From an uncultured Planctomycetaceae bacterium (lineage in GTDB: Bacteria; Planctomycetota; Planctomycetia; Planctomycetales; Planctomycetaceae), in assembly GCA_963815195.1 (NCBI GenBank), contig CAWFGE010000022.1, positions 160,001 to 224,000 of the forward strand: a stretch of DNA of 64,000 bases. Reading direction: 5' to 3'. A program made the position numbers and the translations under genes. Shown piece after piece: positions 1 through 64,000 of this stretch; positions within the stretch are counted from its first letter, which is position 1, and the number at the start of each line of letters is the position of its first letter. Under the pieces are notes generated by a model, which was not told the origin of the DNA, ran no database searches, and saw only the letters and a list, made by a program, of their open reading frames with translations.

Positions 1-2032
1 TGATGGCTGTCGAAGCGCAATTCGGACAAGGGGAAATCATCGCGGGGATCGAACCCCGTGATCGGGTTGGGCGACCGCGGGGTCGAGTGCACGGCATTGG
101 TCGGGGCGCCGCGATTGAGTTGGCTTCCGTCCGACGCCCAGGCTTTGGGCGCGATGCCCCCAGATAACACCGCGCCAGCCGATTGCGGTAGAGCGCATTC
201 AAGCTGAAGGTGTTGATGTTGATTCGCCGCGATGCGAAAACCGTCAACGCGCACAAGACGGCGATCGTCAGGCACATCGCCTCAAGCAACCGGAGCTTGG
301 CGGCGACGGGATCCGCTTCTCGAACCGTCTGGCCGGTCGGCGATGTCGCCTGAAGCTGAACCTGTTCGACGGAAGCCAGATACTCTTCGGGCGTCTCGGA
401 AAAGCCCCAAACCGGCACGAAATAATCCGTAATGAAGGAGGTGATAATGATCAGCCCGATCAGAAACACGATCGGCACGATGCGAACGGCGTATTTGCCG
501 AACCGCCCCGTCTGGCCCTGTGAGACGTTTCGGCCCGCCATCATCCCGCTCGCGACGGCGGAGACCCAACCCGCTCCGAGCACGGCTCCGATTCCTGCGA
601 GTTTCCGCTCCAAAGCCAGAATCAGCCACGGTCCCCAGATGGACAACCCGACGATCGCGAGCCACGCAAAAACATAAATCATGGCGGTGCCCGTCAGGCT
701 CGCCCACCATTCGCGAATCGCCTCGCTCCAAAGCCTCGAAATAAGTCCGACTTGAATATAGGCGATCAAGATCAATGCCGACAGAAATAAAGGCGGACCG
801 AGCGTGAGCGCGAGCACCGAACCGTCCCGGCCGACGACGCTGAGGGAATGCAGCAGCGTGAAAACTTGATAAAGCAGCATCCCGCCCACAAATCCCGTCA
901 AGAGTCCCAAACCGACGCGGGCCAGTTGCAGCATCACGCTCTTGCTCAGATGCATGTCCTCCAAATGTTGAGGCTGATCCAGGCCCACCAGCAAATGAAA
1001 CGTTCCGACCAAGACCGCCATGGCCAAACCGGATAACAGCCTCGCAAACCAGATGGGGTCCAGCGGAATCCCACGTTCGACTTCCGGATAAATCACGCGG
1101 CCGATCAAATCGACCGGGCCCGTTTGCCCTTCGAAACGCGCATGGCACAACCACGCGACCAGCACGCCCAAAATGAGCAACGGAATCATGATGTGACGAT
1201 GAAGATACATCCGCTCGCGGCGAAAGCTCGCCGGCTGTTTCTTTTCCCGGTAACTGCCGCGGATCTGCTGCATCGACCGGTGGATCCAGCGAAAAACCAG
1301 CACCAGCATCACCACGACGAGCGTTTGACCGGCGACCCAAACCACGTTTTCCCAGTTTCCCGAATTTTGATTGTCGGAGGTCATATTGAAGACCATGATC
1401 AACAGCCGCTCCGACATAATCATCCCCAGCAGCAAGGGGATGAGCACCAGCAGGTTCAATAACAAATTGCGAAGATAAATCGAAAACAGCCCCCAAGTGT
1501 CCGCGGAAAAGAACCCGAGCCGCGGCGTGAGATAGTTGCTATACGCGCGAAGATGGTGGATCGGTTCGGGTTCCGCATCGAAGACTTCGCCGGCTTTTAG
1601 GCCGTCCCGCGTGGCGGCGGCTTGGTTGACTCGGCTGGATTGCAACTGCAATTCGACGTTTTCGGTGCTGCCTTCGCGTTTGATCCAGGCTGCAAGCCAA
1701 CTCCCCACAAATCCGCCGCCGGAAACCGTGGAGAGGTAATCGAAATACTTCAAGAGCCGGTGGTCCGCGAGGCCTTGCAGGATGCCGAGATTGAATGTCG
1801 CGCTGCGGATGCCGCCCCCGGAAAACGCCAAACCCACCACGTCCTCGTCGAGCGCTTCTTGGCGGATTTGTTCGAGGGCTTCGCGCAAGCCGGATTCCGC
1901 GGATTTCGCGGGCCGATTTTCTTCACGGGCTTCGTCCGCGCCGAGTTGATTCGCTCGCCGGCGCTCGCGGATGGCCGCCAGCTCCTCCGCGAGAACCGCC
2001 GAAAAGGGAATCGGGAATTGACCGTCGGCCAC
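1..2032 (-). CDS. Patatin/cPLA2-like phospholipase with multi-pass membrane region (runs off the window start; apparent frameshift near 146)
   Basis: Manual translation from GTG at 2032 (GAGGA upstream) gives GLAFSGGGIRSATFNLGILQGL and DYLSTVSGGG (oxyanion and nucleophile Ser motifs), hydrophobic helices, then RININTFSLNALYRNRLARCYLGAS. NPITGFDPRDD follows in a neighbouring frame. Missing from the ORF track because there is no stop in the window. Confidence 0.85.
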   Translation of the reverse strand, partial: MADGQFPIPFSAVLAEELAAIRERRRANQLGADEAREENRPAKSAESGLREALEQIRQEALDEDVVGLAFSGGGIRSATFNLGILQGLADHRLLKYFDYLSTVSGGGFVGSWLAAWIKREGSTENVELQLQSSRVNQAAATRDGLKAGEVFDAEPEPIHHLRAYSNYLTPRLGFFSADTWGLFSIYLRNLLLNLLVLIPLLLGMIMSERLLIMVFNMTSDNQNSGNWENVVWVAGQTLVVVMLVLVFRWIHRSMQQIRGSYREKKQPASFRRERMYLHRHIMIPLLILGVLVAWLCHARFEGQTGPVDLIGRVIYPEVERGIPLDPIWFARLLSGLAMAVLVGTFHLLVGLDQPQHLEDMHLSKSVMLQLARVGLGLLTGFVGGMLLYQVFTLLHSLSVVGRDGSVLALTLGPPLFLSALILIAYIQVGLISRLWSEAIREWWASLTGTAMIYVFAWLAIVGLSIWGPWLILALERKLAGIGAVLGAGWVSAVASGMMAGRNVSQGQTGRFGKYAVRIVPIVFLIGLIIITSFITDYFVPVWGFSETPEEYLASVEQVQLQATSPTGQTVREADPVAAKLRLLEAMCLTIAVLCALTVFASRRININTFSLNALYRNRLARCYLGASRPKPGRRTEANSIAAPRPMPCTRPRGRPTRSRGSIPAMISPCPNCASTAI

Positions 2033-2155
2033 CGGGCTTGTTCCTCAAGTTGAATCTTGCTGACGATCCTTGATTAAAGAGTCCTATCCTTTCCAACGTA
2101 CCGGCCAAAACGAGGCGCAAGCAACAAAATTCTCCCGCGAGTGGCCTGGGACGCT

Positions 2156-4138
2156 TCACTCCGCGCGGTGCTCTTTTTGTGGCGGCGGGGGATCCTGGTG
2201 GACTTTCAGGTATTCCACAAGGGCCCAGCGGTCCTCGTCGGCCCAATCCGCGCCGTATTCATGCCCGGCGTTCCTGTTGCCTTCGATGGACGTATCAAAT
2301 TCAAAGAGCTTCTTGCCGGTCGCGGCGCCGGCGGTGTCCGGCTTCCAGACAAATCCCACGGATTTGGGATCGAACTCTTGCGATCCGACCAGAAAAGTTT
2401 TCGGACGTTCGGAGGCAGGCAACAGCAAATGATAAAGCGTCGGCACCGATCCGTTGTGCAGATAAGGAGCCGTCGCCCAGACGCCCTCGAGCATGCGGCC
2501 GGGATAAACCGGGCCGCCGGTGACGGTCATCGTGTCGCGCCAGACGACGGGCAGCCGATCCGCTTCCAGGTGGTCCATCAATTCCTGCCGGTCGGCGGAC
2601 ATTTTGGACCTGGCTCGTTGTTGAAGGGCCTCGAGCATGGTGCTGATGGACTCGGCAAATCCGACGGTCGAGCCGTCCGCTTTATACACGGGCCGATCGA
2701 AGTTCGTCGCCACCACCGGATCGGTCTTGACCTCGTCGAGCGAGTAGAGGTTGACGACGATCAGCCCCTGTTTGTTGACGCCCTCGGGCGTATGACACTT
2801 GGCGCAATGCTCTTGATAGAGTGCCTTTCCTCGCTCGACCCGCTTCTCATCAGGAGCGCCAAACACATCGCCGGGCCACTTGGGGGGCGTGATCTTTTGG
2901 ATTTGTTGCTCCATCAGCATTTGATTGACGATGTTGACCGACGTGTCGAACGACTCGGAATCGAAGGTCGCTCCCACGCCGATCGCTTCGCCGATGCTTC
3001 GCTGGATCACCGAGTTGGTATTGGCGTTCCAGTGGAGCCATTCGTATTTGTGGATATTCCAAAGCGGCGGCACACTGACCGGGGCGTTGACCGGCAGCAT
3101 GTTTTTTTCGTTCCAACCGGCGAACAACTCGACGCGGGCGGTGCCGAAGTCGTCGGCCCGCCCGTAGCCCGCTTCCAGCCGATGTCCCGGCTGCGACAGC
3201 CAATTTCGCACTTTGAGAAACGCCAGCCGGTATTTGAGATCCCGCATGTTCCCGTCAAATTCGCCGAGCAGCCTCTCGATCACTTTCTTCCGCTCTTCAA
3301 CCGTTTCGGATTTCAACGGGCTGTTCGGTCCGAAGGACTTATCCGCCAGGTCGGCGGCAAGGGCTTTGACGTCGGCGAGCTTTGCATCCGTGGATTTTTC
3401 GATCCCCTCCGATCGGATGGCACCAATCTCGTGGCGCAACTGGCCGAGCCGGGCTTTGAGATGATCTGCGATTCTGCGTCCGACGTCGCCGTCTTTTTCC
3501 AGGTCTTTGAGCTTCGCAAATTTGCCGATCAACTCTCCGGCGATTTTGCTTTCCTTGGTCAGCCGCTTCAGGAACGCCCAGAACTCTTCCGGATCTTTGA
3601 GCGTCGCGTTGACCGATTCGCCGACCGCGTCGCCCAGCCGATCGACATAAAACAGCCCCGACCCGCCCTCGACGCGGACGACTTTTCCCTGGTAGTGCAA
3701 GTCCGAAGTATGGCATGCGGCACACGTAAAACCGAACATCTCGATTTCCCGGTCGCCGGACTTGATTGTGTTGGTCACGATGCCGACGGGAAACCCTTCG
3801 GGATTGCGGGGCGATTTCTTGCCGGGCACCAGGCCGAATCGCTCGAGGTTTTCGAGAAACGGCCGGCCCGTTTCGCTGTCATTGAGCGCCCGCACGACGG
3901 CCATGGGAAAAAAACCGCTGCCTTGCTCCGAGTAGTGCACGAGGTCCGCATCGTATCCCGCCTGCGTATTGATTCCCATCGGAACCGCCGCGACCGATGG
4001 ACCCCCAGGCGTCTCACCACCTGTTCCATTTGACGGGGAGTTCGATTTCTCGCCGGGCGGCGTCTTCTTTTCGCTCGTGCACCCAAGACACATTCCCACG
4101 CCTAAGACCACACACCACGCGACGCGAGGAAGGGACAT
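2156..4138 (-). CDS. Di-heme cytochrome c lipoprotein, RoxA/MauG-like family
   Basis: Two CxxCH motifs (CAACH, CAKCH), GVWATAPYLHNGSVPTL motif, lipobox-like MCLGC, GGAG RBS before ATG 4138. Confidence 0.85.
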   Translation of the reverse strand: MSLPRVAWCVVLGVGMCLGCTSEKKTPPGEKSNSPSNGTGGETPGGPSVAAVPMGINTQAGYDADLVHYSEQGSGFFPMAVVRALNDSETGRPFLENLERFGLVPGKKSPRNPEGFPVGIVTNTIKSGDREIEMFGFTCAACHTSDLHYQGKVVRVEGGSGLFYVDRLGDAVGESVNATLKDPEEFWAFLKRLTKESKIAGELIGKFAKLKDLEKDGDVGRRIADHLKARLGQLRHEIGAIRSEGIEKSTDAKLADVKALAADLADKSFGPNSPLKSETVEERKKVIERLLGEFDGNMRDLKYRLAFLKVRNWLSQPGHRLEAGYGRADDFGTARVELFAGWNEKNMLPVNAPVSVPPLWNIHKYEWLHWNANTNSVIQRSIGEAIGVGATFDSESFDTSVNIVNQMLMEQQIQKITPPKWPGDVFGAPDEKRVERGKALYQEHCAKCHTPEGVNKQGLIVVNLYSLDEVKTDPVVATNFDRPVYKADGSTVGFAESISTMLEALQQRARSKMSADRQELMDHLEADRLPVVWRDTMTVTGGPVYPGRMLEGVWATAPYLHNGSVPTLYHLLLPASERPKTFLVGSQEFDPKSVGFVWKPDTAGAATGKKLFEFDTSIEGNRNAGHEYGADWADEDRWALVEYLKVHQDPPPPQKEHRAE

Positions 4139-4366
4139 CGTTTTCTCCAGCTTGAGGGAAGGCCATTTGAATGGTTGGCACGAGACGGGCACAGGATTCT
4201 GCGAAGTGTTCACCATCCTAAGCGAGTGAACCGAAAAATCCCAGGCAGAATGTCATACTGTTCAAATGCGGGAAGAGCGTCTCTGTTCGTGGCCTGCCGT
4301 TTCGCCTATTCTCTAGACGGAAGCGAGTTGACCCGAACGCGACCTCGAGCCGAAATGGTGGGCCAA

Positions 4367-5242
4367 ATGCACGATGACTTCAAATCGGGCACATTGAAAG
4401 CGAATGGAATCGAGTTTGGTTTTCTGGAAGCCGGGGAAGGCCCGCTCGTCTTGCTGCTGCATGGGTTCCCCGATAATGCTTACACATTCCGTCATCAACT
4501 GCCTGTCCTGGCGGATGCGGGTTATCGGGCGGTCGCGCCGTTTCTGAGGGGCTATGCCCCCACGACGGTGGCGGCGGGTTCTTATCAAACCGCGGTGCTG
4601 TGCCGGGATGTCTTGGCGCTGATCGATGCGCTGGGCTACGACGAGGCCGCGGTGTTCGGCCACGACTGGGGGGCCGTGTTGGCGATGGGGGCCGCGGAAA
4701 TCGCGCCGGAAAAAATCCATCGGCTCGCCGCGGCGTCCGTCCCACACGTGGCACCGCTGTTTGCCTCGTTGGTGAACAACGCCGACCAGCAAAGGCGAAG
4801 CTGGTACATTTATTTCTTCCAACTTCCCATCGCGGAGACAGCGGTTTCCGCGGACGACTTTGCATTTCTCGATCGCCTCTGGCAGGACTGGTCGCCGGGT
4901 TGGAACTATCCCGCGGAGGTGATGGCGAACGTGAAAGACACGCTGGGAAATCCCGGCGTCTTAGGGGCCGCGCTGTCGTACTACCGTTGCCTGTTCGATT
5001 CTTCCGGCTTCGACCCGGCGGTTGAGGAGATTCAAGCGACGCTGTTCAGCACGCCGATTCAAGTTCCGACGCTCTACTTTCACGGCGAAAAGGACGGCTG
5101 CATCGGCGTGGAATTGGTGGAGGAAATGGATCCCTTCTTCGCTCACGGATTGGAGAAGGTCATCCTTCCCGCGGGGCATTTCGTCCAACAGGAGGCCCCC
5201 GACGAAGTGAACCGGCATTTGCTGGCGTTTCTGAAATCGTGA
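4367..5242 (+). CDS. Alpha/beta hydrolase, epoxide hydrolase type
   Basis: HGFP oxyanion motif, Asp nucleophile in GHDWGA, candidate ring-opening tyrosines in SWYIYFFQ and LSYYR, catalytic His in GHFVQQE. Confidence 0.85.
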   Translation: MHDDFKSGTLKANGIEFGFLEAGEGPLVLLLHGFPDNAYTFRHQLPVLADAGYRAVAPFLRGYAPTTVAAGSYQTAVLCRDVLALIDALGYDEAAVFGHDWGAVLAMGAAEIAPEKIHRLAAASVPHVAPLFASLVNNADQQRRSWYIYFFQLPIAETAVSADDFAFLDRLWQDWSPGWNYPAEVMANVKDTLGNPGVLGAALSYYRCLFDSSGFDPAVEEIQATLFSTPIQVPTLYFHGEKDGCIGVELVEEMDPFFAHGLEKVILPAGHFVQQEAPDEVNRHLLAFLKS

Positions 5243-5257
5243 CGCCATCCCGGAGGA

Positions 5258-8200
5258 TCAATCGGCTTCGTCGAGCAGACGCCTGGCATCGACAAGATCG
5301 GGCGTTGCAAAGCCTTCGCAAAACCAGCCGAAAACCTCCGCCAACAAAGCCTGGCCTTCCGCGGATCGGCCTTGCGTTTTCCGCAGCCTTGCCAGCGACA
5401 TGGCCGCGCGCAATTCCCACGACTTGGCCCGCTGCACCTGGCCGATTTCCAGCGACTTTTCCAAGCAGGCTTCCACAGCGGGCAGATCGGCGGATTGCTC
5501 CAGGAGCAGTTCGCCTTTCCGCCGGAAGAGTTCCGCTTCGTAGTAGCGATCCTGGTGGAGCGCGGCGATCTCCAGTGAATGGTCGAGCGTTCCGAGGGCT
5601 TCGTCCAACCGGCCGGTCCGCTGCTGGGCTTCGGCGAGAAAACTGTAATAGTAAGGCAGCGACAGCGCCGCTCCCGTGGCTTTGATCGTTTCAAGCCCTT
5701 CTTGCACCAGGTCCAGCACTTCGTCCACGCGGTCCAAAAGCAACAGCGCGGACGAGCGGTACAGCCGGCTCGTCGCCGACCAGAACGCGAAGCCGTGCTT
5801 GTCCGCGAGCCGTTGCTCGGCCTCGGCATATTCCAGCGTCTTTTCGCCCAGCCGGGCATATTGATGCACCCAGGCGCTAAAGTGCAGGGAATAGCATTGG
5901 CTGAAAGGGTGCTTCAAATGGTGGGCCAGGTCGATGGCGGATTCGATTCGCTCGAGCGCCTGGTCGGGATACCCCAGATGCCAATTCGCGAGAGCCCAAT
6001 AACTCTGGAGCGTCACGCCCGAGTTCTGGCCGCTGCGGTGACAGTGCATCCGGCAGCGGTCTTCGTCGTAGAGTGCGAAGCCGTCCTCGCAGTGCTTCCG
6101 AGCGGCCTCGAAGTCGCCAAGGTAATACAGAGAATTGGCCGGGACGTGATGGGCTTCCATCATCATGCCGGGATCGCCGAGCAGTTCGGCGAGCGACATG
6201 ATTTCCTCGGAGAGCTTGAGGCTGAGCACCAACTCGTCGCGGACGAGCCGCCACGCCCAAATCCCGAACAGCACCACGAACGAATTCCACTTGTCGCCCA
6301 CGCGTTCGCAAAGTTCGCGGGCCCGGTCGTAAACCGGCCCCACCTCCGGGGCGGCATACCCGCGGGTCGAGACGAGCGCGGCGCCCAAGGGAACTTTGAG
6401 AACCAATTCCAACTCATCGCGATGCGGCGATTCCTCCAATCGCTCCACAAGGGCCAGACCGCGATGGACGCAACTGATCGTCTCGGCGTGAGCCGACTTT
6501 TCCGCCGCCAACGTCGCGGCCTGACACCAATACTTGACACCTTGTTCCAACTCGCCGGCTTCCGCGAAATGCCAGGCCAAGAGCGCCGGATCGGTCCCGG
6601 GCATCTCCTCGAGCACCTTGGCGACGCGGAGGTGAAATTGCCGGCGTTTGTCCTTTAGCAGCGTTTGGTAAGCGGCATCCTGGATCAGCGCGTGCTTGAA
6701 GATGTAGACGCACCTGGGCGGCCGGCCTTTCTGATAGATCAATTCCGCGAGGATCAGTTTGTCGAGTTCGATCTGCAGGTCCGCCTCGTCGAGTTCGGTG
6801 ACCGCGCGAATCAGCTCATGGCCGAATTCCCTCCCCACCACGGACGCCAATTGGACGATGTCCATGTCGCTCGCCATGCGGTCCAACCGGGCCAACAGCA
6901 GGTCCTGCAGCGTCGCGGGAATTTCCTTGACGGGAAACGTCGCGGACATCTCCGTTTCGCCGTCGATTTCCCGGAGCGTGCCGGTCTGCATGACCATTGT
7001 GGTAAACTCTTCCACAAACAAAGGCACGCCGTCGGTGCGGTCGATCACCGATTGAACAATCTGGGCGGGAATCTGATTCAAGCCCGATTTGCGCTGCATC
7101 ATTTCCGCGATTTGGCGTTTCGTCAGCCGGTTGAGCGCGACCTGTGTCTGATGCGCGAGGCTGCTCCAGGGAGTTTGGAATTCCGGGCGAAACGTCAGAA
7201 TCGTGAGCACGCTGTCGTTGAGTCCCTCCGCGACATGGTACTCGAGAAACTCGAGCGTCGAGGGATCGACCCAGTGGAGATCCTCCACGATGAACAGAAC
7301 CGGCCGGTCCCGCGACATCTCGCGGAGCCAATCCTGCAAGACTTCGATGGTCCGCTGCCGCCTGCGATCCGGACTCATTTCCAAAGGCGGGCACCGGCCG
7401 TCGAGCGGCAACGACAACAGCGACGCCAAGAGCGCGAACTCCTCATCGCCGTGGAGCGCAATGTCTTCGAGGTGCCCAGCCAGACGGTCCAAGCGGTCGG
7501 CGGGGGCATCCTCGGGCTGGAAATTGAGCAACCGCTCGAAATACTCCCGCGCCGCAAACAGGCTGCTGTTCGCGTGCAAAGGCGAACAGAACCATTCGAC
7601 GATCTGTTGTGCCGGCTCTTCCGGCTCTTCCGGCTCTTGATCGGCGAGCACGTAGTCTTTGATCGTGTAAACCAGCCGCGATTTTCCCAGCCCGGCCTCC
7701 CCGATCAAAAGCACGATCTGGCCCATGCCTTCCACGGCCTGATCCCAGCGGTCCACGAGCAGGCCGACTTCGCGGTCGCGTCCCGTGAGCGGCGTCAACT
7801 CGCCCAGATTCGCCGCCCGGTCGATCCGGCTGAGAATCGGCCGCTCGCCGGTGACCTCGAAGAATTCCAGTTTTTGCGAGACGCCCTTGAAGCGAAACTG
7901 GCCGAGGCTTTCAAAGTCGAAATAACCCGCGGTCAGACGTTTTGTCGCTTCGCTGACGATGACCATTCCCGGTTCCGCGACCTGATCCAGCCGGGTGACG
8001 ATGCTCCGCGGTTCGCCGACGATCGAGAGCGAATCGTGACCGATGCTTCCGCGCCCGGCTTCTCCAATCACAACGTGCCCCGTATGCAGCCCGATCCAGG
8101 GCGCGAGGTCGAGCTTTTGTCTTTGGAGATCGGCATTCAGCATTTTGACGCGCTCTTGCAGCTTGAGCGCCGCCTGCACGCTCCGCCGGGTCGAATCCTC

Positions 8201-9588
8201 ATGCGCCAGCGGATACCCGAAGCAGACCAAAACGCCTTCATTGCCGGATTGAACCAGTGTGGCGTCGAACTCTTCGATGATTTCGTCGCAGAGCGACTGA
8301 TACTCCCGCAGGATGCGATGCTGGTCCTGGGGATCGACTTCCTCCAGAAATTCCGACGTCTCGAAAAGATCGCAGACGCAGAACATCATCGTGACCTGCC
8401 GGCGTTCGGCCTCCCGCGCCCGCCGAATCGAGGAGGCCGTTCGATCGCTTTTGGAGGATGACTCCTTCAAAAAGTCCTCGGAGGGCGGGGGCTCTCGCTC
8501 GAACGACGAAGATCGGTCGATTTGAGAGACCGTCGGATCCAGGAGGACGGAGGGTCCCGCCTGGTCGCCTGAATCAAAGGGCGGTTGCAAAATGACGGGA
8601 GACGTGTGTGCCTTGAGGACCCGGCGGAGATCATCGGCGAAGTCGCTCGCCGTCGTGTCGGCGCATTCAACGATTTCGACATGGCTTTGAGGCAGATCGC
8701 CTCGACCGCGGCCGGTACATGCGGGGCGATCTGGCGGGGCGGCTGCGGCTCGTCTTCGCAGACCTGCCGCAAGATCTCCGCCGCGGTCGATCCGTGGAAC
8801 GGGACCCGGCCGCAGAGCATGCGATAAAGCACGACCGCCAGCGAATAGATGTCCGTCCGGCCGTCGATACGGTGCCCTCGGCCCGCGGCTTGTTCCGGCG
8901 ACATATAGGTCACCGTGCCCGCGACCAGTCCGACTTCCGCGCCGGGATCGCCGGCGTCCGTATCGCTGACCGCCAATCCAAAATCCACAAGCACCGGCTT
9001 TTGATCGCTCGTCAACAGAATGTTTCCCGGTTTGAGATCCCGGTGCACAATCCGGCGAGCATGCGCGTGGGCGAGCGCATCGGCGACTTCGGCGACAATC
9101 GCGACGGCCTCTTGCCAGGTCGGCCGGTATTGCTTGAGCCATCGTTCCAGATCCGTGCCGGCGATGTAATCGGAGACGATGTAGCATTGCCCGTCGTCCA
9201 CGCCCAAATCGAACACGGTCACAATGGCCGGATGCCTCAACTGCGCCAGATCGCGCGCCTCTTTCAGGAACCGGTCCACTTCCTCGGGGGAGTGGAGCAC
9301 GTGACGATGCGGGGCCTTGATCGCCACATCACGATTGAGCTGCCTGTCGTACGCGCGGTAAACCGTGCCGAACCCTCCCCGGCCGAGCACGTCTTGAATC
9401 TCGAAGCGGCCGATCGTTTTCGGCATGGCCGCGGCGGTCTCCCGATCCGCCGGGACAACCGGTTTGATCGTGTCCGCAAACGCGTCCGATCGATGCGAGT
9501 TTGTATCGGGATGCGAACCGTCAGGCTTCGCCGGGTTGGGGGCGGCATTGTCCGGCGTGCCGACCGGTTCTTTGTCTTGAGAACTCAT
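5258..9588 (-). CDS. Ser/Thr kinase + class III cyclase-like domain + P-loop ATPase + TPR protein (frameshift near 8660)
   Basis: Kinase motifs GRGGFG, AIK, HRDLKPGN, DFG, YMSPE in ORF 8467..9897. ERRQVTMMF, GEAGLGKS, LFIVEDLHW and the C-terminal AKSWELRAAMSLARL lie in ORF 5258..9187. The frames join at KAMSKSLNA / TTASDFADDL. Confidence 0.85.
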
Positions 9589-9728
9589 CAAACTCGTTGC
9601 TCGCGGTTCTGAACCTCTCCTGAAAAACGCCCCGTCATCATACCGCGAAGCAAACGCTTCCCACAACATGAGAAACGGCCTGGGCGACGCCGTTGACGGG
9701 AAGATAGATCCGTTAGGACTTTGCGGGG

Positions 9729-10409
9729 TTAGCGTCCTGGGCGGATTTGGGGATGCAGCGCCCCGCCCTCCACAACGTGTTCGATGCCGAGTGCCGCGAG
9801 CATCGCGAGACCGCCGACCCACGCGAGCGTTGTTTCGCCGCTCATTCCGAGAAACGAGCCGCCGGCTTTGCCCAACCGGTTGAAATACAGCCAGCAAAAG
9901 CCGCCGAGCGTTTCATAAAACGTGATCAGCCCCGTCTTCGCCTGCCAGAAGTAAAACCCCCAAGGCTTTTGCTGCATGATGTGCAGCTCGTAGCTGTGCT
10001 GAAGTTGCTCGCCGACGAACAGAATCGCCACCGCGGCGAGGATCCCCGCGATCTGGAATTGGAGGGTCCCGTCGCCCGGCTTGGTGCCAAAACGGTCGAA
10101 GATCCACACGAACAGCATCCACACGATAATTTCACTGAGCGTGATCAGCAGCAGATTCGCAAACCGCTTCCAGGCCGGAATCTGGGCGGCCGTTACGCCG
10201 ATGCCTGAGCCGAAATTTGTTTTGGCCCACCAGACGACGGTCAGGCGTTCGATCATAAAACCGGTCCACAAAGCGATTGTGGAGAACACGTATTTGTTGA
10301 GGAAGTCCGTCTGGTCGAAAAAGTACAGCCAGCCCATCAAGGCGAACCATTCGCCGAAGGTCGCGATAAAGAAGGGGAGTTTCTTCTTTCGAAAATCGTC
10401 GAACGTCAT
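9729..10409 (-). CDS. Hypothetical ~6-TM membrane protein
   Basis: Alternating hydrophobic segments; internal repeat TxxE..W / GxxxE(H/R); AAGG-like purine run upstream is weak, so start is approximate. Confidence 0.7.
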   Translation of the reverse strand: MTFDDFRKKKLPFFIATFGEWFALMGWLYFFDQTDFLNKYVFSTIALWTGFMIERLTVVWWAKTNFGSGIGVTAAQIPAWKRFANLLLITLSEIIVWMLFVWIFDRFGTKPGDGTLQFQIAGILAAVAILFVGEQLQHSYELHIMQQKPWGFYFWQAKTGLITFYETLGGFCWLYFNRLGKAGGSFLGMSGETTLAWVGGLAMLAALGIEHVVEGGALHPQIRPGR

Positions 10410-10607
10410 ATGGTTCGCTTTCCAAGGTGGAATGTCGGCGGATGAGCCTCTTGAAAGGTTCGTCCCCATCGAGTGGTGGATGCGTCACTCTACCCATGAA
10501 CACATCGACAAGTCAACGAGATAGCCCGTATAATCCTCACCAGCCCGGGAGACCCATTTCGGGGTTGAAGGAACGCACACGATCAGAACCCGATGATTGG
10601 AATTCCC

Positions 10608-11642
10608 ATGACGCCGCGTCCACCCTTTGAAAGCCATCGGCGGTTTACGTGGTTCAAGCCGGAAAAGGCCTTTCCCACCGAATACGAGTCGCTCACGGTC
10701 GGGCAGCAATCCCGCCCGGAGGAATGGATGCACGTCGATTGGCCCGTCCGGTTCGACGACGGCCGCGCTCCCTTTGTGGAAGACTCCACCGCCCTCCGGT
10801 CCGTGGATTGGAAAGGCTTTCGCGACCCGGCGGGATTATTGCAACGAACTCACGTGGCGACGACCAATCGTCAGGAACAGAGCTTGGCGTCGTTCCTTGA
10901 AGAGTCCCACCGCCAAAACCTGTTGAGCCGGCTCAATCCCGCGTGGCGCGACAGCGTGATCGGGAAATATTACGCGGCGTGGCCGTTCGTGGAATACGGC
11001 CAGTTTCTTGCCTTGAGCTATGCGGTGCGGGAAGCCCCGGCGGCGGCTTTGACGTTTGGCCTGGCGTACCAGATCTCCGATAAACTCCGGCACGGCCAGG
11101 ACATCGTGCATTACCTTGCCCTCTTGGAGAACGCAGTGCCCGGGTTCTCGGATGAAAGAGCCCGCGACGCCTGGATGAACGATGCCGCCTTCGTGCCCCT
11201 CCGCGAGCATCTGGAGCGGATTATCCAGACTCGCGACTGGGGCGAGATCATGATTGCCATCCACCTGGTCCTCGAACCGCTCGCGGGCAAGCTTTTGAAA
11301 TCGGAACTGGTGGCGAGGCATGCTGCGGTTCACGGCGATCCGATCTCGCCGGTCATCCTGGCCAACGCGGGAGCCGACGTGCAAAGGCATCAGCAATTCG
11401 CGGTTCAGTTCGCAAAGTTTCTGACCGCGGATCCCCAATTCGGCGAAAGCAACCGCCACGTAATTCGCGGCTGGATGGAGAAGTGGGTTCCAGAAGGCGA
11501 ACAGGCCGCCGCCGCGCTCAAGCCGATTTTTGAGTTGGAGGGTGTATCGCTCGAACGGTTCGAGGACTGCTACGACCGGATTCGCGCCGGGCATCGACGG
11601 ATCATCGCCGGCGCGACCGGATCACCGAAAGGATCCCCATGA
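10608..11642 (+). CDS. Soluble di-iron monooxygenase beta subunit (alkene monooxygenase AmoA/EtnA-like)
   Basis: HRRFTWFKP..PTEYESLTVGQQS..EWMHVDWPVRFDDGRAP..RDP and YAAWPFVEYG resemble recalled Rhodococcus AmoA; its stop overlaps the next start (ATGA). Confidence 0.9.
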   Translation: MTPRPPFESHRRFTWFKPEKAFPTEYESLTVGQQSRPEEWMHVDWPVRFDDGRAPFVEDSTALRSVDWKGFRDPAGLLQRTHVATTNRQEQSLASFLEESHRQNLLSRLNPAWRDSVIGKYYAAWPFVEYGQFLALSYAVREAPAAALTFGLAYQISDKLRHGQDIVHYLALLENAVPGFSDERARDAWMNDAAFVPLREHLERIIQTRDWGEIMIAIHLVLEPLAGKLLKSELVARHAAVHGDPISPVILANAGADVQRHQQFAVQFAKFLTADPQFGESNRHVIRGWMEKWVPEGEQAAAALKPIFELEGVSLERFEDCYDRIRAGHRRIIAGATGSPKGSP

Positions 11643-11941
11643 GCGACTTCGAGGTTTTGAAACGAGATCGAATCGGCGTTTCGCTGATGAACAGCGCGGA
11701 AACGGAAGCGGCCGTCGCGTGGCTGCGCGACCAGTGTCCCGACGCCAGCGTCTCGTTCCGCGATTGCTATTTCAAAATCGAGCGGGATCACGAACTTCGA
11801 TTCGATTTGTCGGCGATCTCGAATTATCTGGGAAGCGAACTCGACGTGGAGACGTTCCTCATCAACCTGAGTTCGTATTACGGGCGCATCGTGGTCGAAG
11901 AGAACTCGATCCGCGTTGTGTCGGAGATTTCTTCAATTTGA
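11639..11941 (+). CDS. Monooxygenase coupling/regulatory protein (MmoB/DmpM family, AmoB/EtnB-like)
   Basis: 100 aa; RIGVSLMNSAETEAAV, FRDCYFKIERD, FLINLSSYYGRIVV; sits between beta and alpha subunits. Confidence 0.9.
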   Translation: MSDFEVLKRDRIGVSLMNSAETEAAVAWLRDQCPDASVSFRDCYFKIERDHELRFDLSAISNYLGSELDVETFLINLSSYYGRIVVEENSIRVVSEISSI

Positions 11942-11976
11942 CGATGGGTCGAACAATCGATTCTCCGAGGAGCAAA

Positions 11977-13484
11977 ATGAAGCCGAGGAAAAACCCCCTC
12001 CTGTTCGATAAGATCGCGTCCTACGACTGGCAGTTCACGACGTCCGAGCGGCAGCCTCCTTTTAAGACGAAGTACGCGATTCCGCACAAAGGCCCCGATG
12101 CGTTTCGGCTTTTGATTCGGGACTATATGCGCATGGAAGCGCAAAAGGACGATCGAACCTACGGGTTTCTGGACGGGGCCTTGCGGATGCGGATGGCCGA
12201 ACAGGTGGAACCGCGGTTCAACGAATGCCTCAAAATCACCTTGCCCGACACGACCAACGCCGAGTATCAGGCCGTGCTGCGCCTGCGGCGGGATTATCGC
12301 GTCTTTTGAAAACCAGGAGCTGCGGCAAGGCTATTACCACCAGATGCTGGACGAAATCCGGCATACGCAGATCCAGATGAAGCTGAGGGAATACTACGTG
12401 AAGCACGCTCCCGACCCGGCGGGTTGGGACATCAATCAGAAGGCGCTCTACCAGCACCCGGCCGGTCTGGTCTCGCTCGGGGAAATGTACCATTTCCATA
12501 CGGGCGACCCGATCGACTGCATTATCGACCTCAACGTGATCGTCGAAACGGCTTTCACGAACGTGCTGCTGGTCGCCGTCCCTCAAGTCGCGGTGGCGAA
12601 CGGCGATCATGCGCTGGCCACGTCGTTCCTCTCCATTCAGTCCGACGAATCGCGGCACATGGCAAACGGTTACGGGTCCCTGTTGTGCGTGCTCCGCGAC
12701 GAACAGAACATCCCGCTGGTCAACGACGCCATCGAACGGCATTTCTGGCGGTGCTCACAAATCGCTCGACGCCATTACCGGTTGGCAGTGCGAGTACGGG
12801 GCACGCGTCAGGCCTTGGGCCTACAAAGACCAATGGAAAGAGTGGATCGTCGACGATTTCGTCGGAAGTTACATCGCCCGGCTGGAACCCTTCGGCGTCC
12901 AGACCCCGCGGTACTTAGGTCGCGCCTTGGACGACGTCCAATGGATGCACCACACGATCGCCCAGTTCCTGGCATCGATCTGGATGCTGAATTGCTGGCG
13001 CACGGACTGCTTGGACGCCGCGGATTACGATTGGTTCGAAAAACACTATCCCGGTTGGACAAATTATTATGGCAAGTTCTGGGATGGGCATCGGCAGATG
13101 ACGGATCCGGCGGATGGGATGATCATGTTGAAGCAACTGGGCTCGGTGCCCGCCTTTTGCCAGGTTTGCAACGTGCCTTGCGTTGTGCCGCGCCCGGATA
13201 TCAACGAAGGCCGGATCACCGAAATCGACGGAAAGCGGTACGCGGTGTGTTGCGAGCCGTGCGAGTGGATCCTGCGGAAATGGCCGGCGGTCTACACGGG
13301 CCGCCGTCAATGGACCGAGCGATACCACGGCTGGGATCTGGCCGACGTCATTCTTGATTTGGGCTACATTCGACCGGATGGAAAGACTCTGATCGGCCAG
13401 CCGTCGCTGGATCTCGACCGCCTGTGGACGATTGAGGACATCCGCAACTTGAATTACGAAGTCCGCAATCCCTTGGCGAAATAA
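11977..13484 (+). CDS. Soluble di-iron monooxygenase alpha subunit (AmoC/EtnC-like), split by two frameshifts (~12280, ~12750)
   Basis: Three consecutive ORF pieces carry all iron ligands: TNAEYQ, MLDEIRH, VETAFTN, QSDESRH, plus C-terminal CQVC..CCEPC and YHGWDLADVI. GAGGAG RBS before ATG 11977. Confidence 0.9.
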
Positions 13485-13659
13485 ATAGAAAACGTCTCGG
13501 GGCCCATCCGGGGCCGCCCATCGGCACACGCCCACTGCCGGGCAGGATGTTCAATTCTTTCGGCCCCGGCAAATCCAGCAGGGTCGGCGGTCGCGAATCC
13601 TGCCGCCACCGGTTAATCGCGGGCGGCCGTTTTTCCTCCGCACCATTGTTATCAGAATG

Positions 13660-13676
13660 ATTGACGCGCAGTCAAT
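13660..13676. promoter_or_regulatory. Palindromic operator-like site ATTGAC-N5-GTCAAT
   Basis: Perfect 6-bp arms in AT-rich intergenic DNA, about 110 bp upstream of a sigma-54 motif. Confidence 0.4.
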
Positions 13677-13783
13677 ATGATGACGATTTATGTAGGATCC
13701 TGGAGCGGATCTCGTTGTCGTCACTGTTCTTAACTCATTTTGTAATAATTGGTTATAACATTTAATCCAACCGTGTCACGGTT

Positions 13784-13799
13784 TGGCATTAAAAATGCT
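13784..13799 (+). promoter_or_regulatory. Putative sigma-54 promoter (-24/-12)
   Basis: TGGCATTAAAAATGCT has GG-N10-GC spacing, ~70 bp upstream of CDS 13867. Confidence 0.55.
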
Positions 13800-13866
13800 T
13801 CGTATGCTAAGTATCCACTGTTGATGGATTTCTGAGTTTCAATGGCATTCCGACAAGGAGATTGAG

Positions 13867-14217
13867 ATGAAAAAGGGTCTTGCAATCGCAGCGTTGGGTT
13901 TGGCGGCCGCGTTTTTTGCCTTTGGGCCTAGCACCGCCCAGGCCGGGCATCACGGACATTGCCGGAGCGGGTATGGCTACGGCGGATCCCGCGGCGGACT
14001 TGGGCTGGGGCTTGGGCTGGGAAACTTGCTCGGCGGCCGGGGCTATGGATACGGCAACTACGGCCGGTCTTATTCCGGTTACAACCGCAATCCCTATTAC
14101 TACGGCAATCGCGGCGTGCCCTACGGCAATTACGGTTACGGCCGAGGCTACGGCTACGGCGGCTACGGCAACGGGGTCCAAGTCCGAACCCCGGGCTTCA
14201 GCTTAGGCCTCTGGTAA
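13867..14217 (+). CDS. Secreted Gly/Tyr-rich low-complexity protein
   Basis: Signal peptide MKKGLAIAALGLAAAFFAFGPSTAQA, GYGYG repeats, AAGGAG RBS. Confidence 0.8.
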   Translation: MKKGLAIAALGLAAAFFAFGPSTAQAGHHGHCRSGYGYGGSRGGLGLGLGLGNLLGGRGYGYGNYGRSYSGYNRNPYYYGNRGVPYGNYGYGRGYGYGGYGNGVQVRTPGFSLGLW

Positions 14218-14418
14218 TCGCCGACGCCGCCGGTCTTCGCGACTTCGCGGGAATGAAAGACCGGTTTCACAAATTTCATTTGCCCGCCGACAGGCTCCTG
14301 ATGGGTCTTGGCACACGGTGTGTCAGCTCGTCAGGAGTCTTTTTTGAACTCCTCGCCGACGCGGCACAAACAGAATCTTGGTTTTGTGAACCATGCAAGA
14401 TACGTTTTGGCGTGGGCC

Positions 14419-16409
14419 TCACTCCGCTTCGTCGGCTTCGTCCATGCCGAGTTGCGCATCTTGCGGTACAGATTCGACCGGTGCAGCCCCAACAGTTCGG
14501 CGGCCTGGCTTATGTTGCGTTGCGCGCGGTGGATCGCCGCGCGGATGTAGGTTTGCTGGAAATCCCGCGTGGCGTCCTTCAGGGTCTGGTCGCCAGCGGG
14601 CATCTGGTGCTCGGCGCCTTGGTCGGGGCTGAGAATGAATGCCAAATCGTCGGCTTCCACGCGCTCGCCCGGACTTAAAAACGCGACCCGCTCCATCAGG
14701 TTGCGCAGTTCGCGGACATTCCCCGGCCAGGCGTGTCCCTGCAACCGGCGGCGGGCCTCGGCGGAAAGCTGCAACGACGGGCGGCGGGCCTGAACGCAAA
14801 ATTGCTTGAGGAAAAACTCGGCCAGCAGCAGAATATCTTCCGGCCGGTCCCGGAGCGGCGGAAGAACCTGCGTGACGACGCTCAATCGATAGTACAAATC
14901 CTCGCGGAACTTCTTGTGGCGCACGGCCTCGGCGAGGTTGGTGTTCGTGGCCGCAACGATTCGCACATCGATCGGGATCGGCTGGGAGCCGCCGACGCGG
15001 GTGATGACTTTTTGCTCCAGCACGCGGAGCAGCTTCGCCTGCCCGCCCAGGCTCATGTCGCCGATCTCGTCCAGAAACAGCGTGCCGGCCTCGGCCAGTT
15101 CGAACTTGCCCTGCCGGGTTTCGCGGGCATCGGTGAAGGAGCCTTTTTCGTGCCCGAACAGCTCGCTTTCCAAGAGCGTCTCCGCGAGTGCGGCACAGTT
15201 GACGGCGACGAAAGGATTCTTTCCGCGCGGCCCCTGATAGTGCAGCGCCTGGGCGACGACTTCTTTCCCCGTCCCGCTTTCGCCCAAAATCAAGACCGGC
15301 AGATCCGTGAGCGCCAGGCGTTCGACGGTGCTGCGGAGAGCGACAATCACCGGGCTTTGGCCAATGAGCTTCACGCCTTCGCGGATTTGCTCGGTGAGCT
15401 GCTCGCGGGTGCGGATGAGCTGCTCCCACTCCCGGGTGTTGCGGATGGCGGTCGCCGCGTGCGTGCCGAGCTGCTTGAGGCTTTCGACATCGTCCTCGGA
15501 AAAGTTGCCGCGATTTTTGTTGATGCACTCGAACGCCCCGATCAGTTCGCCCTCGGGATCGTGCACGGGAACGCAGAGAAGGTTACGGGTTTTGTAGCCG
15601 CTCTGCTTGTCCACGTCGGAATGGAAACGGGGATCCTTGTAGGCGTCGTCGACCTTGATCGTTTCGTTCTTTGCGACGACTTCGCCCACGATGCCCGCGC
15701 CTTCCGGGATGCGGAGCGTCTCGCCTTCCACGCCGAGCGCGGGGCAGGCGACCAGTTCGCGGTGTTCGCGGTCCCAGACGAAAATGCTCGAGCGGTCGCA
15801 ATCCAGGAGCCGGGTGGCTTCGGTGGCGATCACCTCCAGAAGCCGCCCCGATTTTCGCTCCTTGGCGAACGACGAGGTGATCTGCAGCGTGCTCCGCAGC
15901 CGCTCGGCACGCCGGGCCGTGAGTTCGCGGTTCTCCATGATGCGAACCGCCAAACCAAACGACCGCCCCACGACCACCGCCATCGGCAGCCAGTCCGCCG
16001 TCAGCGACCGCCCGCACAACACAAACACATCGCGGACCCCGTCGCTGAATGCCAAAGGCACGCCGACGATTCCCCAGCCGGCGGGAGATTCCAAAGTCTG
16101 GAATCCCGCCGCTTGCTGCTTGACGACTTGCTCGAAAAACCCGGCCGGCAGCTCGTCCAAGGGAAATCGCCCGCATTGTTCGCGGATCGACCATTCCGCG
16201 GCGTTTTCGAGCACGCCGGCCCATTGCACCGCAAATTCGGTGGCCAGTTCCGGGAGCATTTCGTGAAGGAAGGTCTTGGAATCCTCGAGTTCGAGCGCCG
16301 CTCCCAACAGCCGTTCCGACAAATGAATCGCCGCCCCGCCCGTTTCCGATTGCGAAAACCAAGGCAGATCCCGCCAGGTCATCCAGGTGATATTGGACTC
16401 GGAAGTCAT
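14419..16409 (-). CDS. GAF-domain sigma-54 enhancer-binding regulator (Fis-type HTH); frameshift near 14455
   Basis: GESGTGKE, ESELFGHEKGSFTDA, FLDEIGD, WPGNVREL, AAELLGLHRSNLYRKM. The natural tail QLGMDEADEAE* lies in the frame ending at 14419. Confidence 0.9.
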
Positions 16410-16539
16410 CCGTCGCTTGCTCCCCCGGCTGTTGTCAGATTGACGACCGGCCGGGACGGTTTCTGGTAAAATCGACTCACCAGCGCATCATAACAGACAC
16501 ACCCTGTGGAGCAAGACAGGCCAACAACGGCGGGCGTTT

Positions 16540-17172
16540 TCAAAGACCGTCCACGCGCTGCCAGAGGCCGCGGTAAATGGACCAGCCGTCTTTGCGTTTT
16601 TTGCGCTCGAAGCTGGTTTGATAGTCCATGTCGTGTTCCGGTTCTCGCTCGGCGGGCGGGTCGAGCGTGATGAACCGGGGATGACGGTCCATCAGTCCCG
16701 AGATGACGCCAAAGTATTCTTCGACATCGGTCCACGAATGCAGTAACCCGCCCGGTTTGAGAACCTCGGCCGCGAGGTCGGCGAACTCATCGGTGAACAC
16801 CCGCCGCCGCCGGTGTCTTCGCTTCCACCACGGGTCGGGGAAATAGACGTGCACCGCATCGACCGAGGCGGGCGGGACGTGCATGATGAAGGCGGTCCGC
16901 ACGTCGCCGCCGATGACGCGGACGTTATGGAGTCGGCGTTTTTTCAGTCGCCGAGCCGCGCGGCGGGCTTCGCGGTAATCGAGTTCGATGCCCAGGTAAT
17001 TGATGCAGGGGTTCGCTTCGCCGGAGGTGACGAGGAACAAACCCCGGCCGCTGCCCACGTCGATTTCGACGGGATGATCGTTGCCGAAGAACTCGGGCCA
17101 ATCGATCATCCCTTGGGTATTGTGGAGCGTCTGAAACCAGGGACGGAGATCCGGAGGAGCAATGCGCGGCAT
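16540..17172 (-). CDS. trmB: tRNA (guanine-N7)-methyltransferase
   Basis: EIDVGSGRG, YFPDPWWKRRHRRRR, TSFERK motifs. Confidence 0.9.
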   Translation of the reverse strand: MPRIAPPDLRPWFQTLHNTQGMIDWPEFFGNDHPVEIDVGSGRGLFLVTSGEANPCINYLGIELDYREARRAARRLKKRRLHNVRVIGGDVRTAFIMHVPPASVDAVHVYFPDPWWKRRHRRRRVFTDEFADLAAEVLKPGGLLHSWTDVEEYFGVISGLMDRHPRFITLDPPAEREPEHDMDYQTSFERKKRKDGWSIYRGLWQRVDGL

Positions 17173-17186
17173 GAGTCAGTCAGGGG

Positions 17187-17687
17187 TCAATCGATTTTGC
17201 GGTCGCGTTCGATGGGCACGCCGATCATGCTGCCGCTGAAAACCATCCGCTCCCCGACGAAGCCTTGAAAGTCGTACTCCGCCCGACGGCCTTTGCGGAT
17301 CTTGGTGACCTTGGCGGCGAGCACGAGCCGGCAGCCGGGGAACACCGGATAGCGGAAACGCACGTTGTCCATCCCGCCGAAGCCCAGGTAGTCTCCGCCC
17401 AGCAGGTTGTATTTGCGGGCATAAAACCCGGCGAGCTGGGCCGCGCATTCGCAGAGGATCACGCCTGGCATCAGCGGAAAGCCCGGCATATGCCCAGTCG
17501 TCCAAAACTCCTCGTGGGTCACATCCTTATAGCCCACGATCACGTTGTGTTCCTGATCGATCAGCAGAATCCCGCTGAGCTGCTCCATCTCGTGCCGCTG
17601 AGGATTCACCCGGCGGATCTCCTGGAGATCGAACATCGGCTTGTCAAAATTCAGCTTGGACAAATCAACAAATGGTGGAGGAGGCAT
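17187..17687 (-). CDS. FabZ/FabA-family 3-hydroxyacyl-ACP dehydratase
   Basis: NPQR..M, GHMPGFPLMPGVILCECAAQ, VRFRYPVFPG hotdog-fold motifs. Confidence 0.85.
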   Translation of the reverse strand: MPPPPFVDLSKLNFDKPMFDLQEIRRVNPQRHEMEQLSGILLIDQEHNVIVGYKDVTHEEFWTTGHMPGFPLMPGVILCECAAQLAGFYARKYNLLGGDYLGFGGMDNVRFRYPVFPGCRLVLAAKVTKIRKGRRAEYDFQGFVGERMVFSGSMIGVPIERDRKID

Positions 17688-17753
17688 TTGCGCTCAACCT
17701 CGATTTTGGAACAACGGCTTGTGTGGGAACGGATTCTATTATCGATTCGATGC

Positions 17754-17827
17754 GAGGATCGAGGATGGAAGATCGAGGTTAGATATTCAACCTCTCGGCT
17801 AACCTCGATCCTCCATCTTCGATCCTC
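17754..17827. repeat. Heptamer-built inverted repeat (GAGGATC/GAGGATG units)
   Basis: gaggatc gaggatg gaagatc gaggttag ... ctaacctc gatcctc catcttc gatcctc; related units recur near 55108-55140. Confidence 0.8.
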
Positions 17828-17867
17828 ACTCCCTTTGTGGGAGGATGATAACACCGCGGCCGACAGA

Positions 17868-18836
17868 TTAAACGACGGGGCACCCGAGTAGTTCACCAAT
17901 TTGGGAGAGTTCCGTCAAGAGCCGATCGGGGCGAAGTTTTTGATCCGCGACTTCCTCTTTGGTGGCCTCCATGCTGAGCTTGTCCCCCGCATAGAGGGCA
18001 GTCCGCATTCCCAGGGATTTCGCCACCGCCAAATCGTTCGACAAGCGGGAACTGACATACAAAATCTGGTTCGGCTCGATGCCCTCTTCCCGGCAACGGT
18101 CGATGAATGTTTGATACAAAAACTTCGACGGCTTTCGCACCTCCTGCTGATAGGACAACACGAATAGCGAAGTGTTAAAAAGTTCCCCCAACGGCGGCAG
18201 CGGCCCCTGGGCTTTGAGACACCTTAGCAACTGCACGAGCGTAAACGGCTGGGCATCCGCCAAAAGTGCTTGCTGAAAATCTCCCCGAGCCACGGTTTCT
18301 AAAGCCGCGAGGGCCTGGGGGGCGGCTTCGAGACCTTGCAGGCTTCGGTGGTAGAAATAGGCGACCTTCTCGCTGAGCTCGTCCAGGTCGCCGTAGAACT
18401 CGGCATCGTATTCATAATCTTTCTCCTGGAGCTGGTCCAGAATCTGCCGCCAGGCTTGGGAACATTTCACCTCCGGCACGTCGCCTTTCTGTTTGGTGGA
18501 GGCCATTCGCTGGCGTTCCAAAAACTTCCCGAGTTGCTCGTGGAGATATTTCCAGGGCGCGACCGGTTTGCGATACATGGAGTTCCACATTTTGAACTCG
18601 GCGTCCACCTTCTCGAGCGCGATCTGCATCCGCAACTCCTCGGGGACCTCGAACAGCAAATCGCCGTCGGCAATCCGGAGGAGCGTGCCATACACGTTCC
18701 ACGCGACCGCGCGGACCTCCGGCAACGGTTTTAGGTACGCGGTCGCTTTGGGGACTTCCAGTTTCGGAGGCAGCGGCCAGCGAAGATCCTCGCGGTCATC
18801 GAGCCAGTCGGCATACTCTTGCAGCGTCTTTGCCAT
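17868..18836 (-). CDS. HAD-superfamily-like hydrolase
   Basis: WNVYGTLL (degenerate DxxGTL motif I), RKPS, LYVSSRLSNDL..AKSLGMRT, PDRLLTEL. Confidence 0.75.
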   Translation of the reverse strand: MAKTLQEYADWLDDREDLRWPLPPKLEVPKATAYLKPLPEVRAVAWNVYGTLLRIADGDLLFEVPEELRMQIALEKVDAEFKMWNSMYRKPVAPWKYLHEQLGKFLERQRMASTKQKGDVPEVKCSQAWRQILDQLQEKDYEYDAEFYGDLDELSEKVAYFYHRSLQGLEAAPQALAALETVARGDFQQALLADAQPFTLVQLLRCLKAQGPLPPLGELFNTSLFVLSYQQEVRKPSKFLYQTFIDRCREEGIEPNQILYVSSRLSNDLAVAKSLGMRTALYAGDKLSMEATKEEVADQKLRPDRLLTELSQIGELLGCPVV

Positions 18837-19135
18837 GAATGCTTCGGAAGATCATCTAGAAACCAAGAAGGTGCTCAATTCAAAGTGACTCGAATCGATT
18901 AGTCGCAGGGGGGCACCGCCCGCAGGGTGGTCCGCCCCGGTTTATTAATCCTGACCTCGAACCAAAACGAGCGTATGGGTAACGGTGTGAGCGTTCAAGC
19001 TTTCATCATAATGGCAAACCCCGCGGGTGGGGAGTCGCAATCCCATCCAATCGAGAATCCGGCCGCTGGCATCCGGTCTGGTTTCGCGATAGGATGGAAG
19101 AAGCGGGCGGACGGCGGTTTTGACGAGGTTTCCCA

Positions 19136-19318
19136 TTGCGCAGGCGTTTCCCCATCCAAGAGCGGCGATCCCGGCGGCGCGGGGTCTCCACGTTGGATTA
19201 CGCGTTGGTCCTGGGCGTGGTGCTGCCTCTGGCGGCGATCGTCGTGCCCACGAGCATCCGCATGGTGCGGGCCGTGTATGAAATGGTGGTGGTGATGATC
19301 GCGTGGCCGTTCCAATAG
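19136..19318 (+). CDS. Flp-like pilin (start uncertain)
   Basis: RRG|VSTLDYALVLGVVLPL prepilin-like cleavage site followed by a hydrophobic helix; upstream of another pilin and a prepilin peptidase. Confidence 0.6.
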   Translation: MRRRFPIQERRSRRRGVSTLDYALVLGVVLPLAAIVVPTSIRMVRAVYEMVVVMIAWPFQ

Positions 19319-19347
19319 TTCCAACGTCCCGAACCGGGAGCAAGTTC

Positions 19348-19551
19348 ATGTCGCTTCGAGAAGTTTTCAAAAAGTTGCACCGGGATGAGCGGGGCGTGGT
19401 CAGCTTGGAAACGGTGCTCATCATCGCCGCCGTCGCTTTGCCCGTGCTGATCATCATCATCAAATTCGGCTGGCCGAGGATCAAATCCTATTTCGACACG
19501 GGCATGAACCAGCTCGAACGCGAATCCAACGACGCCATCCAGGGCAACTGA
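19348..19551 (+). CDS. Flp family type IVc pilin
   Basis: KLHRDERG|VVSLETVLIIAAVAL; GGAG RBS. Confidence 0.8.
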   Translation: MSLREVFKKLHRDERGVVSLETVLIIAAVALPVLIIIIKFGWPRIKSYFDTGMNQLERESNDAIQGN

Positions 19552-19660
19552 CGGGGAAAATGGCCAATGCCTTTGGGCGAGCGTGGGGCGTAAGCCCCAT
19601 GATGTCTGGGAACGACCAATCCCTCCGAAAACATTTCAAAGAATATCCAGCGGGAATTCC

Positions 19661-20182
19661 ATGTCGGAATGGTTGTTGGCGGGGTTGTTGATTGTCGCCA
19701 GCATCACCGACGTCGGTTGGCAGAAGATTTATAACTGGACGACTTACCCCGGTTTGCTGTTGGGACTCGTGCTGGGCGGACTGCAATTCGGCTGGCCGGG
19801 CTTGGAAGACCGGCTGCTCGCGGTGCTGTTGTGCGGAGGATTGATGTTGTTGGCGTTTTTGCTGATGGGCATCGGCGGCGGCGATGTGAAGCTCATCACC
19901 ATGATGGCCGCGTTTTTGGGGATCGAGCGCGGCGTGGAAGCGATGCTGTGGACGTTCGTTTTGGGAGCGATCGCCGCCGGGGCGGTTTTGATCTGGCAGC
20001 TCGGAGCCTGGCGGATCCTCAAAAAAACCGCCGAGCAACTCCGGGTCGTCCTCAAAGCCAAAACCTGGGTGCCCTTGACGGAAGCAGAACGCCAACCGTT
20101 AACGCGAGGCTTGTTCCTCGCCCCGTCCGCGCTCGCCGCGGTGTGTTTGTTGTGGGCTAACGATTCGTACCATTGGTTTTGA
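19661..20182 (+). CDS. A24 prepilin peptidase (TadV/CpaA-like)
   Basis: ITDV..KIYNW and GIGGGDVKL catalytic Asp motifs; multiple TM helices. Confidence 0.9.
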   Translation: MSEWLLAGLLIVASITDVGWQKIYNWTTYPGLLLGLVLGGLQFGWPGLEDRLLAVLLCGGLMLLAFLLMGIGGGDVKLITMMAAFLGIERGVEAMLWTFVLGAIAAGAVLIWQLGAWRILKKTAEQLRVVLKAKTWVPLTEAERQPLTRGLFLAPSALAAVCLLWANDSYHWF

Positions 20183-20206
20183 TCGGCGTTCGCAATATTG
20201 CGAGTT

Positions 20207-20372
20207 TTCTGGTGCAAATCCGCAGCGCGAAATCCGAAATTCGAAATAAATCCAAAATCCCAATGTCCCAAAACGATTCATATAACGTTACCGGCTCGTA
20301 GGGTTTGGATATTGGAGTTTCGGTCATTCGAATTTGTTTCGGATTTCGAGATTCGGATTTCGGATTTTCCGG
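20207..20372. repeat. ~170 bp palindromic element of AAATCCG heptamers (copy A)
   Basis: Reverse-complement near copy of 30523..30696. Confidence 0.85.
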
Positions 20373-20413
20373 CGCGGCGTCTCGCACGGTGACTTAAGAG
20401 GAGGAGAATTTTC

Positions 20414-21415
20414 GTGCATCGGGCGATTCTGGAAGCTTGCTTGCCCTCGTTGGCCGCGCTTGTGGTCTCGCTGGGATTGCTCGCGGCGATCGTTCGAGTG
20501 TGCGGCCGGGGGATTTCCAGCCGGCAGGTTTGGGAGCGGCTGAAGACGTTGCACCATTGCCAGCAGGGGGCGGTGCAGAGTCTGTCGTTTGTCCTTACGG
20601 TGCCGTTTTTTATTGTGATTTGCATGTTCATCGTGCAGGTCAGCCAGTTGATGATCGGCGTGATGGTCGTGCATTATGCGGCGTATGCGTCCGCGCGGGC
20701 CGCGGTGGTGTGGATTCCCGCCCAAGTGGACGACCTCCCGCAAAACAAGCTCGGACCGCCGATCACCACGAGTTCGCCGGTTGTGCTGCGAGGCGACGGG
20801 GCCCTCGTGCGGGAGAATTTCAAGCACCGCAAGATTTTCGAGGCCGCCGCTTTGGCGTGTGCTCCGATTTCGCCTTCGCGGAACGTCGGCTACGTCCCGA
20901 ACGATCTCAGCCGGGGCCCCGCGGTGGTGATGAAGGAGCTTTATCAAACGCTCTGGCCGGAGTCGGCGGAAAATCCCCGCATTCCCAATCGGATCGACAA
21001 TAAGCTGGCTTACAGTTTTCAGAACACGGCCGTGCGGGTGGAGTTTCGCGACAAGAACACGCGGACCGGTCCGACGTACAATCCCCGCGTGCCGGTGCGG
21101 AACCCGCAAACCGGGGGCGTGCTCCGGGACCAGTCCGGGCAGGTGGTCCGGTCTTGGGACCCGCACGAAGTCGGCTGGGAGGATCCGGTGCGGGTCGTGG
21201 TCACGCACGAGTTCGCGCTGTTGCCGGGGCCGGGCCGGGTGCTGGCGAAGCATCTCGTCCGCAGCGACCATCAGCCCGACCGCGTGGCCGAGCGGATCGA
21301 CCGCCGCCGCACGCCCGGCCGCGAGAAGATTTACACGACTTCGATCGTCGCCTCCGCCACGCTGACCAATGAAGGTTTCGAGTCGGTGATGCCCTATGTG
21401 CAAGATTCATATTGA
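20414..21415 (+). CDS. TadE-like pseudopilin
   Basis: QQGAVQSLSFVLTVPFF..QLMIG..VHYAAYASARAAVVW; GAGGAG RBS; Tad context. Confidence 0.75.
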   Translation: MHRAILEACLPSLAALVVSLGLLAAIVRVCGRGISSRQVWERLKTLHHCQQGAVQSLSFVLTVPFFIVICMFIVQVSQLMIGVMVVHYAAYASARAAVVWIPAQVDDLPQNKLGPPITTSSPVVLRGDGALVRENFKHRKIFEAAALACAPISPSRNVGYVPNDLSRGPAVVMKELYQTLWPESAENPRIPNRIDNKLAYSFQNTAVRVEFRDKNTRTGPTYNPRVPVRNPQTGGVLRDQSGQVVRSWDPHEVGWEDPVRVVVTHEFALLPGPGRVLAKHLVRSDHQPDRVAERIDRRRTPGREKIYTTSIVASATLTNEGFESVMPYVQDSY

Positions 21416-23079
21416 CGTTCAACAAGATTCCCAAGCCGACCGCTTGCGGTCGGAGTCCGACGCCAAGGCGTCGGCTTGGGGCGTTGCGCGATTTGCATCC
21501 TCCTTGCGAAACTTCGCGAGCCGGGTGCATCGGTGCGAGCGGGGCGTGCTGTCGATCACCTCGGTGTTTGCGCTGTTTGTGTTTACGATTTTGCTGATCA
21601 TGATCGTCAACGTCGCGACGCATCTGGACGACAAGATCAACCGCCAGAACGCGGCCGACGCCTCGGCGTACTCCGGCGGCGTGGTCCTCGCGCGGGGCAT
21701 GAACACGATCAGCTACACGAACCATCTGCTGACGGACGTGTTCGCGGTCACGGCATTTTTGCGCGAGGGCCGAAATCGCCAATCCGAACAGATCGCCCCG
21801 GAGATCCTCGACGAATGGGAACGCACCGGGCAGCGGTTCACCGCAGTCTGAGTTTCAAAAGTTCCAATTGCTCGGCCAGGCGATCCTCAAAAAGTCCGCC
21901 CGAAAGCCTTTGGGCAAAGATCGGCGGCTGGTGAAGGCGTTCGGCAACCTGACGGCGGCGGCGTCCGATTTTGCGCTGCCGGTGTTCGAGTACATCCTGC
22001 GAGGCGATTCGCCGATGGGTCAAAATCAGCCGGGCGCCAAACCCGCGGCCAATCCAGAGGGCGGGTTGATCCCGCAGTTTCAGCGGCAGGTGATCCGCAT
22101 GATTCCCGCACTCGCGCAGCAGGTGACGAACGACATCGCCTGGCGGCACGGGCTCGCGAACCGCGACCTCAAAAACCTGCCCGCACCGCCCCGCGCGGAG
22201 CAGAACGGCCGCGGCCCTCAAGCGGGGATGCTCTGGCGAATGTCCGCGCGGCCGGCGGGCTTTCCCGACGAACAAGACCCGCTCGCGCGGACGCTGCCGA
22301 TCGTCGATCCCAGCCCGATGGCCGCCGACTTCCACGGCGTTCCCAACGCTGCCGAGTATTTTAAAATGGCGACGCTCCAGCGGGAGGAGTTGGCCCGGCA
22401 TTATTTGGAGATTTGGACCGGGGACAAATTGCAGCTTTTCGACCGCACGGCGCAGATGTCGCGGTTCAGCCATCTCTGGCGAATCTTCACCTGTGCGGAG
22501 TTGGAGCATTTGCTCAACGAGGAATATCCGCAAACGAACCTGCCGATGATGATCCGCTTCACCGACGCGGGCGGCGATTGGGACACGCTTCGCCAAAAAG
22601 GCCGCCCGCGGGACATCAACCGCAACCTGGAGCGGGATTTTCAGTTTTTGGGCGTGGTGTATCGCGATCATCAAAAAGAAAACGGGCCGGGGCTGTTTAA
22701 GAACCCGCTGAAAAAGCGATCCGACGCCCAGACATTCGCGCAGATCTCGCTGTTTCTGCCCCGGCCGAGGCGGGTGCTGTCGAACGGGCAGCAGAGTCCA
22801 CAACAGAGCCTGGGCGGGACGTTCGGGTTTTCGAGCAACATCGCGTTGCCTCCGCCGCCGGCTCCGGGCAGCATCCGCCCCGAGGAGGAGCGTTGGCCGA
22901 GGGAGAATTGGCCTTGGCATTGGGATCTGCTCAACCAGAACTGGACGGTGAAGATCGTCCCCGCCACCGCGGCCGCCGTTCCCAGAATCCTGCAAACCCC
23001 GCCGCCCGGCGGCAGCCTGCGCCCGCCCAACCTGGGAGCCGCGGGCATTCAGCAGCTCAACCGCGTGAACACGCATTGA
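21396..23079 (+). CDS. TadG-like pilus assembly protein (frameshift near 21845; start uncertain)
   Basis: ERGVLSITSVF..QNAADASAYSG..LARGMN motif; continues in ORF 21868..23079. Confidence 0.7.
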
Positions 23080-23109
23080 GCGGTGTGCCTGTCAGCCAGT
23101 ACTTCAATT

Positions 23110-23217
23110 GCCCCAACGGGGCAAAACAAAGCCAGCCTGGGGCGAAGCAACGCGGCGACAGCCGTAAGCGGAGCCCCAGGTTCGTGACGGGAAACCAATC
23201 TAGGCCCTGAAGGGGCC
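23110..23217. repeat. REP-like hairpin cluster (GCCCCAACGGGGC ... CCTGGGGC/GCCCCAGG ... GGCCCTGAAGGGGCC)
   Basis: Three short GC hairpins between convergent genes. Confidence 0.65.
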
Positions 23218-23226
23218 AGACAAATC

Positions 23227-23852
23227 CTAGGGTTGATTTTGAGGCTGGATTGCCGTCGATTCTGTCGAATCGATGTTTCCCTCATCGACGAACATATCGA
23301 TTTTCAAATAAGGTTCCCCGGATTCAGGATCGCAGGGCAATTTTGTCGAGGCAAGCTGGAGCAAGTTCAATTGATTGAAGAGAACTTCATTAAACGTTTT
23401 GACGACGCCCCGCGCAATCGATTCATCATTTTCCGCCAATTCCGCCATGCGGCAAAGTTCGCGATGAATCGCAAAGGCGTGAGACTTGATGCGATCCAAA
23501 CCGGTGAGACCTCGATTCGAAAATCCCACGTGCAAGTCCCGATCCATCGCCCGCGCGTAGGCTTCCAATTCGCTGATTCGCAGCTCGCCGTCCTCGCCGT
23601 TCTCGATCTTGGACACTCGGCTCTGCGAACAATCGAGTTGTTCCGCGATCTCCGCTTGGGAAATCCCCTTCGCCGCGCGCAACGCATGCAAAGCCTTCAC
23701 CAGCCGCGCTTCGAAATTTGTTCTTCGAGTGCCCGGTTGAAAGCCTCATCGTCCGAGATGTCGCGAATCATCTCCCGAACCGAGTTGTACTGCGGATTTT
23801 CAGAAATTGAGTTGTCGGCCGCGGTAATCTGACCGCGGAAACGTTGAGCCAT
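23227..23852 (-). CDS. Xre/HigA-like HTH antitoxin or regulator (frameshift near 23705)
   Basis: LRAAKGISQAEIAEQLDCSQSRVSKIENG HTH. The N-terminal part MAQRFRGQ..EEQISKR is in the adjacent frame, with an AGGAGA RBS before ATG 23852. Confidence 0.8.
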
Positions 23853-24090
23853 TGCGATTCTCCTGTGACCCGGAGCGGGTGCTTCAATGGGGCCGCGGTC
23901 ATTCAACCGCGGAAAGTTGCAGTCGTTAAGGCCCTGCACAGCCTTTGTCTTGAGATCCAACCGTCAACCACCAATCCAACACTTGGTGGTTGGTCGTTAT
24001 GAGCTTCAACCGGCCGTGGTCATTCAACCGCGGAAACAATTTTGTGGATGCCGAAGCTCTTCATGGCATCCTGTTCAATGGGGCCGCGGT
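23807..24090 (-). CRISPR. Degenerate mini CRISPR array with type I-G-like repeats; no cas genes in the window
   Basis: Best copy 23881..23916 reads CTTTCCGCGGTTGAATGACCGCGGCCCCATTGAAGC on the minus strand (36 nt, CCGCGGT/ACCGCGG stem, ATTGAAGC 3' end). Other copies: 24003..24037, 23807..23842 (degenerate) and a half copy at 24072..24090. Gaps are 38, 86 and 34 nt. Confidence 0.75.
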
Positions 24091-24121
24091 TTTTGGATAA
24101 GAAAAGTGCGTTCAGCCGCCA

Positions 24122-24517
24122 TTATTCTTCCAACGACTCATCCGATTTTTCCTGCACTTCGGAAGCTTTCTCCGCTAACAAGGAATCGACAAAGTGTTTA
24201 CAGAATCGGATGTCGTCGGATTGGCTGTTTTTGTCGCCCAACGTGATCAAATGCAAAGTTTCTGATTCCTCGTCCGGATAAATGTAGAGCCGGAATTCTT
24301 TAAGGTGGGATCCTTTTCCCTTTTGGTCGATCGCCAAAACCCCAGACGGTTCGGGATGAATAAATCCTCGGTGGATTTGCCCGGAGGACGCGCCGGCCTC
24401 GAGGCATTTGAAAAATGTGTCCAAGTTGTCAAAAACATTCTGCAACTCGCGAGAATGTTTCTTCTGGTGCTTTTTCACCCGTTTTTCAATATCGGGCGTG
24501 GGCGACAACTTCCACAT
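24122..24517 (-). CDS. RelE/HigB-like toxin
   Basis: 131 aa; KEFRLYIY..LHLITLGDKNSQSDDI resembles the GDKxxQxxDI motif of HigB-type killers; toxin-first order with a downstream HTH gene. Confidence 0.7.
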   Translation of the reverse strand: MWKLSPTPDIEKRVKKHQKKHSRELQNVFDNLDTFFKCLEAGASSGQIHRGFIHPEPSGVLAIDQKGKGSHLKEFRLYIYPDEESETLHLITLGDKNSQSDDIRFCKHFVDSLLAEKASEVQEKSDESLEE

Positions 24518-24962
24518 GGGATTATATCATAGAGGAATAGTTTCGGCAATAAAAACACCGAAATCTCCAAAGATTATTCTTTTTTGGAATATGTTGTCAA
24601 TGACTGATGGATTGTAATAATCCCCGAAGAACCCATCTCAGCAGGAATATCTGCCATGTCCAAGCCAACCTTCCCGCGGCGTTTTTCAACCGTAGCGGAT
24701 TTTGAACTGCTGACAGGCGGCCGGTCCTTCGATGTGGTCCAGGTTGCCCCTGAAATTCATAATCCTTAAAACTCCCCAAGAGATTGCCCCCGGCGATGCG
24801 GAACTCATCATCCGTGTTGAAGATGAGGTGATTCATCGGCAGATTGCTCTGCCAAATGGATCAACCCCAACAATGCGCCGAGTCCCCATCCAACGTTATT
24901 AATTGGAAAAATCGGCAAAACGCGACATAACCATAGATCAGTTGCGAGGCAGTGTCAATTTC

Positions 24963-26015
24963 CTAGGCCGGCACCTGTTGGGTCAGGCAATGAAAGGCTC
25001 CCAGGCCCCAGATGAGGTCGCAGCAGTCGATGCCGATGACCCGGCGGCCGGGGAAAAGGTTGATGAGGATTTCGTGGGCCTCGTGATCCCGCGGGCCTCC
25101 ATAAAACGGAAGCAGCACAACCGTGTTCGCAATGTAGAAATTCGCGTAGCTCGCGGGCAGGCGTTCGCCTTCGTATTCCACCGGGAGGGGCATCGGGAGT
25201 TCCACAATCTCTAAAGGTCGGTCGCCTGCCAGCCGAAACGTCTTCAGGCGGGCGAGGTTTTTCTGGAGCGGCTCGTAGTTTTCATCATTCGGATTTCCTT
25301 CGACGGCCGTGACCACGGTGGTCGGATTCACGAATCGCGTGATGTCGTCGATGTGCCCGTCGGTGTCGTCGCCGACGATGCCATCGCCCAGCCAGAGAAT
25401 TTGCTCGACTCCCAAATGATCTTTGAGAAGCTGTTCGATCTGTGCCTTCGAGAGTTCGGGGTTGCGGTTGGGGTTGAGCAGGCAGGACTCGGTGGTGAGG
25501 AGCGTGCCCTCGCCGTTGGTGTCGATCGATCCGCCTTCCAAAACCCAAGGGATTTCGATCCGCGGCACGTTGAGGAAATCCGCCATGCCCGCGGGCACGC
25601 GGTTGTCCAGATCGTAAGGCGGATATTTGTCGCCCCAGGCGTTGTACTTCCAATCGAGGGCACAGAGTTTTGGGGATTCGCTGCGCTTCACGAAGATCGC
25701 CCCGTGGTCCCGGCACCAGGCATCGTTGGTGGGCAGGCGATGAAACACGACCTGCCCCAACTTACCCTGTTCGGCCAGAAGCCGGCGGGCCTCGGCTTCC
25801 ATCCTGTCATCGTTTACGTTGACGTGCACCGTTTCCGACCGCGACAACTCGGCGACCATGCAGGCGAAGACCGGTTTGATCGTCTCGATCTTCCCCGGCC
25901 AAGAGGTTTCCTTATGCGGCCACGAGACCCACGTCGCCTGGTGCGGCTCCCACTCCGCGGGCATGCGGTAGCCTTGTTCCCGCGGCGTGGTTTTGACTTC
26001 AGTTTGGGTCGTCAT
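24963..26015 (-). CDS. aguA: Agmatine deiminase
   Basis: RMPAEWEPH, DAWCRDHG, LEGGSI, DDTDGHID, ASYANF, GAFHCLTQQ. Confidence 0.92.
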   Translation of the reverse strand: MTTQTEVKTTPREQGYRMPAEWEPHQATWVSWPHKETSWPGKIETIKPVFACMVAELSRSETVHVNVNDDRMEAEARRLLAEQGKLGQVVFHRLPTNDAWCRDHGAIFVKRSESPKLCALDWKYNAWGDKYPPYDLDNRVPAGMADFLNVPRIEIPWVLEGGSIDTNGEGTLLTTESCLLNPNRNPELSKAQIEQLLKDHLGVEQILWLGDGIVGDDTDGHIDDITRFVNPTTVVTAVEGNPNDENYEPLQKNLARLKTFRLAGDRPLEIVELPMPLPVEYEGERLPASYANFYIANTVVLLPFYGGPRDHEAHEILINLFPGRRVIGIDCCDLIWGLGAFHCLTQQVPA

Positions 26016-26017
26016 GG

Positions 26018-26911
26018 TTACGAGCCTTCGTCGAGATACCGCCGGGTCAACTCGCCGTAGGCATCGATCCGCCGATCCCGCAGGAACGGCCAATGGGTTC
26101 GGCTGACATCGAGCTGCCGGAGGTCCAATTCCTGAATCAGCACCTCTTCGTTCTGGGCGCCGGCTCTGGCTAAGATCTCTCCCGTCGGACTCGCGTGAAA
26201 ACTCTGGCCCCAAAACTCGATCCCGCCGCCGGGTTCGCCTTCGTGTCCAGAGCGGTTGGCCGCGCACACATAGCAGCCGTTGGCGATGGCGTGCGAGCGC
26301 TGGATGAGTTCCCAACTCTCGTGCTGGGCCTCGCCGTGGCCGGCCTTTTCGGAAGGATGCCAGCCGATGGCCGTGGGATAAAACAGCACGTCCGCCCCGC
26401 GCATGGCGGTGAGCCGGGCGGCTTCGGGGAACCATTGATCCCAGCAAATCAAGACCCCCACGCGGGCGTACCGCGTGTCGAACACCTTGAATCCCAGATC
26501 GCCCGGCGTGAAGTAGAACTTCTCGTAAAACAGCGGATCGTCGGGGATGTGCATCTTGCGGTACTTGCCGAGGTAGGTCCCGTCCGCATCCAACACCGCG
26601 GCGGTGTTGTGATAGAGGCCTTCCGCCCGCTTCTCGAACAGGCTGGCGACGAGCACGATTTCCAACTCCGCCGCGAGCTTTGACAACCGCTGGGTGCTCG
26701 GGCCGGGAATCGGCTCGGCCCATTGAAAGTTTGCGTGATCTTCCGTCTGGCAGAAATACTGCGTGCGGAACAATTCCGGCAGGCAGACGATCTTCGCCCC
26801 CTCCGCCGCCGCCTGGCGAACGAGCGAAACTGCCTTTTCAAAATTCTGCCCCGCGTCGGTGCCCATTTCCATCTGCACCAACCCCACGGCGACCGTCTTA
26901 CGTTCCGGCAT
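26018..26911 (-). CDS. aguB: Carbon-nitrogen hydrolase, probable N-carbamoylputrescine amidase
   Basis: LPELF, YRKMHIPDDP..YEKFYF, ICWDQWFPE triad motifs; adjacent to aguA. Confidence 0.85.
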   Translation of the reverse strand: MPERKTVAVGLVQMEMGTDAGQNFEKAVSLVRQAAAEGAKIVCLPELFRTQYFCQTEDHANFQWAEPIPGPSTQRLSKLAAELEIVLVASLFEKRAEGLYHNTAAVLDADGTYLGKYRKMHIPDDPLFYEKFYFTPGDLGFKVFDTRYARVGVLICWDQWFPEAARLTAMRGADVLFYPTAIGWHPSEKAGHGEAQHESWELIQRSHAIANGCYVCAANRSGHEGEPGGGIEFWGQSFHASPTGEILARAGAQNEEVLIQELDLRQLDVSRTHWPFLRDRRIDAYGELTRRYLDEGS

Positions 26912-26942
26912 TGTTTTGGTTGTTCCTCAATAATCTGTTTCC

Positions 26943-27026
26943 AAAGAGCCGCGCACGAAGTAAGCGGTTTTTGATTTCCCGACCGCTTACTGCGTGCGCG
27001 GCTCTTTGATGCGTGCGCGGCTCTTT
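26943..27026. repeat. REP-like inverted repeat (GAGCCGCGCACGAAGTAAGCGG family) with a duplicated right end
   Basis: aaagagccgcgcacgaagtaagcgg ... ccgcttactgcgtgcgcggctcttt; second copy at 36784..36856. Confidence 0.8.
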
Positions 27027-27136
27027 TGCGTCTCGAAAATCCGCCGGTCCGCTTGTGATCTAAGGGCGATTTCGGTTCAATCATCTGAGTGAACCATCAA
27101 AAGTCAATATGTCCCAATCAAATTTGAGGTGACTTC

Positions 27137-28213
27137 ATGAAAATCAACATGCATCATTTCCTGGCCTGTGGCTGTTTGGCCCTTCTTTGCGGTTTGGCAG
27201 GCGCGGCGAGCGCGGCGGACGGGGTTTGGACCGATCCCAAGGACTCCACGCTGCCGGCGGATTTCCAGATTCAAGGCGAATACGTCGGGCAGACGCAAAA
27301 GGGCGACAAACTTGCGGCGCAGGTGATCGCCTTGGGGAACGGGGCGTTTCAAGCAGTGTTTCTTCCCGGCGGACTTCCCGGCGCCGGTTGGGACGGCGAA
27401 CACAAATCCTTGCTGGCCGGGGAACTAAAAGATGACGGCTCCGCCACGTTCACCACCGCCACCGGCAACCGGAAATATCTCGCCAAGGATCCCAAAGAGT
27501 TTTCCGCCACGTCCAAGTTTCCGCCCGCCGGCCAAAAGGAAGGCCAAGCCGTGATCCGCGATGGCAAGCTCTCCGGCCAATTCGGGGATGAGGCGGAGTT
27601 CACCCTGCGGAAGACCACTCGCAAAAGCGACACGATGGGCAAAAAGCCGCCCGAAGGAGGGATCGTCCTCTTCGGCGGCAAGAACACCGACCACTGGACC
27701 GGCGGGCGGCTGGATGAGAAGACCGGCTACTTGAACACCGACGGCCACGACATTCTCACCAAGCAGAAGTTCAACGACTACACCATGCACCTGGAGTTCC
27801 TCTTGCCGTACCGCCCCGACGCCCGCGGGCAGGGCCGGGGGAACAGCGGGTTCTATCAGGTCGATCATTACGAAGTGCAGATTCTGGATTCCTTCGGACT
27901 CGAAGGCAAAAACAACGAGTGCGGCGGCGTCTATCAGTTGGCCGACCCCAAGGTCAATATGTGCCTGCCGCCTTTGGTTTGGCAAACCTATGATGTGGAG
28001 TTCACGAACGCCAAGACCGGCGAGAACGGCCAAGTCACCGCGCCCGCGAAAATGACGCTCAAACACAACGGCGTGATCGTCCACAAGGACCTGGAGCTCA
28101 AACAAAAAACCGGCGGCTCCCGCGGCGAACCCATCGGCACGCCCGGCCCGATCAAACTCCAAGGCCACGGCAACCCGCTCCAGTTCCGCAACATCTGGAT
28201 CGTCGAGAAGTAG
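27137..28213 (+). CDS. Secreted DUF1080 (3-keto-disaccharide hydrolase-like) protein
   Basis: Signal peptide; GNSGFY, YEVQILDS, WQTYDV, LQGHGNPLQFRNIWI. Confidence 0.85.
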   Translation: MKINMHHFLACGCLALLCGLAGAASAADGVWTDPKDSTLPADFQIQGEYVGQTQKGDKLAAQVIALGNGAFQAVFLPGGLPGAGWDGEHKSLLAGELKDDGSATFTTATGNRKYLAKDPKEFSATSKFPPAGQKEGQAVIRDGKLSGQFGDEAEFTLRKTTRKSDTMGKKPPEGGIVLFGGKNTDHWTGGRLDEKTGYLNTDGHDILTKQKFNDYTMHLEFLLPYRPDARGQGRGNSGFYQVDHYEVQILDSFGLEGKNNECGGVYQLADPKVNMCLPPLVWQTYDVEFTNAKTGENGQVTAPAKMTLKHNGVIVHKDLELKQKTGGSRGEPIGTPGPIKLQGHGNPLQFRNIWIVEK

Positions 28214-28221
28214 CGCCGATC

Positions 28222-28297
28222 AAAATCCGAAGCACGAAATCCGAAACAAATCCAAAACCCGAATGGAATTTGTTTCGGATTTCGAAATTCGGATTTT
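28222..28297. repeat. Short AAATCCG heptamer palindrome (copy D), possible bidirectional terminator
   Basis: aaaatccgaa..cgaaatccgaaacaaat / atttgtttcggatttcg..ttcggatttt between convergent genes. Confidence 0.8.
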
Positions 28298-28981
28298 CAG
28301 CCCAGGTGGTCTTTGACCCACTGGAAGGCATAGTGCTTCAGTTCGTGCGCGGAGCCGATGCCGAGCTTTTGGCGGATGCGGTCGCGGTAGGTTTCGACGG
28401 TCTTGGGGCTGAGCCGCATGTCCTCGGCGATGGTTTTGATGCTGTGCCCGGACCCGATGCGTTCGAGCACATCGAGTTCGCGGTCGGTTAAGAGTTCGAT
28501 GGGAGACAGCAAATTCGCGTGGCCTTCGCGGACGCCGATGGAGCGGTTGAGCATCCGCTGGATGACCGATTCGGAGGCGAAAATCCGGCCGTCGGCGACT
28601 TCGTGAAGCGCTTCGAGCAGGGTGGCCGCCGCGTTCTGCTTATGAACGTATCCCATCGCCCCGATGTGGAGCGCCCGCTCGGCATAGATCGATTCCTCGT
28701 GCATGGAGGACACGATCACCCGCAGGTCCGGCTCTCGGGCCAGCATCCGCTTGACCAAGTCCAGCCCGTTTCCTTCTTTGAGCGAAATATCGACGATGGC
28801 AATATCGGGCGAGAACTGGTTGAGTTGATTCATTGCTTCCGCGACATCGTCGGCCTCTCCGCAGACCACGAAATTCCTCATCCCCTTGGATTCGCAATCG
28901 AATCCCGTCGCGCACGAGCGGATGGTCGTCCACGATGAGGACGCACGCCGGCCGGGCCAGGCGTTGCTTTTCGGTTGTCAT
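28297..28981 (-). CDS. NarL/LuxR-family response regulator (frameshift near 28872)
   Basis: LIVDDHPLVRDG in one frame; PDIAIVDISL and LTDRELDVL..LSPKTVETYR in the next. Confidence 0.88.
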
Positions 28982-29077
28982 CTTGGAGTGCTCCTCAGAC
29001 TCTGGAACGCTTTCGTCTCACTCATTGGCCGTTTCCAAAAGAAGCATGCCAATGTGGATCTCCCGGCAAGCGTTCTT

Positions 29078-29093
29078 TGCAAAGCCCATGCCA
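29078..29093 (-). promoter_or_regulatory. Putative sigma-54 promoter
   Basis: Minus strand TGGCATGGGCTTTGCA (GG-N10-GC), ~100 bp upstream of the response regulator. Confidence 0.55.
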
Positions 29094-29396
29094 TTGGCGA
29101 ATTGACTTCAAAATCGAATCTCCCTGTCGTCTCTGCTTTTAAGTCGAATGCCCAGTATTTGCGCGCCGGGTGCGGGTGCGTCCATATTATCGAGAACGGC
29201 CGCGGATGGACAGAACAGGCGTTTTCCCCATCGCGGGAGGAGGATCACCGAAGTTTTCCGAACCGCCGATGCGGAGTTTCTCGGAGCCGCGCCAGTCGGC
29301 GCGGGAATTGCGGAAAGACGAATTGGAATCAAAAGCGCCGGGCCGGGCCGGGGCGCGAAGGGAACGCATTGATGATCCGCCTATTTGGGATATCCG

Positions 29397-30513
29397 ATGA
29401 GAAAGTCGAACGGTTTGGTCGAGCGGTTTGGGTTCTGGTCGCTCGTGGCCGTCGTGGTCGCGTTGGGGATTCTGTTCTATCACATTGTTGAGCCGTTTCT
29501 GATTTCGCTGTTGTTTGCGGCCATGCTGTCGGTGCTGTTCCGGCCGCTGTTTCATCGGGCCGTGAAATGGCTCGGCGGACGGCACAAGGCCGCGGCCGGA
29601 CTGACCGCGCTCATCTTGCTGATGATGCTCTTGCCGCTTGCGGGGGCGATGTTTTTAGCCGGGCGCGAGTTGGCGGCGATCGGCCAGGATGTGGTGGAAT
29701 GGAACCCCAACGAGCATCCCCTGGTGAAAGACGTGAAATGGTATTGGAAAAACCATCTCACCGAGGACGAATGGCAGCAGATTCAAGATTCCGTGCAAAA
29801 AGGCGTCGGCGAGATCACGGCGAACATTTTCGACCGCACGCAGGCCTTTCTCTCCAACGTCATCCGCTTTGTCGTCGGGCTGACGATCATGTTTTTGGCC
29901 CTGTATTACTTCTTTGCCGACGGTCCGTTGATCGTCAATACGCTGCGGTCGGTCTCGCCCTTGGAGCCGCACGATGAAGAGGTCGCATTCGAGCAGTTCG
30001 TCTCCGTGTGCCGGGGCGTGATCATCGGCAGCCTGTTGTGCGCGGTCGTGCAGGCCGTGCTTTTGGGCATCGGCCTGGCGATCGCCGGCGTCAGCGGGTT
30101 GTGGCTGCTCTCGGCCTTGACGTTTTTGTTTTCGATGGTTCCCTTTGTCGGGGCCGCGGGCGTGTGGCTGCCGGTGACGCTCTGGCTGTTGTCGGCGGGC
30201 GAATATCCATCGGCGACGTTTCTCGGTCTCTACGGAGCCGGAATTGTTTCCACGTCGGACAACCTGGTCCGCGCTTATGTTCTTAAAGGCTCGTCGAACA
30301 TGCACCCGCTCGTGGGATTGATCAGCGTGATCGGAGCGATCCAGACTCGTGGGGCTGTGGGGCGTCTTTCTGGGGCCGATTGCCGCCGCCCTGTTTTATT
30401 CACTGCTCAAACTCCTCAACATGCGGCTGGCCCGTCCGGACCCCGCGATGGAGGCTGTCCACCAAATCGAAGAGCAATCCCAGCCCGAGTGCTCCCCAAC
30501 CGATTCGGATTGA
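29397..30513 (+). CDS. AI-2E family transporter (frameshift near 30345)
   Basis: LYYFFADG, SMVPFVG, DNLVR, MHPL; the expected GLWGVFLGP tail is in another frame ending at TGA 30513. Confidence 0.82.
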
Positions 30514-30522
30514 AGTCGCAGC

Positions 30523-30696
30523 CCGGAAAATCCGAAATCCGAATCTCGAAATCCGAAACAAATGCCAATGACCGAAATTCCAATATCCAAACCCTGCGAG
30601 TCGGTTGTGCTTTACAAATCGAGGGATGGGTTTGGAACATTCGGATTTTGGATTTGTTTCGGATTTGGGATTTCGTGCTGCGGATTTGCACCAGAA
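30523..30696. repeat. ~170 bp palindromic AAATCCG heptamer element (copy B)
   Basis: Inverted copy of 20207..20372, including the non-heptamer part. Confidence 0.85.
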
Positions 30697-30720
30697 CCTG
30701 CGCCGAATTGCGAGGGTGAT

Positions 30721-31632
30721 TTAACCCTCGGATTCGACGTGCACTTTTTGGCTCGGCACGCAGCGATCGCAAATAACCTGGATAAACTCGGCCCCCAAAA
30801 ACAGCAAATGGCTCGCATAATACAGCCACAACAGAATCGCCAGGAACGACCCCAAGGTGCCGTAGGCGTTCGTGTAGCGGGTTCCGATCAAGATGTTGGA
30901 TAAGACATGCCGGCCCGCTTCCCATCCCACCGCGACGAGCACCGCCCCGGCCAGGGCTTCCCGCCAGCGGATTTTCACCTTCGGCAGCAACCGGTACAGC
31001 AATGTGAAAGCCAGCGTATTCAGCACCAGGCTCGCCGTCCAATCCGTGATCCGGGCCAGAACGTCGGGGATCGGCAGCCACCGCGACGCGAACTGTTCGA
31101 GCGCCGTGACGGTCATCCCGGCGATGAAAATCGCCAGGATCAAGAGGCCCACCGAACACAGCATAACAAACGCGCGAAACCTCTCCAGCACCAGGTGGCG
31201 GAGCGATTGCACGACGCCCATTTCCTCAGGCTCGGGCACGTTCCAAATCACGTCGAAGGCCCGTTCGAACTGGGCGAAAATCGCGACCGCTCCGAACAGC
31301 ATGCCCGCGATCCCCAGGACCCCGTTCAGCGAGGCGTCTTGCTGAACCTGGCTCAAAACGGATTCGAGTTGCTCCCGCAACTCGGGCGAACCTTCTTGTT
31401 CGACCGCGGACAGCACTTCGTGCCGGGCGTCCTGGCCCAATGTCGTCGTCTTCAGAAAAAACCCCACGCCCGAAACCAGAACAATCAATAAGGGGAGCAG
31501 CGAAACGCCCGCGTAATAGGACACCGCGGCGGCCATCAAGCTGCCGTCGTCCCGCTGAAAGCGGCTCCAGGTCTCGCTGGCGGGATTCCAAATCGAGTTG
31601 ACGACCCAATTCCAGAACGTGTTTTTTATCAT
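30721..31632 (-). CDS. YihY/BrkB family membrane protein
   Basis: DDGSLMAAAVSYY..SLLP, AFDVIW, LYRLLP, YGTLGS..LLWLYY..LGAEF. Confidence 0.9.
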   Translation of the reverse strand: MIKNTFWNWVVNSIWNPASETWSRFQRDDGSLMAAAVSYYAGVSLLPLLIVLVSGVGFFLKTTTLGQDARHEVLSAVEQEGSPELREQLESVLSQVQQDASLNGVLGIAGMLFGAVAIFAQFERAFDVIWNVPEPEEMGVVQSLRHLVLERFRAFVMLCSVGLLILAIFIAGMTVTALEQFASRWLPIPDVLARITDWTASLVLNTLAFTLLYRLLPKVKIRWREALAGAVLVAVGWEAGRHVLSNILIGTRYTNAYGTLGSFLAILLWLYYASHLLFLGAEFIQVICDRCVPSQKVHVESEG

Positions 31633-31794
31633 CGTGACTCAGGCGGATTTTGCAGTTGAGAATTGGCCCTCGGCTCGCCGGGCGGATGTATCATACTGCG
31701 TCGAAAACGCGGGAAACAGCGAGGGCCGTTTTCTTCCATGGCCTGGAAATGGTAGCCGGCAAACGGGAACCGCTCGAGGACGAAACCGCGGGCG

Positions 31795-33013
31795 TCAGTC
31801 GCTGCCGATGAACCGGGCGAGCGGCTTCGATTGTTCCAGATGCTGGAAAATGATTTTGAGGATCCCCAACAGCGGCACCGCGATCAGAATTCCCCCAATT
31901 CCCCAGACCCAGCCCCAAAACACGATAAATAAGAACACAACGGGAGGGTTCAGCTTCATGGACTGCCCCAAGATCATCGGCGTGATCACGTTGCCTTCGA
32001 GCATATTGATCAAGAGATAAAGGCCGGGGCCCGCCAAGGCCATGACCGGCGCATCGACATAAACGACTCCGATCAAAAACGTGACGGTCGTCCCCGCCAG
32101 GCAGCCGAGAAACGGAATGTAATTCAACATCATCGCCATGATTCCCAGCAGGATCGGGTCGGGGAATCCCAGCAAACCGAGCACGGTGCCGATCACCGTT
32201 CCGAGTCCAAAATTGATCGCGGTAATCGTGAGCAGAATATCGCGATATGCCCCGTTCCACGTTCCGAAGCATCAGCACGAAGGCCCGCTTGTTGTGAATC
32301 GTGGGCAACAATTCCACGACCGCGTTGGAGGTGCGGTGCCCCATCGCGAGCAGCAAGTACGTCAACACGACGGTGATCGTCGTTCCCGCCAGAAAACTCG
32401 CGGTGACGTTGAGAACGTCGTTGGTGATCGGCGGCTCCTCCACGGACACTTTGACCGCCTCGCTGCTGGGGCTTTTGGCGATCTCCGTCACTTCGCTGCT
32501 GGCGCGGTTCAGTTTGTGGATCGGCTCCGCAACGAACTCGAGCTTTTCCTTCGCCTTGTGCAACGTCTGCGGGGCGTTGGCGATCCAATTCGCGCCGGGC
32601 GTGAGGAACACCAGGCACACGGAACCCAAAAAGAGGCTCGTGGTTCCCACAGCGACCGCCGCGGCGACCGATTCGGGAATCCGCATTCGCATCAAATATC
32701 GCACGAACGGCGACAGGAGAAAGAACAGCACGAGCGCCAAGGTGATCGGAAACAAAATCGCCCGCGCAAAATAGCACAAATAAATCGCCGCGATGCTGGC
32801 CAACAAACCCAGCGAAAACCGGCCGCGATCCTTCGCCGGCGTTTTCGCATCGTCAGCCGGCGGGGGGACCGTATTCTCTTCGGATTCCGGCCCCGGTTCC
32901 GATTCGGAAGCGGCGTCCGCGGCCAACGCCGCCTCCAATTCCACCCCATCCGCGCCCACGCCTTCGCCGAGAGGTTGCTGTTCCGCCTGGGGGATAAATT
33001 GCGAGGTGGACAT
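31795..33013 (-). CDS. AI-2E family transporter (frameshift near 32240)
   Basis: N-terminal part in ORF 31691..33016; LNYIPFLG, EGNVITP..LNP, WGIGGILIAVP in ORF 31795..32196. Confidence 0.85.
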
Positions 33014-33402
33014 CAATAGTTTTCCTCAGTTTTCCTCAAAGGGGCTTCGAACGTTATGACCCATCGCGACAGCCCTGGGCCGTTGCCGGGACGGGTTTGT
33101 TCGTTCGTCTCTTCCATAACGGCGGCTTCCAGCCACCGAGATCGATTGGCAGCGGCAAGATGCCCCCGCCGATTTGATAAATGCTTTGCGGCGTACGGTG
33201 AAAATGTTGTGCCGAAGCCGTAAGCGAATTTTCACTCACCACTGGGGTCGGAAAAAAGCGGATCCGTGCGGTCGTTTATCGCGCAACTTGGTTTCCGATC
33301 GATCAGGAACTCCACCGGCGGGAACAGGCGTGTTGCTCTCTGGCGGGACGGAATTCGGGGAAACTCCCAAAAGGGCCTCTGAAAAAGGTGAATGCCGCGC
33401 CC

Positions 33403-33418
33403 CGGCACCGGTTTTGCA
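33403..33418 (+). promoter_or_regulatory. Putative sigma-54 promoter
   Basis: CGGCACCGGTTTTGCA (GG-N10-GC, TTGC at -12), upstream of CDS 33486. Confidence 0.55.
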
Positions 33419-33485
33419 TTGCCAGGGCCGCATCACGCATGTGTTACCATCCCGCGATCACTGACAGCTGAGGAGAAACAGCCCG

Positions 33486-33749
33486 ATGATTTCAAGCGTA
33501 AGCGAACGACGAAGTGTGGAAGATCACCGGCCGGAAACCGCCGACGAGGAATACGATTGGGCGTCCCCCGCTTCGGAGCAGGCGGACAATCAGCCCTACC
33601 TGCCTTCGCCCTGGGAAATCGAACAGGTCTGCCGGGAAATCCGCCGCGGCTGGTCCGAAGCCGAGCATCGTCGGCGGGCAGGCCACACTTCGGCCCCCTT
33701 GCGACTCGCCGTTCGTCCCTGCCGAATTTCGCTGTGCGACGCGGGCTGA
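33486..33749 (+). CDS. Small hypothetical protein
   Basis: GAGGAG RBS; YLPSPWEIEQVCREIRRGWSEAEHRRR motif. Confidence 0.6.
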   Translation: MISSVSERRSVEDHRPETADEEYDWASPASEQADNQPYLPSPWEIEQVCREIRRGWSEAEHRRRAGHTSAPLRLAVRPCRISLCDAG

Positions 33750-33947
33750 TCCCCTGTCGAGGTGGCTGCCATCGGCTCGTCGTTGCCGAGCCGGTTTTCT
33801 TGGTCAAACTGCGGAATTTGGGAAATTCGCTTCAGGCGCGAACCTTTAATAGCCGAAAAATTTGATTGAAGGAGTAAACCATTTCCTTCTGGGAGCGGTT
33901 TTTCTCAGGCGTCAAATTTACAGCGGGCCATTCCAAAGGGAGACGCG

Positions 33948-34592
33948 ATGTTCCGTTTCGTTCCCCCCTCCGATTCCTCGACTCTTCCCGGCACTGGGCC
34001 GTACGGTTCCACCGCCGCCAATCCTGCTGAAACAGCCGAGGAGCCGACGCCCGAACCGTCCAACGCAGCGGCCGTCGACATCGTGGACAACGTGATGCGG
34101 GCGGCCCATCGCTTGCGGGGACTGCTCAATTCGCATTTGGGGCAGTTCGAGTTGACGGACATCCGCTATGCCGTGCTCCAGGCGATTCGCGAAACGGCTT
34201 CCAACGGCTGCTCGCAAAAAGATTTGTCAAACCGGCTCAATCAAACGGAATCCAGCATCAGCACGCTGATCGAACGCATGCGGCAAAGCGGTTTGCTTTA
34301 CCGCCTGCCTTCGACGGTGGACCGCCGGCGGAAAGTGTTGTTGCTTTCGGAACTCGGCCGCGAAACCTTGGCGAAAGCTGAGGAATTTCACAGCCGACGG
34401 GTGGCCGCTTTGCTCACGTGCTTCAATACCACCGACAAAAACACGCTGGCCCGGTTGCTCAAGATTTGGGTCGAGGAACTCAGCCAACTGCCCGCCGACG
34501 CCGCTCGCGCCGCGATGCCCGCGGACGAAGGCGATCTGGACGACTCGCCGTTGAGCTTTTCCTTCGGCAGCCAACAAAAACCCGCCGCGTAA
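33948..34592 (+). CDS. MarR-family transcriptional regulator
   Basis: SQKDLS..ISTLIERM..GLLYR..DRRRKVLLLSELG; AGGGAG RBS. Confidence 0.85.
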   Translation: MFRFVPPSDSSTLPGTGPYGSTAANPAETAEEPTPEPSNAAAVDIVDNVMRAAHRLRGLLNSHLGQFELTDIRYAVLQAIRETASNGCSQKDLSNRLNQTESSISTLIERMRQSGLLYRLPSTVDRRRKVLLLSELGRETLAKAEEFHSRRVAALLTCFNTTDKNTLARLLKIWVEELSQLPADAARAAMPADEGDLDDSPLSFSFGSQQKPAA

Positions 34593-34596
34593 TCCT

Positions 34597-34770
34597 GTGA
34601 GCGGAAGGGCGCTAGCCCCCGGCCTTTTCAACGGAAGTTTGGATATTACAAGGCCGGCGGCTAGCGCCGTGCCGCTCACAAACACCGGCGGCTAGCGCCG
34701 TGCCGCTCACAAACACCGGCGGCTAGCGCCGTGCCGCTCACAAACACCGGCGGCTAGCGCCGTGCCGCTC
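34597..34770. repeat. REP-like inverted repeat whose right arm is tandemly amplified (31-bp unit, 4 copies, last one truncated)
   Basis: CCGGCGGCTAGCGCCGTGCCGCTCACAAACA starts at 34654, 34685, 34716 and 34747; inverted partner gtgagcggaagggcgctagcccccgg at 34597. Confidence 0.9.
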
Positions 34771-34932
34771 TTTAAAACTTGCGCTTCGGGCGAGTGTCTT
34801 TCAGCTCGCAAACTTTTCGCATCGGTTGCAATCCCCCGCCGGGCGGGACATGATCTTTCAATCGCCGCGGGAACAGCGCGTTTTGTTCCCCCAAGCGGCG
34901 CCCTTCATGTCCTGAGTCACGGGGGTCATCCA

Positions 34933-36762
34933 ATGCGCCGATCAACACGCTTTCCACGCCGCCGGTTTGTTTCGCTGTCCGTTTGGGTTGGAATCGTCTT
35001 CTTTTCGCTCGCGGTCGCCTCCGCCGATTGGGCCGAAGACCAAATCCCCAAACTCCCCGCGGCTGAAAAAGCCCAGCACCTCTTCAACGGCAAAGACTTC
35101 ACCGGCTGGGAAGGGCAGATCGGCAAATACTTCAGCATCGAAGACGCCGAAATCGTCGCCAAGAACTCCGCCGAGAACGCCCCCAAAGCCAGCACCTATC
35201 TCGTCACGAAAAAGCCCTACCGCAACTTCCGCTTGATCTTTGAAGCCAAATTGGTCCAAAGCGAGATGCATTCCGGCATTGCGCTGTGGGGGAAGACCGT
35301 CGAGAAAGAAGGCGACCCCTTCAGCTATATGGGCCACCTGGTGATGTTTCCCTCCGGCTATGGGTATTACGATCTCTACCGCCGGAACAGCATCTACCCC
35401 GACAAAGACGGCGTCGCCAAAAAAGCCGGCAAACAGCACGACTGGAACCGCATGGAGATCCTCGCCATCGGCAACCGGATCCGGCACGTCATCAACGGAA
35501 AACTCGTCGCCGACTGGTCCGATCCCAAGCCCGAACTCTGCCAAAGCGGCCCCATCGGTTTGCAGTTGCATTCCAACAAGGTCGCGCAGGAGGTCCGCTT
35601 CCGCGGCCTGGTGCTTACGGAAAACCCCACGGAAGATCTCGTCACGGTAACCGCCGATGCCAAGGAAAAGACCTCTGCGACATCCAATGACAAAGCCGAC
35701 GCCATCGACCAACGGATGCAAGAATACGTGGAAAAAGGCCGGGCCGCGGGCGTGGTGACTCTGGTCGCCAAAGACGGCAAGATCGCCCACCTGGGGGCGG
35801 TGGGGCAAGCGGACATTGCGGACAAGAAGCCCATGCGGACCGACACGCTGTTCGCCATCGCCTCGATGACCAAACCCATCACCGCGACCGCCGTGATGAT
35901 TTTGCAGGATGAAGGCAAGCTCTTGGTGAGCGATCCCGTCTCGAAATACATTCCCGAGTTCCGCGATGTCGCCCTCAAAGACGGCGGCAGCGTGCGGCCG
36001 ATCACGATCAAGGATCTAATGACGCACACCTCCGGCGTCGTCGGCAACCAGCAAAACGAAGGCAGCCTCCAAGAGACCGCCATTCAAATGGCCAAACGCC
36101 CGCTCGGTTTCGAGCCGGGCTCGAAATGGGAATACAGCCCCGGCATGTCGATCTGCGGCCGGGTGATCGAAGTCGCCTCGGGAAAGCCTTACGACAAGTT
36201 TTTAGAGGAGCGAATCTTCCAGCCGCTGAAGATGACGGACACCACGTTCCATCCCTCTCCCAAGCAGCAACAAAGGATCGCGAAACTCTATCAGCCCGGA
36301 CAGAACGGCCAACCCTTCGCCGAGGCTTCGCATTGGCTCGTGGATTTCTCCGAACCGCATTCGCCGAACCCCTCCGGCGGATTGTTCTCCACCGCCAAAG
36401 ACTTGTTCCGCTTCTATCAAATGGTCTTAAACGGCGGAGAACTCGACGGCCAGCGGATCCTTTCTAAAGCAGCCGTCCAACAGATGACCCGCGTGCAGAC
36501 CGGCGAGATCAAAACCGGCTTCACGCCGGGCAACGGCTGGGGCCTGGGTTGGTGCGTGGTCCGCGAACCTCAGGGCATCACCGCGAACGTGTCGCCGGGC
36601 ACGTTCGGCCACGGCGGAGCCTTCGGCACCCAAGGCTGGGTCGATCCCGAGCGCAACATGATCTTCGTGCTGTTGATCCAGCGCACAAAGTTCGGCAACA
36701 GCGACGGCTCCAACATCCGCGCCGCCTTCCAAGAAACCGCCGTGCAAACCCTGGCGAAGTAG
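34933..36762 (+). CDS. Secreted DUF1080 + serine hydrolase (beta-lactamase fold) fusion
   Basis: LFNGKDFTGW..WNRMEI..GPIGLQLH, followed by ASMTK (SxxK), LMTHTSG, WEYS, FGHGG. Confidence 0.85.
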   Translation: MRRSTRFPRRRFVSLSVWVGIVFFSLAVASADWAEDQIPKLPAAEKAQHLFNGKDFTGWEGQIGKYFSIEDAEIVAKNSAENAPKASTYLVTKKPYRNFRLIFEAKLVQSEMHSGIALWGKTVEKEGDPFSYMGHLVMFPSGYGYYDLYRRNSIYPDKDGVAKKAGKQHDWNRMEILAIGNRIRHVINGKLVADWSDPKPELCQSGPIGLQLHSNKVAQEVRFRGLVLTENPTEDLVTVTADAKEKTSATSNDKADAIDQRMQEYVEKGRAAGVVTLVAKDGKIAHLGAVGQADIADKKPMRTDTLFAIASMTKPITATAVMILQDEGKLLVSDPVSKYIPEFRDVALKDGGSVRPITIKDLMTHTSGVVGNQQNEGSLQETAIQMAKRPLGFEPGSKWEYSPGMSICGRVIEVASGKPYDKFLEERIFQPLKMTDTTFHPSPKQQQRIAKLYQPGQNGQPFAEASHWLVDFSEPHSPNPSGGLFSTAKDLFRFYQMVLNGGELDGQRILSKAAVQQMTRVQTGEIKTGFTPGNGWGLGWCVVREPQGITANVSPGTFGHGGAFGTQGWVDPERNMIFVLLIQRTKFGNSDGSNIRAAFQETAVQTLAK

Positions 36763-36783
36763 GTTCAGTCATTCCAAAAAGGC

Positions 36784-36856
36784 GAGAGCCGCGCACGAAG
36801 TCAGCGGTTGTGCGATCGCCGAATGCAAGAAACCGCTTACTTCGTGCGCGGCTCTC
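36784..36856. repeat. REP-like inverted repeat (same family as 26943)
   Basis: gagagccgcgcacgaagtcagcgg ... ccgcttacttcgtgcgcggctctc. Confidence 0.8.
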
Positions 36857-36913
36857 AAGAAAGCAAATCATTTTCCGAATTCTCTGCACCCGCTGAGTTT
36901 GGGAACTAATGCC

Positions 36914-38035
36914 GTGAAGATCACCCACATCGAAACCTACCCCGTGCGGATTCCGCTCAAACCGGAACGCCGGATGGTCTCCGCGCTCGGTTCGCACGAG
37001 GTTTCCGAGTACCTGTTGGTGCGGTTGGAAACCGACGCGGGGATCGAAGGTGCGGGCGAAGCCACCGTCATGCCGCGGTGGAGCGGCGAAACGGTCTGGA
37101 CTGCGAAGACCCTCATCGACAACATCTTCACGCCCCGGTTGATCGGCATCGATCCGTTCGATGTGCCCCGCATCGATCAACTAATGGATCAATCCGCCCA
37201 GTGCAATTGGTTCGCCAAGTCCGCGATCGAAATGGCCTGCTGGGACATCCGCGGCAAAGCGGAGAAGAAACCCATTTACGAACTCTTGGGCGGAGCGAAA
37301 CGGCCGCTGCCGATCCGCTGCCGATTTTCGATGGGAGCCTATCCGCCGGAACGGGCGAGGTCGCGAACGAAGGAACTTGTGGAAGCCGGCTTCACGACGA
37401 TCAAAGTCAAAGTCGGCACCGTTTTGGAAGAGGACGTGGAGCGGGTGCGGATCGTCCGCGAAACGATGGGGCCGGATTTGGATTTGGTGATCGACGCCAA
37501 CTGCGGCTACGATGTGCCCACCGCCATCCGGGCTTGCGAGCTGATGGAAGATTTAAACGTTGGCCTGTTCGAGCAACCGACGCCGCGGGGGGATTTTCAC
37601 GGCCTCGCGGAAGTCCGCCGGTCGATCAAACCCCAAGTGATGGCCGACGATATTTGCTTCGATTTCTACGATGCCGTGGAATGCATTCGCCACTCGGCCT
37701 GCGATGTGATCAGTATCTATCCCGGCAAGAACGGCGGCATTCGCAAGTCCCAACAGATCGCAAACTACGCCGCCGAGCACGGCATCGCGTGCAGCATCGG
37801 CTCCAACCTCGAACTCGACGTGGCCTCCGCCGCGATGTGCCATCTGGTCGTGGGCTGCGAGAACCTCCAAGTGGAACATTACCCCGGCGACATCTTAGGC
37901 CCCGAGTACCACGAGTTCTCCATCGTCGAGAACCCCTTAAAAATCGCAGGCCCGATCATCACCTTAAACGATGCCCCCGGCCTGGGCATCACCGTCAACT
38001 GGGACCGCGTCCGCGCCAACCCGTGCCCGCAGTAA
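36914..38035 (+). CDS. Mandelate racemase/muconate lactonizing enzyme family protein
   Basis: KVKVG, IDANCG, FEQP, MADD, PGLGI enolase-superfamily motifs. Confidence 0.88.
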   Translation: MKITHIETYPVRIPLKPERRMVSALGSHEVSEYLLVRLETDAGIEGAGEATVMPRWSGETVWTAKTLIDNIFTPRLIGIDPFDVPRIDQLMDQSAQCNWFAKSAIEMACWDIRGKAEKKPIYELLGGAKRPLPIRCRFSMGAYPPERARSRTKELVEAGFTTIKVKVGTVLEEDVERVRIVRETMGPDLDLVIDANCGYDVPTAIRACELMEDLNVGLFEQPTPRGDFHGLAEVRRSIKPQVMADDICFDFYDAVECIRHSACDVISIYPGKNGGIRKSQQIANYAAEHGIACSIGSNLELDVASAAMCHLVVGCENLQVEHYPGDILGPEYHEFSIVENPLKIAGPIITLNDAPGLGITVNWDRVRANPCPQ

Positions 38036-38165
38036 GACGATCGAAAGAAAGTCGCCCATTGCTCCGCGATGGTCGCGTTTTTTCCGGACGGGGTTTTCTT
38101 CGAGTGGTTTTGAACGGCCAACGCCGGTTCTTTATCGCGCGATCTTCGCGGAGCGAAGGGCGACT

Positions 38166-39548
38166 TTAGATCTCCAGCACGGACTGGCCCTTCGGCAGAT
38201 CGAAACAGACGATGATCCCGTTGTTCCCTTTGAGCCAAGTGCCCGATTTTAGATCCAGCGGTTTGGTGACTTCTTCGAACGTCAACATCTTCTCGCCGGT
38301 GCGCAGCCGCGGCGGCTTTGAACCGGATTGCGGGAGCTTCAACGTAAACTGCCGCGCGGCAAAGGGGGCGTTGATCGAAAAGCCCTCAGCGGTTTTTTGA
38401 ATCTTCGTGAGTTCCTTCGCGGCCCAATAGCGGGCGATTTCGCTGAGCTTCATCCACTGGGTCTGTTCGCGGAACCGTCCGTGGAGCGCGAGGACGACTT
38501 TCTGGAACGCGTGGAATCCCGTCTTCTCGCCGCTCGAATACATCCCCGGCCAATGGCAGAGCATCAACGCCGGCTCGCCGCGCTCGATGAGTTCCACCAT
38601 CCGGCCGCTGGTGGCGTCGGCATTGGCATAACGATCGGGTTCCGGCGTGCGGTCGCCCTGCCAGCCGCCGAACCAGTCGCCCGTGCCCGCCGGGATGTTC
38701 ACGGTCAGGTCGACTTCGCCGTTTGATGTCCGCTGGAGATGCTCGATCTTGGGGGCGGTGCTTTCTTTTCCCGTGTTGACGTATTTGAAGTAATGCGGGA
38801 TCTCGGCGGAGAACACGTCCCGCACCGCCTGCCCGACGGCGAGCGAAAGCTCCGACTTCACCCGGCCCCCGAACCCGCCCGGCGTGGTGATGCCCTCGCA
38901 GGGGAGGCCGCAGTTCTTCAAGATTTGCAATGCATACGCCAAATACGCCGCAAGTTCGTCCGCGGACTTTTGCTCCTGCGGGTAGGAATTCTCCATCGTG
39001 GCCGGATTGACCTCCGCCATCGGGCGGCCGGTTTTGAGATCGATGACCCGCGTGTGCGTGATCATTTCGGGATGAATGTCCCAATTCGGCAGCATCAGGT
39101 CCCGCACCAGCTTCAGGCTGTTTTCGAGTTCCTTTCGCGGCCAGCCCGGCAGCTCGCGGTCGAGCCAGCCCACGCACGCGGGATAAGGCACGATGCTGTA
39201 TTTGCCCTTCACGCCTTGTTCGCCGCACCATTCGCCGAACTCGCGGACGAAGGCGTCCGGAATCTCGCGAGGCCATTTCCGCCAGTCTTTGTTGTACTCC
39301 GCCCGGTCGGGATAGCAGCTTTGAAACTGGGGCGTGCAGAAATGCCCCATGTTCACGAGGCAGGTGGAATCGTCGATGATGAACGACAACGGCACCCGCA
39401 TCCGCGGATGCAACACCTCCGCACCGCCGGCCGGTTTGCCGCTGGTCGGCTCCGCGGACCAACCAGAAGTCCAGGGATAAGCCAAGCCCGCTCCCGCAAT
39501 GGCGGAAGACGCCTTCAAAAACTCGCGCCGCGAACCGGTCCAGTTCAT
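38166..39548 (-). CDS. Tat-exported hypothetical protein
   Basis: SRREFLK twin-arginine motif; IIDDST and HPEMITHT segments. Confidence 0.75.
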   Translation of the reverse strand: MNWTGSRREFLKASSAIAGAGLAYPWTSGWSAEPTSGKPAGGAEVLHPRMRVPLSFIIDDSTCLVNMGHFCTPQFQSCYPDRAEYNKDWRKWPREIPDAFVREFGEWCGEQGVKGKYSIVPYPACVGWLDRELPGWPRKELENSLKLVRDLMLPNWDIHPEMITHTRVIDLKTGRPMAEVNPATMENSYPQEQKSADELAAYLAYALQILKNCGLPCEGITTPGGFGGRVKSELSLAVGQAVRDVFSAEIPHYFKYVNTGKESTAPKIEHLQRTSNGEVDLTVNIPAGTGDWFGGWQGDRTPEPDRYANADATSGRMVELIERGEPALMLCHWPGMYSSGEKTGFHAFQKVVLALHGRFREQTQWMKLSEIARYWAAKELTKIQKTAEGFSINAPFAARQFTLKLPQSGSKPPRLRTGEKMLTFEEVTKPLDLKSGTWLKGNNGIIVCFDLPKGQSVLEI

Positions 39549-39697
39549 CGATCTGCTCCATAATGCCAAAGTACGGGGCATCACACCATTGTATCTCTCT
39601 GTGGATCTCCTATGGTATCATAGACACAGTGAGATAAAAGCAAGACAGGCCCCGCCGCTCGTGCAATGACGATGTCTTGCAAGAAAACTGGGGCATC

Positions 39698-39786
39698 GGG
39701 TGCCACTGGCAACTTGTTGCCAGTGTTTTGCGCTTGCAGGCTGAGTCAATGCAGAATGCACGGGCAGCAAGCTGCCAGTGGCACCC
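39698..39786. repeat. REP-like inverted repeat (GGGTGCCACTGGCA ... TGCCAGTGGCACCC)
   Basis: 14-bp perfect terminal arms with internal hairpin, intergenic. Confidence 0.8.
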
Positions 39787-39850
39787 AGCAAGGACACGAT
39801 TCTTCCGAATTGGAATTGACAACGCGAGTAACAACCCGAAGGCTGGATTC

Positions 39851-41827
39851 ATGGCTCAGACATCCGTTTCGACACCAAAAGACAAGCCGGCGGCAAACGC
39901 CGTTTCGTATGACGTCTCCCTGCTGACGAAAGACGATCTGTATCTGTTTAACGAAGGGACGCATCTCGATTTGCACCGGAAGCTCGGGGCGCATCTGATC
40001 GACCAGAACGGTCGCCGGGGCGTGTTTTTTGCGGTGTGGGCGCCGGATGCGCAGCAGGTTTCGGTGGTCGGGACGTTCAACGGCTGGAACCCCAAGAGCC
40101 ATCCGCTCCGCCCGCGCGAGCAGTCCGGGATTTGGGAAGGCTTCGTGCCAGAGATAGCCGAAGGCACCCTTTATAAATATCACATCCAATCCCGGATGAG
40201 CCAATACAATGTCAACAAGTCCGACCCGCTCGGCGTGTTTCACGAGGTCGCCCCCAAGACGGCGTCCATCGTATGGAGCCTGGACTACGAATGGCGTGAC
40301 CAGAACTGGATGGCGGAACGCAAAAAGTATAACTCCCTCAACTCCCCGATGTCCGTGTATGAGGTGCATCTCGGTTCCTGGCGGAGAATGCCCAGCGAGG
40401 GCTATCGTTCGCTAAGCTACCGCGAACTCGCCCCGCAACTGGCGGAGCATGTGAAGCAACTAGGACATACGCACGTCGAGTTTCTGCCGGTGATGGAGCA
40501 TCCGTTCTTCGGTTCCTGGGGCTATCAGGTCACGGGATACTATGCGCCGACGAGCCGCTATGGAACGCCGCAGGACTTTAAATATCTGATCGACTATCTG
40601 CACCAGGAAGGCATCGGCGTCATTCTCGACTGGGTGCCTTCGCATTTCCCGCAGGATGAGCACGGTCTAGGCTATTTCGACGGGACGCATCTCTATGAGC
40701 ACGCAGACCCCCGGCAGGGCTATCATCCCGATTGGCATAGTTTCATCTTTAACTATGGCCGCAACGAAGTCCGCGGGTTTCTATTAAGCAACGCCCTGTT
40801 CTGGCTGGAGGAATATCACGCGGACGGATTGCGCGTCGATGCGGTGGCCTCGATGCTCTACTTGGACTATTCCCGCCGGGAAGGAGAATGGGTTCCCAAC
40901 GATCACGGCGGACGCGAGAACCTGAACGCGATTTCCTTTTTGCGAAAGATGAACGAAGAGGTCTACCGCCGGTTTCCGGATGTGCAAACGATCGCCGAGG
41001 AATCCACTTCCTGGCCGATGGTCTCCAGGCCCACGCACATCGGCGGGCTGGGCTTCGGGCTCAAGTGGGACATGGGCTGGATGCATGATACGCTTCGCTA
41101 CTTTTCCCACGAGCCGATCTACCGCAAGTATCATCAGAACGAACTCACGTTCCGCATGGTCTATGCTTTTAACGAGAACTTCATGATGCCGCTCTCGCAT
41201 GATGAAGTCGTCCACGGCAAAGGCTCGCTCATCAATAAGATGCCCGGCGACGATTGGCAGAAGTTCGCCAACCTGCGACTACTCTATGCGTATTTATTCG
41301 GCCAACCGGGAAAGAAGCTGTTGTTTATGGGGTCCGAATTCGGCCAATGGTCGGAATGGCATCACGACGCCAGCCTGGATTGGGATCTCTTGGAAAGCAT
41401 CTATCACATCACCCTATTAAGGCTGGTGCAATCCCTTAACCGGGCCTATACCCGCGAGCCGGCGCTCTATGAATACGACTGCGATCCGCGGGGCTTTGAA
41501 TGGCTGGATGCGAGCGATTTTGAATCGAGCGTGATTAGCTTTCTTAGAAAGGGAAAAGGGCAGGACGAGCGCGTCGCCGTGTGCTGTAACTTTACGCCCG
41601 TTCCCAGACTGGAATATCGCATCGGCGTTCCGCACCCCGGGTATTGGCGGGAGATCATCAACACCGACGCCATCGAGCACGGCGGCAGCGGCCTGGGAAA
41701 CTTGGGCGGCGTCTATGCCGACAACACCCCCTGCCACGGCCGCAAACATTCGGTCTGCCTCACCCTGCCGCCTTTAGGCGCGGTGTATCTCAAGTGGGAA
41801 CCCAACGGCCCTGCTGATATCAAATAA
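39851..41827 (+). CDS. glgB: 1,4-alpha-glucan branching enzyme
   Basis: [54 protein letters not shown]. Confidence 0.95.
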
Positions 41828-41862
41828 GAATTGCCATAGGTTGAAAGCTAGCAGGATTGGAT

Positions 41863-42759
41863 TCATTCAAACAGTCGCAACTGCTCGTGTTTTTCGAGCA
41901 CGGTTTCGCTGTAAGAGGCTTCAAAGTTGGTGATTAAAGCTTCCATCATCGGGTTGCGGTTTTTCTCTTTGGCCCCCACATGATAAAAATGCTCCCGCGT
42001 GAGACAGCCATATTCCGACCAGATCGTCTTCAGGAACATGTTCTCGCGGTAATCATTGCTGTGCCAGGTGGAGAGGATAAACCTCGCTTGCGAGCCATCC
42101 AGAAGCGTTTTTAGCGCCCGCTCATCCTCTTCGTCCCATCCGTTAAAGTAATCCACATGGCGGCCAATATACGGAGGATCGCAGTAGATGACGTCCGAAG
42201 CCTCGGCAAGAGCCACCGAATCGCGAAAGTCCTGGCAAACAAATTGATAGTTGCCGAATGCGCAAACATCCGCAATCACCTGAATCTGATTGCAGATTTT
42301 GGTAATGTAGGCCGGTGCGAAACGGTTGGGCTTTCGGCAAAACGGGACGTTGAATTGCCCTTTCCTGTTAAACCGAATCATCCCATTGAAGCAGGCCCGG
42401 CTCAAAAATAAAAAATCCAGCGGAGAATGGGATTCATTAAACCTAAAGCGCACCTCATAAAAATGCGCGTCCCCCAACCGTTCTAGCAATGCTCCTTCCT
42501 CTTGCAGAAACCGGCGCGCGATCGCAGCGGTGATTTCTTTGTTTTGGACGGCGGTGTAGAACCGAATCAAATGGGGATTCGCATCGGCCAGAATTGCTTC
42601 GGAGGGTTGGGCGTTGAAGGCCACGACACCCGACCCCATGAACGGCTCCACCCAACGCCCCGAAAAATCCTTCGGGATGATCGCCTTGATCCAAGGAACC
42701 AGCTTCGATTTAATGCCTTGGCACTTGATTGGAGGAATCATCGTGCGATGCGTGGTCAT
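41863..42759 (-). CDS. Dam-family N6-adenine DNA methyltransferase, M.EcoRV-like
   Basis: [42 protein letters not shown]. Confidence 0.92.
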
Positions 42760-43583
42760 GGTAGATTATTCCGGGACACGATCAAAGACATGTCGCCATT
42801 GCGAAACTGCACAAAATCGTCCAAACGCGTAATCTTCTTCGGTTTTCCGTCAGCATCTTTGACGACGATTTTTCCGAAGTTCATCCAGTAATCATCGAAC
42901 CATTCCTCACCCAGCTTACTAAACATTCCTGTGCCGTCCAAGATGTCTTGAATCCGTCTAATGCTGCCGATGTTTTCGGTATTCCCTGAGCCACCTTTGT
43001 CCCCTGCGATTTGCCATTTCTCAGCCACAAAAAACTGAATGTTGGAAATCACCGAAGTGATCGAATGCAAATGATCCAGGGAATAAGCCTTCGTTTCATC
43101 GATTGTCGCGTTTTCCGCGCGATCATAGATAATTCCCAGGCAAAAATGACCGGCATAAGAACCGTAGGGGAATTGGATGTTTTTCGTGCTGGTCCGATCC
43201 TGAAAATACTTGCCATGAGAACCCAGCGTGAATCCATTACACAGCCAAGGCTTGGAGGGAAGACGATAGGTGGTTTTGAAATCCACGGCGAACTTGACCG
43301 ATTCATCGTTGGCCAAAACGAAAGAGATATCGGGATAATAGTTTTGGTGATCCGCCAAAACCAGCCGATAGCCATGCTGTTCCGCGAATTGGCGAATTCG
43401 CGGAAAAAGATGAATCTCTAATATCTTTGAGACGATCTTCGTGTCGGAAGAGATTGTGTAAACGTTGCGGCAGGTGTCGATAAACCCCTTCACGGTCCAT
43501 TGCCCATCATCGGTGCTGACATGCTCATTCAGGTTTGCCGCCAATTCGGTCAGAGCAATCATAAAATCCTGTTTGTCGGGCAT
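42756..43583 (-). CDS. EcoRV-family type II restriction endonuclease
   Basis: [21 protein letters not shown] (PD..DxK), [27 protein letters not shown] recognition loop; ATGA overlap with the MTase. Confidence 0.88.
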
Positions 43584-43641
43584 GGACGAAGACTTTCTAT
43601 TCCAAATGATACGACTTTCCCGAAATCGTTGGACCCCCAAG

Positions 43642-44776
43642 TCAGTTCTCCAACAGCGGCCTGAGGGCTTTTTCGAACGCCTCGGCTTGGCGCATGAAGC
43701 CCAAGTCTGTCGGGTGGGAGCTGTCCACAGTGGCTTCGCCGTCGTCGCCTAGGAGTTGGTCGCCGGGGAGGTACGAGAGTTGTTTGACGCCGGCTTTTTG
43801 CAGACGTTCGTAGGCGGCCTTAAAGGCGGCGCGGCTGGTGTCGTTGCGGTCTTGCTTCGCGGGGATCAAAAATGAATTGGCGTAGGTGCGGTCTTCCACG
43901 AATAGGATCGGCGTGTCGGGGCGAGCTTTGCGGAGGGTTTTCACCAAGGGTTCGGTGCGGGCGGCGACAACGTCCGCCGTCACGTTGGGCAGGCAGTCGA
44001 TGACAAATACGGCCGGGTCGAGTTCCGCCATCAGGTCGGCGACTTCCTGCTCCAGCCGGCCGTTGCCGGAGAAGCCCAGGTTGATGACCGGGCGATCGAG
44101 CCGGCGGCCGAGGATCGCGGTGTGCACCATGCCCGGCCGGGATGCGCAGCCGCCCTGCGTGATCGAGGTGCCGTAAAACACGACCGGCTTTCGCCGGCTT
44201 TCGGGGCGGGGTTCTGACTTCTCCAGGTGAGCCTCCTTGGGCAGGCCGATTTCCACGGAAGCCACGCCGTTATAGAGCGGCAGATAGAGCAGATAGTCGC
44301 GCTTTGCCGCGGGAATGCCCGCGACCAGAGTCGCCGTGTTGGTTTGGGCGGTGGGTTGGCCGACGCCGAGCCACCGCCAGCCGTTGCCGGTTTTGACGTA
44401 GAGATCGAGCCCGCTCACGCCGGTGGCGGGCATGTGCGGCATGGCGAGGCGATCCGAAGTCAACGTCCAGCGGGCTTTGATCTCCGAGGCGTCCGTGGTG
44501 AACCGCACCATCAAACCCGCGGAATGCCGGCTGAGGCTCCACACCGCCGAGCGCACGGTCTTCTCGGCTTTGGCGGGCAGGCGGTCGAACGGGGCTTTGA
44601 GGTCCGTCCAACCTTGGCCTTCCACATCCGCCACTCGGACATCGTACCAGCGCCACATTTTGCTTTTCGTCCCAGGTGCCCTGGGCGGGATCGATCTTTT
44701 CGCCTGCGAAGGAAAACGTGGAGATGAGTCCCACACAAACGGCAGACCAACAACAAGCACGATTGTAACTCCACAT
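43642..44776 (-). CDS. Secreted SGNH/GDSL hydrolase (frameshift near 44655)
   Basis: FYGTSITQG, NLGFSG, DCLPN, DSSHP; signal-peptide-like N-terminus in a neighbouring frame. Confidence 0.85.
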
Positions 44777-44884
44777 GCTTTTGCCTTTCACTCTACGGTA
44801 GGTTGGCTCGGCTTCTGAGCTTTTGAATATCCGGAGAATCATCGGGCTCACGCGGGCGGCGACCGAAGGTTGGTCTGCTCGCCT

Positions 44885-45814
44885 TTAGCGAGTCAGATCT
44901 TTCCACAGCTTGGGAGCGTAACCGGCGATCATGCCGACGCACAAGCCCGCCGCGTGCGCTGTGTTGGCGATTCCTCCGATGAAGCCCACCGTGCACGCGG
45001 CCATATACAGCAGCATCAGCATCACCAGGCTACGCGGCATGTAGAAACCCGATTCGGGCGCATATAGGCTTTGCATCCAGACATAGCCGAACAGCCCGAA
45101 CACGACGCCCGACATCCCCCCGAAAGCCGGCCCGGACATCATCGCCTGGGCCGTGTTGGAAATCCCCGAAATCGCCAGCACCAAGGCGAGGTATTTCCAT
45201 TTTCCCCGCCGGGCTTCGACCGAGCCCCCCAAATCCCAGAGCCACATCATATTGAACAGCAGATGGAGCGGCGTGAAGTGCAAAAACATCGGCGTGAACA
45301 ACCGCCAGACTTGCCCATGCAAAATCGCAGCGTATTTTCGGGCATTCACTTCGGCGACCAAGTCGCCAGGATGATAGGGAGCAAAAGACAGCCAGACGAG
45401 AGCCGGGTCATACTTGCTGCCAAAATTGAATGGGTCGCTGGGAGAGGTCGTGGCGATCACGGCGGCGATGGAAATCACGACCAGCGTGATCGTCACGGGG
45501 CAGCGCTGGAGATTCGACTGATTCCAGGTCTCGTTCGCCCGCACGACTTTCTTTTTGACCTCGCGGTGCTTTTTGATTTCCCGCGCACGAAGGGCGTCCG
45601 CCGCGGCTTTGGCATTGACATATTTGTCGGCGTTGGGATTCTCGCGAAACTGTTCGAGTTCCGTCTTGGCCTGCGTGACCTGATCTTCTTCGAGCACCCA
45701 CACGACCCAAGCCGAATCGTCGGCTTCGATGTTCGTGCGAATGTCCCGCGTCAGCACGTAGTCCGCAAACTTCCGCGCCTCGGTCTCGCTGGGCAAGGTT
45801 CCAATCTGTCGCAT
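44885..45814 (-). CDS. Rhomboid intramembrane serine protease (GlpG-like)
   Basis: WRLFTPMFLH, HLLFNM, GMSG, AHAAG. Confidence 0.92.
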   Translation of the reverse strand: MRQIGTLPSETEARKFADYVLTRDIRTNIEADDSAWVVWVLEEDQVTQAKTELEQFRENPNADKYVNAKAAADALRAREIKKHREVKKKVVRANETWNQSNLQRCPVTITLVVISIAAVIATTSPSDPFNFGSKYDPALVWLSFAPYHPGDLVAEVNARKYAAILHGQVWRLFTPMFLHFTPLHLLFNMMWLWDLGGSVEARRGKWKYLALVLAISGISNTAQAMMSGPAFGGMSGVVFGLFGYVWMQSLYAPESGFYMPRSLVMLMLLYMAACTVGFIGGIANTAHAAGLCVGMIAGYAPKLWKDLTR

Positions 45815-45884
45815 AGGTGTTCTTGCTTTCCGATTGATTCGTTATGAACTCCGACGACAAGTCGTCGGCTTGGGCGATCCTGAC

Positions 45885-46874
45885 TTAACTGTGCAGTTCG
45901 ACCAGGTCGCGGTCGGCAAGGACATGGCCTGAGCCGACGCTTTGGCCGTCGCGGGCGCTCTCGCCCCAGACCTTCGCGTATTTTAGCGAATCGACCAGAT
46001 CGCGGTGAACTTTATACGCCAGGTCCTCCACCGTGCCGCCGCGGGGGATGGTAAACGGATCTTTGTAGTCGGCCGGCTTGCCGGGGGCTTTGGTGTAAAC
46101 GCGAATCACGTCGAGCGCGTTATAAAAACAATTCCGCAGGGCTTCGCGGGAGTCTTCGCGGCCGAACTCCACCTGCTGGATGGGGAAGGGAATCTCCAAG
46201 AGTTCGCGAAACAGATCCAGGCGGATCTCAGAGCCCGGATCATCCGCCCGCGTGACGACGAGGATCGTTTTGACCTTGACGACGGAAAAATCGTCTTCGG
46301 CGAAACCGCTCTCGGCGGCGAGTTGCGTTTTGCGGTTGGCGAGTTCCGTGAGGACCTCGGCAGTTTCTTCCGGGGCATCGTCCGAACTGCCGTTGAAGCA
46401 CAACGCGACCACATCCGCCGAGCGCACCATGTTGAGCACATAAGGTTCCAAATGCGCGGCCGACAGCGGCGGCGTGTCGATCAGCTGCACGCTGGCATCT
46501 TCCCAGGGCATCATGCCCGGCATCGGCTCGTGCGTGGTGAAGGGATAATCCGCGACCTGGGGCTCGGCGTTGGTGAGTTCGGCGAGCACCCGGCTCTTGC
46601 CGGAGTTCGGGGCGCCAATTAACACAATCGTGCCCGCCCCCTGCCGGGGAATCCGAAAGCTTCGTCCGGTTTTGGGGGCCGACTTTTCGGTGAGCGCTTC
46701 CTGCTTGGCTTCCTTCAGGCGGGTCTTAAGGTCGGCTTGCAGATGGTCGGTCCCCTTGTGCTTGGGGATCAGTTTGAGCATCTCCTGCAAGCACGCCACT
46801 TGCTCGTCCGCCGTCTGAGCGCGGCGGTACTCCGCTTCGGCTTTCAAATATTGAGGCGTCAAATTCGCCGGCAT
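45885..46874 (-). CDS. OBG/DRG-family GTPase with TGS domain
   Basis: PKHKGT, GAPNSGKS, YPFTT, DTP, IRVYTK, TGS-like C-terminus. Confidence 0.88.
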   Translation of the reverse strand: MPANLTPQYLKAEAEYRRAQTADEQVACLQEMLKLIPKHKGTDHLQADLKTRLKEAKQEALTEKSAPKTGRSFRIPRQGAGTIVLIGAPNSGKSRVLAELTNAEPQVADYPFTTHEPMPGMMPWEDASVQLIDTPPLSAAHLEPYVLNMVRSADVVALCFNGSSDDAPEETAEVLTELANRKTQLAAESGFAEDDFSVVKVKTILVVTRADDPGSEIRLDLFRELLEIPFPIQQVEFGREDSREALRNCFYNALDVIRVYTKAPGKPADYKDPFTIPRGGTVEDLAYKVHRDLVDSLKYAKVWGESARDGQSVGSGHVLADRDLVELHS

Positions 46875-47197
46875 ACCGTCCTCCGCGTATCAAATCGTGA
46901 CCCAGGTTCCCGCCCGCGGGGGAATGCGTCCTCCTGCTATTCGGCATGATAGAAGGTGTTTCCCCGCCTTGGCCAGTGCATCGGCGGGAAGCGACCGATC
47001 CGTTCCCGGGCGGAGAATGAAGGCCGTTGTTTGCAAATGCCACAATCACTGCCCAGGGGATAGGCACGACCCCGCCGGGGAAGAATAGTTTCCAGAACGG
47101 AATCCCCGACTCTTCCGATCAAGATAAATCGCGTAACCTTCTTGTGTTTATAGACTTGCGCTAAAAACCTCCTTAAAAACCTCTCCTGGAAAACCAT

Positions 47198-47214
47198 TGG
47201 CATAGATTGTGCCA
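47198..47214. promoter_or_regulatory. Overlapping divergent sigma-54-like motifs
   Basis: Plus strand TGGCATAGATTGTGC and minus strand TGGCACAATCTATGC both have GG-N10-GC spacing. Confidence 0.55.
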
Positions 47215-47386
47215 TGCTTGGAATTTCGTCGGAATAAATCAAAATAAATCGATATTTCCCTTGAAAACCGTCCTTCAAAAGGGGACAGTGCCATTTATGG
47301 GTATTCTCCCTTAGTTCTGATCGCATTTCATCCTACGAGCCGGGCTTACACCTTTTTGCATCGCCACCAAAAATTGGAGACGATCG

Positions 47387-48373
47387 ATGCGCCGGAATTC
47401 ACTCGTGCGCCCAACGCGTGCCAATTCCCGTCACGGTTTCACTCTGATCGAGCTGCTGGTGGTGATCGCCATCATCGCGATTCTGATTGCCCTGCTGCTT
47501 CCCGCCGTGCAGCAAGCGCGGGAAGCGGCCCGGCGGTCGAGTTGCCGGAACAATCTCAAGCAAATCGGCTTGGCTCTGCAGAATCATCACGACGTTTATG
47601 GCTTTTTTCCGTCGGCCCACCAAATTGGAAAAACCTGGGACAGTTCCTATCAGCGGCAGGATCCGCCCCGCGGATACGCCTCCAACGGCTATCCGCAAGA
47701 TGGGGCTTATTTCAGTTGGATGTTTCGCATCGCTCCGTATTTGGATCAGGGCGTCATCTTCAAGCAAGCGAAAGTCTGTGCCAATAGCTCCTGCTGGCCT
47801 TGGTGGCAATACACGTCCGGCGGCCAGTGTCTGAACGGCATCCCGGTGAAAGTCTTTCAATGCCCCTCCGATGTCCGCGGGGATTTAATCCTCGACTACG
47901 GCAGCAACCAACGAGCGGCGATGACGTCCTACCTCGGCGTCAACGGGCTGAACCAGTTCCAGGAAGCCGGCGGCCAGAACGGCATGTTGTTCGTCAACTC
48001 GGGCGTTAAGTTTCGCGATGTCACCGACGGCAGCACGAATACCATTATGGTCGGCGAACGGCCCCCGACGCAGGACCTCGTCTACGGCTGGTGGTTCGCC
48101 GGGGCGGGAACGGCTCCGCGATTCGGCACTTCCGACGTCGTTCTCGGCATTGCGGAGCGGCAGCCCAGCCCCGCCTCCGCCGCGGAATATTACCGCCCCG
48201 GCGACATTCAAAATGCCAGCCACCAGTATCACTTCTGGAGTCTGCACGCGGGCGGAACGTTTTTCCTCCTGGCCGACGGCTCGGTGCATTTTATTTCCTA
48301 TAACGTGGGCCGAAACGTCATCCAGGCCCTCGCCACCCGCAACGGAAACGAAGCCGTCCAGTCGCCTTTCTGA
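47387..48373 (+). CDS. DUF1559 prepilin-type N-terminal cleavage/methylation protein
   Basis: [56 protein letters not shown]9-DG motif. Confidence 0.95.
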
Positions 48374-48400
48374 TTTCGATCCTCAAAAAAGACTCTGCCG

Positions 48401-48541
48401 ATGATCCGCAATCTGCTCTTGGCCTTCGTTATGACGTGTGCCGCGTTGTCCCTCATCGGCTGCGGCGACAAGCAAACGGTAAAGAGCGCCAGCGAAAAAC
48501 CCACCGCCGACAGAGTCCCCCCACCCCCGCCGGGGGAGTAG
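48401..48541 (+). CDS. Small lipoprotein (46 aa)
   Basis: Manual translation MIRNLLLAFVMTCAALSLIGCGDKQTVKSASEKPTADRVPPPPPGE; lipobox LIGC; follows the DUF1559 gene. Confidence 0.7.
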   Translation: MIRNLLLAFVMTCAALSLIGCGDKQTVKSASEKPTADRVPPPPPGE

Positions 48542-48872
48542 GCGTTAAAAGTTCCACTTGTCCGACCATTTCTTCCGGTGTGAGGCAATCGTGGATGAGA
48601 CAAAGATGTTGGATCAAACCGCCAATCGAACGCGAATCGGTTGGGCAAAAGACAATGCCAGAATGTGCGGTTCCTCCGGCGTCTAAAACCAACAGGTCGG
48701 AATCGTAAGTCACCAAGACGCGGGTATGCTGATTGGCGAAAGCGAGCTGATCTTCGTCCGTTGCACCAATTAGATTTGCATCGGTCGATGTGGTGACATC
48801 GATTCCCCGCAGCCGCAACCCCCGCGCAACGGCATGATCCACATTCTCATCCAGGTGGAAACGAATCGCCAT
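48453..48872 (-). CDS. DUF5615 PIN-like toxin (true 3' end probably near 48545)
   Basis: RFHLDENV..LRLRGIDV..DEDQL..RVLVTYDSD..HSGI. The ORF tail overlaps the lipoprotein gene and is suspect. Confidence 0.82.
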   Translation of the reverse strand: MAIRFHLDENVDHAVARGLRLRGIDVTTSTDANLIGATDEDQLAFANQHTRVLVTYDSDLLVLDAGGTAHSGIVFCPTDSRSIGGLIQHLCLIHDCLTPEEMVGQVELLTPTPPAGVGGLCRRWVFRWRSLPFACRRSR

Positions 48873-49179
48873 TTCTTCGTTGCTTCTTTGCAAGAGGTCC
48901 CGGTTCACATCTTTGGCGAAGGTTCGCTATGCGCTCGGCGTCAGCCGCAAGTTCGGCGCGGATTTCCTCCAGGTGATCGAAACAATAGGCCAATGCGGCG
49001 AAGACTTGCGAAACCGTGAGATGTGGAAATGCGGCGACAATTTGTTCGGCGGATTCCCCACGCAGAACGTGATGCACGTAAATGTCCGAGATGCCGATTC
49101 GGGTCCCGGCAATGTAGGGTTTGTTCGCGCCGTGGCGAGTCGGACGAAGCTCAATATAATGGTCGAGTAGAGTGGTCAT
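48847..49179 (-). CDS. DUF433 antitoxin
   Basis: KPYIAGTRI..GESAEQIVAAFPHLT..VFAALAY. Confidence 0.85.
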   Translation of the reverse strand: MTTLLDHYIELRPTRHGANKPYIAGTRIGISDIYVHHVLRGESAEQIVAAFPHLTVSQVFAALAYCFDHLEEIRAELAADAERIANLRQRCEPGPLAKKQRRNGDSFPPG

Positions 49180-49234
49180 CTTTTCATTCTACCACGTTTG
49201 TTGAAGGGATCTACTAGAATTTGCGGCCTCCGAT

Positions 49235-50839
49235 TCACTCCCACTCGATTGTGCTGGGTGGTTTGGAGCTGATGTCGTACACCACGCGGTTGATGCCTCG
49301 CACCGTGTTGATGATCCGGGTCGAGATGCGGCCGAGGACTTCATAGGGCAGCGGATACCAGTCGGCGGTCATAAAGTCGTCCGTCTGCACGGCCCGGACG
49401 GCGAGGGTGTCTTCGTACGTCCTGGCATCGCCCATCACGCCCACGGTTTGCACGGGTAAGAGCACCGCGAAGGCTTGCTGCACGGCCCGGTACAGATTGG
49501 CTCGGCGGAGTTCTTCGATGACGATGGCGTCGGCTTCGCGGAGCGTGGCCAGCCGCTCTTCGGTGATTTCGCCGAGACACCGCACCGCCAAACCGGGGCC
49601 GGGAAACGGATGCCGCCAGACAAGTTTTTCGGGCAATCCAAGTTCCACCCCCATCCGGCGGACTTCATCTTTGAACAAATCCCGCAGAGGCTCGATGAGT
49701 TCAAACCCCAACTCCGCCGGCAGGCCTCCGACGTTGTGATGGGACTTGATCGTCGCCGCCGGCCCATCGGGGTTGGCTCCGCTTTCGATGACGTCGGGAT
49801 ACAGTGTCCCCTGGGCGAGGAAGCGGGCGTCGGGGATGGACTCGGCTTCTTTGCGGAAGACTTCGATAAACACCCGCCCGATGATCTGCCGTTTTTGCTG
49901 CGGATCGGTCACGCCTTCGAGCGCGTCCAAAAACCGGGACTTCGCATCGACGACATGCAGGTCGGTCTTGAAATGCTCGCCGAACTCCCGGCGGACTTCC
50001 TCGGCTTCGTTTTTTCGCAGAAGGCCGTTATCGACGAAGATGCAAGACAGCCGGGGGCCGATGGCTTTGAACAACAATGCCGCGGTGACGGAGGAATCCA
50101 CGCCGCCGGACAGTCCGCAGATCACCCGGTCGCCTGCCACACGTTCGCGGATGAGTTCCGTTTCGCGGGCGATGAGGGAGCTGATCCGCCACGTGCCTTG
50201 GCAGCCGCAGACGTGGGTCACGAAGTTCGAGAGAATCCGCCCGCCGTGCTCGGTGTGGGTGACTTCGGGATGGAATTGCAATCCATAAATCGGCCGGTCC
50301 CGGTGTTTGACCGCGGCGAACGGGCAGGTGTCGGTCTCCGCGAGGGAGAGGAAGGTGCCCGCCAGGTCTTCGACCTGATCGCCGTGGCTCATCCACACGG
50401 TGAGGTCGAGCGGGATGCCCTGGAACAAAACGTCGGAGTCGTGGGACCGGAGCGACGTCCGTCCGAACTCGCGGGAGCGGCCGGGCGTGACTTTGCTGCC
50501 CTGCGACAAGCACGCGAGCTGCATCCCGTAGCAGATGCCGAGGATCGGCACGTCCAGATCGAAAATCGCCGGGTCGGGATGCGGGGCGTTCTCGCCGTAG
50601 ACGCTGGCCGGTCCGCCGGAGAGAATCAGCCCTTTGGGGTGGAGTTCGCGAATGCGGTCCACGGACAAATCGTGCCGAACCAACTGGCAAAACACATTCT
50701 GCTCGCGAATCCGCCGGGCGATCAACTGGGCGGTTTGCGAACCGAAGTCTAAGACGAGAATCCGCTCTTCTTCGCGGGGAGTAACGGAGGAAGTCTCCGC
50801 GGCGTGTGTATTTGGGTCTGCCAAAACCGGTATCCTCAT
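49235..50839 (-). CDS. guaA: GMP synthase (glutamine-hydrolysing)
   Basis: [52 protein letters not shown]. Confidence 0.97.
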
Positions 50840-51078
50840 AAGCAAGACCCCCGCCCGAAGCGCCGGGCGGGAAAGAAACCAAACCGCCAGTTTACCGCCA
50901 TCGCGCGCGAAGCAAAAGCGGCTTTCTGACAGAGGCCAAGGCGAGGGTTTTGCCGACCGAAACGCGAATCCGTCGGTCGAACTTGACCAGGCCTTTTTGA
51001 TATACTTTGGCTGTACGCCCACTTCGAGGGGAAATGGTCGTGTGAAAAAAGGGAATGCATCCTATCCGAGGGAAATTG

Positions 51079-51366
51079 ATGTTGCGGTTTAAGGCGGGAT
51101 ATAAATTCCTGGAAGATGGCGTTCATGCCCAAGTGCTGGATTTTCCGGCCGTCATCACCTGCGGCGCCGATGTCAGCGAGGCGCGGTGGTTGTTGGCGAT
51201 GGCTTTGGTGGATGTGGCCGAATCGTACTTGGAACTCGGACAATCCTTGCCGACTCCCGATCCGCAAATCTCCGATTCCGAAATGGACCTTGAGGAACCG
51301 ATTTATCTCCATCTCACCGCCAGCACGGATATCGACCAGAAACCCGCCGGAGTCATTGCCCCATAG
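51079..51366 (+). CDS. HicB-like antitoxin (no adjacent HicA seen)
   Basis: AQVLDFPAVITCG..EAR..AL..YLELGQSLPTP. Confidence 0.7.
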   Translation: MLRFKAGYKFLEDGVHAQVLDFPAVITCGADVSEARWLLAMALVDVAESYLELGQSLPTPDPQISDSEMDLEEPIYLHLTASTDIDQKPAGVIAP

Positions 51367-51373
51367 GAGCAAC

Positions 51374-52189
51374 TCAGCAATCGGCCGTCGACGGGCGGTT
51401 CCTGTACTCTTGGGTCAGCCCCGCGATGAGGCGGCGGGTGAGGACGGTCTGGTCTTCGCTCATCCCGGCGAGCAATGCCAATTCGCAGAGGCGATTGATT
51501 TCCCGCGGCACGCCGTCCGTGAGCCGTTGCAGTTGATCGATGGCCCCGGGCTCGAACTCGGCTTTCTTGTTGCCCGAGGCTTGCAGGCGGGTTTGGACGT
51601 AGGATTCCGTCTCCACACGTCCGAGCGGGCCGACTTCAATGCACAAATCGGCCAGCTCCAACAACTCTCCGACGGCTGGCGAACGTTTTGTCGAATCCAA
51701 CGCCGCAACGATGGCCACATTCGCCGACGATTGCTCGTGCCGATGAATCAGCCGCCGGATGGCCGTGACGGTGGAGTTCCCGGCCGCTTCCAGATTGTCG
51801 AAGAGCAACACGGTCTGGAGGCCCGAATCGGCGGTGGTTTCCAGGAAGTCGCACACCCGTCGCCAGCGGATCCCGAGCGAGTCGGTCTCGGTTCCGCCGA
51901 GCCGGAGTTGGATTTCCAGTTGCCGGAGAAATTGGTCGTCGGAGAGGCCCAGAAGATCGGCAACGGCGCAAAACCGCTGGGAGCGGCGGACGTGCCCGGC
52001 CAGAATCTCTAAGAGCTGCGACTTCCCGCAGCCGGCGGGTCCATAGAGCACGGCGAGGGCTTTGTCCTGCTCGATGCAGTACAGCAGCCGGGCCAGGGCT
52101 TCCTCGTGGACGGGACTTTCGTAGAATGTGCGCTCGCTCAACCGATTGGAAAACGGTGGAGAGGTAAAACCCCAATAGTGCTGGTCCAT
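51374..52189 (-). CDS. ExeA/GspA-like AAA ATPase
   Basis: YWGF..PF, HEEALARL, GPAGCGKS, YVQTRL..G, TDGVPREINRLC. Confidence 0.85.
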   Translation of the reverse strand: MDQHYWGFTSPPFSNRLSERTFYESPVHEEALARLLYCIEQDKALAVLYGPAGCGKSQLLEILAGHVRRSQRFCAVADLLGLSDDQFLRQLEIQLRLGGTETDSLGIRWRRVCDFLETTADSGLQTVLLFDNLEAAGNSTVTAIRRLIHRHEQSSANVAIVAALDSTKRSPAVGELLELADLCIEVGPLGRVETESYVQTRLQASGNKKAEFEPGAIDQLQRLTDGVPREINRLCELALLAGMSEDQTVLTRRLIAGLTQEYRNRPSTADC

Positions 52190-52314
52190 TCGCTGCCCCC
52201 AATGCCGCGCACGCGCCAACCCGTCGGCCTGGCCTGTGGTGTTATCATCGGCAAGGCGTTATATGATCCATGAAGGAACCCGCGAACTTTCCGGCGAATA
52301 AAAGCCAAATCCTC

Positions 52315-53037
52315 ATGTCCGATCGATTTTACTGTGCTCCACTGCCGGTGGGAGAGACCGCCCGCTTGGAAGGAGCCGAAGCCCGGCATTTGTCGCGCGT
52401 GCTGCGGAAATCCGCGGGGGACGTGATCGAACTGTTCGACGGCCAGGGAACGTCGGCGACGGCCGAGATTTTGGCGGCCCACAAAAACGACGTGGAGTTA
52501 AAACTCCTCCAAACAAGCAGCACGGCTCCGCCGGAAAACCAGGTGATTCTGGCGACGGCGGTGCCCAAGGGCGATCGCTTTCGCTGGCTGGTGGAGAAAG
52601 CCGTCGAGCTGGATGTGGACCGTTTGATCCCGCTCCTCACCAAGCGAAGCGTTGTCAAACCGGGCCGAGGCAAACAGGACAAAATGGAGCAGGCCGTCAT
52701 CGAAGCCTGCAAACAATGCCGGCGGAATTGGCTGATGACGATCGAAGACCCCAAGCCCTGGACGGCGTTTTTGGAAGATGATCTAAAGACCGCGGACGCG
52801 GCGCTGCTGGCTCATCCCCGAGGAAAACTTTTGCGGGACGCGTTTCCGGCGCCGGCATTCTCCAAGCTGTTACTGATCGTCGGTCCGGAAGGCGGTTGGA
52901 CGGCGGAGGAAGTCGCGGAAGCCGAAGACGCCGGGGCGGTCCGCGTCAGCTTGGGAACGAACATTCTGCGGATCGAAACCGCCGCGATTGCACTTGCCTC
53001 ATACGCGCAGTTTCAACGGGGAACATCACCGTTCTGA
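52315..53037 (+). CDS. rsmE: 16S rRNA m3U1498 methyltransferase
   Basis: HLSRVLR, EKAVEL, EACKQC, VGPEGGW, LGTNILRIETA. Confidence 0.93.
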   Translation: MSDRFYCAPLPVGETARLEGAEARHLSRVLRKSAGDVIELFDGQGTSATAEILAAHKNDVELKLLQTSSTAPPENQVILATAVPKGDRFRWLVEKAVELDVDRLIPLLTKRSVVKPGRGKQDKMEQAVIEACKQCRRNWLMTIEDPKPWTAFLEDDLKTADAALLAHPRGKLLRDAFPAPAFSKLLLIVGPEGGWTAEEVAEAEDAGAVRVSLGTNILRIETAAIALASYAQFQRGTSPF

Positions 53038-53048
53038 TGGGGCCGGCT

Positions 53049-53810
53049 TTACGATTGAGCCCGGGCCTGGCGAAGAATGCGGTTGCCCAAGTCTTCCGCA
53101 AAAGGCAGCCGCGGCGGGGCGATGTTGACGCCGGCAGCCAGGCGTTCAAACTGCGTGAGGATAATTCGCCGGCGTTCGATCCGCAGTTGGCCTTCCTGCT
53201 GGAGTTCCCCCAACAGCACGGTGACCGTTTCGCGGGTGCTGCCGATGATGCTCGCCAGATCCTGATGCGACAATTTGATCGCGAGCGACACGCCTTCCAC
53301 GGTGGGCCGGCCGTATTTCTCGGCGAGTTCCAAGAGCAAATGCACCAACCGGTCGCGGTTCGAGCGAAACAGCAGCGACTTGAGCCGGCGCTCGATCCGC
53401 TTTCGTCTCAGCCCGATCAGCTTCGTCACGCCCAGCGAAACTTCGGGGTGAACTTCCATTAACCAGTGCATGTCCTCGCGGGGAATCAAGACCACTCGGC
53501 TGGCTTCCATCGCTTCGGCGAATTCCTCGCGCGGCGTGCCTCGCGGCTCGAACAGCCCTAACTCCCCGAACAATTCGCCCGGATCGATCAGCGTCAAAAC
53601 GGCCTGCTTGCCCTCCCCCGTGATGTGGTAAATCTTCACCCGCCCCGCGCTCAACAGCAGCACCGAGTCGGACTGGTCGGAAGGCAAATAAATCATGCTG
53701 CCGCGCTTGAATTCCCGAACTTTCGCCCGGGATTCCAGGCGTTGTGTTTGTTCCGGCGTGAGCCGTTCAAACAGATCGCAGCTTTTCAGATACCAAAATC
53801 TGTCATCCAT
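53049..53810 (-). CDS. Crp/Fnr-family transcriptional regulator
   Basis: GELFGE cNMP fold; LSHQDLASIIGSTRETVT HTH. Confidence 0.92.
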   Translation of the reverse strand: MDDRFWYLKSCDLFERLTPEQTQRLESRAKVREFKRGSMIYLPSDQSDSVLLLSAGRVKIYHITGEGKQAVLTLIDPGELFGELGLFEPRGTPREEFAEAMEASRVVLIPREDMHWLMEVHPEVSLGVTKLIGLRRKRIERRLKSLLFRSNRDRLVHLLLELAEKYGRPTVEGVSLAIKLSHQDLASIIGSTRETVTVLLGELQQEGQLRIERRRIILTQFERLAAGVNIAPPRLPFAEDLGNRILRQARAQS

Positions 53811-54058
53811 TCCTGCAACTCCGCGATTGATGAGGCCCCTCGAAAGGCAGCGCCCGCTCCGTCGTCGGCGTATGTTTTCATCTCAATCAGGCTCTTCGTC
53901 GTCCTCTTTGGCCGGACGCCGCTATCGAGAATATCTCACCTATTCCCCCAGGACAAGCGGAACGGCCGGCTCGGGCTTCCGTCGGCTGGCATGCCGGGCG
54001 TTCTCCGCGTATGGTAGAAGGACAATCGCGATTTTCACAAATAATCAAAGGAGCCAAC

Positions 54059-55090
54059 ATGAGCAAACTTGGACACTGCGGATTGGGGAGCTTTCTGGTG
54101 ATATTGGCCTTCGCAGGAATACTAAACGCCGAGGAAAACTGGGTTCGCTACGAAGGCCAGGCCGGCCCGGGCCGGGGCAAGCACATCGTCCTGGTCGCGG
54201 GCGACGAAGAATATCGCTCGGAAGAGGCCCTGCCGCAGTTGGGAAAAATCCTGGCGAAGCACCACGGATTCACCTGCACGGTGCTGTTTCCCATCGACAA
54301 AAAAGACGGCACGATCAACCCCAACCAGAACGACAACATCCCCGGCCTCGAAGCCCTCAAGGACGCGGACCTGCTGATCCTGTTCACCCGCTTCCGCAAC
54401 CTGCCGCCGGACCAGATGAAATACCTGGTGGATTATATCGAATCGGGCCGGCCGATCATCGGGCTCCGCACGGCGACGCACGCCTTCAACATCCCCGCGG
54501 GCGAACCCTACGACGAATACAGTTGGCGGAGCAAGGAAGAGGATTGGGACGGCGGTTTCGGCCGGAAGGTGCTGGGCGAGACCTGGCGGACCCACCACGG
54601 GCAGCACGGCCGCCAAAGCACGCGCGGCCTGATCGCCCCCGGCGAAGCGGCGCATCCGATTTTGAAAGGCATCAAAGACGGCGACATCTGGGGGCCCACG
54701 GATGTCTATGGCGTGCGACTGCCGCTCCCGGGCGACAGCAAGCCCCTCGTCTTAGGCCAGGTCCTCAGCGGAATGAAGCCCGCCGACGCCCCCGTGGAGG
54801 GTCCGCAGAACAAACCCATGATGCCCGTGGCCTGGGTCAAAAGCTATAAGACCGAATCGGGCAAAACCGCCCGCGTGTTCGCCACCACGATGGGGGCCTC
54901 GCAGGACCTTCTCAGCCCGGGACTCCGCCGGCTGTTGGTGAATGCCGTCTCTTGGTGCCTGGGCATGGAAGACCAGATCACCCCGAACTTGAACGTGGAC
55001 GTGGTCGGCGATTACAAGCCCACGCCCTTCGGCTTCAACAAATACCAAAAAGGCCTGAAGCCCTCCGTTCACGCGTGGAAGGCGGAGTAA
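54059..55090 (+). CDS. Secreted ThuA-like domain protein
   Basis: Signal peptide; GDEEYRSEE, GLRTATHAF, RVFATTMG..RRLLVNA..W. Confidence 0.75.
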   Translation: MSKLGHCGLGSFLVILAFAGILNAEENWVRYEGQAGPGRGKHIVLVAGDEEYRSEEALPQLGKILAKHHGFTCTVLFPIDKKDGTINPNQNDNIPGLEALKDADLLILFTRFRNLPPDQMKYLVDYIESGRPIIGLRTATHAFNIPAGEPYDEYSWRSKEEDWDGGFGRKVLGETWRTHHGQHGRQSTRGLIAPGEAAHPILKGIKDGDIWGPTDVYGVRLPLPGDSKPLVLGQVLSGMKPADAPVEGPQNKPMMPVAWVKSYKTESGKTARVFATTMGASQDLLSPGLRRLLVNAVSWCLGMEDQITPNLNVDVVGDYKPTPFGFNKYQKGLKPSVHAWKAE

Positions 55091-55220
55091 TCGCCTTGAC
55101 GGTTCCTGAGGATGGAGGTTAGAGGATGGAGGTTAGGTTAGACTTTTAGAACCTATCCGCGAAAACCTAATTCATTCTCCCTATTAGCCCGAAGCGCAAG
55201 TTTTGAAGTTGCGCCTCGGC

Positions 55221-55267
55221 AGCCGCGAAGCGGCGACAGCATATAGCTGCGGGCGTCAGCCCGCAGA
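55221..55267. repeat. REP-like element (AGCCGCGAAGCGGCGACAGCATATAGCTGC family)
   Basis: Direct near copy of 56645..56691. Confidence 0.75.
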
Positions 55268-55287
55268 TCCCCGTGGCGGTCACAGAA

Positions 55288-56520
55288 CTAGCCGCCGAAG
55301 TCGTCGAAGGCGATGTTTTCGGGTTCCACGCCCAAGTCGTCCAGCATCTTTAACACCGCTTGCAACATCAAAGGCGGGCCGCAGATGTAGTATTCGATGT
55401 CTTCCGGCGCGGGGTGCTCCTTCAAATAGTTCTCCAAGAGCACCTGATGAATAAACCCTTGATAGCCGGTCCAATTGTCTTCCGGCAGCGGTTCGGAAAG
55501 GGCGATGTTGAACTTAAAGTTCGGGAAGTCTTTTTCGATGGCCCGGAACTCATCGACATAGAACAATTCCCGCGAAGACCGGCCGCCGTACCAGTAGGAC
55601 ACTTTGCGGTTCGTCTTCTTTTCCTTGAAGAGTTCAAAGATATGCGATCGGAGCGGAGCCATGCCGGCCCCGCCGCCGATGTAAACCATCTCGGCGTCGG
55701 TCTCTTTAATAAAGAACTCCCCGTAAGGGCCGGAGATGGTGCACTTGTCGCCGGGCTTTAGGTCGAAGATATAGGACGAGACTTTTCCCGGCGGCGTGCC
55801 TTCGGGAGCGCGGGGCGGCGGCGTGGCGACCCGCACGTTGAGCATGATGATGCCTTGCTCGCCGGGATAGTTCGCCATCGAATACGCCCGGAACACGGGT
55901 TCTTTGACGATCGACTTGAACCGCCAAAGGTTGTACTTGTCCCAGTCCTCGTGGAAGCGTTCTTCGATGTCGAAGTTCTTATACTCCAGTTCGTGGGGCG
56001 GGACTTCGATTTGAATAAAACCGCCCGGCTTGAAGTTCACACCATCACCTTCAGGCAGTTCCAAAACGAGTTCCTTGATGAACGTCGCCACGTTGCCGTT
56101 GGAGCGGACGGTGCAGTTCCAACGCTTGGTTTCCAAGGCTTCTTCGGGGACTTCGATCTTCATGTCCTGCTTGACGGCGACCTGGCAGGAGAGGCGGTAG
56201 CCTTCGCGGGCATCGCGCTTGTTGATGTGGGTCCGCTCGGTGGGCAGGATGTCCCCGCCGCCTTCAAACACCTGGACTTTACACTGTGCGCAGGTCCCGC
56301 CGCCGCCACAGGCGGAGGACACGAAGATCTGATGATCCGCCAAGGCACCGAGCAATTTCCCACCCGCGGGCACGGACAACGTCTTTTGCTCATTGATGAC
56401 AAGCTGCACGTTCCCCGACGCGACGAGTTTCGATTTCGCGGCCAGAATCACGGCTACGAGAATCAATACCACGGCAGTAAACATGCCGACGCCTAAACCG
56501 ATTTCCGTCAATGCTTCCAT
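55288..56520 (-). CDS. nqrF: Na+-translocating NADH:quinone reductase subunit F
   Basis: [15 protein letters not shown] 2Fe-2S motif, [20 protein letters not shown]. Confidence 0.97.
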
Positions 56521-56644
56521 AGGGGCTTAATGCCTCTTATTGCGAATTTGAGAATAGTCGACAGGGAGAGTCATTTGGAATCGCTCGAGAAAAAATCGTC
56601 TCGAATTCCTACTAACCGGCCAGTGAAGTTTTCGGCCCTGCCTT

Positions 56645-56871
56645 AGCCGCGTAGCGGCGACAGCATATAGCTGCCGGCGTAAGCCGGCAGATTCGGGGTC
56701 CAAAATCCGAAAAGCCGCGAAGCGGCGACAGCAATTGCATCAACCCAGCGATGGGTAAAGTCGCGCCGACTTACTCATCCGTTGCTAGTGCCGCTTCGCG
56801 GCTTCCGATCTTTTCTTATTCTGACTCTGCGGGCTGACGCCCGCAGCTATATGCTGCTGCCGCCTCGCGGC
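56645..56871. repeat. ~230 bp REPIN/MITE-like palindromic element between nqrE and nqrF
   Basis: gccgcgtagcggcgacagcatatagctgc... has the inverted partner ...gcagctatatgctgctgccgcctcgcggc, with internal hairpins. Confidence 0.8.
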
Positions 56872-56899
56872 GAACGCATATCCGCTAACTGCTAACGGT

Positions 56900-57496
56900 T
56901 TACAATTTAATGCCCGAAAAGGCCATAAAGGCCATGGCCATCAGGCCGACGGTAATAAAGGTGATGCCCAGCCCGCGGAGACCGGGTGGGACATCGCTGT
57001 ATTTGAGTTTTTCGCGAACGCCCGCCAGGGCCGCGATCGCCAAGGCCCAGCCCAAGCCGGAGCCGAACCCGAACACCACGCTTTCCGGGAAGTTATAATC
57101 CCGCTCGACCATAAACAACGTGCCGCCCAAAATGGCGCAATTCACGGTGATCAAAGGCAGAAAGATGCCCAGGGCCGAGTGCAGCGCGGGGACGAACCGG
57201 TCCAGGGCCATTTCCAAAATCTGCACCATGGCCGCGATCACGCCGATGTAGGAAATGAGGCCGAGAAACCGCAGGTCCACGCCTTGGACGATGGAGCCTT
57301 GCTTTAAGACGTGCTGAAACAGCAGATTATTCACGGGCACGGTGATGGCTTGGATGACGACCACGGCCGCCCCCAGGCCCAGTGCGGTTTTGACGTTTTT
57401 GGAGACCGCCAGAAAGGTGCACATCCCCAGGAAAAACGCGAGCGCCAGGTTTTCGACGAACACGGATTTGACGAACAGGCTGAGATAATGTTCCAT
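56900..57496 (-). CDS. nqrE: Na+-NQR subunit E
   Basis: [42 protein letters not shown]. Confidence 0.96.
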
Positions 57497-57500
57497 GAGA

Positions 57501-58127
57501 CTAGGTCTCCTCAATTTGCTCGGGCCGCAAGGTGCGGATGAGCCAAATGGTCAGGCCGATGATAAAAAACGCGCTCGGCGGCAAGAGCATCAATCCGTTG
57601 GGGACGTACCAGCCGCCGTCGGTCTCGGCTTGTAGGATCGACACGCCAAACAGCGACCCGGATCCGAAGAACTCGCGGAGCGTTCCCACGAGCACCAGGA
57701 TGAAGGTGTAGCCCAGGCCGTTGCCGATGCCGTCCAGAAAGCTGAGCTTGGGGCCATTCTTCATCGCGAAGCCTTCCGCCCGGCCCATTACAATGCAGTT
57801 GGTGATAATCAACCCCACGAACACCGAGAGCTTCTGACTGACGCCGAAGGCGAACGCCTGCAGGATCTGATCGACGACGATCACCAAGGACGCGATGATC
57901 GTCATCTGCACGATGATGCGGATGCTGGTGGGAATTTCTTTGCGGATGAACGAGACCGACGCGCTCGAGAATGCCGTCACCAACGTCACCGCCACGGCCA
58001 TCACAAGGGTCGGAACGAGCTGCGTGGTCACCGCGAGCGCCGAGCAAATCCCCAGCACCTGCAGCGCAATAGGATTGTTGGCGAAGATGGGGTTCAGTAA
58101 GACTTCTTGGGCTTTGGATTTTGCCAT
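57501..58127 (-). CDS. nqrD: Na+-NQR subunit D
   Basis: [32 protein letters not shown]. Confidence 0.96.
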
Positions 58128-58194
58128 TTCGACCTCCCTTCGGGGGAAGTTGTTGGACGAATGATTGTCGCTCGAACGGCCCGCACAGCGGACC

Positions 58195-59004
58195 CTACTC
58201 TTGGCTGTAGTTTTTGAGGAACGGGCGGAAGCCTTTTTCGCCGAACCAGAACTGCATCATGTTGGTGACGCCGTTGCTGGTGATCGTCGCTCCCGACAGG
58301 GCATCGACATCGTATTCGCCGTGCGCTCCGCCTTTGGTGACTTCAATCTGTACGTTCCAGTTGGAATCGTAAACGTGTTTCCCGGGCCATTTGGCGCGCC
58401 AGTTGGGGTTGTCCACTTCGCCGCCGAGGCCCGGGGTTTCTTTTTGCTCGTAGTATTTGAGTCCCTTGATGGTGAGGTACTGCGGGCCTTTTTTCAGGCT
58501 CTGGGCGTCGATCGCGACAAAGCCCCACAGCGTGGACCACAGGCCATACCCGCGAATGGGCAGAACCATCTGCGTCACCGTATCGCCGTCTTTCACCAGA
58601 TAGACGTAGGAGTAGTTTTCCCGCCGTTTGATGCTGGCGACGTCTTCGGATTGGGCGACTTCATAGCTGATGTCCGGAGCGTTGGACGCCTGCGCCTGAT
58701 CGTAATCCGTGATCTTTTTGATGTTCAGGATTTTCTGGGCTTCCTCTTCGGTGAGAAATGTGCCCTTGTCCAAATCGACGATCTTCGGGGTCACGCGCTC
58801 GAACAGCTGGTCCACATCGGCGGCGGTGTTTTTATTGGGATCGTAAAGTCCCGCGGCGATGAGGATGTTTTTCTGGCGGTCCCGGCGTTTGTTTTTTTCC
58901 TGAAACGAGCGCAACCCCACCGCCGAGGCCGAGACGAGCAGCGAACACACCAGGCACAACAGCACCGCTACTAAGAATGTATGCTTTACCGAGTCACGCG
59001 GCAT
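58195..59004 (-). CDS. nqrC: Na+-NQR subunit C
   Basis: [21 protein letters not shown] attachment motif. Confidence 0.96.
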
Positions 59005-60544
59005 TTCGGGCCAACCTTCGTTTGATATTTGCCTGAACCACGAAATAGTCGATCAACGGGGCGAACACGTTCCCGAACAAGATGGCGAGCATCACGCCTT
59101 CAGGGAACGCGGGGTTTACGACGCGGACGAGGATCGTCATCACCCCGATCAACCCGCCGAACCACCACTTGCCGGTCTCGGTCATCGATGCCGAGACGGG
59201 ATCGGTCGCCATGAACACCAGCCCGAACGCGAAGCTGCCGATGACGAGGTGATACCAGGGCGGCACGAGGAACATGGGATTCGTGGGGCTGCCGACCAAA
59301 AAGTAGAACAGCGACGAGAGGCCGACCGCTCCGATCAGCATGCCCGCCATGATCCGCCAGGACGCGATGCCCGTGGCGATGAGCAGCACCGCCCCCAGAA
59401 TGCACGCGAGTTCGGAGGTCTCGCCCATCGAGCCCGGCGTGTAACCGAGAAACGCTTGCATCCAGGACACGTTGAGGGCCTGAATGCCCTCGTTGACGTT
59501 GGCGGTGGCCATCACGCCCAGGGAAGTCGCTCCGCTGAAACCGTCGACGTGGACCGCGGTCCAAATCCCTTCGCCGGTGCTCTGGGCCGGGTACGCGAAG
59601 TACAAAAACGCACGGGCGGTGAGGGCGGGGTTTAAAAAGTTTCGCCCGGTTCCGCCGAAGATTTCCTTGCCGATGACCACGCCGAAACTGATCCCGAGCG
59701 CCACCTGCCACAGCGGAATCGTCGGAGGCAGCGTGAGCGGGAACAAGAGGCCCGTCACCAGAAAGCCTTCGTTGATTTCATGTCCGCGAACGACGGCGAA
59801 CACGGTTTCCCACAAGCCGCCCACGATCATGCACACCAGATACGCGGGCAGAAAGAACAAGCCCCCGAAGACCACGTTGGACCAGAAGCGATTTGGATCA
59901 AAATCCAGGCCCAGCCCTTCCACAACCTCGCCCCGCCAACCGGGATGATAACCGATGGCGGAAAGCTCGACGCCGGTGGCATCGCTGGCTTTGGAAAGCC
60001 CGGATTTCACGGACTTTTCGATGTCCGGAGCGAGTTGCTTTTTGTATTTTTGAAAGAGGTCCTGCTCGATTTCCGCCTGGGTTTCGTTGCCGGCTTGTAA
60101 GCGGTTTTTGATGGTCGTCTGGGCCGCGTTGGAGGCCATCTCCGCCCGGGCCCGCTTTTTGACGAGGGCGCTCACAATATCGGCGGCGCTGTCATCCAGG
60201 GGCCGGCCGATCGACGACTGCAACACTGTGCCGATCTCCGCGGACTGAATCACGCCTTCGCCGACCAGCCGCTCGGCGACTTTGCGGTTGTGGATCGTGA
60301 TGTTGGCCTGATAGCCAGTGTTCCAAAACGCCATGTACACGCAGGGGATCAAGGCGATGCACACGGTGATCATGATCCGCTTCATGTCCATGCCGTCGCG
60401 GACGTGCGACGCGTTCGCCGTCACCGTGCCGGGGGTATAGAGGAACGTGTCCATCGCTTCGTAAAGCGGATAGAAGCGTTCGTATTTCCCGCCTTTGGCG
60501 AAGGCGGGATGAATGCGATCGAGAAGTCGGCGTAAGGGGTTCAT
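58994..60544 (-). CDS. nqrB: Na+-NQR subunit B (with long insertion)
   Basis: [47 protein letters not shown]. Confidence 0.96.
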
Positions 60545-60585
60545 TCTGTGTTCGTTTTTCTGTTTGCCCAAGGCGGACCCTGCTC

Positions 60586-60743
60586 AAATCCGAAATCCGA
60601 ATCTCGAAATCCGAAACAAATTCCAATGCTCGAAATTCCAATCTTCAAACCCTGGGGATTAAAGACATTTCTATGATTTGAGACGGCATTCGTTTGGGAC
60701 ATTTTGGATTTGATTATTTGAATTTGTTTCGGATTTCGGATTT
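60586..60743. repeat. AAATCCG heptamer palindromic element (copy C) between nqrA and nqrB
   Basis: Starts aaatccgaaatccgaatctcgaaatccgaaacaaat, identical to the corresponding part of copy B. Confidence 0.85.
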
Positions 60744-60764
60744 CCACCCAGGTCGCACGGTCGG

Positions 60765-62111
60765 TTAGCCTTCGATTTCGATTGTTTTCAATGTCTTGCG
60801 GAGCAACGGGGCGTATTCGTATTTGCCGGGGCAAACATAGGTGCACAGGGCCACGTCTTCTTCGTCGAGTTCCAGGCAGCCCAGGGCCTGGGCGAGTTCT
60901 GTGTCTTCGACGATCAAGGCCCTGAGGAGTTGTGTGGGCAGGATGTCCAGGGGCATGACCTGCTCGTAACTGCCCACCGGGACCATCGCCCGCTCGCTTC
61001 CGCCCAGCGAAGTCGTGAGCGCGAATTTCCGCCCCCGCCCGAAAAACGCCGACGCAAACAGCCGCGTCGTGGAATACGTTTCAAACCCCGGTTTCTGCCA
61101 ACCCAGAAATTCCCGCTGCCGGCCTTCTTCCAGAGCCGAGACCTGCAAGTGATATCGGCCCAAAAAGTGGAACGGCTGCGTGACTTTCCGGCCGGACAAG
61201 ACCGAACCGGAGATCAAACGGGTGTCGCCCGCGGAGAGTTCGCCTCCCGTCAATTCCAGAAGATTCGCCCCCAACCGCGTGCGGAGCAACCGCGGCCGCT
61301 GGACGACCGGGCCGGCGAGCGAAATCACCCGCTCTTCCGAGAGCTTGCCCGTGACAAACAGCTTGCCGATGGCGATCAGGTCTTGATAATTCAGCCACCA
61401 CACCGTTTTATTCAGGCTGACCGGATCGAGAAAATGAATGTGCGTGCCCGCCAGTCCCGCGGGATGCGGCCCCGCGAACTCCGCCGTCTCGACGAAACCC
61501 ATCTCCGATCCGGGAATGTTCGCTCCCGGAGCCTTGCTCAAAAACACCTTGCCGTCCGTCAAGTGCCTTATGACCTGGAGCCCGTAAATAAAAGGCAATT
61601 CGTTCTCGGCGATGATGACTTCGGGATCGGCCGCGAGCGGGTTGGTGTCGATCGCGGTGACGAAAATTGAATGCGGCACCGCGCCGGGTGCCGGCACCTG
61701 ACTGAACGGGCGAGTGCGGATCGCGGTCCACAGCCCGGATTTTACCAGATTGTCCCGCACCTGTTCGCGCGAAAGCCCCGTCAGATCCGAATCGTAAAAG
61801 GATTGAAACTCCTCTTCCTCGTCGCCTGCCAATTCAATGACGACGGACTGAAAGGTCCGCTTGGCTCCGCGGTTGATCGCAGCCACTTTGCCCGCGCCGG
61901 GGGCGGTGTACTGGACGCCCGGCGTCTTTTTGTCCAAAAACAGCGCCTGCCCCTTTTTGACACGGTCGCCTTCCGAAACCGCCATCGTGGGCTTCATGCC
62001 AATGTAATCGGGAGCCAGGACCGCGACGGTCCCGACCGGGCGGGCCTCATCGATGGATTGCTTCGGTTCCCCTTCGAGGGGCAGATCCAAACCGCGGGTA
62101 ATTTTAATCAT
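60765..62111 (-). CDS. nqrA: Na+-NQR subunit A
   Basis: [39 protein letters not shown]. Confidence 0.96.
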
Positions 62112-62665
62112 CGGGCAGAACGAGTTCTGAAAATCGGTTGGCAACCCGAAGGTTGTATCAGGTAGGGATTTATGGTCTCCGCTCGCTCAGCGAACGGTGC
62201 AGGCGGGGCGGCACGCCCCGAGCCACGGAGGGCGTGGTCTTCGCACGTTCCTGAGAACTCGGGCCGATCACGGACGTTAAGGCGGAATCCGAGCGGCGAA
62301 TTTCTCTGTCTCCCGGTATCTTATAGATTTGGGCGGGTTTTTGAAGGGATGAAAGCCTGCGAAATTTCGCAGGTATCGGTTCGGCTTGTGCAAGTTTTTG
62401 CATACCCGGATTTTTCTGAAGATCCCCGGAGCGGCGACATCTGGCCGCCAAAGCGAGCGTTCAGGTTCGTTCCCGAACCCCCATCATCTCACAGACATGT
62501 TTTGGATTGGATTGGACTGGCAATAAATGCCTGTATGATCTTTACGCCCTGTTTCGCCAGGCGTGAAACCTCTCGCAAAGATTCCGCCGTTCCATCATAA
62601 ACGCAGTGGTCCATCGGATGGCCTTCCAAGGAAGACGCGCGCACGACAAATCGTGGTTTGGGCCC

Positions 62666-64000
62666 TCAGACTTTCTTTTTGGGCGGGCGGTACATGTGGG
62701 TCGCCTGTCCGAACGCGGCTTCCGCGGATTCCATAATCGTCTCCGACAGCGTGGGGTGCGCGTGGATCGTCTCGGCCACGTCGCGGGCCACCGCCGCCAT
62801 CTCCACGGCCAGAACGCCCTCGGCAATCAGTTCCCCCGCGCCCGGGCCGACGATGCCCATGCCCAGCACCCGCTCGGTGTCGGGATCGACGATCAGCTTG
62901 GTCAGTCCTTCAGGCCGGTCGATCGTTTGAGCCCGGCCGGAGGCGCCCCAGGGAAACCGCGTGACTTGCACACTTCGCCCCTGCTCCTTGGCTTCGTTTT
63001 CCGTCAATCCGCACCAGGCCACTTCCGGGTCGGTGAACACCACTGCCGGGATCGCCACGTTGTCGAACTCCGCCGGCTCGCCCGCGAGCGCTTCCACCGC
63101 GACTCGGCCTTCCCGCGTGGCTTTATGGGCCAGCATCGGCTCACCCGCCACGTCGCCGACGGCGAGCAAATTCGGATCGGTCGTCTGCCGTTTGCGGTTG
63201 ACCTTGATAAACCCTTTCTCATCCACCTCCACCTGCGTATTTTCCAGCCCAAACCCTTTCGAATTGGGCCGGCGGCCGATGGCGATCAACACCCGGTCGA
63301 AGGTTTGCTCCGCCGGGGCTTCTTCGCCTTTCATCTTGGCGACGATCCCCTTTTCCGTCGCTTCGAGCGATTGGATTTTCGTCTTGAGATAGATCGCCTC
63401 GAACTGGTCTTTCAATCTTTGATGCAGCGGCCGGACCAGATCGCGATCCGCACCGGGCAAGAGGCCCGAGAGCATTTCCACGACGGTGACTTTCGATCCG
63501 AGGGCCGCGTACACGCTGCCCATTTCCAGCCCGATGTATCCGCCGCCCACGACCAACAGCGTTTTGGGGATCTCCGGCAGGTTCAAGGCTCCGGTGGAGT
63601 CCATCACCCGTTCGTCGCCGATGTCAAACACCTGAGGCATCGCGGGCGAAGAGCCGGTGGCGATGATCGCTTTGTCAAACTTGAGTTCCTGAGTGCCGCC
63701 GTCGTGGAGTTTCACGCTCAAGGTGTTGGAGTCGACGAAGCTGCCCCGGCCGCGGAGCATGGTCACGCCCCGCATTTTGCCGAGCTGCTCGATGCCGCCG
63801 GTGAGCTTTTCCACGACGCCGGATTTGAAGGAGCGGAGCTTGTCGAGATCGATCCGCGGTTCGCCGTAGGAAATCCCCCACGCGGAGGCTTCGCGGGCTT
63901 CGTGAATCAGCTTGGCCACATGGAGCAAGGCTTTGGACGGAATGCAGCCGCGGTGCAAACACACGCCGCCGGGTTTGATTTCGGCATCGACGAGCGTGAC
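62666..64000 (-). CDS. lpdA: Dihydrolipoamide dehydrogenase (5' end outside the window)
   Basis: [13 protein letters not shown] redox disulfide, [22 protein letters not shown]. Confidence 0.95.

Follow-up and report, generated by a model that had tools for sequence, protein, structure and literature searches.

We found that an uncultured Planctomycetaceae bacterium carries a three-gene operon for a group 4 soluble di-iron monooxygenase (SDIMO) of the propene monooxygenase type, in the order beta, coupling protein, alpha, within the window analysed here (the whole stretch of 64,000 nucleotides, from contig CAWFGE010000022.1). The usual reductase and coenzyme M (CoM) genes are missing; electrons are thus likely borrowed, and the epoxide is likely passed to a nearby hydrolase. 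Our preferred reading, to which we give a probability of roughly 45%, is that the enzyme epoxidises C=C bonds with borrowed electrons and that a linked hydrolase makes the diol without CoM.

Operon, host and reading frames

The operon consists of the following features.

10505..10534, + strand: sigma-70-type promoter-like site ahead of beta, near-consensus (11 of 12 positions)
10608..11642, + strand: hydroxylase beta subunit, AmoA/PmoA-like, 344 aa, intact (PF02332, E 5.5e-56)
11639..11941, + strand: coupling protein, MmoB/DmpM family, 100 aa (PF02406, E 3.3e-20)
11977..13484, + strand: hydroxylase alpha subunit, group 4 propene monooxygenase subgroup, about 501 aa, in three reading frames

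The coupling start overlaps the beta stop (ATGA), 35 nt separate the coupling gene from alpha, and the alpha stop is followed by 382 nt before another gene begins, an unrelated Gly/Tyr-rich 116-aa ORF at 13867. These gaps leave no space for a gamma subunit, a Rieske ferredoxin or a reductase. Profile matches and gap lengths agree with the first-pass annotation, made from the letters alone, which had described this gene order, both DExRH motifs, no gamma subunit or Rieske ferredoxin, and bare intergenic DNA after alpha in the place of amoD or etnD. The three PF02332 matches in the operon are the only ones in the source genome (G000; 8.9 Mb, 94.6% complete). In a sister species of the same genus (G001; about 94% complete) the operon is intact, with an alpha of 506 aa; between the two species alpha is 92.6% and beta 72% identical. 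The promoter-like site sits inside a block conserved in the sister species and is overlapped by a weaker one (9 of 12) on the other strand; both are consensus matches only, and shuffles give 1.2 expected at the 9/12 threshold.

The operon is held under strong purifying selection in the two Planctomycetaceae genomes. Indeed, dN/dS between them was 0.044 for alpha, 0.098 for the coupling protein and 0.156 for beta, and 0.17–0.20 for three neighbour genes, a set that leaves out the kinase-cyclase gene; dS was higher in the operon (0.84–1.11) than in these neighbours (0.55–0.59).

The planctomycete host proposed at first pass was confirmed by a contig-taxonomy check, which gave Planctomycetaceae. 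All ten organism-named matches within the best 120 for a TrmB gene 3 kb downstream were planctomycetes (two Planctomicrobium, seven 'Planctomycetaceae bacterium' and one 'Planctomycetes bacterium'). The window also holds a DUF1559 prepilin gene, of a kind typical of planctomycetes. G+C is 0.57–0.58 in the region and 0.60 in the contig, and the GC3 of the operon (0.70–0.81) matches housekeeping genes. Collinearity of the sister genome with the window over 1–13492 rules out a chimeric contig in that span, and with it a chimeric origin of the operon; 3′ of alpha the gene order of the two genomes differs.

Alignment with the intact gene of the sister species shows that alpha in the window carries one surplus base near 12277 and another at 12752. 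The base at 12752 is missing in contigs of two sequencing runs from two studies (X1 and X2; one other differing letter each over 504 and 360 nt, at depths below 5), and run X1, which may come from the source sample itself, is likewise free of the surplus base at 9756 in the divergent membrane-protein gene. This contig check reached 12752 and not the break near 12277; no contig of these runs bridged 13591–14093. No RNA run with the locus is listed among the sequencing runs, which weighs neither way. Coding-like DNA in a 328-kb alignment of the two genomes contains 48 isolated indels of non-triplet length, of which 26 are extra bases in the source genome. Its 24 single-base extra sites, which include the two alpha breaks, fall at GCGC in 5 cases (3.6% background) and at GANTC in 4 (2.8% background), an enrichment suggesting motif-linked long-read errors. 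The alpha frameshifts are probably assembly errors.

That the operon of the source genome is instead a recent pseudogene is very unlikely. Two frameshifts in 1.5 kb are indeed more than the background predicts (26 extra-base indels in 328 kb, or about one in every 13 kb), and the break near 12277 lies outside the coverage of the other contigs. However, the 12752 break and the third nearby indel are missing in otherwise near-identical contigs, the motif enrichment is that expected of long-read errors, and the three alpha pieces contain no in-frame stops and evolve at the low dN/dS given above. The first-pass caution that real frameshifts would mean a dead operon is answered at 12752 by the contigs of two independent runs.

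Placement in group 4 and the active site

In a 135-row alpha tree (quick method) alpha fell inside group 4, a 72-row clade with all eight group 4 references (SH-aLRT 100), while references of groups 1, 2, 3, 5 and 6 lay outside it; within this clade it belonged to a propene monooxygenase subgroup of 62 rows (SH-aLRT 100). A careful 61-row alpha tree concurs (100/100 for the subgroup) and the beta tree mirrors the alpha tree, bearing out the group 4 membership first proposed from motifs and gene order. The references came from annotated plasmids and database proteins with no named group 7 (ZmoC) sequence among them, and group 7, defined by at least 60% identity to ZmoC, is set apart from alpha indirectly, by tree placement. 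The closest identities of alpha were to HCU95584 (65.5%), AmoC of PE-TB08W (61.6%) and PmoC of NBB4 (61.5%), followed by EtnC (54–55%), group 6 (43%), groups 3 and 5 (37–38%) and groups 1 and 2 (21–24%); beta is 47% identical to PmoA of NBB4 and 40% to EtnA of JS614. Trees and identities both place alpha nearer to the propene monooxygenases (PmoC/AmoC) than to EtnC.

A 2025 review takes as group 4 those SDIMOs whose alpha reaches 50% identity to EtnC of NBB4 and whose operon runs beta-coupling-alpha-reductase (PMC11825192). Identity to this EtnC (WP_014805824.1, taken as EtnC of M. chubuense NBB4 from its etn context) is 54.7% for the window alpha, with X at the breaks, and 55.2% for the sister alpha, both above 50%; the fourth gene, for an FAD/[2Fe-2S] reductase, is absent. 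Since the reductase is absent after alpha and was found nowhere else in either genome, we file the system as a variant and not as a canonical four-gene member.

The nearest described systems are PmoABCD of Mycolicibacterium chubuense NBB4 and AmoABCD of Halieaceae PE-TB08W (group 4 subgroup C of Yang, Kertesz and Coleman 2025), which have gene order, clade and all iron ligands in common with the operon. They differ from it in that the reductase gene is lacking here, the genome has neither EtnE nor ComA, the host is a planctomycete, Thr replaces Leu at the Leu110-equivalent and Met replaces Phe at position 175, and a divergent membrane-protein gene is present; PE-TB08W, unlike the window locus, has amoD and a CoM system (PMC6440738). 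EtnABCD of Nocardioides JS614 and M. chubuense NBB4 (subgroup B) is alike in order and ligands, but its alpha, 54–55% identical, forms a separate subclade, with etnE directly upstream and etnD downstream, neither of which is found here. ZmoABCD of Solimonas soli (group 7) has the same gene order according to the review and oxidises alkenes, whereas the alpha described here sits among group 4 references, in a comparison that did not contain the ZmoC sequence.

Both DExRH motifs and six iron ligands (E101, E131, H134, E195, E229 and H232 in the numbering of the sister protein) are present in the two alpha subunits; the iron-ligand motif is absent from beta. The segments PDTTNAE and GEMYHFHTGD deviate from PmoC, AmoC and EtnC; the alignment thus bears out the divergence from AmoC suspected at first pass, where it was taken as a possible sign of another substrate and of a reductase supplied in trans. 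The position aligned with sMMO Leu110 is Thr, where 59 of 68 sequences at least 53% identical to the sister alpha have Leu or Phe, and position 175 is Met, where 60 of the 68 have Phe. Within the subclade of the window alpha the Leu110-equivalent is T, T, M, L, A, L, V, L and I. Leu110 and its toluene monooxygenase analogues tune access and regioselectivity (PMC3962191). Given Thr at this gate, a shifted substrate is plausible; most pocket residues agree with the propene monooxygenases.

Reductase and CoM genes

Four SDIMO reductases were searched against the source genome for an AmoD-type reductase, and the only full-length match was NqrF.

55288..56520, − strand: NqrF, [2Fe-2S]-FAD-NAD protein, inside an nqr operon (TIGR01941, 665 bits against a cut-off of 295)

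In family searches NqrF is the sole protein with both Fer2 and NAD-binding domains in either operon-bearing genome. It was ruled out as the cognate reductase, for it belongs to the nqr operon and is not AmoD. The first-pass claim of no reductase gene therefore holds for the AmoD type in both genomes and needs one correction, in that the window does encode this [2Fe-2S]-FAD-NAD protein. NqrF is found in all four genomes of the genus, and the source genome further encodes a stand-alone [2Fe-2S] ferredoxin and, in an apparently frameshifted ORF, an FNR-like protein; none of these candidate donors is specific to operon-bearing genomes. A weak match to the ferredoxin stub in the source genome was judged spurious, lying on the strand opposite a long ORF. 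EtnE and CoA-transferases gave no tblastn match in the source genome, and EtnE (PF01717) and ComA (PF02679) were each found in neither of the two genomes, which for EtnE and ComA extends genome-wide the earlier statement that no etnE or CoM genes occur in the window.

To examine relatives we used 53 metagenome loci, 33 of which show the alpha end and at least 300 nt beyond it (20 were left out as too short). A reductase-length match directly follows alpha in 28 of the 33; two (L040 and L051) have a Fer2-only gene of 100–110 aa with its stop, and three (L039, L050 and L061) nothing reductase-like. L039 and L040 belong to a 10-row clade (100/99) with the two planctomycete genomes, and L051 is nearest to the clade member P0009 (87%). 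Of the subclade members whose DNA beyond alpha can be read, five in all and kin rather than independent events, not one has a full reductase, versus 28 of 30 loci outside. Reductase erosion is thus a trait of this alpha subclade.

These loci also bear on whether the system is a conventional group 4 one whose reductase, and perhaps CoM genes, lie in an unassembled part of the genome or on a plasmid. Each genome is about 94% complete, and characterised group 4 genes are often plasmid-borne (PMC11825192). Nevertheless, both genomes would need to miss the gene, the DNA 3′ of alpha is assembled in both with unrelated genes, and the subclade relatives L039, L040 and L051 likewise lack a full reductase after alpha. 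We consider this explanation quite unlikely.

Neighbouring genes and possible roles

Upstream of the operon lie the following genes.

1..2032, − strand: patatin-like phospholipase gene, 5′ part, running off the window (sister orthologue PF01734, 82% identity)
2156..4216, − strand: RoxA-like di-haem cytochrome c protein (NF040606, above cut-off)
4364..5242, + strand: epoxide-hydrolase-like alpha/beta hydrolase (HGFP, Asp nucleophile, two lid Tyr and His aligned)
5258..9590, − strand: Ser/Thr kinase-adenylate cyclase-AAA-TPR gene, frameshifted; one 1464-aa ORF in the sister species
9729..10409, − strand: probable multi-helix membrane protein, divergent gene, 231 aa in the sister species, no known family

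The hydrolase gene lies 5.4 kb from beta, with the kinase-cyclase gene between them. Its PDB matches at E<=1e-20 number 38 and all bear the name epoxide hydrolase, with 5NG7 the best (E 1e-47), and alignment with 5NG7 shows HGxP, Asp, the two lid Tyr and His, the set that marks an alpha/beta epoxide hydrolase, which the product is predicted to be. A close orthologue (E<=1e-50) occurs in 2 of 398 family genomes, the same two that have the operon. The two are sister species, so this co-distribution rests on one event, and no homologue of the hydrolase or the membrane protein was found in the 53 related metagenome loci, most on short contigs. A precedent for an SDIMO coupled to an epoxide hydrolase is isobutylene catabolism in Mycolicibacterium ELW1, where a CoM-independent route leads from alkene through epoxide to diol, with the hydrolase IbcK clustered with the SDIMO (PMC12442371). 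That SDIMO is of another group, resembling the Xanthobacter Py2 and isoprene enzymes and not group 4.

In the mechanism that we prefer, O2 would be activated at the di-iron site as in AmoC and PmoC, and the electrons would come from a donor in trans, either NqrF or an FNR-like protein working with the stand-alone [2Fe-2S] ferredoxin. With Thr at the gate, the substrate would be an alkene of greater size or polarity than propene; its epoxide would be converted to the diol by the linked hydrolase, and the membrane protein may be an accessory in uptake or anchoring. The gene for the latter is also confined to the same 2 of 398 family genomes, with 93% identity and a dN/dS of 0.078; in the source genome the extra base near 9756 changes its C-terminus. 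The protein had no Pfam/NCBIfam match and no plasmid match, Atlas matches of 0.83–0.87 that are leads only, and one marginal match in 300 phylum genomes. Its predicted fold has a pLDDT of 43, only two segments exceed the hydropathy cut of 1.5, and an apparent three-fold internal repeat is supported for one of three pairs (p 0.02).

The remaining neighbours invite another role, in which the subclade would have left gaseous-alkene catabolism to oxygenate lipid or isoprenoid C=C bonds within a lipase and RoxA-like di-haem cluster, making or clearing epoxy-lipids, its reductase first reduced to a ferredoxin and later gone altogether. The patatin, di-haem and hydrolase genes are all found in the 10.6 kb upstream. 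In L040, the only one of the 53 loci that the di-haem query matched, a homologue of that protein (35%, E 4e-22) directly follows the operon's ferredoxin stub, and L086, whose beta is identical to that of L040, has a PF09994 phospholipase-family gene upstream, so that in this lineage the operon stands between the two; the variable gate residue in the subclade points the same way. But the link is seen in two lineages only, and another genome of the genus (G002) has the patatin, di-haem and kinase-cyclase genes without the operon, the hydrolase orthologue or the membrane gene, which marks these three genes as older than the operon. Furthermore, in 1.3 kb of the subclade member L039 no such neighbour appears, the N-terminus of the di-haem protein is lipoprotein-like by eye and suggests export while an SDIMO is cytoplasmic, and the pocket mostly matches propene monooxygenases. 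We regard this role as possible but doubtful. A broader version, in which an undescribed group 4 branch shed its reductase stepwise (full, ferredoxin-only, none), dropped CoM and was recruited to lipase and RoxA-like di-haem clusters, epoxidising lipid or isoprenoid double bonds with host electrons, possibly via NqrF or the membrane protein, is rather improbable.

Alternatively, the hydroxylase could work without any protein reductase, by a peroxide shunt or as a sensor of O2, redox state or hydrocarbons that signals to the kinase-cyclase by way of the membrane protein. The peroxide shunt of sMMO is established and offers a precedent, the membrane gene points in the same direction as the kinase-cyclase gene and equals alpha in conservation, and L043 has a kinase-AAA-GAF-PAS gene after the operon. 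Since the coupling protein is kept under selection, the kinase-cyclase gene predates the operon and L043 retains its reductase, we judge this unlikely.

Alpha was found in the source and sister genomes alone of the 398 of the family; two congeners, G002 (90% complete) and G003 (85%), lack it. In 400 phylum genomes PF02332 gave one other convincing system (G308, whose alpha groups with group 1) and five marginal matches. A weak, exact-pattern scan of a genome collection with the single sister alpha matched only Nocardioides pocheonensis. By database name, group 4 relatives occur in MAGs of Xanthobacteraceae, Dormibacteraeota and, from Myxococcota, Kofleriaceae and Polyangiaceae; the host jump is thus not unique, and the planctomycete is one of several unpublished extensions. 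The review lists 22 group 4 sequences, all from Actinomycetota except that of the gammaproteobacterium PE-TB08W; its one planctomycete sequence is listed ahead of the blocks for groups 3 and 4, and its text mentions Planctomycetota under group 1 (PMC11825192). The first-pass view of a mainly actinobacterial group agrees with that list and is refined by the other MAG hosts. In the open-access literature, with subscription papers outside the search, we found no description of a planctomycete group 4 enzyme, in line with the earlier statement that no characterised member was known, nor of a reductase-less SDIMO, of group 4 or otherwise, or of a RoxA-patatin cluster.

A three-gene, CoM-free operon in Planctomycetaceae widens the host range of group 4, and metagenomes show the propene monooxygenase subgroup to be much larger, and spread over many more taxa, than the published record. 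The four-gene operon is the form described for each of the 22 group 4 sequences in the review; a three-gene one implies another way of feeding electrons and handling the epoxide, with a natural change in the substrate gate. Group 4 enzymes are prized as stereoselective epoxidation catalysts, also for vinyl chloride and ethene turnover, and the intact operon of the sister species makes a direct test possible.

Other genes in the window

The window also carries a Na+-NQR operon, in which nqrF was identified by an NCBIfam match and the remaining genes by eye; its product, a [2Fe-2S]-FAD-NAD protein, is one candidate borrowed electron donor for the monooxygenase. Within this operon nqrF is bracketed by two matches to Acido-Lenti-1 RNA (RF01687). 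Pilus-related and restriction-modification genes were also seen, the latter pair lying in a patch of low G+C (0.51).

Additional features of the window
19303-20182, + strand: ORF that looks by eye like an Flp-type pilin, plus an A24 prepilin peptidase gene (PF01478)
41863-43640, - strand: EcoRV-type restriction endonuclease (PF09233) and D12 N6-adenine methyltransferase (PF02086)
55221-55266, - strand: Acido-Lenti-1 RNA, first match flanking nqrF
55288-62144, - strand: Na+-NQR operon
56645-56690, - strand: Acido-Lenti-1 RNA, second match flanking nqrF

Other planctomycete loci and SDIMO proteins

Two loci were noted in other planctomycete genomes, one in a congener lacking the monooxygenase operon and one in another family.

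G002:C22:644000-663999 (L092): cluster of patatin, acetoacetate-decarboxylase-like, two RoxA-like di-haem and kinase-cyclase genes
G308:C82:6230-9291: group 1-type SDIMO

In the 135-row alpha-subunit tree, a 21-row clade (P0061-P0088), which includes Binatia- and Deltaproteobacteria-named proteins, belonged, in this sampling, to neither group 4 nor group 6 and contained no characterised reference. Among database proteins, P0150, P0162, P0185 and P0141 carry a fused beta subunit, whose partner is either the coupling protein (PF02332 + PF02406; one such cluster has 113 members) or an NAD-binding fragment. These fusions may be real or assembly artefacts.

Electron-transfer genes of related group 4 operons

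The group 4 operons of metagenome loci L043 and L046, whose beta subunits cluster with proteins named Polyangiaceae and Kofleriaceae, include a full reductase; no EtnE match was found in their fetched DNA, and a kinase-AAA-GAF-PAS gene follows the L043 operon. On two other metagenome contigs the reductase position of the group 4 operon is occupied by a Fer2-only gene.

L040:2901-3203: Fer2-only gene
L051:985-1290: Fer2-only gene

This gene is conserved between the two contigs, and looks like a maintained stand-alone ferredoxin.

Follow-up and report, generated by a model that had tools for sequence, protein, structure and literature searches.

Type I-G CRISPR repeats separating toxin gene from antitoxin gene in a candidate planctomycete toxin-antitoxin locus

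The closest described counterpart of the locus reported here is CCTA, the hicA-CRISPR-hicB-cas13a module of Leptotrichia and its relatives, in which a CRISPR array lies between a toxin gene and an antitoxin gene; in the available text of that report, the CRISPR RNA is said to suppress HicA toxicity and to be itself processed by HicA (PMC13448076, Nat Commun 2026). CreTA, as outlined in the accessible part of its preprint, combines a mini-array within a cas locus with an RNA toxin and with a spacer showing partial complementarity to the promoter of that toxin (Shmakov et al. 2023, bioRxiv 10.1101/2023.03.03.530964). Mini-CRISPR arrays are also borne by viruses, again according to the accessible portion of the source (Medvedeva et al. 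2019, PMC6858448), and orphan CRISPR arrays, with repeats but no adjacent cas genes, make a fourth point of comparison.

In the window analysed here (the whole stretch of 64,000 nucleotides from an uncultured Planctomycetaceae bacterium), sequence and a coordinate script give the order toxin gene, R0, s0, R1, s1, R2, s2, R3 and helix-turn-helix (HTH) gene on the minus strand, with toxin, repeats and antitoxin all co-oriented. The original prediction, made from the sequence, was of three full-length or degenerate repeats plus one half repeat between the two genes and in their orientation, and R0 to R3 are located just so. The features are:

24521..24600, minus strand: region upstream of the toxin start, with two sigma-70-like promoter matches, TTGACA-16-AATAAT and TTGCCG-17-TATAAT (consensus scan; pattern matches only)
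24517..24122, minus strand: toxin open reading frame, 131 aa (ORF list)
24121-24090, minus strand: gap from toxin stop to R0, 32 nt (read from the sequence)
24089-24073, minus strand: R0, half repeat of 17 nt, CCGCGGCCCCATTGAAC, the 3' half of the consensus minus one base, without the 5' stem arm
24072-24038, minus strand: s0, 35 nt, of spacer length
24037-24003, minus strand: R1, degenerate repeat of 35 nt, with three substitutions and one deletion relative to the consensus
24002-23917, minus strand: s1, 86 nt, beyond spacer length, with an inverted repeat inside
23916-23881, minus strand: R2, near-perfect repeat of 36 nt, 35/36 identical to the genome consensus (arrays on contigs C7 and C15)
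23880-23843, minus strand: s2, spacer of 38 nt, with AGGAG at 23864-23860 and the antitoxin-frame ATG at 23852-23850
23842-23807, minus strand: R3, degenerate terminal repeat, 22/26 over its first 26 nt and 0/10 over its last 10 nt
23852..23227, minus strand: antitoxin gene, XRE HTH (HTH_3, E 6.7e-12)

The gaps between these repeats measure 35, 86 and 38 nt, against spacers of 35-39 nt in the C7 and C15 arrays, so that the spacer-sized gaps claimed beforehand are found on either side (35 and 38 nt) but not in the 86-nt s1. The claim that the repeats lie between the two genes likewise holds for R0 to R2, which are intergenic, but not for R3 and the end of s2, which fall inside the antitoxin reading frame. 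No leader is present: the unit opens with a truncated repeat 32 nt past the toxin stop, and the consensus scan places promoter-like sites only upstream of the toxin, with none inside the unit and no terminator-like site within the array. The truncation of R0, the length of s1 (86 nt) and the loss of the R1 hairpin, for which the canonical structure is not the predicted fold because of a stem mismatch and an altered linker, are signs of decay or indifference. R3 keeps its 7-bp stem intact and has lost its 3' handle. As side observations, an ATG that overlaps the toxin stop (TAATG), at the head of the 32-nt gap, starts a 15-codon frame whose end falls in the repeat handle, and s0 is predicted to form a strong hairpin of its own (-12.5 kcal/mol, z -3.78).

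The likeness to CCTA, as the available text describes that module, lies in an array within a putative type II toxin-antitoxin (TA) pair that is otherwise adjacent in relatives, with the toxin upstream and co-oriented. The parts differ. CCTA has HicA and HicB, a type VI-A array and cas13a directly downstream, whereas this locus has a toxin of predicted RelE fold with an XRE HTH antitoxin, type I-G repeats, no adjacent cas gene and no type I-G cas genes found in the assembly. Its repeats are also partly degenerate and leaderless, and, in further contrast, a single genus has the arrangement, and the TA family shows no link to type I-G loci (0/27 genomes). An array inside a protein TA transcript had been put forward as an arrangement not previously recognised; with hicA-CRISPR-hicB in print (PMC13448076, in the text available), it is not the only one. 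From CreTA and other regulatory mini-arrays, as far as the available text goes, the locus does not differ in having degenerate repeats around short spacers and a tie to toxin-antitoxin function, but its toxin is a protein, it lies in no cas locus, no cognate Cascade genes were found, and its spacer matches to the toxin promoter (5-7 nt) are no better than shuffles. Virus-borne mini-arrays, on the portion of that source available, are likewise short, cas-less, without an obvious leader and placed between co-oriented genes; the locus in the window differs in being chromosomal with housekeeping neighbours, and the viral searches yielded no related target for any of its spacers. Orphan arrays, to which C7 and C15 belong, share with it real repeats that have no cas neighbours, degeneracy of the terminal repeat and mobile-element truncation, but the unit in the window sits inside an operon at a gene junction, where a spacer holds a start site and a reading frame crosses a repeat.

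Its repeats are true CRISPR repeats, of type I-G. Fold prediction gives the consensus and R2 (36 nt) a 7-bp stem, the 4-nt linker CCCC and the 8-nt 3' end ATTGAAGC, a geometry equal to that published for Csb2 substrates, in which a 7-bp stem is followed by a cut 4 nt downstream and the 8-nt 3' end becomes the crRNA 5' handle (bioRxiv 10.1101/2022.08.08.503147, accessible part). With up to 3 mismatches permitted, a 20-nt core pattern has 2 matches in the window against 0.00 expected (100 shuffles), which excludes chance. The 32-nt core occurs exactly at 11 sites of the genome, 10 of them in two other arrays and one in the window; these two are orphan arrays of the same consensus on C7 (5 repeats) and C15 (6 repeats), whose repeats are all identical to one another. 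An IS21-type element abuts a truncated repeat of the C7 array, again in keeping with decay or indifference. All repeat copies of the genome lie away from contig ends. The repeat family recurs in 26/400 other genomes of the phylum, and in 5/5 arrays examined (the largest on long contigs, chosen from those 26 genomes of other Planctomycetota) type I-G cas genes (Cas3g, Cas8g, Csb1, Csb2 or Cas4g/Cas1g) stand on the leader side. The type I-G assignment made in advance is thus upheld both by the Csb2-substrate geometry and by this cas context.

That the palindrome could be a dispersed REP-like element, resembling a CRISPR repeat by chance, is barely credible. Other dispersed repeats of about 50 nt do occur in the genome near the TA locus, and the Rfam model CRISPR-DR16 scores R2 at 21.7 bits, below its threshold of 35, but the exact identity with two regular arrays and the cas linkage in 5/5 genomes refute such an element, and the 17-nt 3' half of the repeat has 13 copies in 8.9 Mb, all of them within arrays or array-like units. 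A solitary repeat-like hairpin at C21:220650, considered as a sign of repeat exaptation, was rejected on being missing at the orthologous 5' regions of the congeners G001 and G003.

An AlphaFold2 model of the toxin (pLDDT 88.9) has RelE, YafQ, HigB2, YoeB and HigB as its top Foldseek rows, with TM 0.4-0.7 and a best E of 1.1e-3, which is weak; on this model the fold is that of the RelE/ParE superfamily, of RelE/HigB type, in agreement with the RelE/HigB-like toxin first proposed. Sequence profiles alone do not reach this assignment. The toxin has no Pfam or NCBIfam match, no RelE/HigB or other toxin family in Pfam matches the set of 26 members (the toxin and 25 relatives), four unrelated families match one member each at E 0.12-0.3, and a profile search of the PDB finds no sequence relative. 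The family nevertheless has 95 homologues. In the closest TA relatives the toxins are 82-96% identical; one pair among these relatives, P0003 (a toxin of 107 aa, cut short) and P0097, is encoded on one 151,613-bp contig, and a scan of genome contigs for close TA relatives finds one, at 42%.

Of 83 homologous loci, 74 have an HTH gene that follows the toxin gene directly, on its strand, and the other 9 are mostly cut contigs. This conserved adjacency suggests a type II TA pair of a RelE-fold toxin and an XRE antitoxin, with toxicity and neutralisation both putative. The distance from toxin stop to HTH start in the 74 two-gene loci has a median of 101 nt (59/74 at 80-135 nt, maximum 287), and in the window it is 421 nt; toxin stop and antitoxin start overlap or abut in the homologous loci inspected. 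CRISPR-like repeats are found in 0/83 of the homologous loci. The toxin family was also found in 0 of 27 genomes with this repeat family (in a search without a positive control of its own) and was not found in viral contigs. The TA locus itself is patchy, present in 3/61 relative genomes, and its position is a synteny break.

The antitoxin gene would take its start from the array. Its ATG and ribosome site lie in s2 and the reading frame crosses R3, which makes up codons 4-15 of the extended antitoxin; judged from homologue N-termini, the position orthologous to the family start codon is an ATT at 23807-23805. In the congener G001, R3 is fused to an intact antitoxin gene of 193 aa with the same derived repeat end, ...GGCCGA. 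Because the two species share this fused terminal repeat, the junction of R3 and antitoxin is older than the split between them. The original prediction had allowed that the repeats might be a decaying one-off insertion, and the 0/83 homologous loci with repeats and the decaying copies agree with that, but it is not a strict one-off, since the congener shares the junction.

The G001 locus otherwise holds two handle remnants, lacks the toxin gene, has inter-repeat DNA unlike that of the window, and carries repeats more truncated and degraded than those of the window. Between the window genome (G000) and G001, fourfold-degenerate sites are 77% identical (46/60), R3 is identical at 20/26 positions, which is the neutral level, and the 3' 20 nt of R2 are identical at 19/20. 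The inter-repeat stretches are not significantly alike, their best local alignment being reached by 176/2000 shuffles, and a homology proposed for the 3' part of s1 was given up on the same test. Conservation of the R2 end without that of the inter-repeat DNA would point to spacer turnover, gene conversion or repeat constraint after the split, and not to simple inert decay.

None of the cas families matches any of the 58 window ORFs of at least 100 aa (NCBIfam, E <= 1e-5), in keeping with the prior statement that the 64 kb hold no cas gene, and the neighbours of the TA locus among these ORFs are housekeeping genes. The further suggestion that Cas proteins act in trans finds no support in this genome. 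Csb2, Csb1 and an above-cut-off Cas3g were not found in the organism's own assembly, which is 94.6% complete, so that their absence is not proven; the Csb2 search recovered the gene in 3/3 control genomes, and finds it in 19/60 relatives, 10/36 genomes of the same family and 0/3 congeners. The Cas1 genes of the genome belong to two type I-MYXAN loci and one type III locus, all with other repeats.

Searches for spacer targets found no match beyond chance. Spacers of the window, C7 and C15 have only chance matches, of 14-20 nt, in the 8.9-Mb genome. Against the toxin promoter region the longest spacer matches, at 5-7 nt, do not exceed those of shuffles, and a CreA-like pairing to that promoter was discarded accordingly. 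The exact 26-nt cores of s2 and s0 have 0 matches in viral contigs. Derivation of the spacers from this TA family was also rejected, s0, s1, s2 and the 32-nt stretch having no significant match to the 83 loci. Three metagenome DNA runs contain traces of the organism, in short pieces only (shares 0.17, 0.07 and 0.00), and no contig in them spans the array; among the runs listed for the stretch none is of RNA. The same three runs hold many short contigs with the exact repeat beside other spacers, so that the community must contain live arrays of this repeat; among the 12 listed, compared by eye, none equals a C7 or C15 spacer.

A phage contig of planctomycete type, L156, has genes for an SU10-type capsid protein, a serine recombinase, a methylase and an exonuclease and, set between co-oriented genes, two mini-arrays of type I-G. 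Each of these opens with a partial repeat and ends in a degenerate terminal repeat that abuts the ribosome site and start of the next gene, likewise the placement of the terminal repeat in the window and in G001. Its repeats begin CTTTCC, as R2 does, with a loop sequence unlike that of the window, and the spacers of the window, C7 and C15 have only chance-level matches to it, of 10-13 nt.

We think it rather probable that a leaderless type I-G array fragment lodged at the TA gene junction in an ancestor of the genus, was inherited, and is now orphaned of its Cas proteins, since type I-G cas genes are no longer seen in the lineage. The fragment could have arrived by illegitimate recombination at the repeat palindrome or on a mobile cassette of the kind seen in L156. 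The toxin promoter would then transcribe the entire stretch as one RNA, in which the usual overlap or abutment of toxin stop and antitoxin start has presumably been lost; the antitoxin would be translated from the Shine-Dalgarno sequence and ATG in s2, with read-through of R3 adding 15 residues; and the repeats, without Csb2, would be passive RNA hairpins at most. The array remnants appear to be decaying, with truncated and mutated repeats in the window and further decay in G001. The locus stands as a real, unusual scar, not as a proven regulatory device of a new kind.

Several observations count against a relic. The identical C7 and C15 repeats and the 35/36 identity of R2 fit a recent or still available type I-G system, the same repeat occurs in live arrays in the community, the R2 end is conserved beyond neutral sites, the well-placed Shine-Dalgarno sequence and ATG in a spacer, in frame through a repeat, may reflect selection, and, by analogy, the published toxin-CRISPR-antitoxin module, functional in the text available (PMC13448076), would argue the same way. 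A live Cas-dependent element, the idea of the original prediction, would draw on a type I-G system that the cell still has, whether missed by the assembly or brought by a mobile element; its Csb2 would cut the operon RNA at R1, R2 and perhaps R3, releasing s1 and s2 crRNAs and uncoupling the toxin and antitoxin messages, so that their balance would report Cas status. By the published 7-bp stem and 4-nt rule, R2 and the stem of R3 qualify as intact substrates, the exact repeat stands beside many other spacers in the same metagenomes, an assembly 94.6% complete leaves some room for missing genes, and, from the sequence, a cut after R3 would strip the start codon from the antitoxin message. We nevertheless hold this to be unlikely, given Csb2, Csb1 and an above-cut-off Cas3g not found in the assembly (Csb2 in 0/3 congeners, against 3/3 controls and 19/60 relatives), no repeat copy at a contig end, the defects of R0 and R1, the lost toxin and further truncated repeats of G001, no spacer target in the genome, the toxin promoter or the viral contigs, and a toxin family in 0/27 repeat-family genomes (a search without its own positive control). 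The same low standing goes to a second, independent invention of toxin-CRISPR-antitoxin wiring, with the array active across the species split and the repeats working now or until a recent loss of type I-G; there Csb2 cleavage or hairpin binding would set the toxin:antitoxin ratio, and the antitoxin start would have been rebuilt from a spacer.

Only slightly less doubtful is an RNA role independent of Cas, in which repeat hairpins would serve as an additional RNA antitoxin that binds or occupies the RNase toxin, or would tune the stability and translation of the antitoxin mRNA. The R2 and R3 hairpins are kept where the toxin is kept, in the window, and degraded in the toxin-less G001, and between the species the 3' part of R2 has changed less than fourfold-degenerate sites have; this comparison rests on two genomes, however, and R3, at 20/26, is conserved at the neutral level. 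RelE-fold toxins are typically ribosome-dependent, and they are not known to bind double-stranded RNA hairpins, unlike HicA. Arrays occur in 0/83 other loci of the TA family, with a linkage of toxin family and type I-G of 0/27, against which stands the hicA-CRISPR-hicB-cas13a precedent, with the same order of toxin, array and antitoxin in the available text (PMC13448076). About as improbable is a unit left over from a phage or plasmid cassette, whose small type I-G arrays, set between co-oriented genes for expression without a leader, would use host Cas against competitors and would decay once integrated into a host that lacks type I-G. L156 supplies operon-embedded type I-G mini-arrays of like build with the CTTTCC repeat start, the TA locus is patchy (3/61 genomes) and sits at a synteny break, and TA modules are frequent cargo of mobile elements. 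The locus, however, has no phage or plasmid genes beside it but housekeeping neighbours (58 window ORFs), the search of viral contigs yielded no member of the toxin family, the spacers match L156 over only 10-13 nt, and the loop sequence of L156 differs. The array fragment lodged in a genus ancestor remains the account we prefer, and L156 hints at where such a fragment may come from and at leaderless arrays being placed between genes more widely.

Even as a scar only, the locus indicates that CRISPR array DNA can enter the junction of an essential two-gene unit and be tolerated there, that a gene can draw its ribosome site, its start codon and coding sequence from a spacer and a repeat, and that array relics can outlast the cas genes of a lineage. 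If the repeats still act, it would represent a second toxin-CRISPR-antitoxin design with both parts unrelated to HicAB-Cas13a, and such wiring would seem to evolve repeatedly.

One missing base breaks the antitoxin frame of the window at about 23705, and restoring the base gives a protein of 208 aa. Homologues read ...S(K/N/Q)RRLVKAL... across the break, and in run X1 one otherwise identical contig has an extra G after 23705; the frameshift is probably an assembly error.

The array-like stretch lies between a toxin gene and an antitoxin gene, as the original prediction had placed it; the sequence itself and the minus-strand coordinates confirm this order.

24517..24122, minus strand: toxin ORF (131 aa), an ORF read from the sequence
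directly after the toxin ORF, minus strand: 32-nt stretch between toxin ORF and R0
24089-24073, minus strand: R0, 17-nt 3' half of a repeat
24038-24072, minus strand: s0, 35 nt, between R0 and R1
24037-24003, minus strand: R1, degenerate repeat of 35 nt
between R1 and R2, minus strand: s1, 86 nt
23916-23881, minus strand: R2, 36-nt repeat
between R2 and R3, minus strand: s2, 38 nt
23842-23807, minus strand: R3, repeat-like unit
ending at 23227, minus strand: HTH (antitoxin) gene, last in order

The flanking genes form a predicted toxin-antitoxin (TA) pair. The 131-aa toxin matches no Pfam or NCBIfam family, and 95 homologues were found; its predicted model is confident (pLDDT 88.9) and finds its best structural matches in RelE, YafQ, HigB2, YoeB and HigB, with weak E-values, which favors the RelE-like assignment made originally. 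The downstream gene encodes an XRE-type HTH protein (HTH_3, E 6.7e-12), and an HTH gene sits directly downstream on the same strand in 74 of 83 loci holding a relative of the toxin. The distance from toxin stop to HTH start in those 74 loci has a median of 101 nt (59 within 80-135, maximum 287), and in loci inspected the toxin stop and antitoxin start overlap or abut, often as ATGGCTAA. The corresponding distance in the window is 421 nt, and none of the 83 homologous loci has CRISPR-like repeats, which puts an insertion of about 315 nt precisely where the two genes meet.

In this genome (G000) the window repeat is a genuine CRISPR repeat, with the consensus GTTTCCGCGGTTGAATGACCGCGGCCCCATTGAAGC. 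A repeat search of the window grouped R0-R3 together, and a 20-nt core pattern has two matches there versus 0.00 expected; the sole Rfam match, R2 to CRISPR-DR16, scores 21.7 bits, below the threshold of 35. The 8.87-Mb assembly has 11 exact copies of a 32-nt core: four in an array on contig C7 (which also has one degenerate terminal copy), six in an array on contig C15, and one in the window, as R2. R2 differs from the consensus at position 1 only; R1 carries three substitutions and has one base deleted. In R3, 22 of the first 26 nt match, both stem arms among them, and 0 of the last 10; of R0 nothing is left except the 3' arm and handle. Predicted folding retains the hairpin in R2 (-13.5 kcal/mol) and R3 (-13.8 kcal/mol), and not in R1. 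Unusually for a spacer, the stretch s0 is also predicted to fold into a strong hairpin (GGATGCC...GGCATCC; -12.5 kcal/mol, z -3.78).

The stem followed by CCCCATTGAAGC is present in 26 of 400 other Planctomycetota genomes, and arrays of this repeat family have co-varying stems and run to as many as 102 repeats. Linkage to cas genes was checked for the five largest arrays lying on long contigs: in all five, the DNA flanking the leader side encodes type I-G proteins (Cas3g, Cas8g1/Csx17 or Cas8g2, Csb1, Csb2, Cas4g/Cas1g). The type I-G study bioRxiv 10.1101/2022.08.08.503147 describes, in the available part, a repeat of 36 nt with a 7-bp stem, cleaved by Csb2 4 nt 3' of the stem to leave an 8-nt handle; the window repeat has the same geometry, and the type I-G assignment is supported. 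The proposal that Cas proteins act on the transcript in trans fared less well, as the genome search for a type I-G locus found no match to Csb2 or Csb1 models and only Cas3g matches far under the cut-off; the assembly is 94.6% complete, so absence of type I-G Cas proteins is not proven. The Csb2 search recovered the gene in 3/3 genomes known to have it; Csb2 was found in 19 of 60 relatives overall, 10 of 36 same-family genomes and 0 of 3 congeners. No cas family matches any of 58 ORFs of the window, and there are no cas genes beside the C7 and C15 arrays. The Cas1 genes of G000, on contigs C18, C14 and C3, belong to two type I-MYXAN systems and one type III system that includes a reverse transcriptase; the repeats of all three differ from the window repeat.

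Close homologues of the antitoxin begin M-T-x-N-x-Q-Y-N-S-V. The window has ATT at that position (23807-23805) with no ribosome site before it; instead, an ATG at 23852 opens the frame, with AGGAG (23864-23860) ahead of it and both elements within s2, and the frame then crosses R3, adding 15 residues. Further on the frame breaks (…ISKRGW* versus …S(K/N/Q)RRLVKAL… in homologues) through one base missing relative to the congener. One contig from X1, a metagenome DNA run holding traces of the organism, has an extra G at that position and is otherwise identical over 150 nt (depth 3), so the break is probably an assembly error; X1 may be the source sample and so is not independent evidence.

Judged from sequence comparison, the array/antitoxin junction is inherited within the genus. 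The orthologous locus of the congener G001 adjoins the same agmatine deiminase gene and has an intact antitoxin gene (193 aa), preceded by GTTTCCGCGATCAATCGACCGCGGCC-GAGGATCCT-ATG; this is R3, sharing the derived …GGCCGA end, and its degenerate 3' end provides the ribosome site there. Two remnants lie upstream, one of the repeat (20 nt) and one of the handle (12 nt), and the toxin's position, upstream of array relic and antitoxin, is taken by an unrelated 154-aa ORF in the same orientation (L149:1092-1553, minus strand) with no Pfam match. A third relative, for which proteins alone are known, has on one contig a 96% identical toxin truncated at 107 aa and an antitoxin whose called start is an internal Met. 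In the antitoxin gene, G000 and G001 agree at 77% of fourfold-degenerate sites (46/60). R3, at 20/26, is at this neutral level; R2 has 19/20 identities over its 3' 20 nt, and the inter-repeat stretches have no significant similarity. As far as two genomes can indicate, the pattern is in keeping with turnover of spacers, or exchange mediated by the repeats, after the two species separated, with a type I-G system presumably then still present; some constraint on the repeat could also account for it.

We consider it rather likely that the locus holds a leaderless array fragment that has been inherited and left without its Cas genes, that this fragment would be co-transcribed with the TA operon and slowly decaying, and that the antitoxin's translation start was rebuilt from spacer and repeat DNA. 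Sigma-70-like sites occur upstream of the toxin start and nowhere else, and no promoter-like or terminator-like sites lie within the array. The predicted fold of the 326-nt junction RNA is somewhat better than shuffles (z -2.58). A live Cas-dependent switch is improbable; in its favor, R2 has the geometry of a Csb2 substrate, and against it stand the searches of the genome. Nor did the proposed spacer targets appear, there being no match in the genome itself or the TA family's loci, nothing beyond chance in the toxin promoter, and no exact 26-mer of s0 or s2 in viral contigs. CreTA and the regulatory mini-arrays of Shmakov et al. (bioRxiv 10.1101/2023.03.03.530964), as described in the part available, lie within cas loci and pair with promoters, neither of which is seen here.

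The chance of a Cas-independent RNA role is similarly small. The precedent is CCTA, a hicA-CRISPR-hicB module next to cas13a, in which (in the available part of PMC13448076, 2026) HicA processes the array transcript and CRISPR RNA suppresses HicA; full-text searches for an array between toxin and antitoxin genes gave that paper as their sole match in kind. Type II TA operons that contain an array were thus already known. Compared with CCTA as there described, the window locus differs in TA family and CRISPR type, has no cas genes adjacent and none of cognate type found in the assembly, and has degenerate repeats, nor is its toxin family linked to type I-G loci: the family was found in 0 of 27 repeat-family genomes, in a search lacking its own positive control (a single-protein search did find relatives). 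No more probable is an origin as a mini-array cassette of a mobile element, a reading that concerns origin and is compatible with the preferred one, of an inherited relic; mini-arrays in the phage contig L156 share the layout seen in G001 and the window.

L156 (18,655 nt) encodes an SU10-type capsid protein, a serine recombinase, a methylase and an exonuclease. Its type I-G mini-arrays (15092-15471 and 16308-16390, minus strand; about five and two repeats) lie between co-oriented genes (an RHH gene, the exonuclease gene, a 153-aa gene), and each starts with a partial repeat and ends in a degenerate one abutting the next gene's ribosome site and start. The orphan type I-G arrays of G000 (C7:38884-39265, five repeats; C15:142238-142634, six repeats) are each preceded by a partial repeat plus 35 nt and adjoin copies of an IS21-type element carrying a serine recombinase, present in at least nine full or partial copies; on C7 the element's end directly abuts the truncated repeat. 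Metagenome runs with traces of the organism contain many 100-nt contigs with the exact window repeat and other spacers, so live arrays with this repeat exist in the community.

Solitary or two-repeat units of the family also occur in other cas-less contexts. A solitary repeat-like hairpin outside the window (G000:C21:220650-220685; L013:10651-10686), CCGCGGCG-AAAC-CGCCGCGG then CCCCATTGAAGC, precedes the ATG of a Cys-rich ORF by 15 nt and is missing from the orthologous 5' regions of G001 and G003. On a short cas-less contig of G010, a same-family genome without Csb2, there is a two-repeat mini-array of the same repeat (two mismatches), in which the single spacer is 37 nt long and the second repeat is degenerate (L023, G010:C226, about 1225-1330, minus strand). 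Another planctomycete has a solitary type I-G-family repeat (L119, G376:C85, near position 1500, minus strand) about 120 nt upstream of a ribbon-helix-helix (CopG-like), antitoxin-like gene. Two stretches of about 50 nt in the window (21430-21481 and 26944-27001) have dozens of matches, on both strands, in G001 and G002 and resemble a family of dispersed, palindromic, REP-like repeats specific to no single genome of the genus. Two other CRISPR loci of G000 were noted at C14:85000-103400 and C3:2100-14300: the type III locus, where cas1 is directly followed by a group-II-intron-like reverse transcriptase and the array has 50 repeats, and one of the two type I-MYXAN loci, where cas1 is split into three pieces and an IS4 transposase interrupts the run of effector genes.

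Follow-up and report, generated by a model that had tools for sequence, protein, structure and literature searches.

The toxin–antitoxin module closest in layout to the one considered here is HigBA2 of Vibrio cholerae, in which, as far as the available part of the report goes (PMC5416850), the toxin gene comes first, the toxin has a RelE fold and the antitoxin has an N-terminal segment followed by an XRE helix-turn-helix; it is the N-terminal segment of HigA2 that neutralises the toxin. CRISPR repeats outside main arrays have also been linked to toxin–antitoxin genes. The regulatory mini-arrays of Shmakov et al. (bioRxiv 10.1101/2023.03.03.530964; PMC10120712) comprise a few degenerate repeats and, in the accessible parts of those texts, sit ahead of the cargo in cas loci, have a spacer that matches the cargo promoter, and form a class from which repeats overlapping ORFs were excluded. 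CreTA and a CRISPR-repressed protein toxin (PMC8501985, PMC10097628, bioRxiv 10.1101/2024.01.05.574328, each available in part) combine toxin-linked ectopic repeats with a possible addiction logic, the antitoxin in these systems being a guide RNA that acts on transcription. The repeat exaptations in the available portion of a review (PMC8730458) all act as guide-like RNAs, and a literature search, thin on subscription papers, returned no report of an array located between the genes for toxin and antitoxin, nor of a spacer serving as a start.

In the window, the 64,000-nt stretch of DNA analysed here (G000:C22:160001-224000), a decayed type I-G mini-array (24090-23817, minus strand) divides a HigBA-type pair. 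Like the arrays of Shmakov et al. (as described in the accessible part of PMC10120712) it consists of few degenerate repeats and is linked to a toxin–antitoxin pair, but it lies between the two genes and away from cas genes, no target was found for it, and a spacer and a repeat would serve as ribosome-binding site and coding sequence. In contrast to what the available CreTA texts describe, the antitoxin here is a protein, and CRISPR control, if any, would be exerted on the mRNA. It is reasonably probable that an orphan piece of a type I-G array was exapted in cis, providing the initiation region of the antitoxin gene and an N-terminal extension of its product, with no control by Csb2 today. 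Comparison with a sister species would then show the locus before and after a spacer and a repeat came to provide the ribosome-binding site, the start codon and the N-terminal peptide of a gene that is probably indispensable while its toxin is intact. Non-coding repeats that become protein are familiar from the Rickettsia palindromic elements, which insert in frame into genes; those are REP-like repeats and not CRISPR units.

The genes and their setting

The source genome, G000 (8.9 Mb, 25 contigs, 94.6% complete), has most of its relatives with the same genes in Planctomycetota. The locus, on the minus strand, belongs to a small variable island preceded by a gene which we take to encode agmatine deiminase. 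Among genomes of the same genus, G002 lacks the island, G003 has a kinase-like gene there (labelled from its translation), and G001 combines this gene with remnants of the array and with the antitoxin gene, but has no toxin gene. In the window, what remains of the kinase-like gene is followed by promoter-like DNA and then by the toxin gene, the array and the antitoxin gene. Only its first codons, at 24638-24660, are left there; the gene is longer in G001 and G003. The AT-rich stretch that follows (24521..24600, minus strand) has two sigma-70-like promoter candidates, one at 24600-24573 with 11/12 consensus positions and one at 24549-24521 with 10/12 and a TG; predicted promoter-like sites upstream of the toxin gene number 5, against 1.4 +/- 1.1 in shuffles.

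The toxin-like gene (24122..24517, minus strand) is intact and encodes 131 amino acids. Its 95 homologues, of which the closest are at 86-96%, have no representative that was found in viral contigs, and Gp49 occurs in 20% of the members among its Atlas neighbours. The predicted model (pLDDT 90) has a RelE/HigB fold, with RelE, YafQ and HigB2 as best Foldseek matches at probabilities of 0.99-1.00 and E-values of 2e-3 to 5e-3, none being at E<=0.001; TIGR02683 gives a weak match (E 0.035). The antitoxin gene (23227..23852, minus strand) encodes an XRE helix-turn-helix (PF01381, E 7e-12) preceded by a conserved N-terminal segment, its predicted model is of low confidence (pLDDT 66), and in the assembly it has a one-base frameshift near 23705. 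Toxin precedes antitoxin in 49 of 51 foreign loci, in the remaining two of which no antitoxin was found; a further locus, L047, was excluded as a spurious match, and several of the 51 are duplicates. With a toxin of predicted RelE/ParE fold upstream of a helix-turn-helix antitoxin, and the two kept as a pair, the module would by layout and fold be of HigBA type, with putative activity. It differs from HigBA modules in the toxin family, which matches no Pfam or PADLOC family, in an additional C-terminal helical region of the antitoxin, and in the 265-nt array that interrupts the junction. The antitoxin start is at -164 to +116 nt from the toxin stop in the 49 foreign loci, and at +314 in the window.

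A type I-G mini-array at the junction

The pieces of the array, all on the minus strand, are taken here in the direction of the operon. The first repeat (24072..24090) is a 3′ half only, with 17/19 nt canonical, and is followed by a spacer (24038..24071) with weak similarity to its G001 counterpart (shuffle p 0.02) and by a 35-nt second repeat (24003..24037) whose 3′ part is degenerate. Next is an 86-nt unit (23917..24002), probably two spacers with a collapsed repeat, the 3′ part of which is weakly common to G001 (p 0.015); within it, at 23963-23995, is a perfect 10-bp hairpin without a U tract. Repeat 3 (23881..23916) is a canonical type I-G repeat and the last spacer (23843..23880) has 38 nt, with canonical arrays of the genome having spacers of 35-39 nt; it cannot be aligned with its 18-nt G001 counterpart (p 0.85). 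The terminal repeat (23817..23842) consists of the 5′ 26 nt only, of which 22 are canonical; its 7-bp stem is retained (z -3.3), its 3′ end is missing, and it is common to G001 and lies inside the antitoxin reading frame.

Because repeat 3 matches 35/36 nt of the repeat in two canonical arrays of the same genome, one on contig C7 and one on C15, the window repeats are not a chance resemblance. In repeat 3 the 7-bp stem is followed by 4 nt and an 8-nt handle, as expected of a 36-nt I-G repeat, and the same geometry is reported for Csb2 cleavage in the available part of bioRxiv 10.1101/2022.08.08.503147; the array is therefore sense to the operon. As the pieces were picked by similarity, no selection on the repeats is claimed. 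A fragment of a type I-G array would have entered a HigBA-type operon, between its toxin gene and its antitoxin gene.

That the mini-array makes crRNA-like guides leading Cascade to the toxin promoter, as in CreTA and cargo mini-arrays, is very unlikely indeed. Mini-arrays near toxin–antitoxin cargo are widespread according to the accessible text of bioRxiv 10.1101/2023.03.03.530964, and one with I-G repeats is known from G284, in a csb2 locus, where a spacer has a 13-nt seed at a nearby promoter-like site with a TTA PAM. The window array, however, is downstream of the toxin gene and far from any cas locus, I-G Cascade genes were not found in G000, and the best local seed of its spacers, 9 nt with an AAA PAM, falls within the toxin gene and not at its promoter; nor was a promoter seed found at the comparable junctions of G838 and G056 described below. 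Spacer 3 has no exact 19-mer match in viral contigs, the best blastn match of the spacers to 50,697 phages has an E-value of 3, and in their own genome the spacers have no match with fewer than 10 mismatches in 34 nt. The G284 array (L174:1280-1560 in G284:C132) precedes a BrnT-like and HTH pair, and seems to be a crRNA-like regulatory array, its subtype being one not named in the available part of the same preprint.

The ancestral antitoxin start and its loss

The first-pass annotation of this DNA had pointed out that the toxin stop overlaps an ATG at 24122 (TAATG) and that the frame so opened ends at the TGA at 24077-24075 in the half repeat. Both are as described, and the resulting 15-codon ORF (24075..24122, minus strand) reads MAAERTFLIQKPRPH. 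The accompanying proposal, that the array had separated this original start from its gene, does not agree with the homologues. When N-termini of homologous antitoxins are aligned, the initiating Met of the six closest full-length ones (P0136 MPKTPQY, P0137 MADNPTY, P0138 and P0133 MTDNVHY, P0098 MTKNSQY and P0099 MTENVQY) coincides not with TAATG but with the Ile of ISENPQY in the window, that is, with ATT at 23807, behind the terminal repeat. All of 49 distant loci have an ATG or GTG at -9 to +2 codons of the ancestral Met position; the window has no start nearer upstream of it than -15 codons, where ATG 23852 is.

The G001 sequence makes the same point. There the terminal repeat (21/26 nt canonical) is directly followed by GAGGATCCT-ATG with an intact GAGGA-N4-ATG, and at the corresponding place the window reads GACAACTCA-ATT, with no gap and 6/12 bases different; the coding part downstream is 91% identical. 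The 12 nt at 23805..23816 (minus strand) are thus where the ancestral ribosome-binding site and start codon have decayed, the ATG now being ATT at 23807-23805. Since G001 has both the terminal repeat and an intact start, while the window has a decayed start and no gap, the array came first, the gene at that stage retained its start behind the hairpin, and that start was lost in the window lineage only. The array itself did not cut off the start, as the first-pass annotation had supposed, for in G001 the start stayed intact after the array had arrived. The terminal repeat and repeat pieces are shared by the two genomes, and the insertion would predate the split between the window species and G001; the antitoxin at first retained its own ribosome-binding site and ATG behind the terminal hairpin, the arrangement that G001 has today.

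With homologues and G001 placing the start at 23807, TAATG was rejected as the main lost start. Its frame is in phase with the antitoxin gene today, and deleting the 265 nt between the two copies of ACCGCGGCC puts it out of frame; a one-base error in an A-run would restore the phase, and an additional coupled start in the ancestor is possible.

A probable present start in the last spacer

An AGGAGA at 23864-23859, 6 nt and ATG 23852 are present within the last spacer as first noted, and RFRGQITAAD is indeed read across the terminal repeat. The same annotation held that this repeat had kept its stem and had lost a 3′ end that contained a stop. Stem and missing end are as stated, but the stop is not in the ATTGAAGC end: in the antitoxin frame of the canonical repeat it is in the loop (F-R-G-stop). 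The loop of the window repeat differs, and with that the stop is gone; the G001 loop differs at the same two bases, so the loss of the stop predates the new start.

The proposal that the start was rebuilt from the last spacer appears supported, the old ribosome-binding site and ATG being lost and 23852 having the best Shine–Dalgarno sequence. ATG 23852 is the nearest in-frame start upstream of the old site and its frame is open as far as the frameshift. On a crude score of pairing with this genome's anti-Shine–Dalgarno sequence it was the best of six candidates in the window, at -7.4 kcal/mol compared with -4.0 for TAATG, -2.9 for the ATG of MIRD, -1.7 for ATT 23807 and -0.7 for GTG 23700, though a pairing of -7 is reached by 10% of 1000 random ATGs and by 18% of 600 reference starts. 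Accessibility, also crudely scored, is highest at ATG 23852. As the toxin is intact a complete antitoxin is expected, and it is most likely made from ATG 23852, which would make it 15 residues longer with residues 4-12 encoded by the repeat. In the window lineage, then, a last spacer with a strong Shine–Dalgarno sequence and an in-frame ATG, together with a stop-free terminal repeat, would have taken over initiation while the old signal decayed. How often a spacer offers such a signal can be gauged from 540 spacer readings, five of which have a Shine–Dalgarno sequence with an ATG, three in the needed frame; all three are antisense, and none of the 270 first-orientation readings has a Shine–Dalgarno sequence with an in-frame open ATG. 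A chance origin of the start signal needs luck or later selection.

A different reading, that the antitoxin gene is decaying or is started downstream, at MIRD or at the non-canonical ATT 23807, and that the upstream ATG is a coincidence of the captured spacer, is quite unlikely. It gains from the frameshift in this assembly, from a very close homologue in another assembly, P0097, that was called from MIRD, and from the instability of the island, evident in the loss of the toxin gene from G001 and the deletion of the kinase-like gene in the window. Yet MIRD and ATT 23807 both have poor Shine–Dalgarno pairing and accessibility, and a start at MIRD would forgo conserved residues upstream of it, among them a nearly invariant S-V motif whose V is the same in all of 38 sequences; by analogy only, the N-terminal segment is the part of HigA2 that neutralises the toxin (PMC5416850, available in part). 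The toxin gene, moreover, is intact with promoter-like sites. Relative to G001, 14 of 282 sites at codon positions 1-2 differ, against 13 of 58 fourfold sites.

This assembly does contain the frameshift, which the first-pass annotation wanted verified. A near-identical contig of the public run X1 (151 nt, no other difference; one contig, depth 3) does not: it has one more G at 23705 and with it reads K-R-R-L-V, as homologues P0137 and P0133 do. The frameshift is absent in G001 as well. Over 7.8 kb there are five isolated indels relative to G001, and the three that are covered by a third genome are not shared; this three-genome check did not show the assembly to be indel-rich. Split cas1 frames on contig C3 do point to assembly error. 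The frameshift is probably an assembly error or a strain-level change, and the antitoxin gene is probably intact.

Cas genes

Profile searches for csb2 and csb1 found neither in any of the four genus genomes, G000 to G003, of which G000 is 94.6% complete, and tblastn of control Csb2 and Csb1 proteins against them gave a best E-value of 0.26. In four control genomes with the same repeat family csb2 was found in all (three over the cut-off) and csb1 in three, and the repeat family co-occurs with these genes in other genomes. The cas loci of G000 are two of I-MYXAN type and one of type III with a reverse transcriptase, and they have other repeats. No active type I-G system, with cognate csb2 and csb1, is thus found in G000, and the window array is an orphan in the present assembly, keeping in mind that csb2 could be unassembled. 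Because there is no csb2 in the genome, the array would now act in cis, as 5′ leader and coding sequence, and not as a source of guides. For the same reason a present-day translational switch operated by Cas6 binding, as envisaged in the first-pass annotation, finds no footing even though the hairpin has the published Csb2 geometry. Such a switch is possible only as an ancestral function, and as such it gains from the recurrence of the layout.

Similar layouts in other genomes

An exact 17-mer of the repeat is present in 17 of 300 family genomes, and inspection of 10 low-copy repeat loci distinguished six real repeats from four chance matches in coding DNA. The search for the repeat brought up G838:C214 (L176:983-2217), in which a toxin-like gene is followed by four degenerate I-G repeats, each with a different loop, and an XRE gene; the last repeat is truncated exactly before the handle, the Csb2 cut position, and GGAG-N8-ATG of the XRE gene comes next. 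The toxin-like gene encodes 151 amino acids, has a ‘plasmid stabilization system protein’ as Atlas neighbour, and shares no detectable sequence homology with the window toxin (hhalign probability 0.1). G838 has csb2, on another contig. Its toxin family occurs in 13 of 251 genomes, five of the 13 having csb2. Twelve of the junctions are plain and one, in G056 (G056:C430:20049-20144, L219), has between toxin and antitoxin two hairpin units 66 nt apart. These repeat-like units match related repeats at 25-26/36 positions and resemble another repeat family, one that occurs in phage mini-arrays, and G056 probably has a layout of the window type. Short TTGAACAC-like tandem copies stand after the two units and before the start codon.

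The truncated-terminal-repeat pattern was also found in three of 121 genomes of another family and in 12 viral stretches, none of them a further toxin–antitoxin case, with neither a second I-G handle nor toxin–antitoxin genes in the nearby context. In 19 chosen genomes it picked out the C7 array end and two variant repeats in G565 besides the three known cases. Selection cannot be proved from three cases. A purely accidental insertion explains poorly that the layout recurs in G838 and probably in G056.

The recurrence bears on a tentative and rather unlikely alternative for the origin of the arrangement, one compatible with the new start at 23852, in which selection keeps, or once kept, the mini-array as a control element. 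Csb2 would cut and bind the repeats in the bicistronic mRNA and release the initiation region of the antitoxin from the terminal hairpin, so that antitoxin supply depends on the Cas protein, in a post-transcriptional parallel to CreTA; once csb2 was lost, G001 would have deleted the toxin and the window genome would have moved the antitoxin start upstream. The layout is indeed shared with a different toxin–antitoxin family in G838, which has csb2, all junction arrays are sense to the mRNA, and G001 is without csb2 and without the toxin. Csb2, in the accessible text of bioRxiv 10.1101/2022.08.08.503147, cuts 4 nt 3′ of the 7-bp stem and keeps the hairpin (KD 43 nM). When the hairpin is removed in silico, opening the start region costs 2.3 instead of 12.5 kcal/mol in G001 and 2.8 instead of 12.8 at the old site of the window, but the gain is small in G838 (10.8 to 8.4) and G056 (6.3 to 5.8), and any shortening of the RNA lowers the figure; a Csb2 cut in G001, moreover, would leave a 7-nt leader and clip the Shine–Dalgarno sequence. 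There are only three independent cases, that of G056 being tentative and with csb2 not found in a genome that is 85% complete. The repeats vary in sequence and decay, arrays are present in none of the 49 loci of the window's own family (no repeat-like match longer than 10 nt), and the window genome has I-G repeats at sites unrelated to toxins too. A broader version is likewise doubtful: that Planctomycetes have repeatedly placed I-G repeats in toxin–antitoxin mRNAs, with Csb2 setting the antitoxin supply, and that the window locus is an escape from this. If true, it would be a Cas6-dependent post-transcriptional addiction or anti-anti-CRISPR device, in which after the loss of csb2 a spacer took over initiation and the control hairpin became coding, the sister species having deleted the toxin instead. 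The mini-arrays at toxin–antitoxin junctions in three lineages make control by a Cas6-type enzyme via mRNA testable, and should there be none, pieces of I-G arrays would still be seen to move and to land inside genes and operons.

Origin of the array and other repeat sites

Off-target integration, which according to Nivala et al. 2018, as summarised in the available part of bioRxiv 10.1101/148544, yields orphan arrays or neo-CRISPRs and duplicates the local site, gives small arrays remote from cas genes, like that of the window. The difference is that window repeat 3 hardly departs from the canonical repeat, and for that reason a piece of a real array seems to have moved. The 9-mer ACCGCGGCC is at both ends of the window array, beginning the first repeat and ending the matching part of the last one, which fits insertion of an array piece at repeat-like microhomology. 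Deletion is another source of half repeats, as in G001.

Two orphan I-G arrays of G000, G000:C7:38884-39265 (L002) and G000:C15:142189-142634 (L001), split one NOV_C/DUF3883 gene at TTCAAC, and have the same end pattern as the window array, around CGTTGAA. The halves correspond to profile positions 1-37 and 39-89 of NOV_C (DUF3883) and abut exactly on 5/5 intact homologues; the two are on separate contigs, and each has an IS21 transposase and a serine recombinase nearby. In G010 (L175:1440-1590 in G010:C228), where csb2 was not found, a three-piece I-G mini-array starts with a 3′ half and ends with a 5′ half, has TCCGG at both junctions, and is near an integration site.

Solitary repeats occur as well. 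An I-G repeat variant at G000:C21:220650-220685 (L093) has a promoter-like site on one side and the start of a conserved gene on the other; at this position G001 and G003 have other DNA. A 3′ half repeat in G001 (L082:1498-1520; G001:C10:298940) is next to a multi-copy intergenic element that also adjoins the C15 array of G000. In viral contigs (L235 and L236), mini-arrays of two or three repeats are situated between phage genes, with the last repeat directly before the next start.
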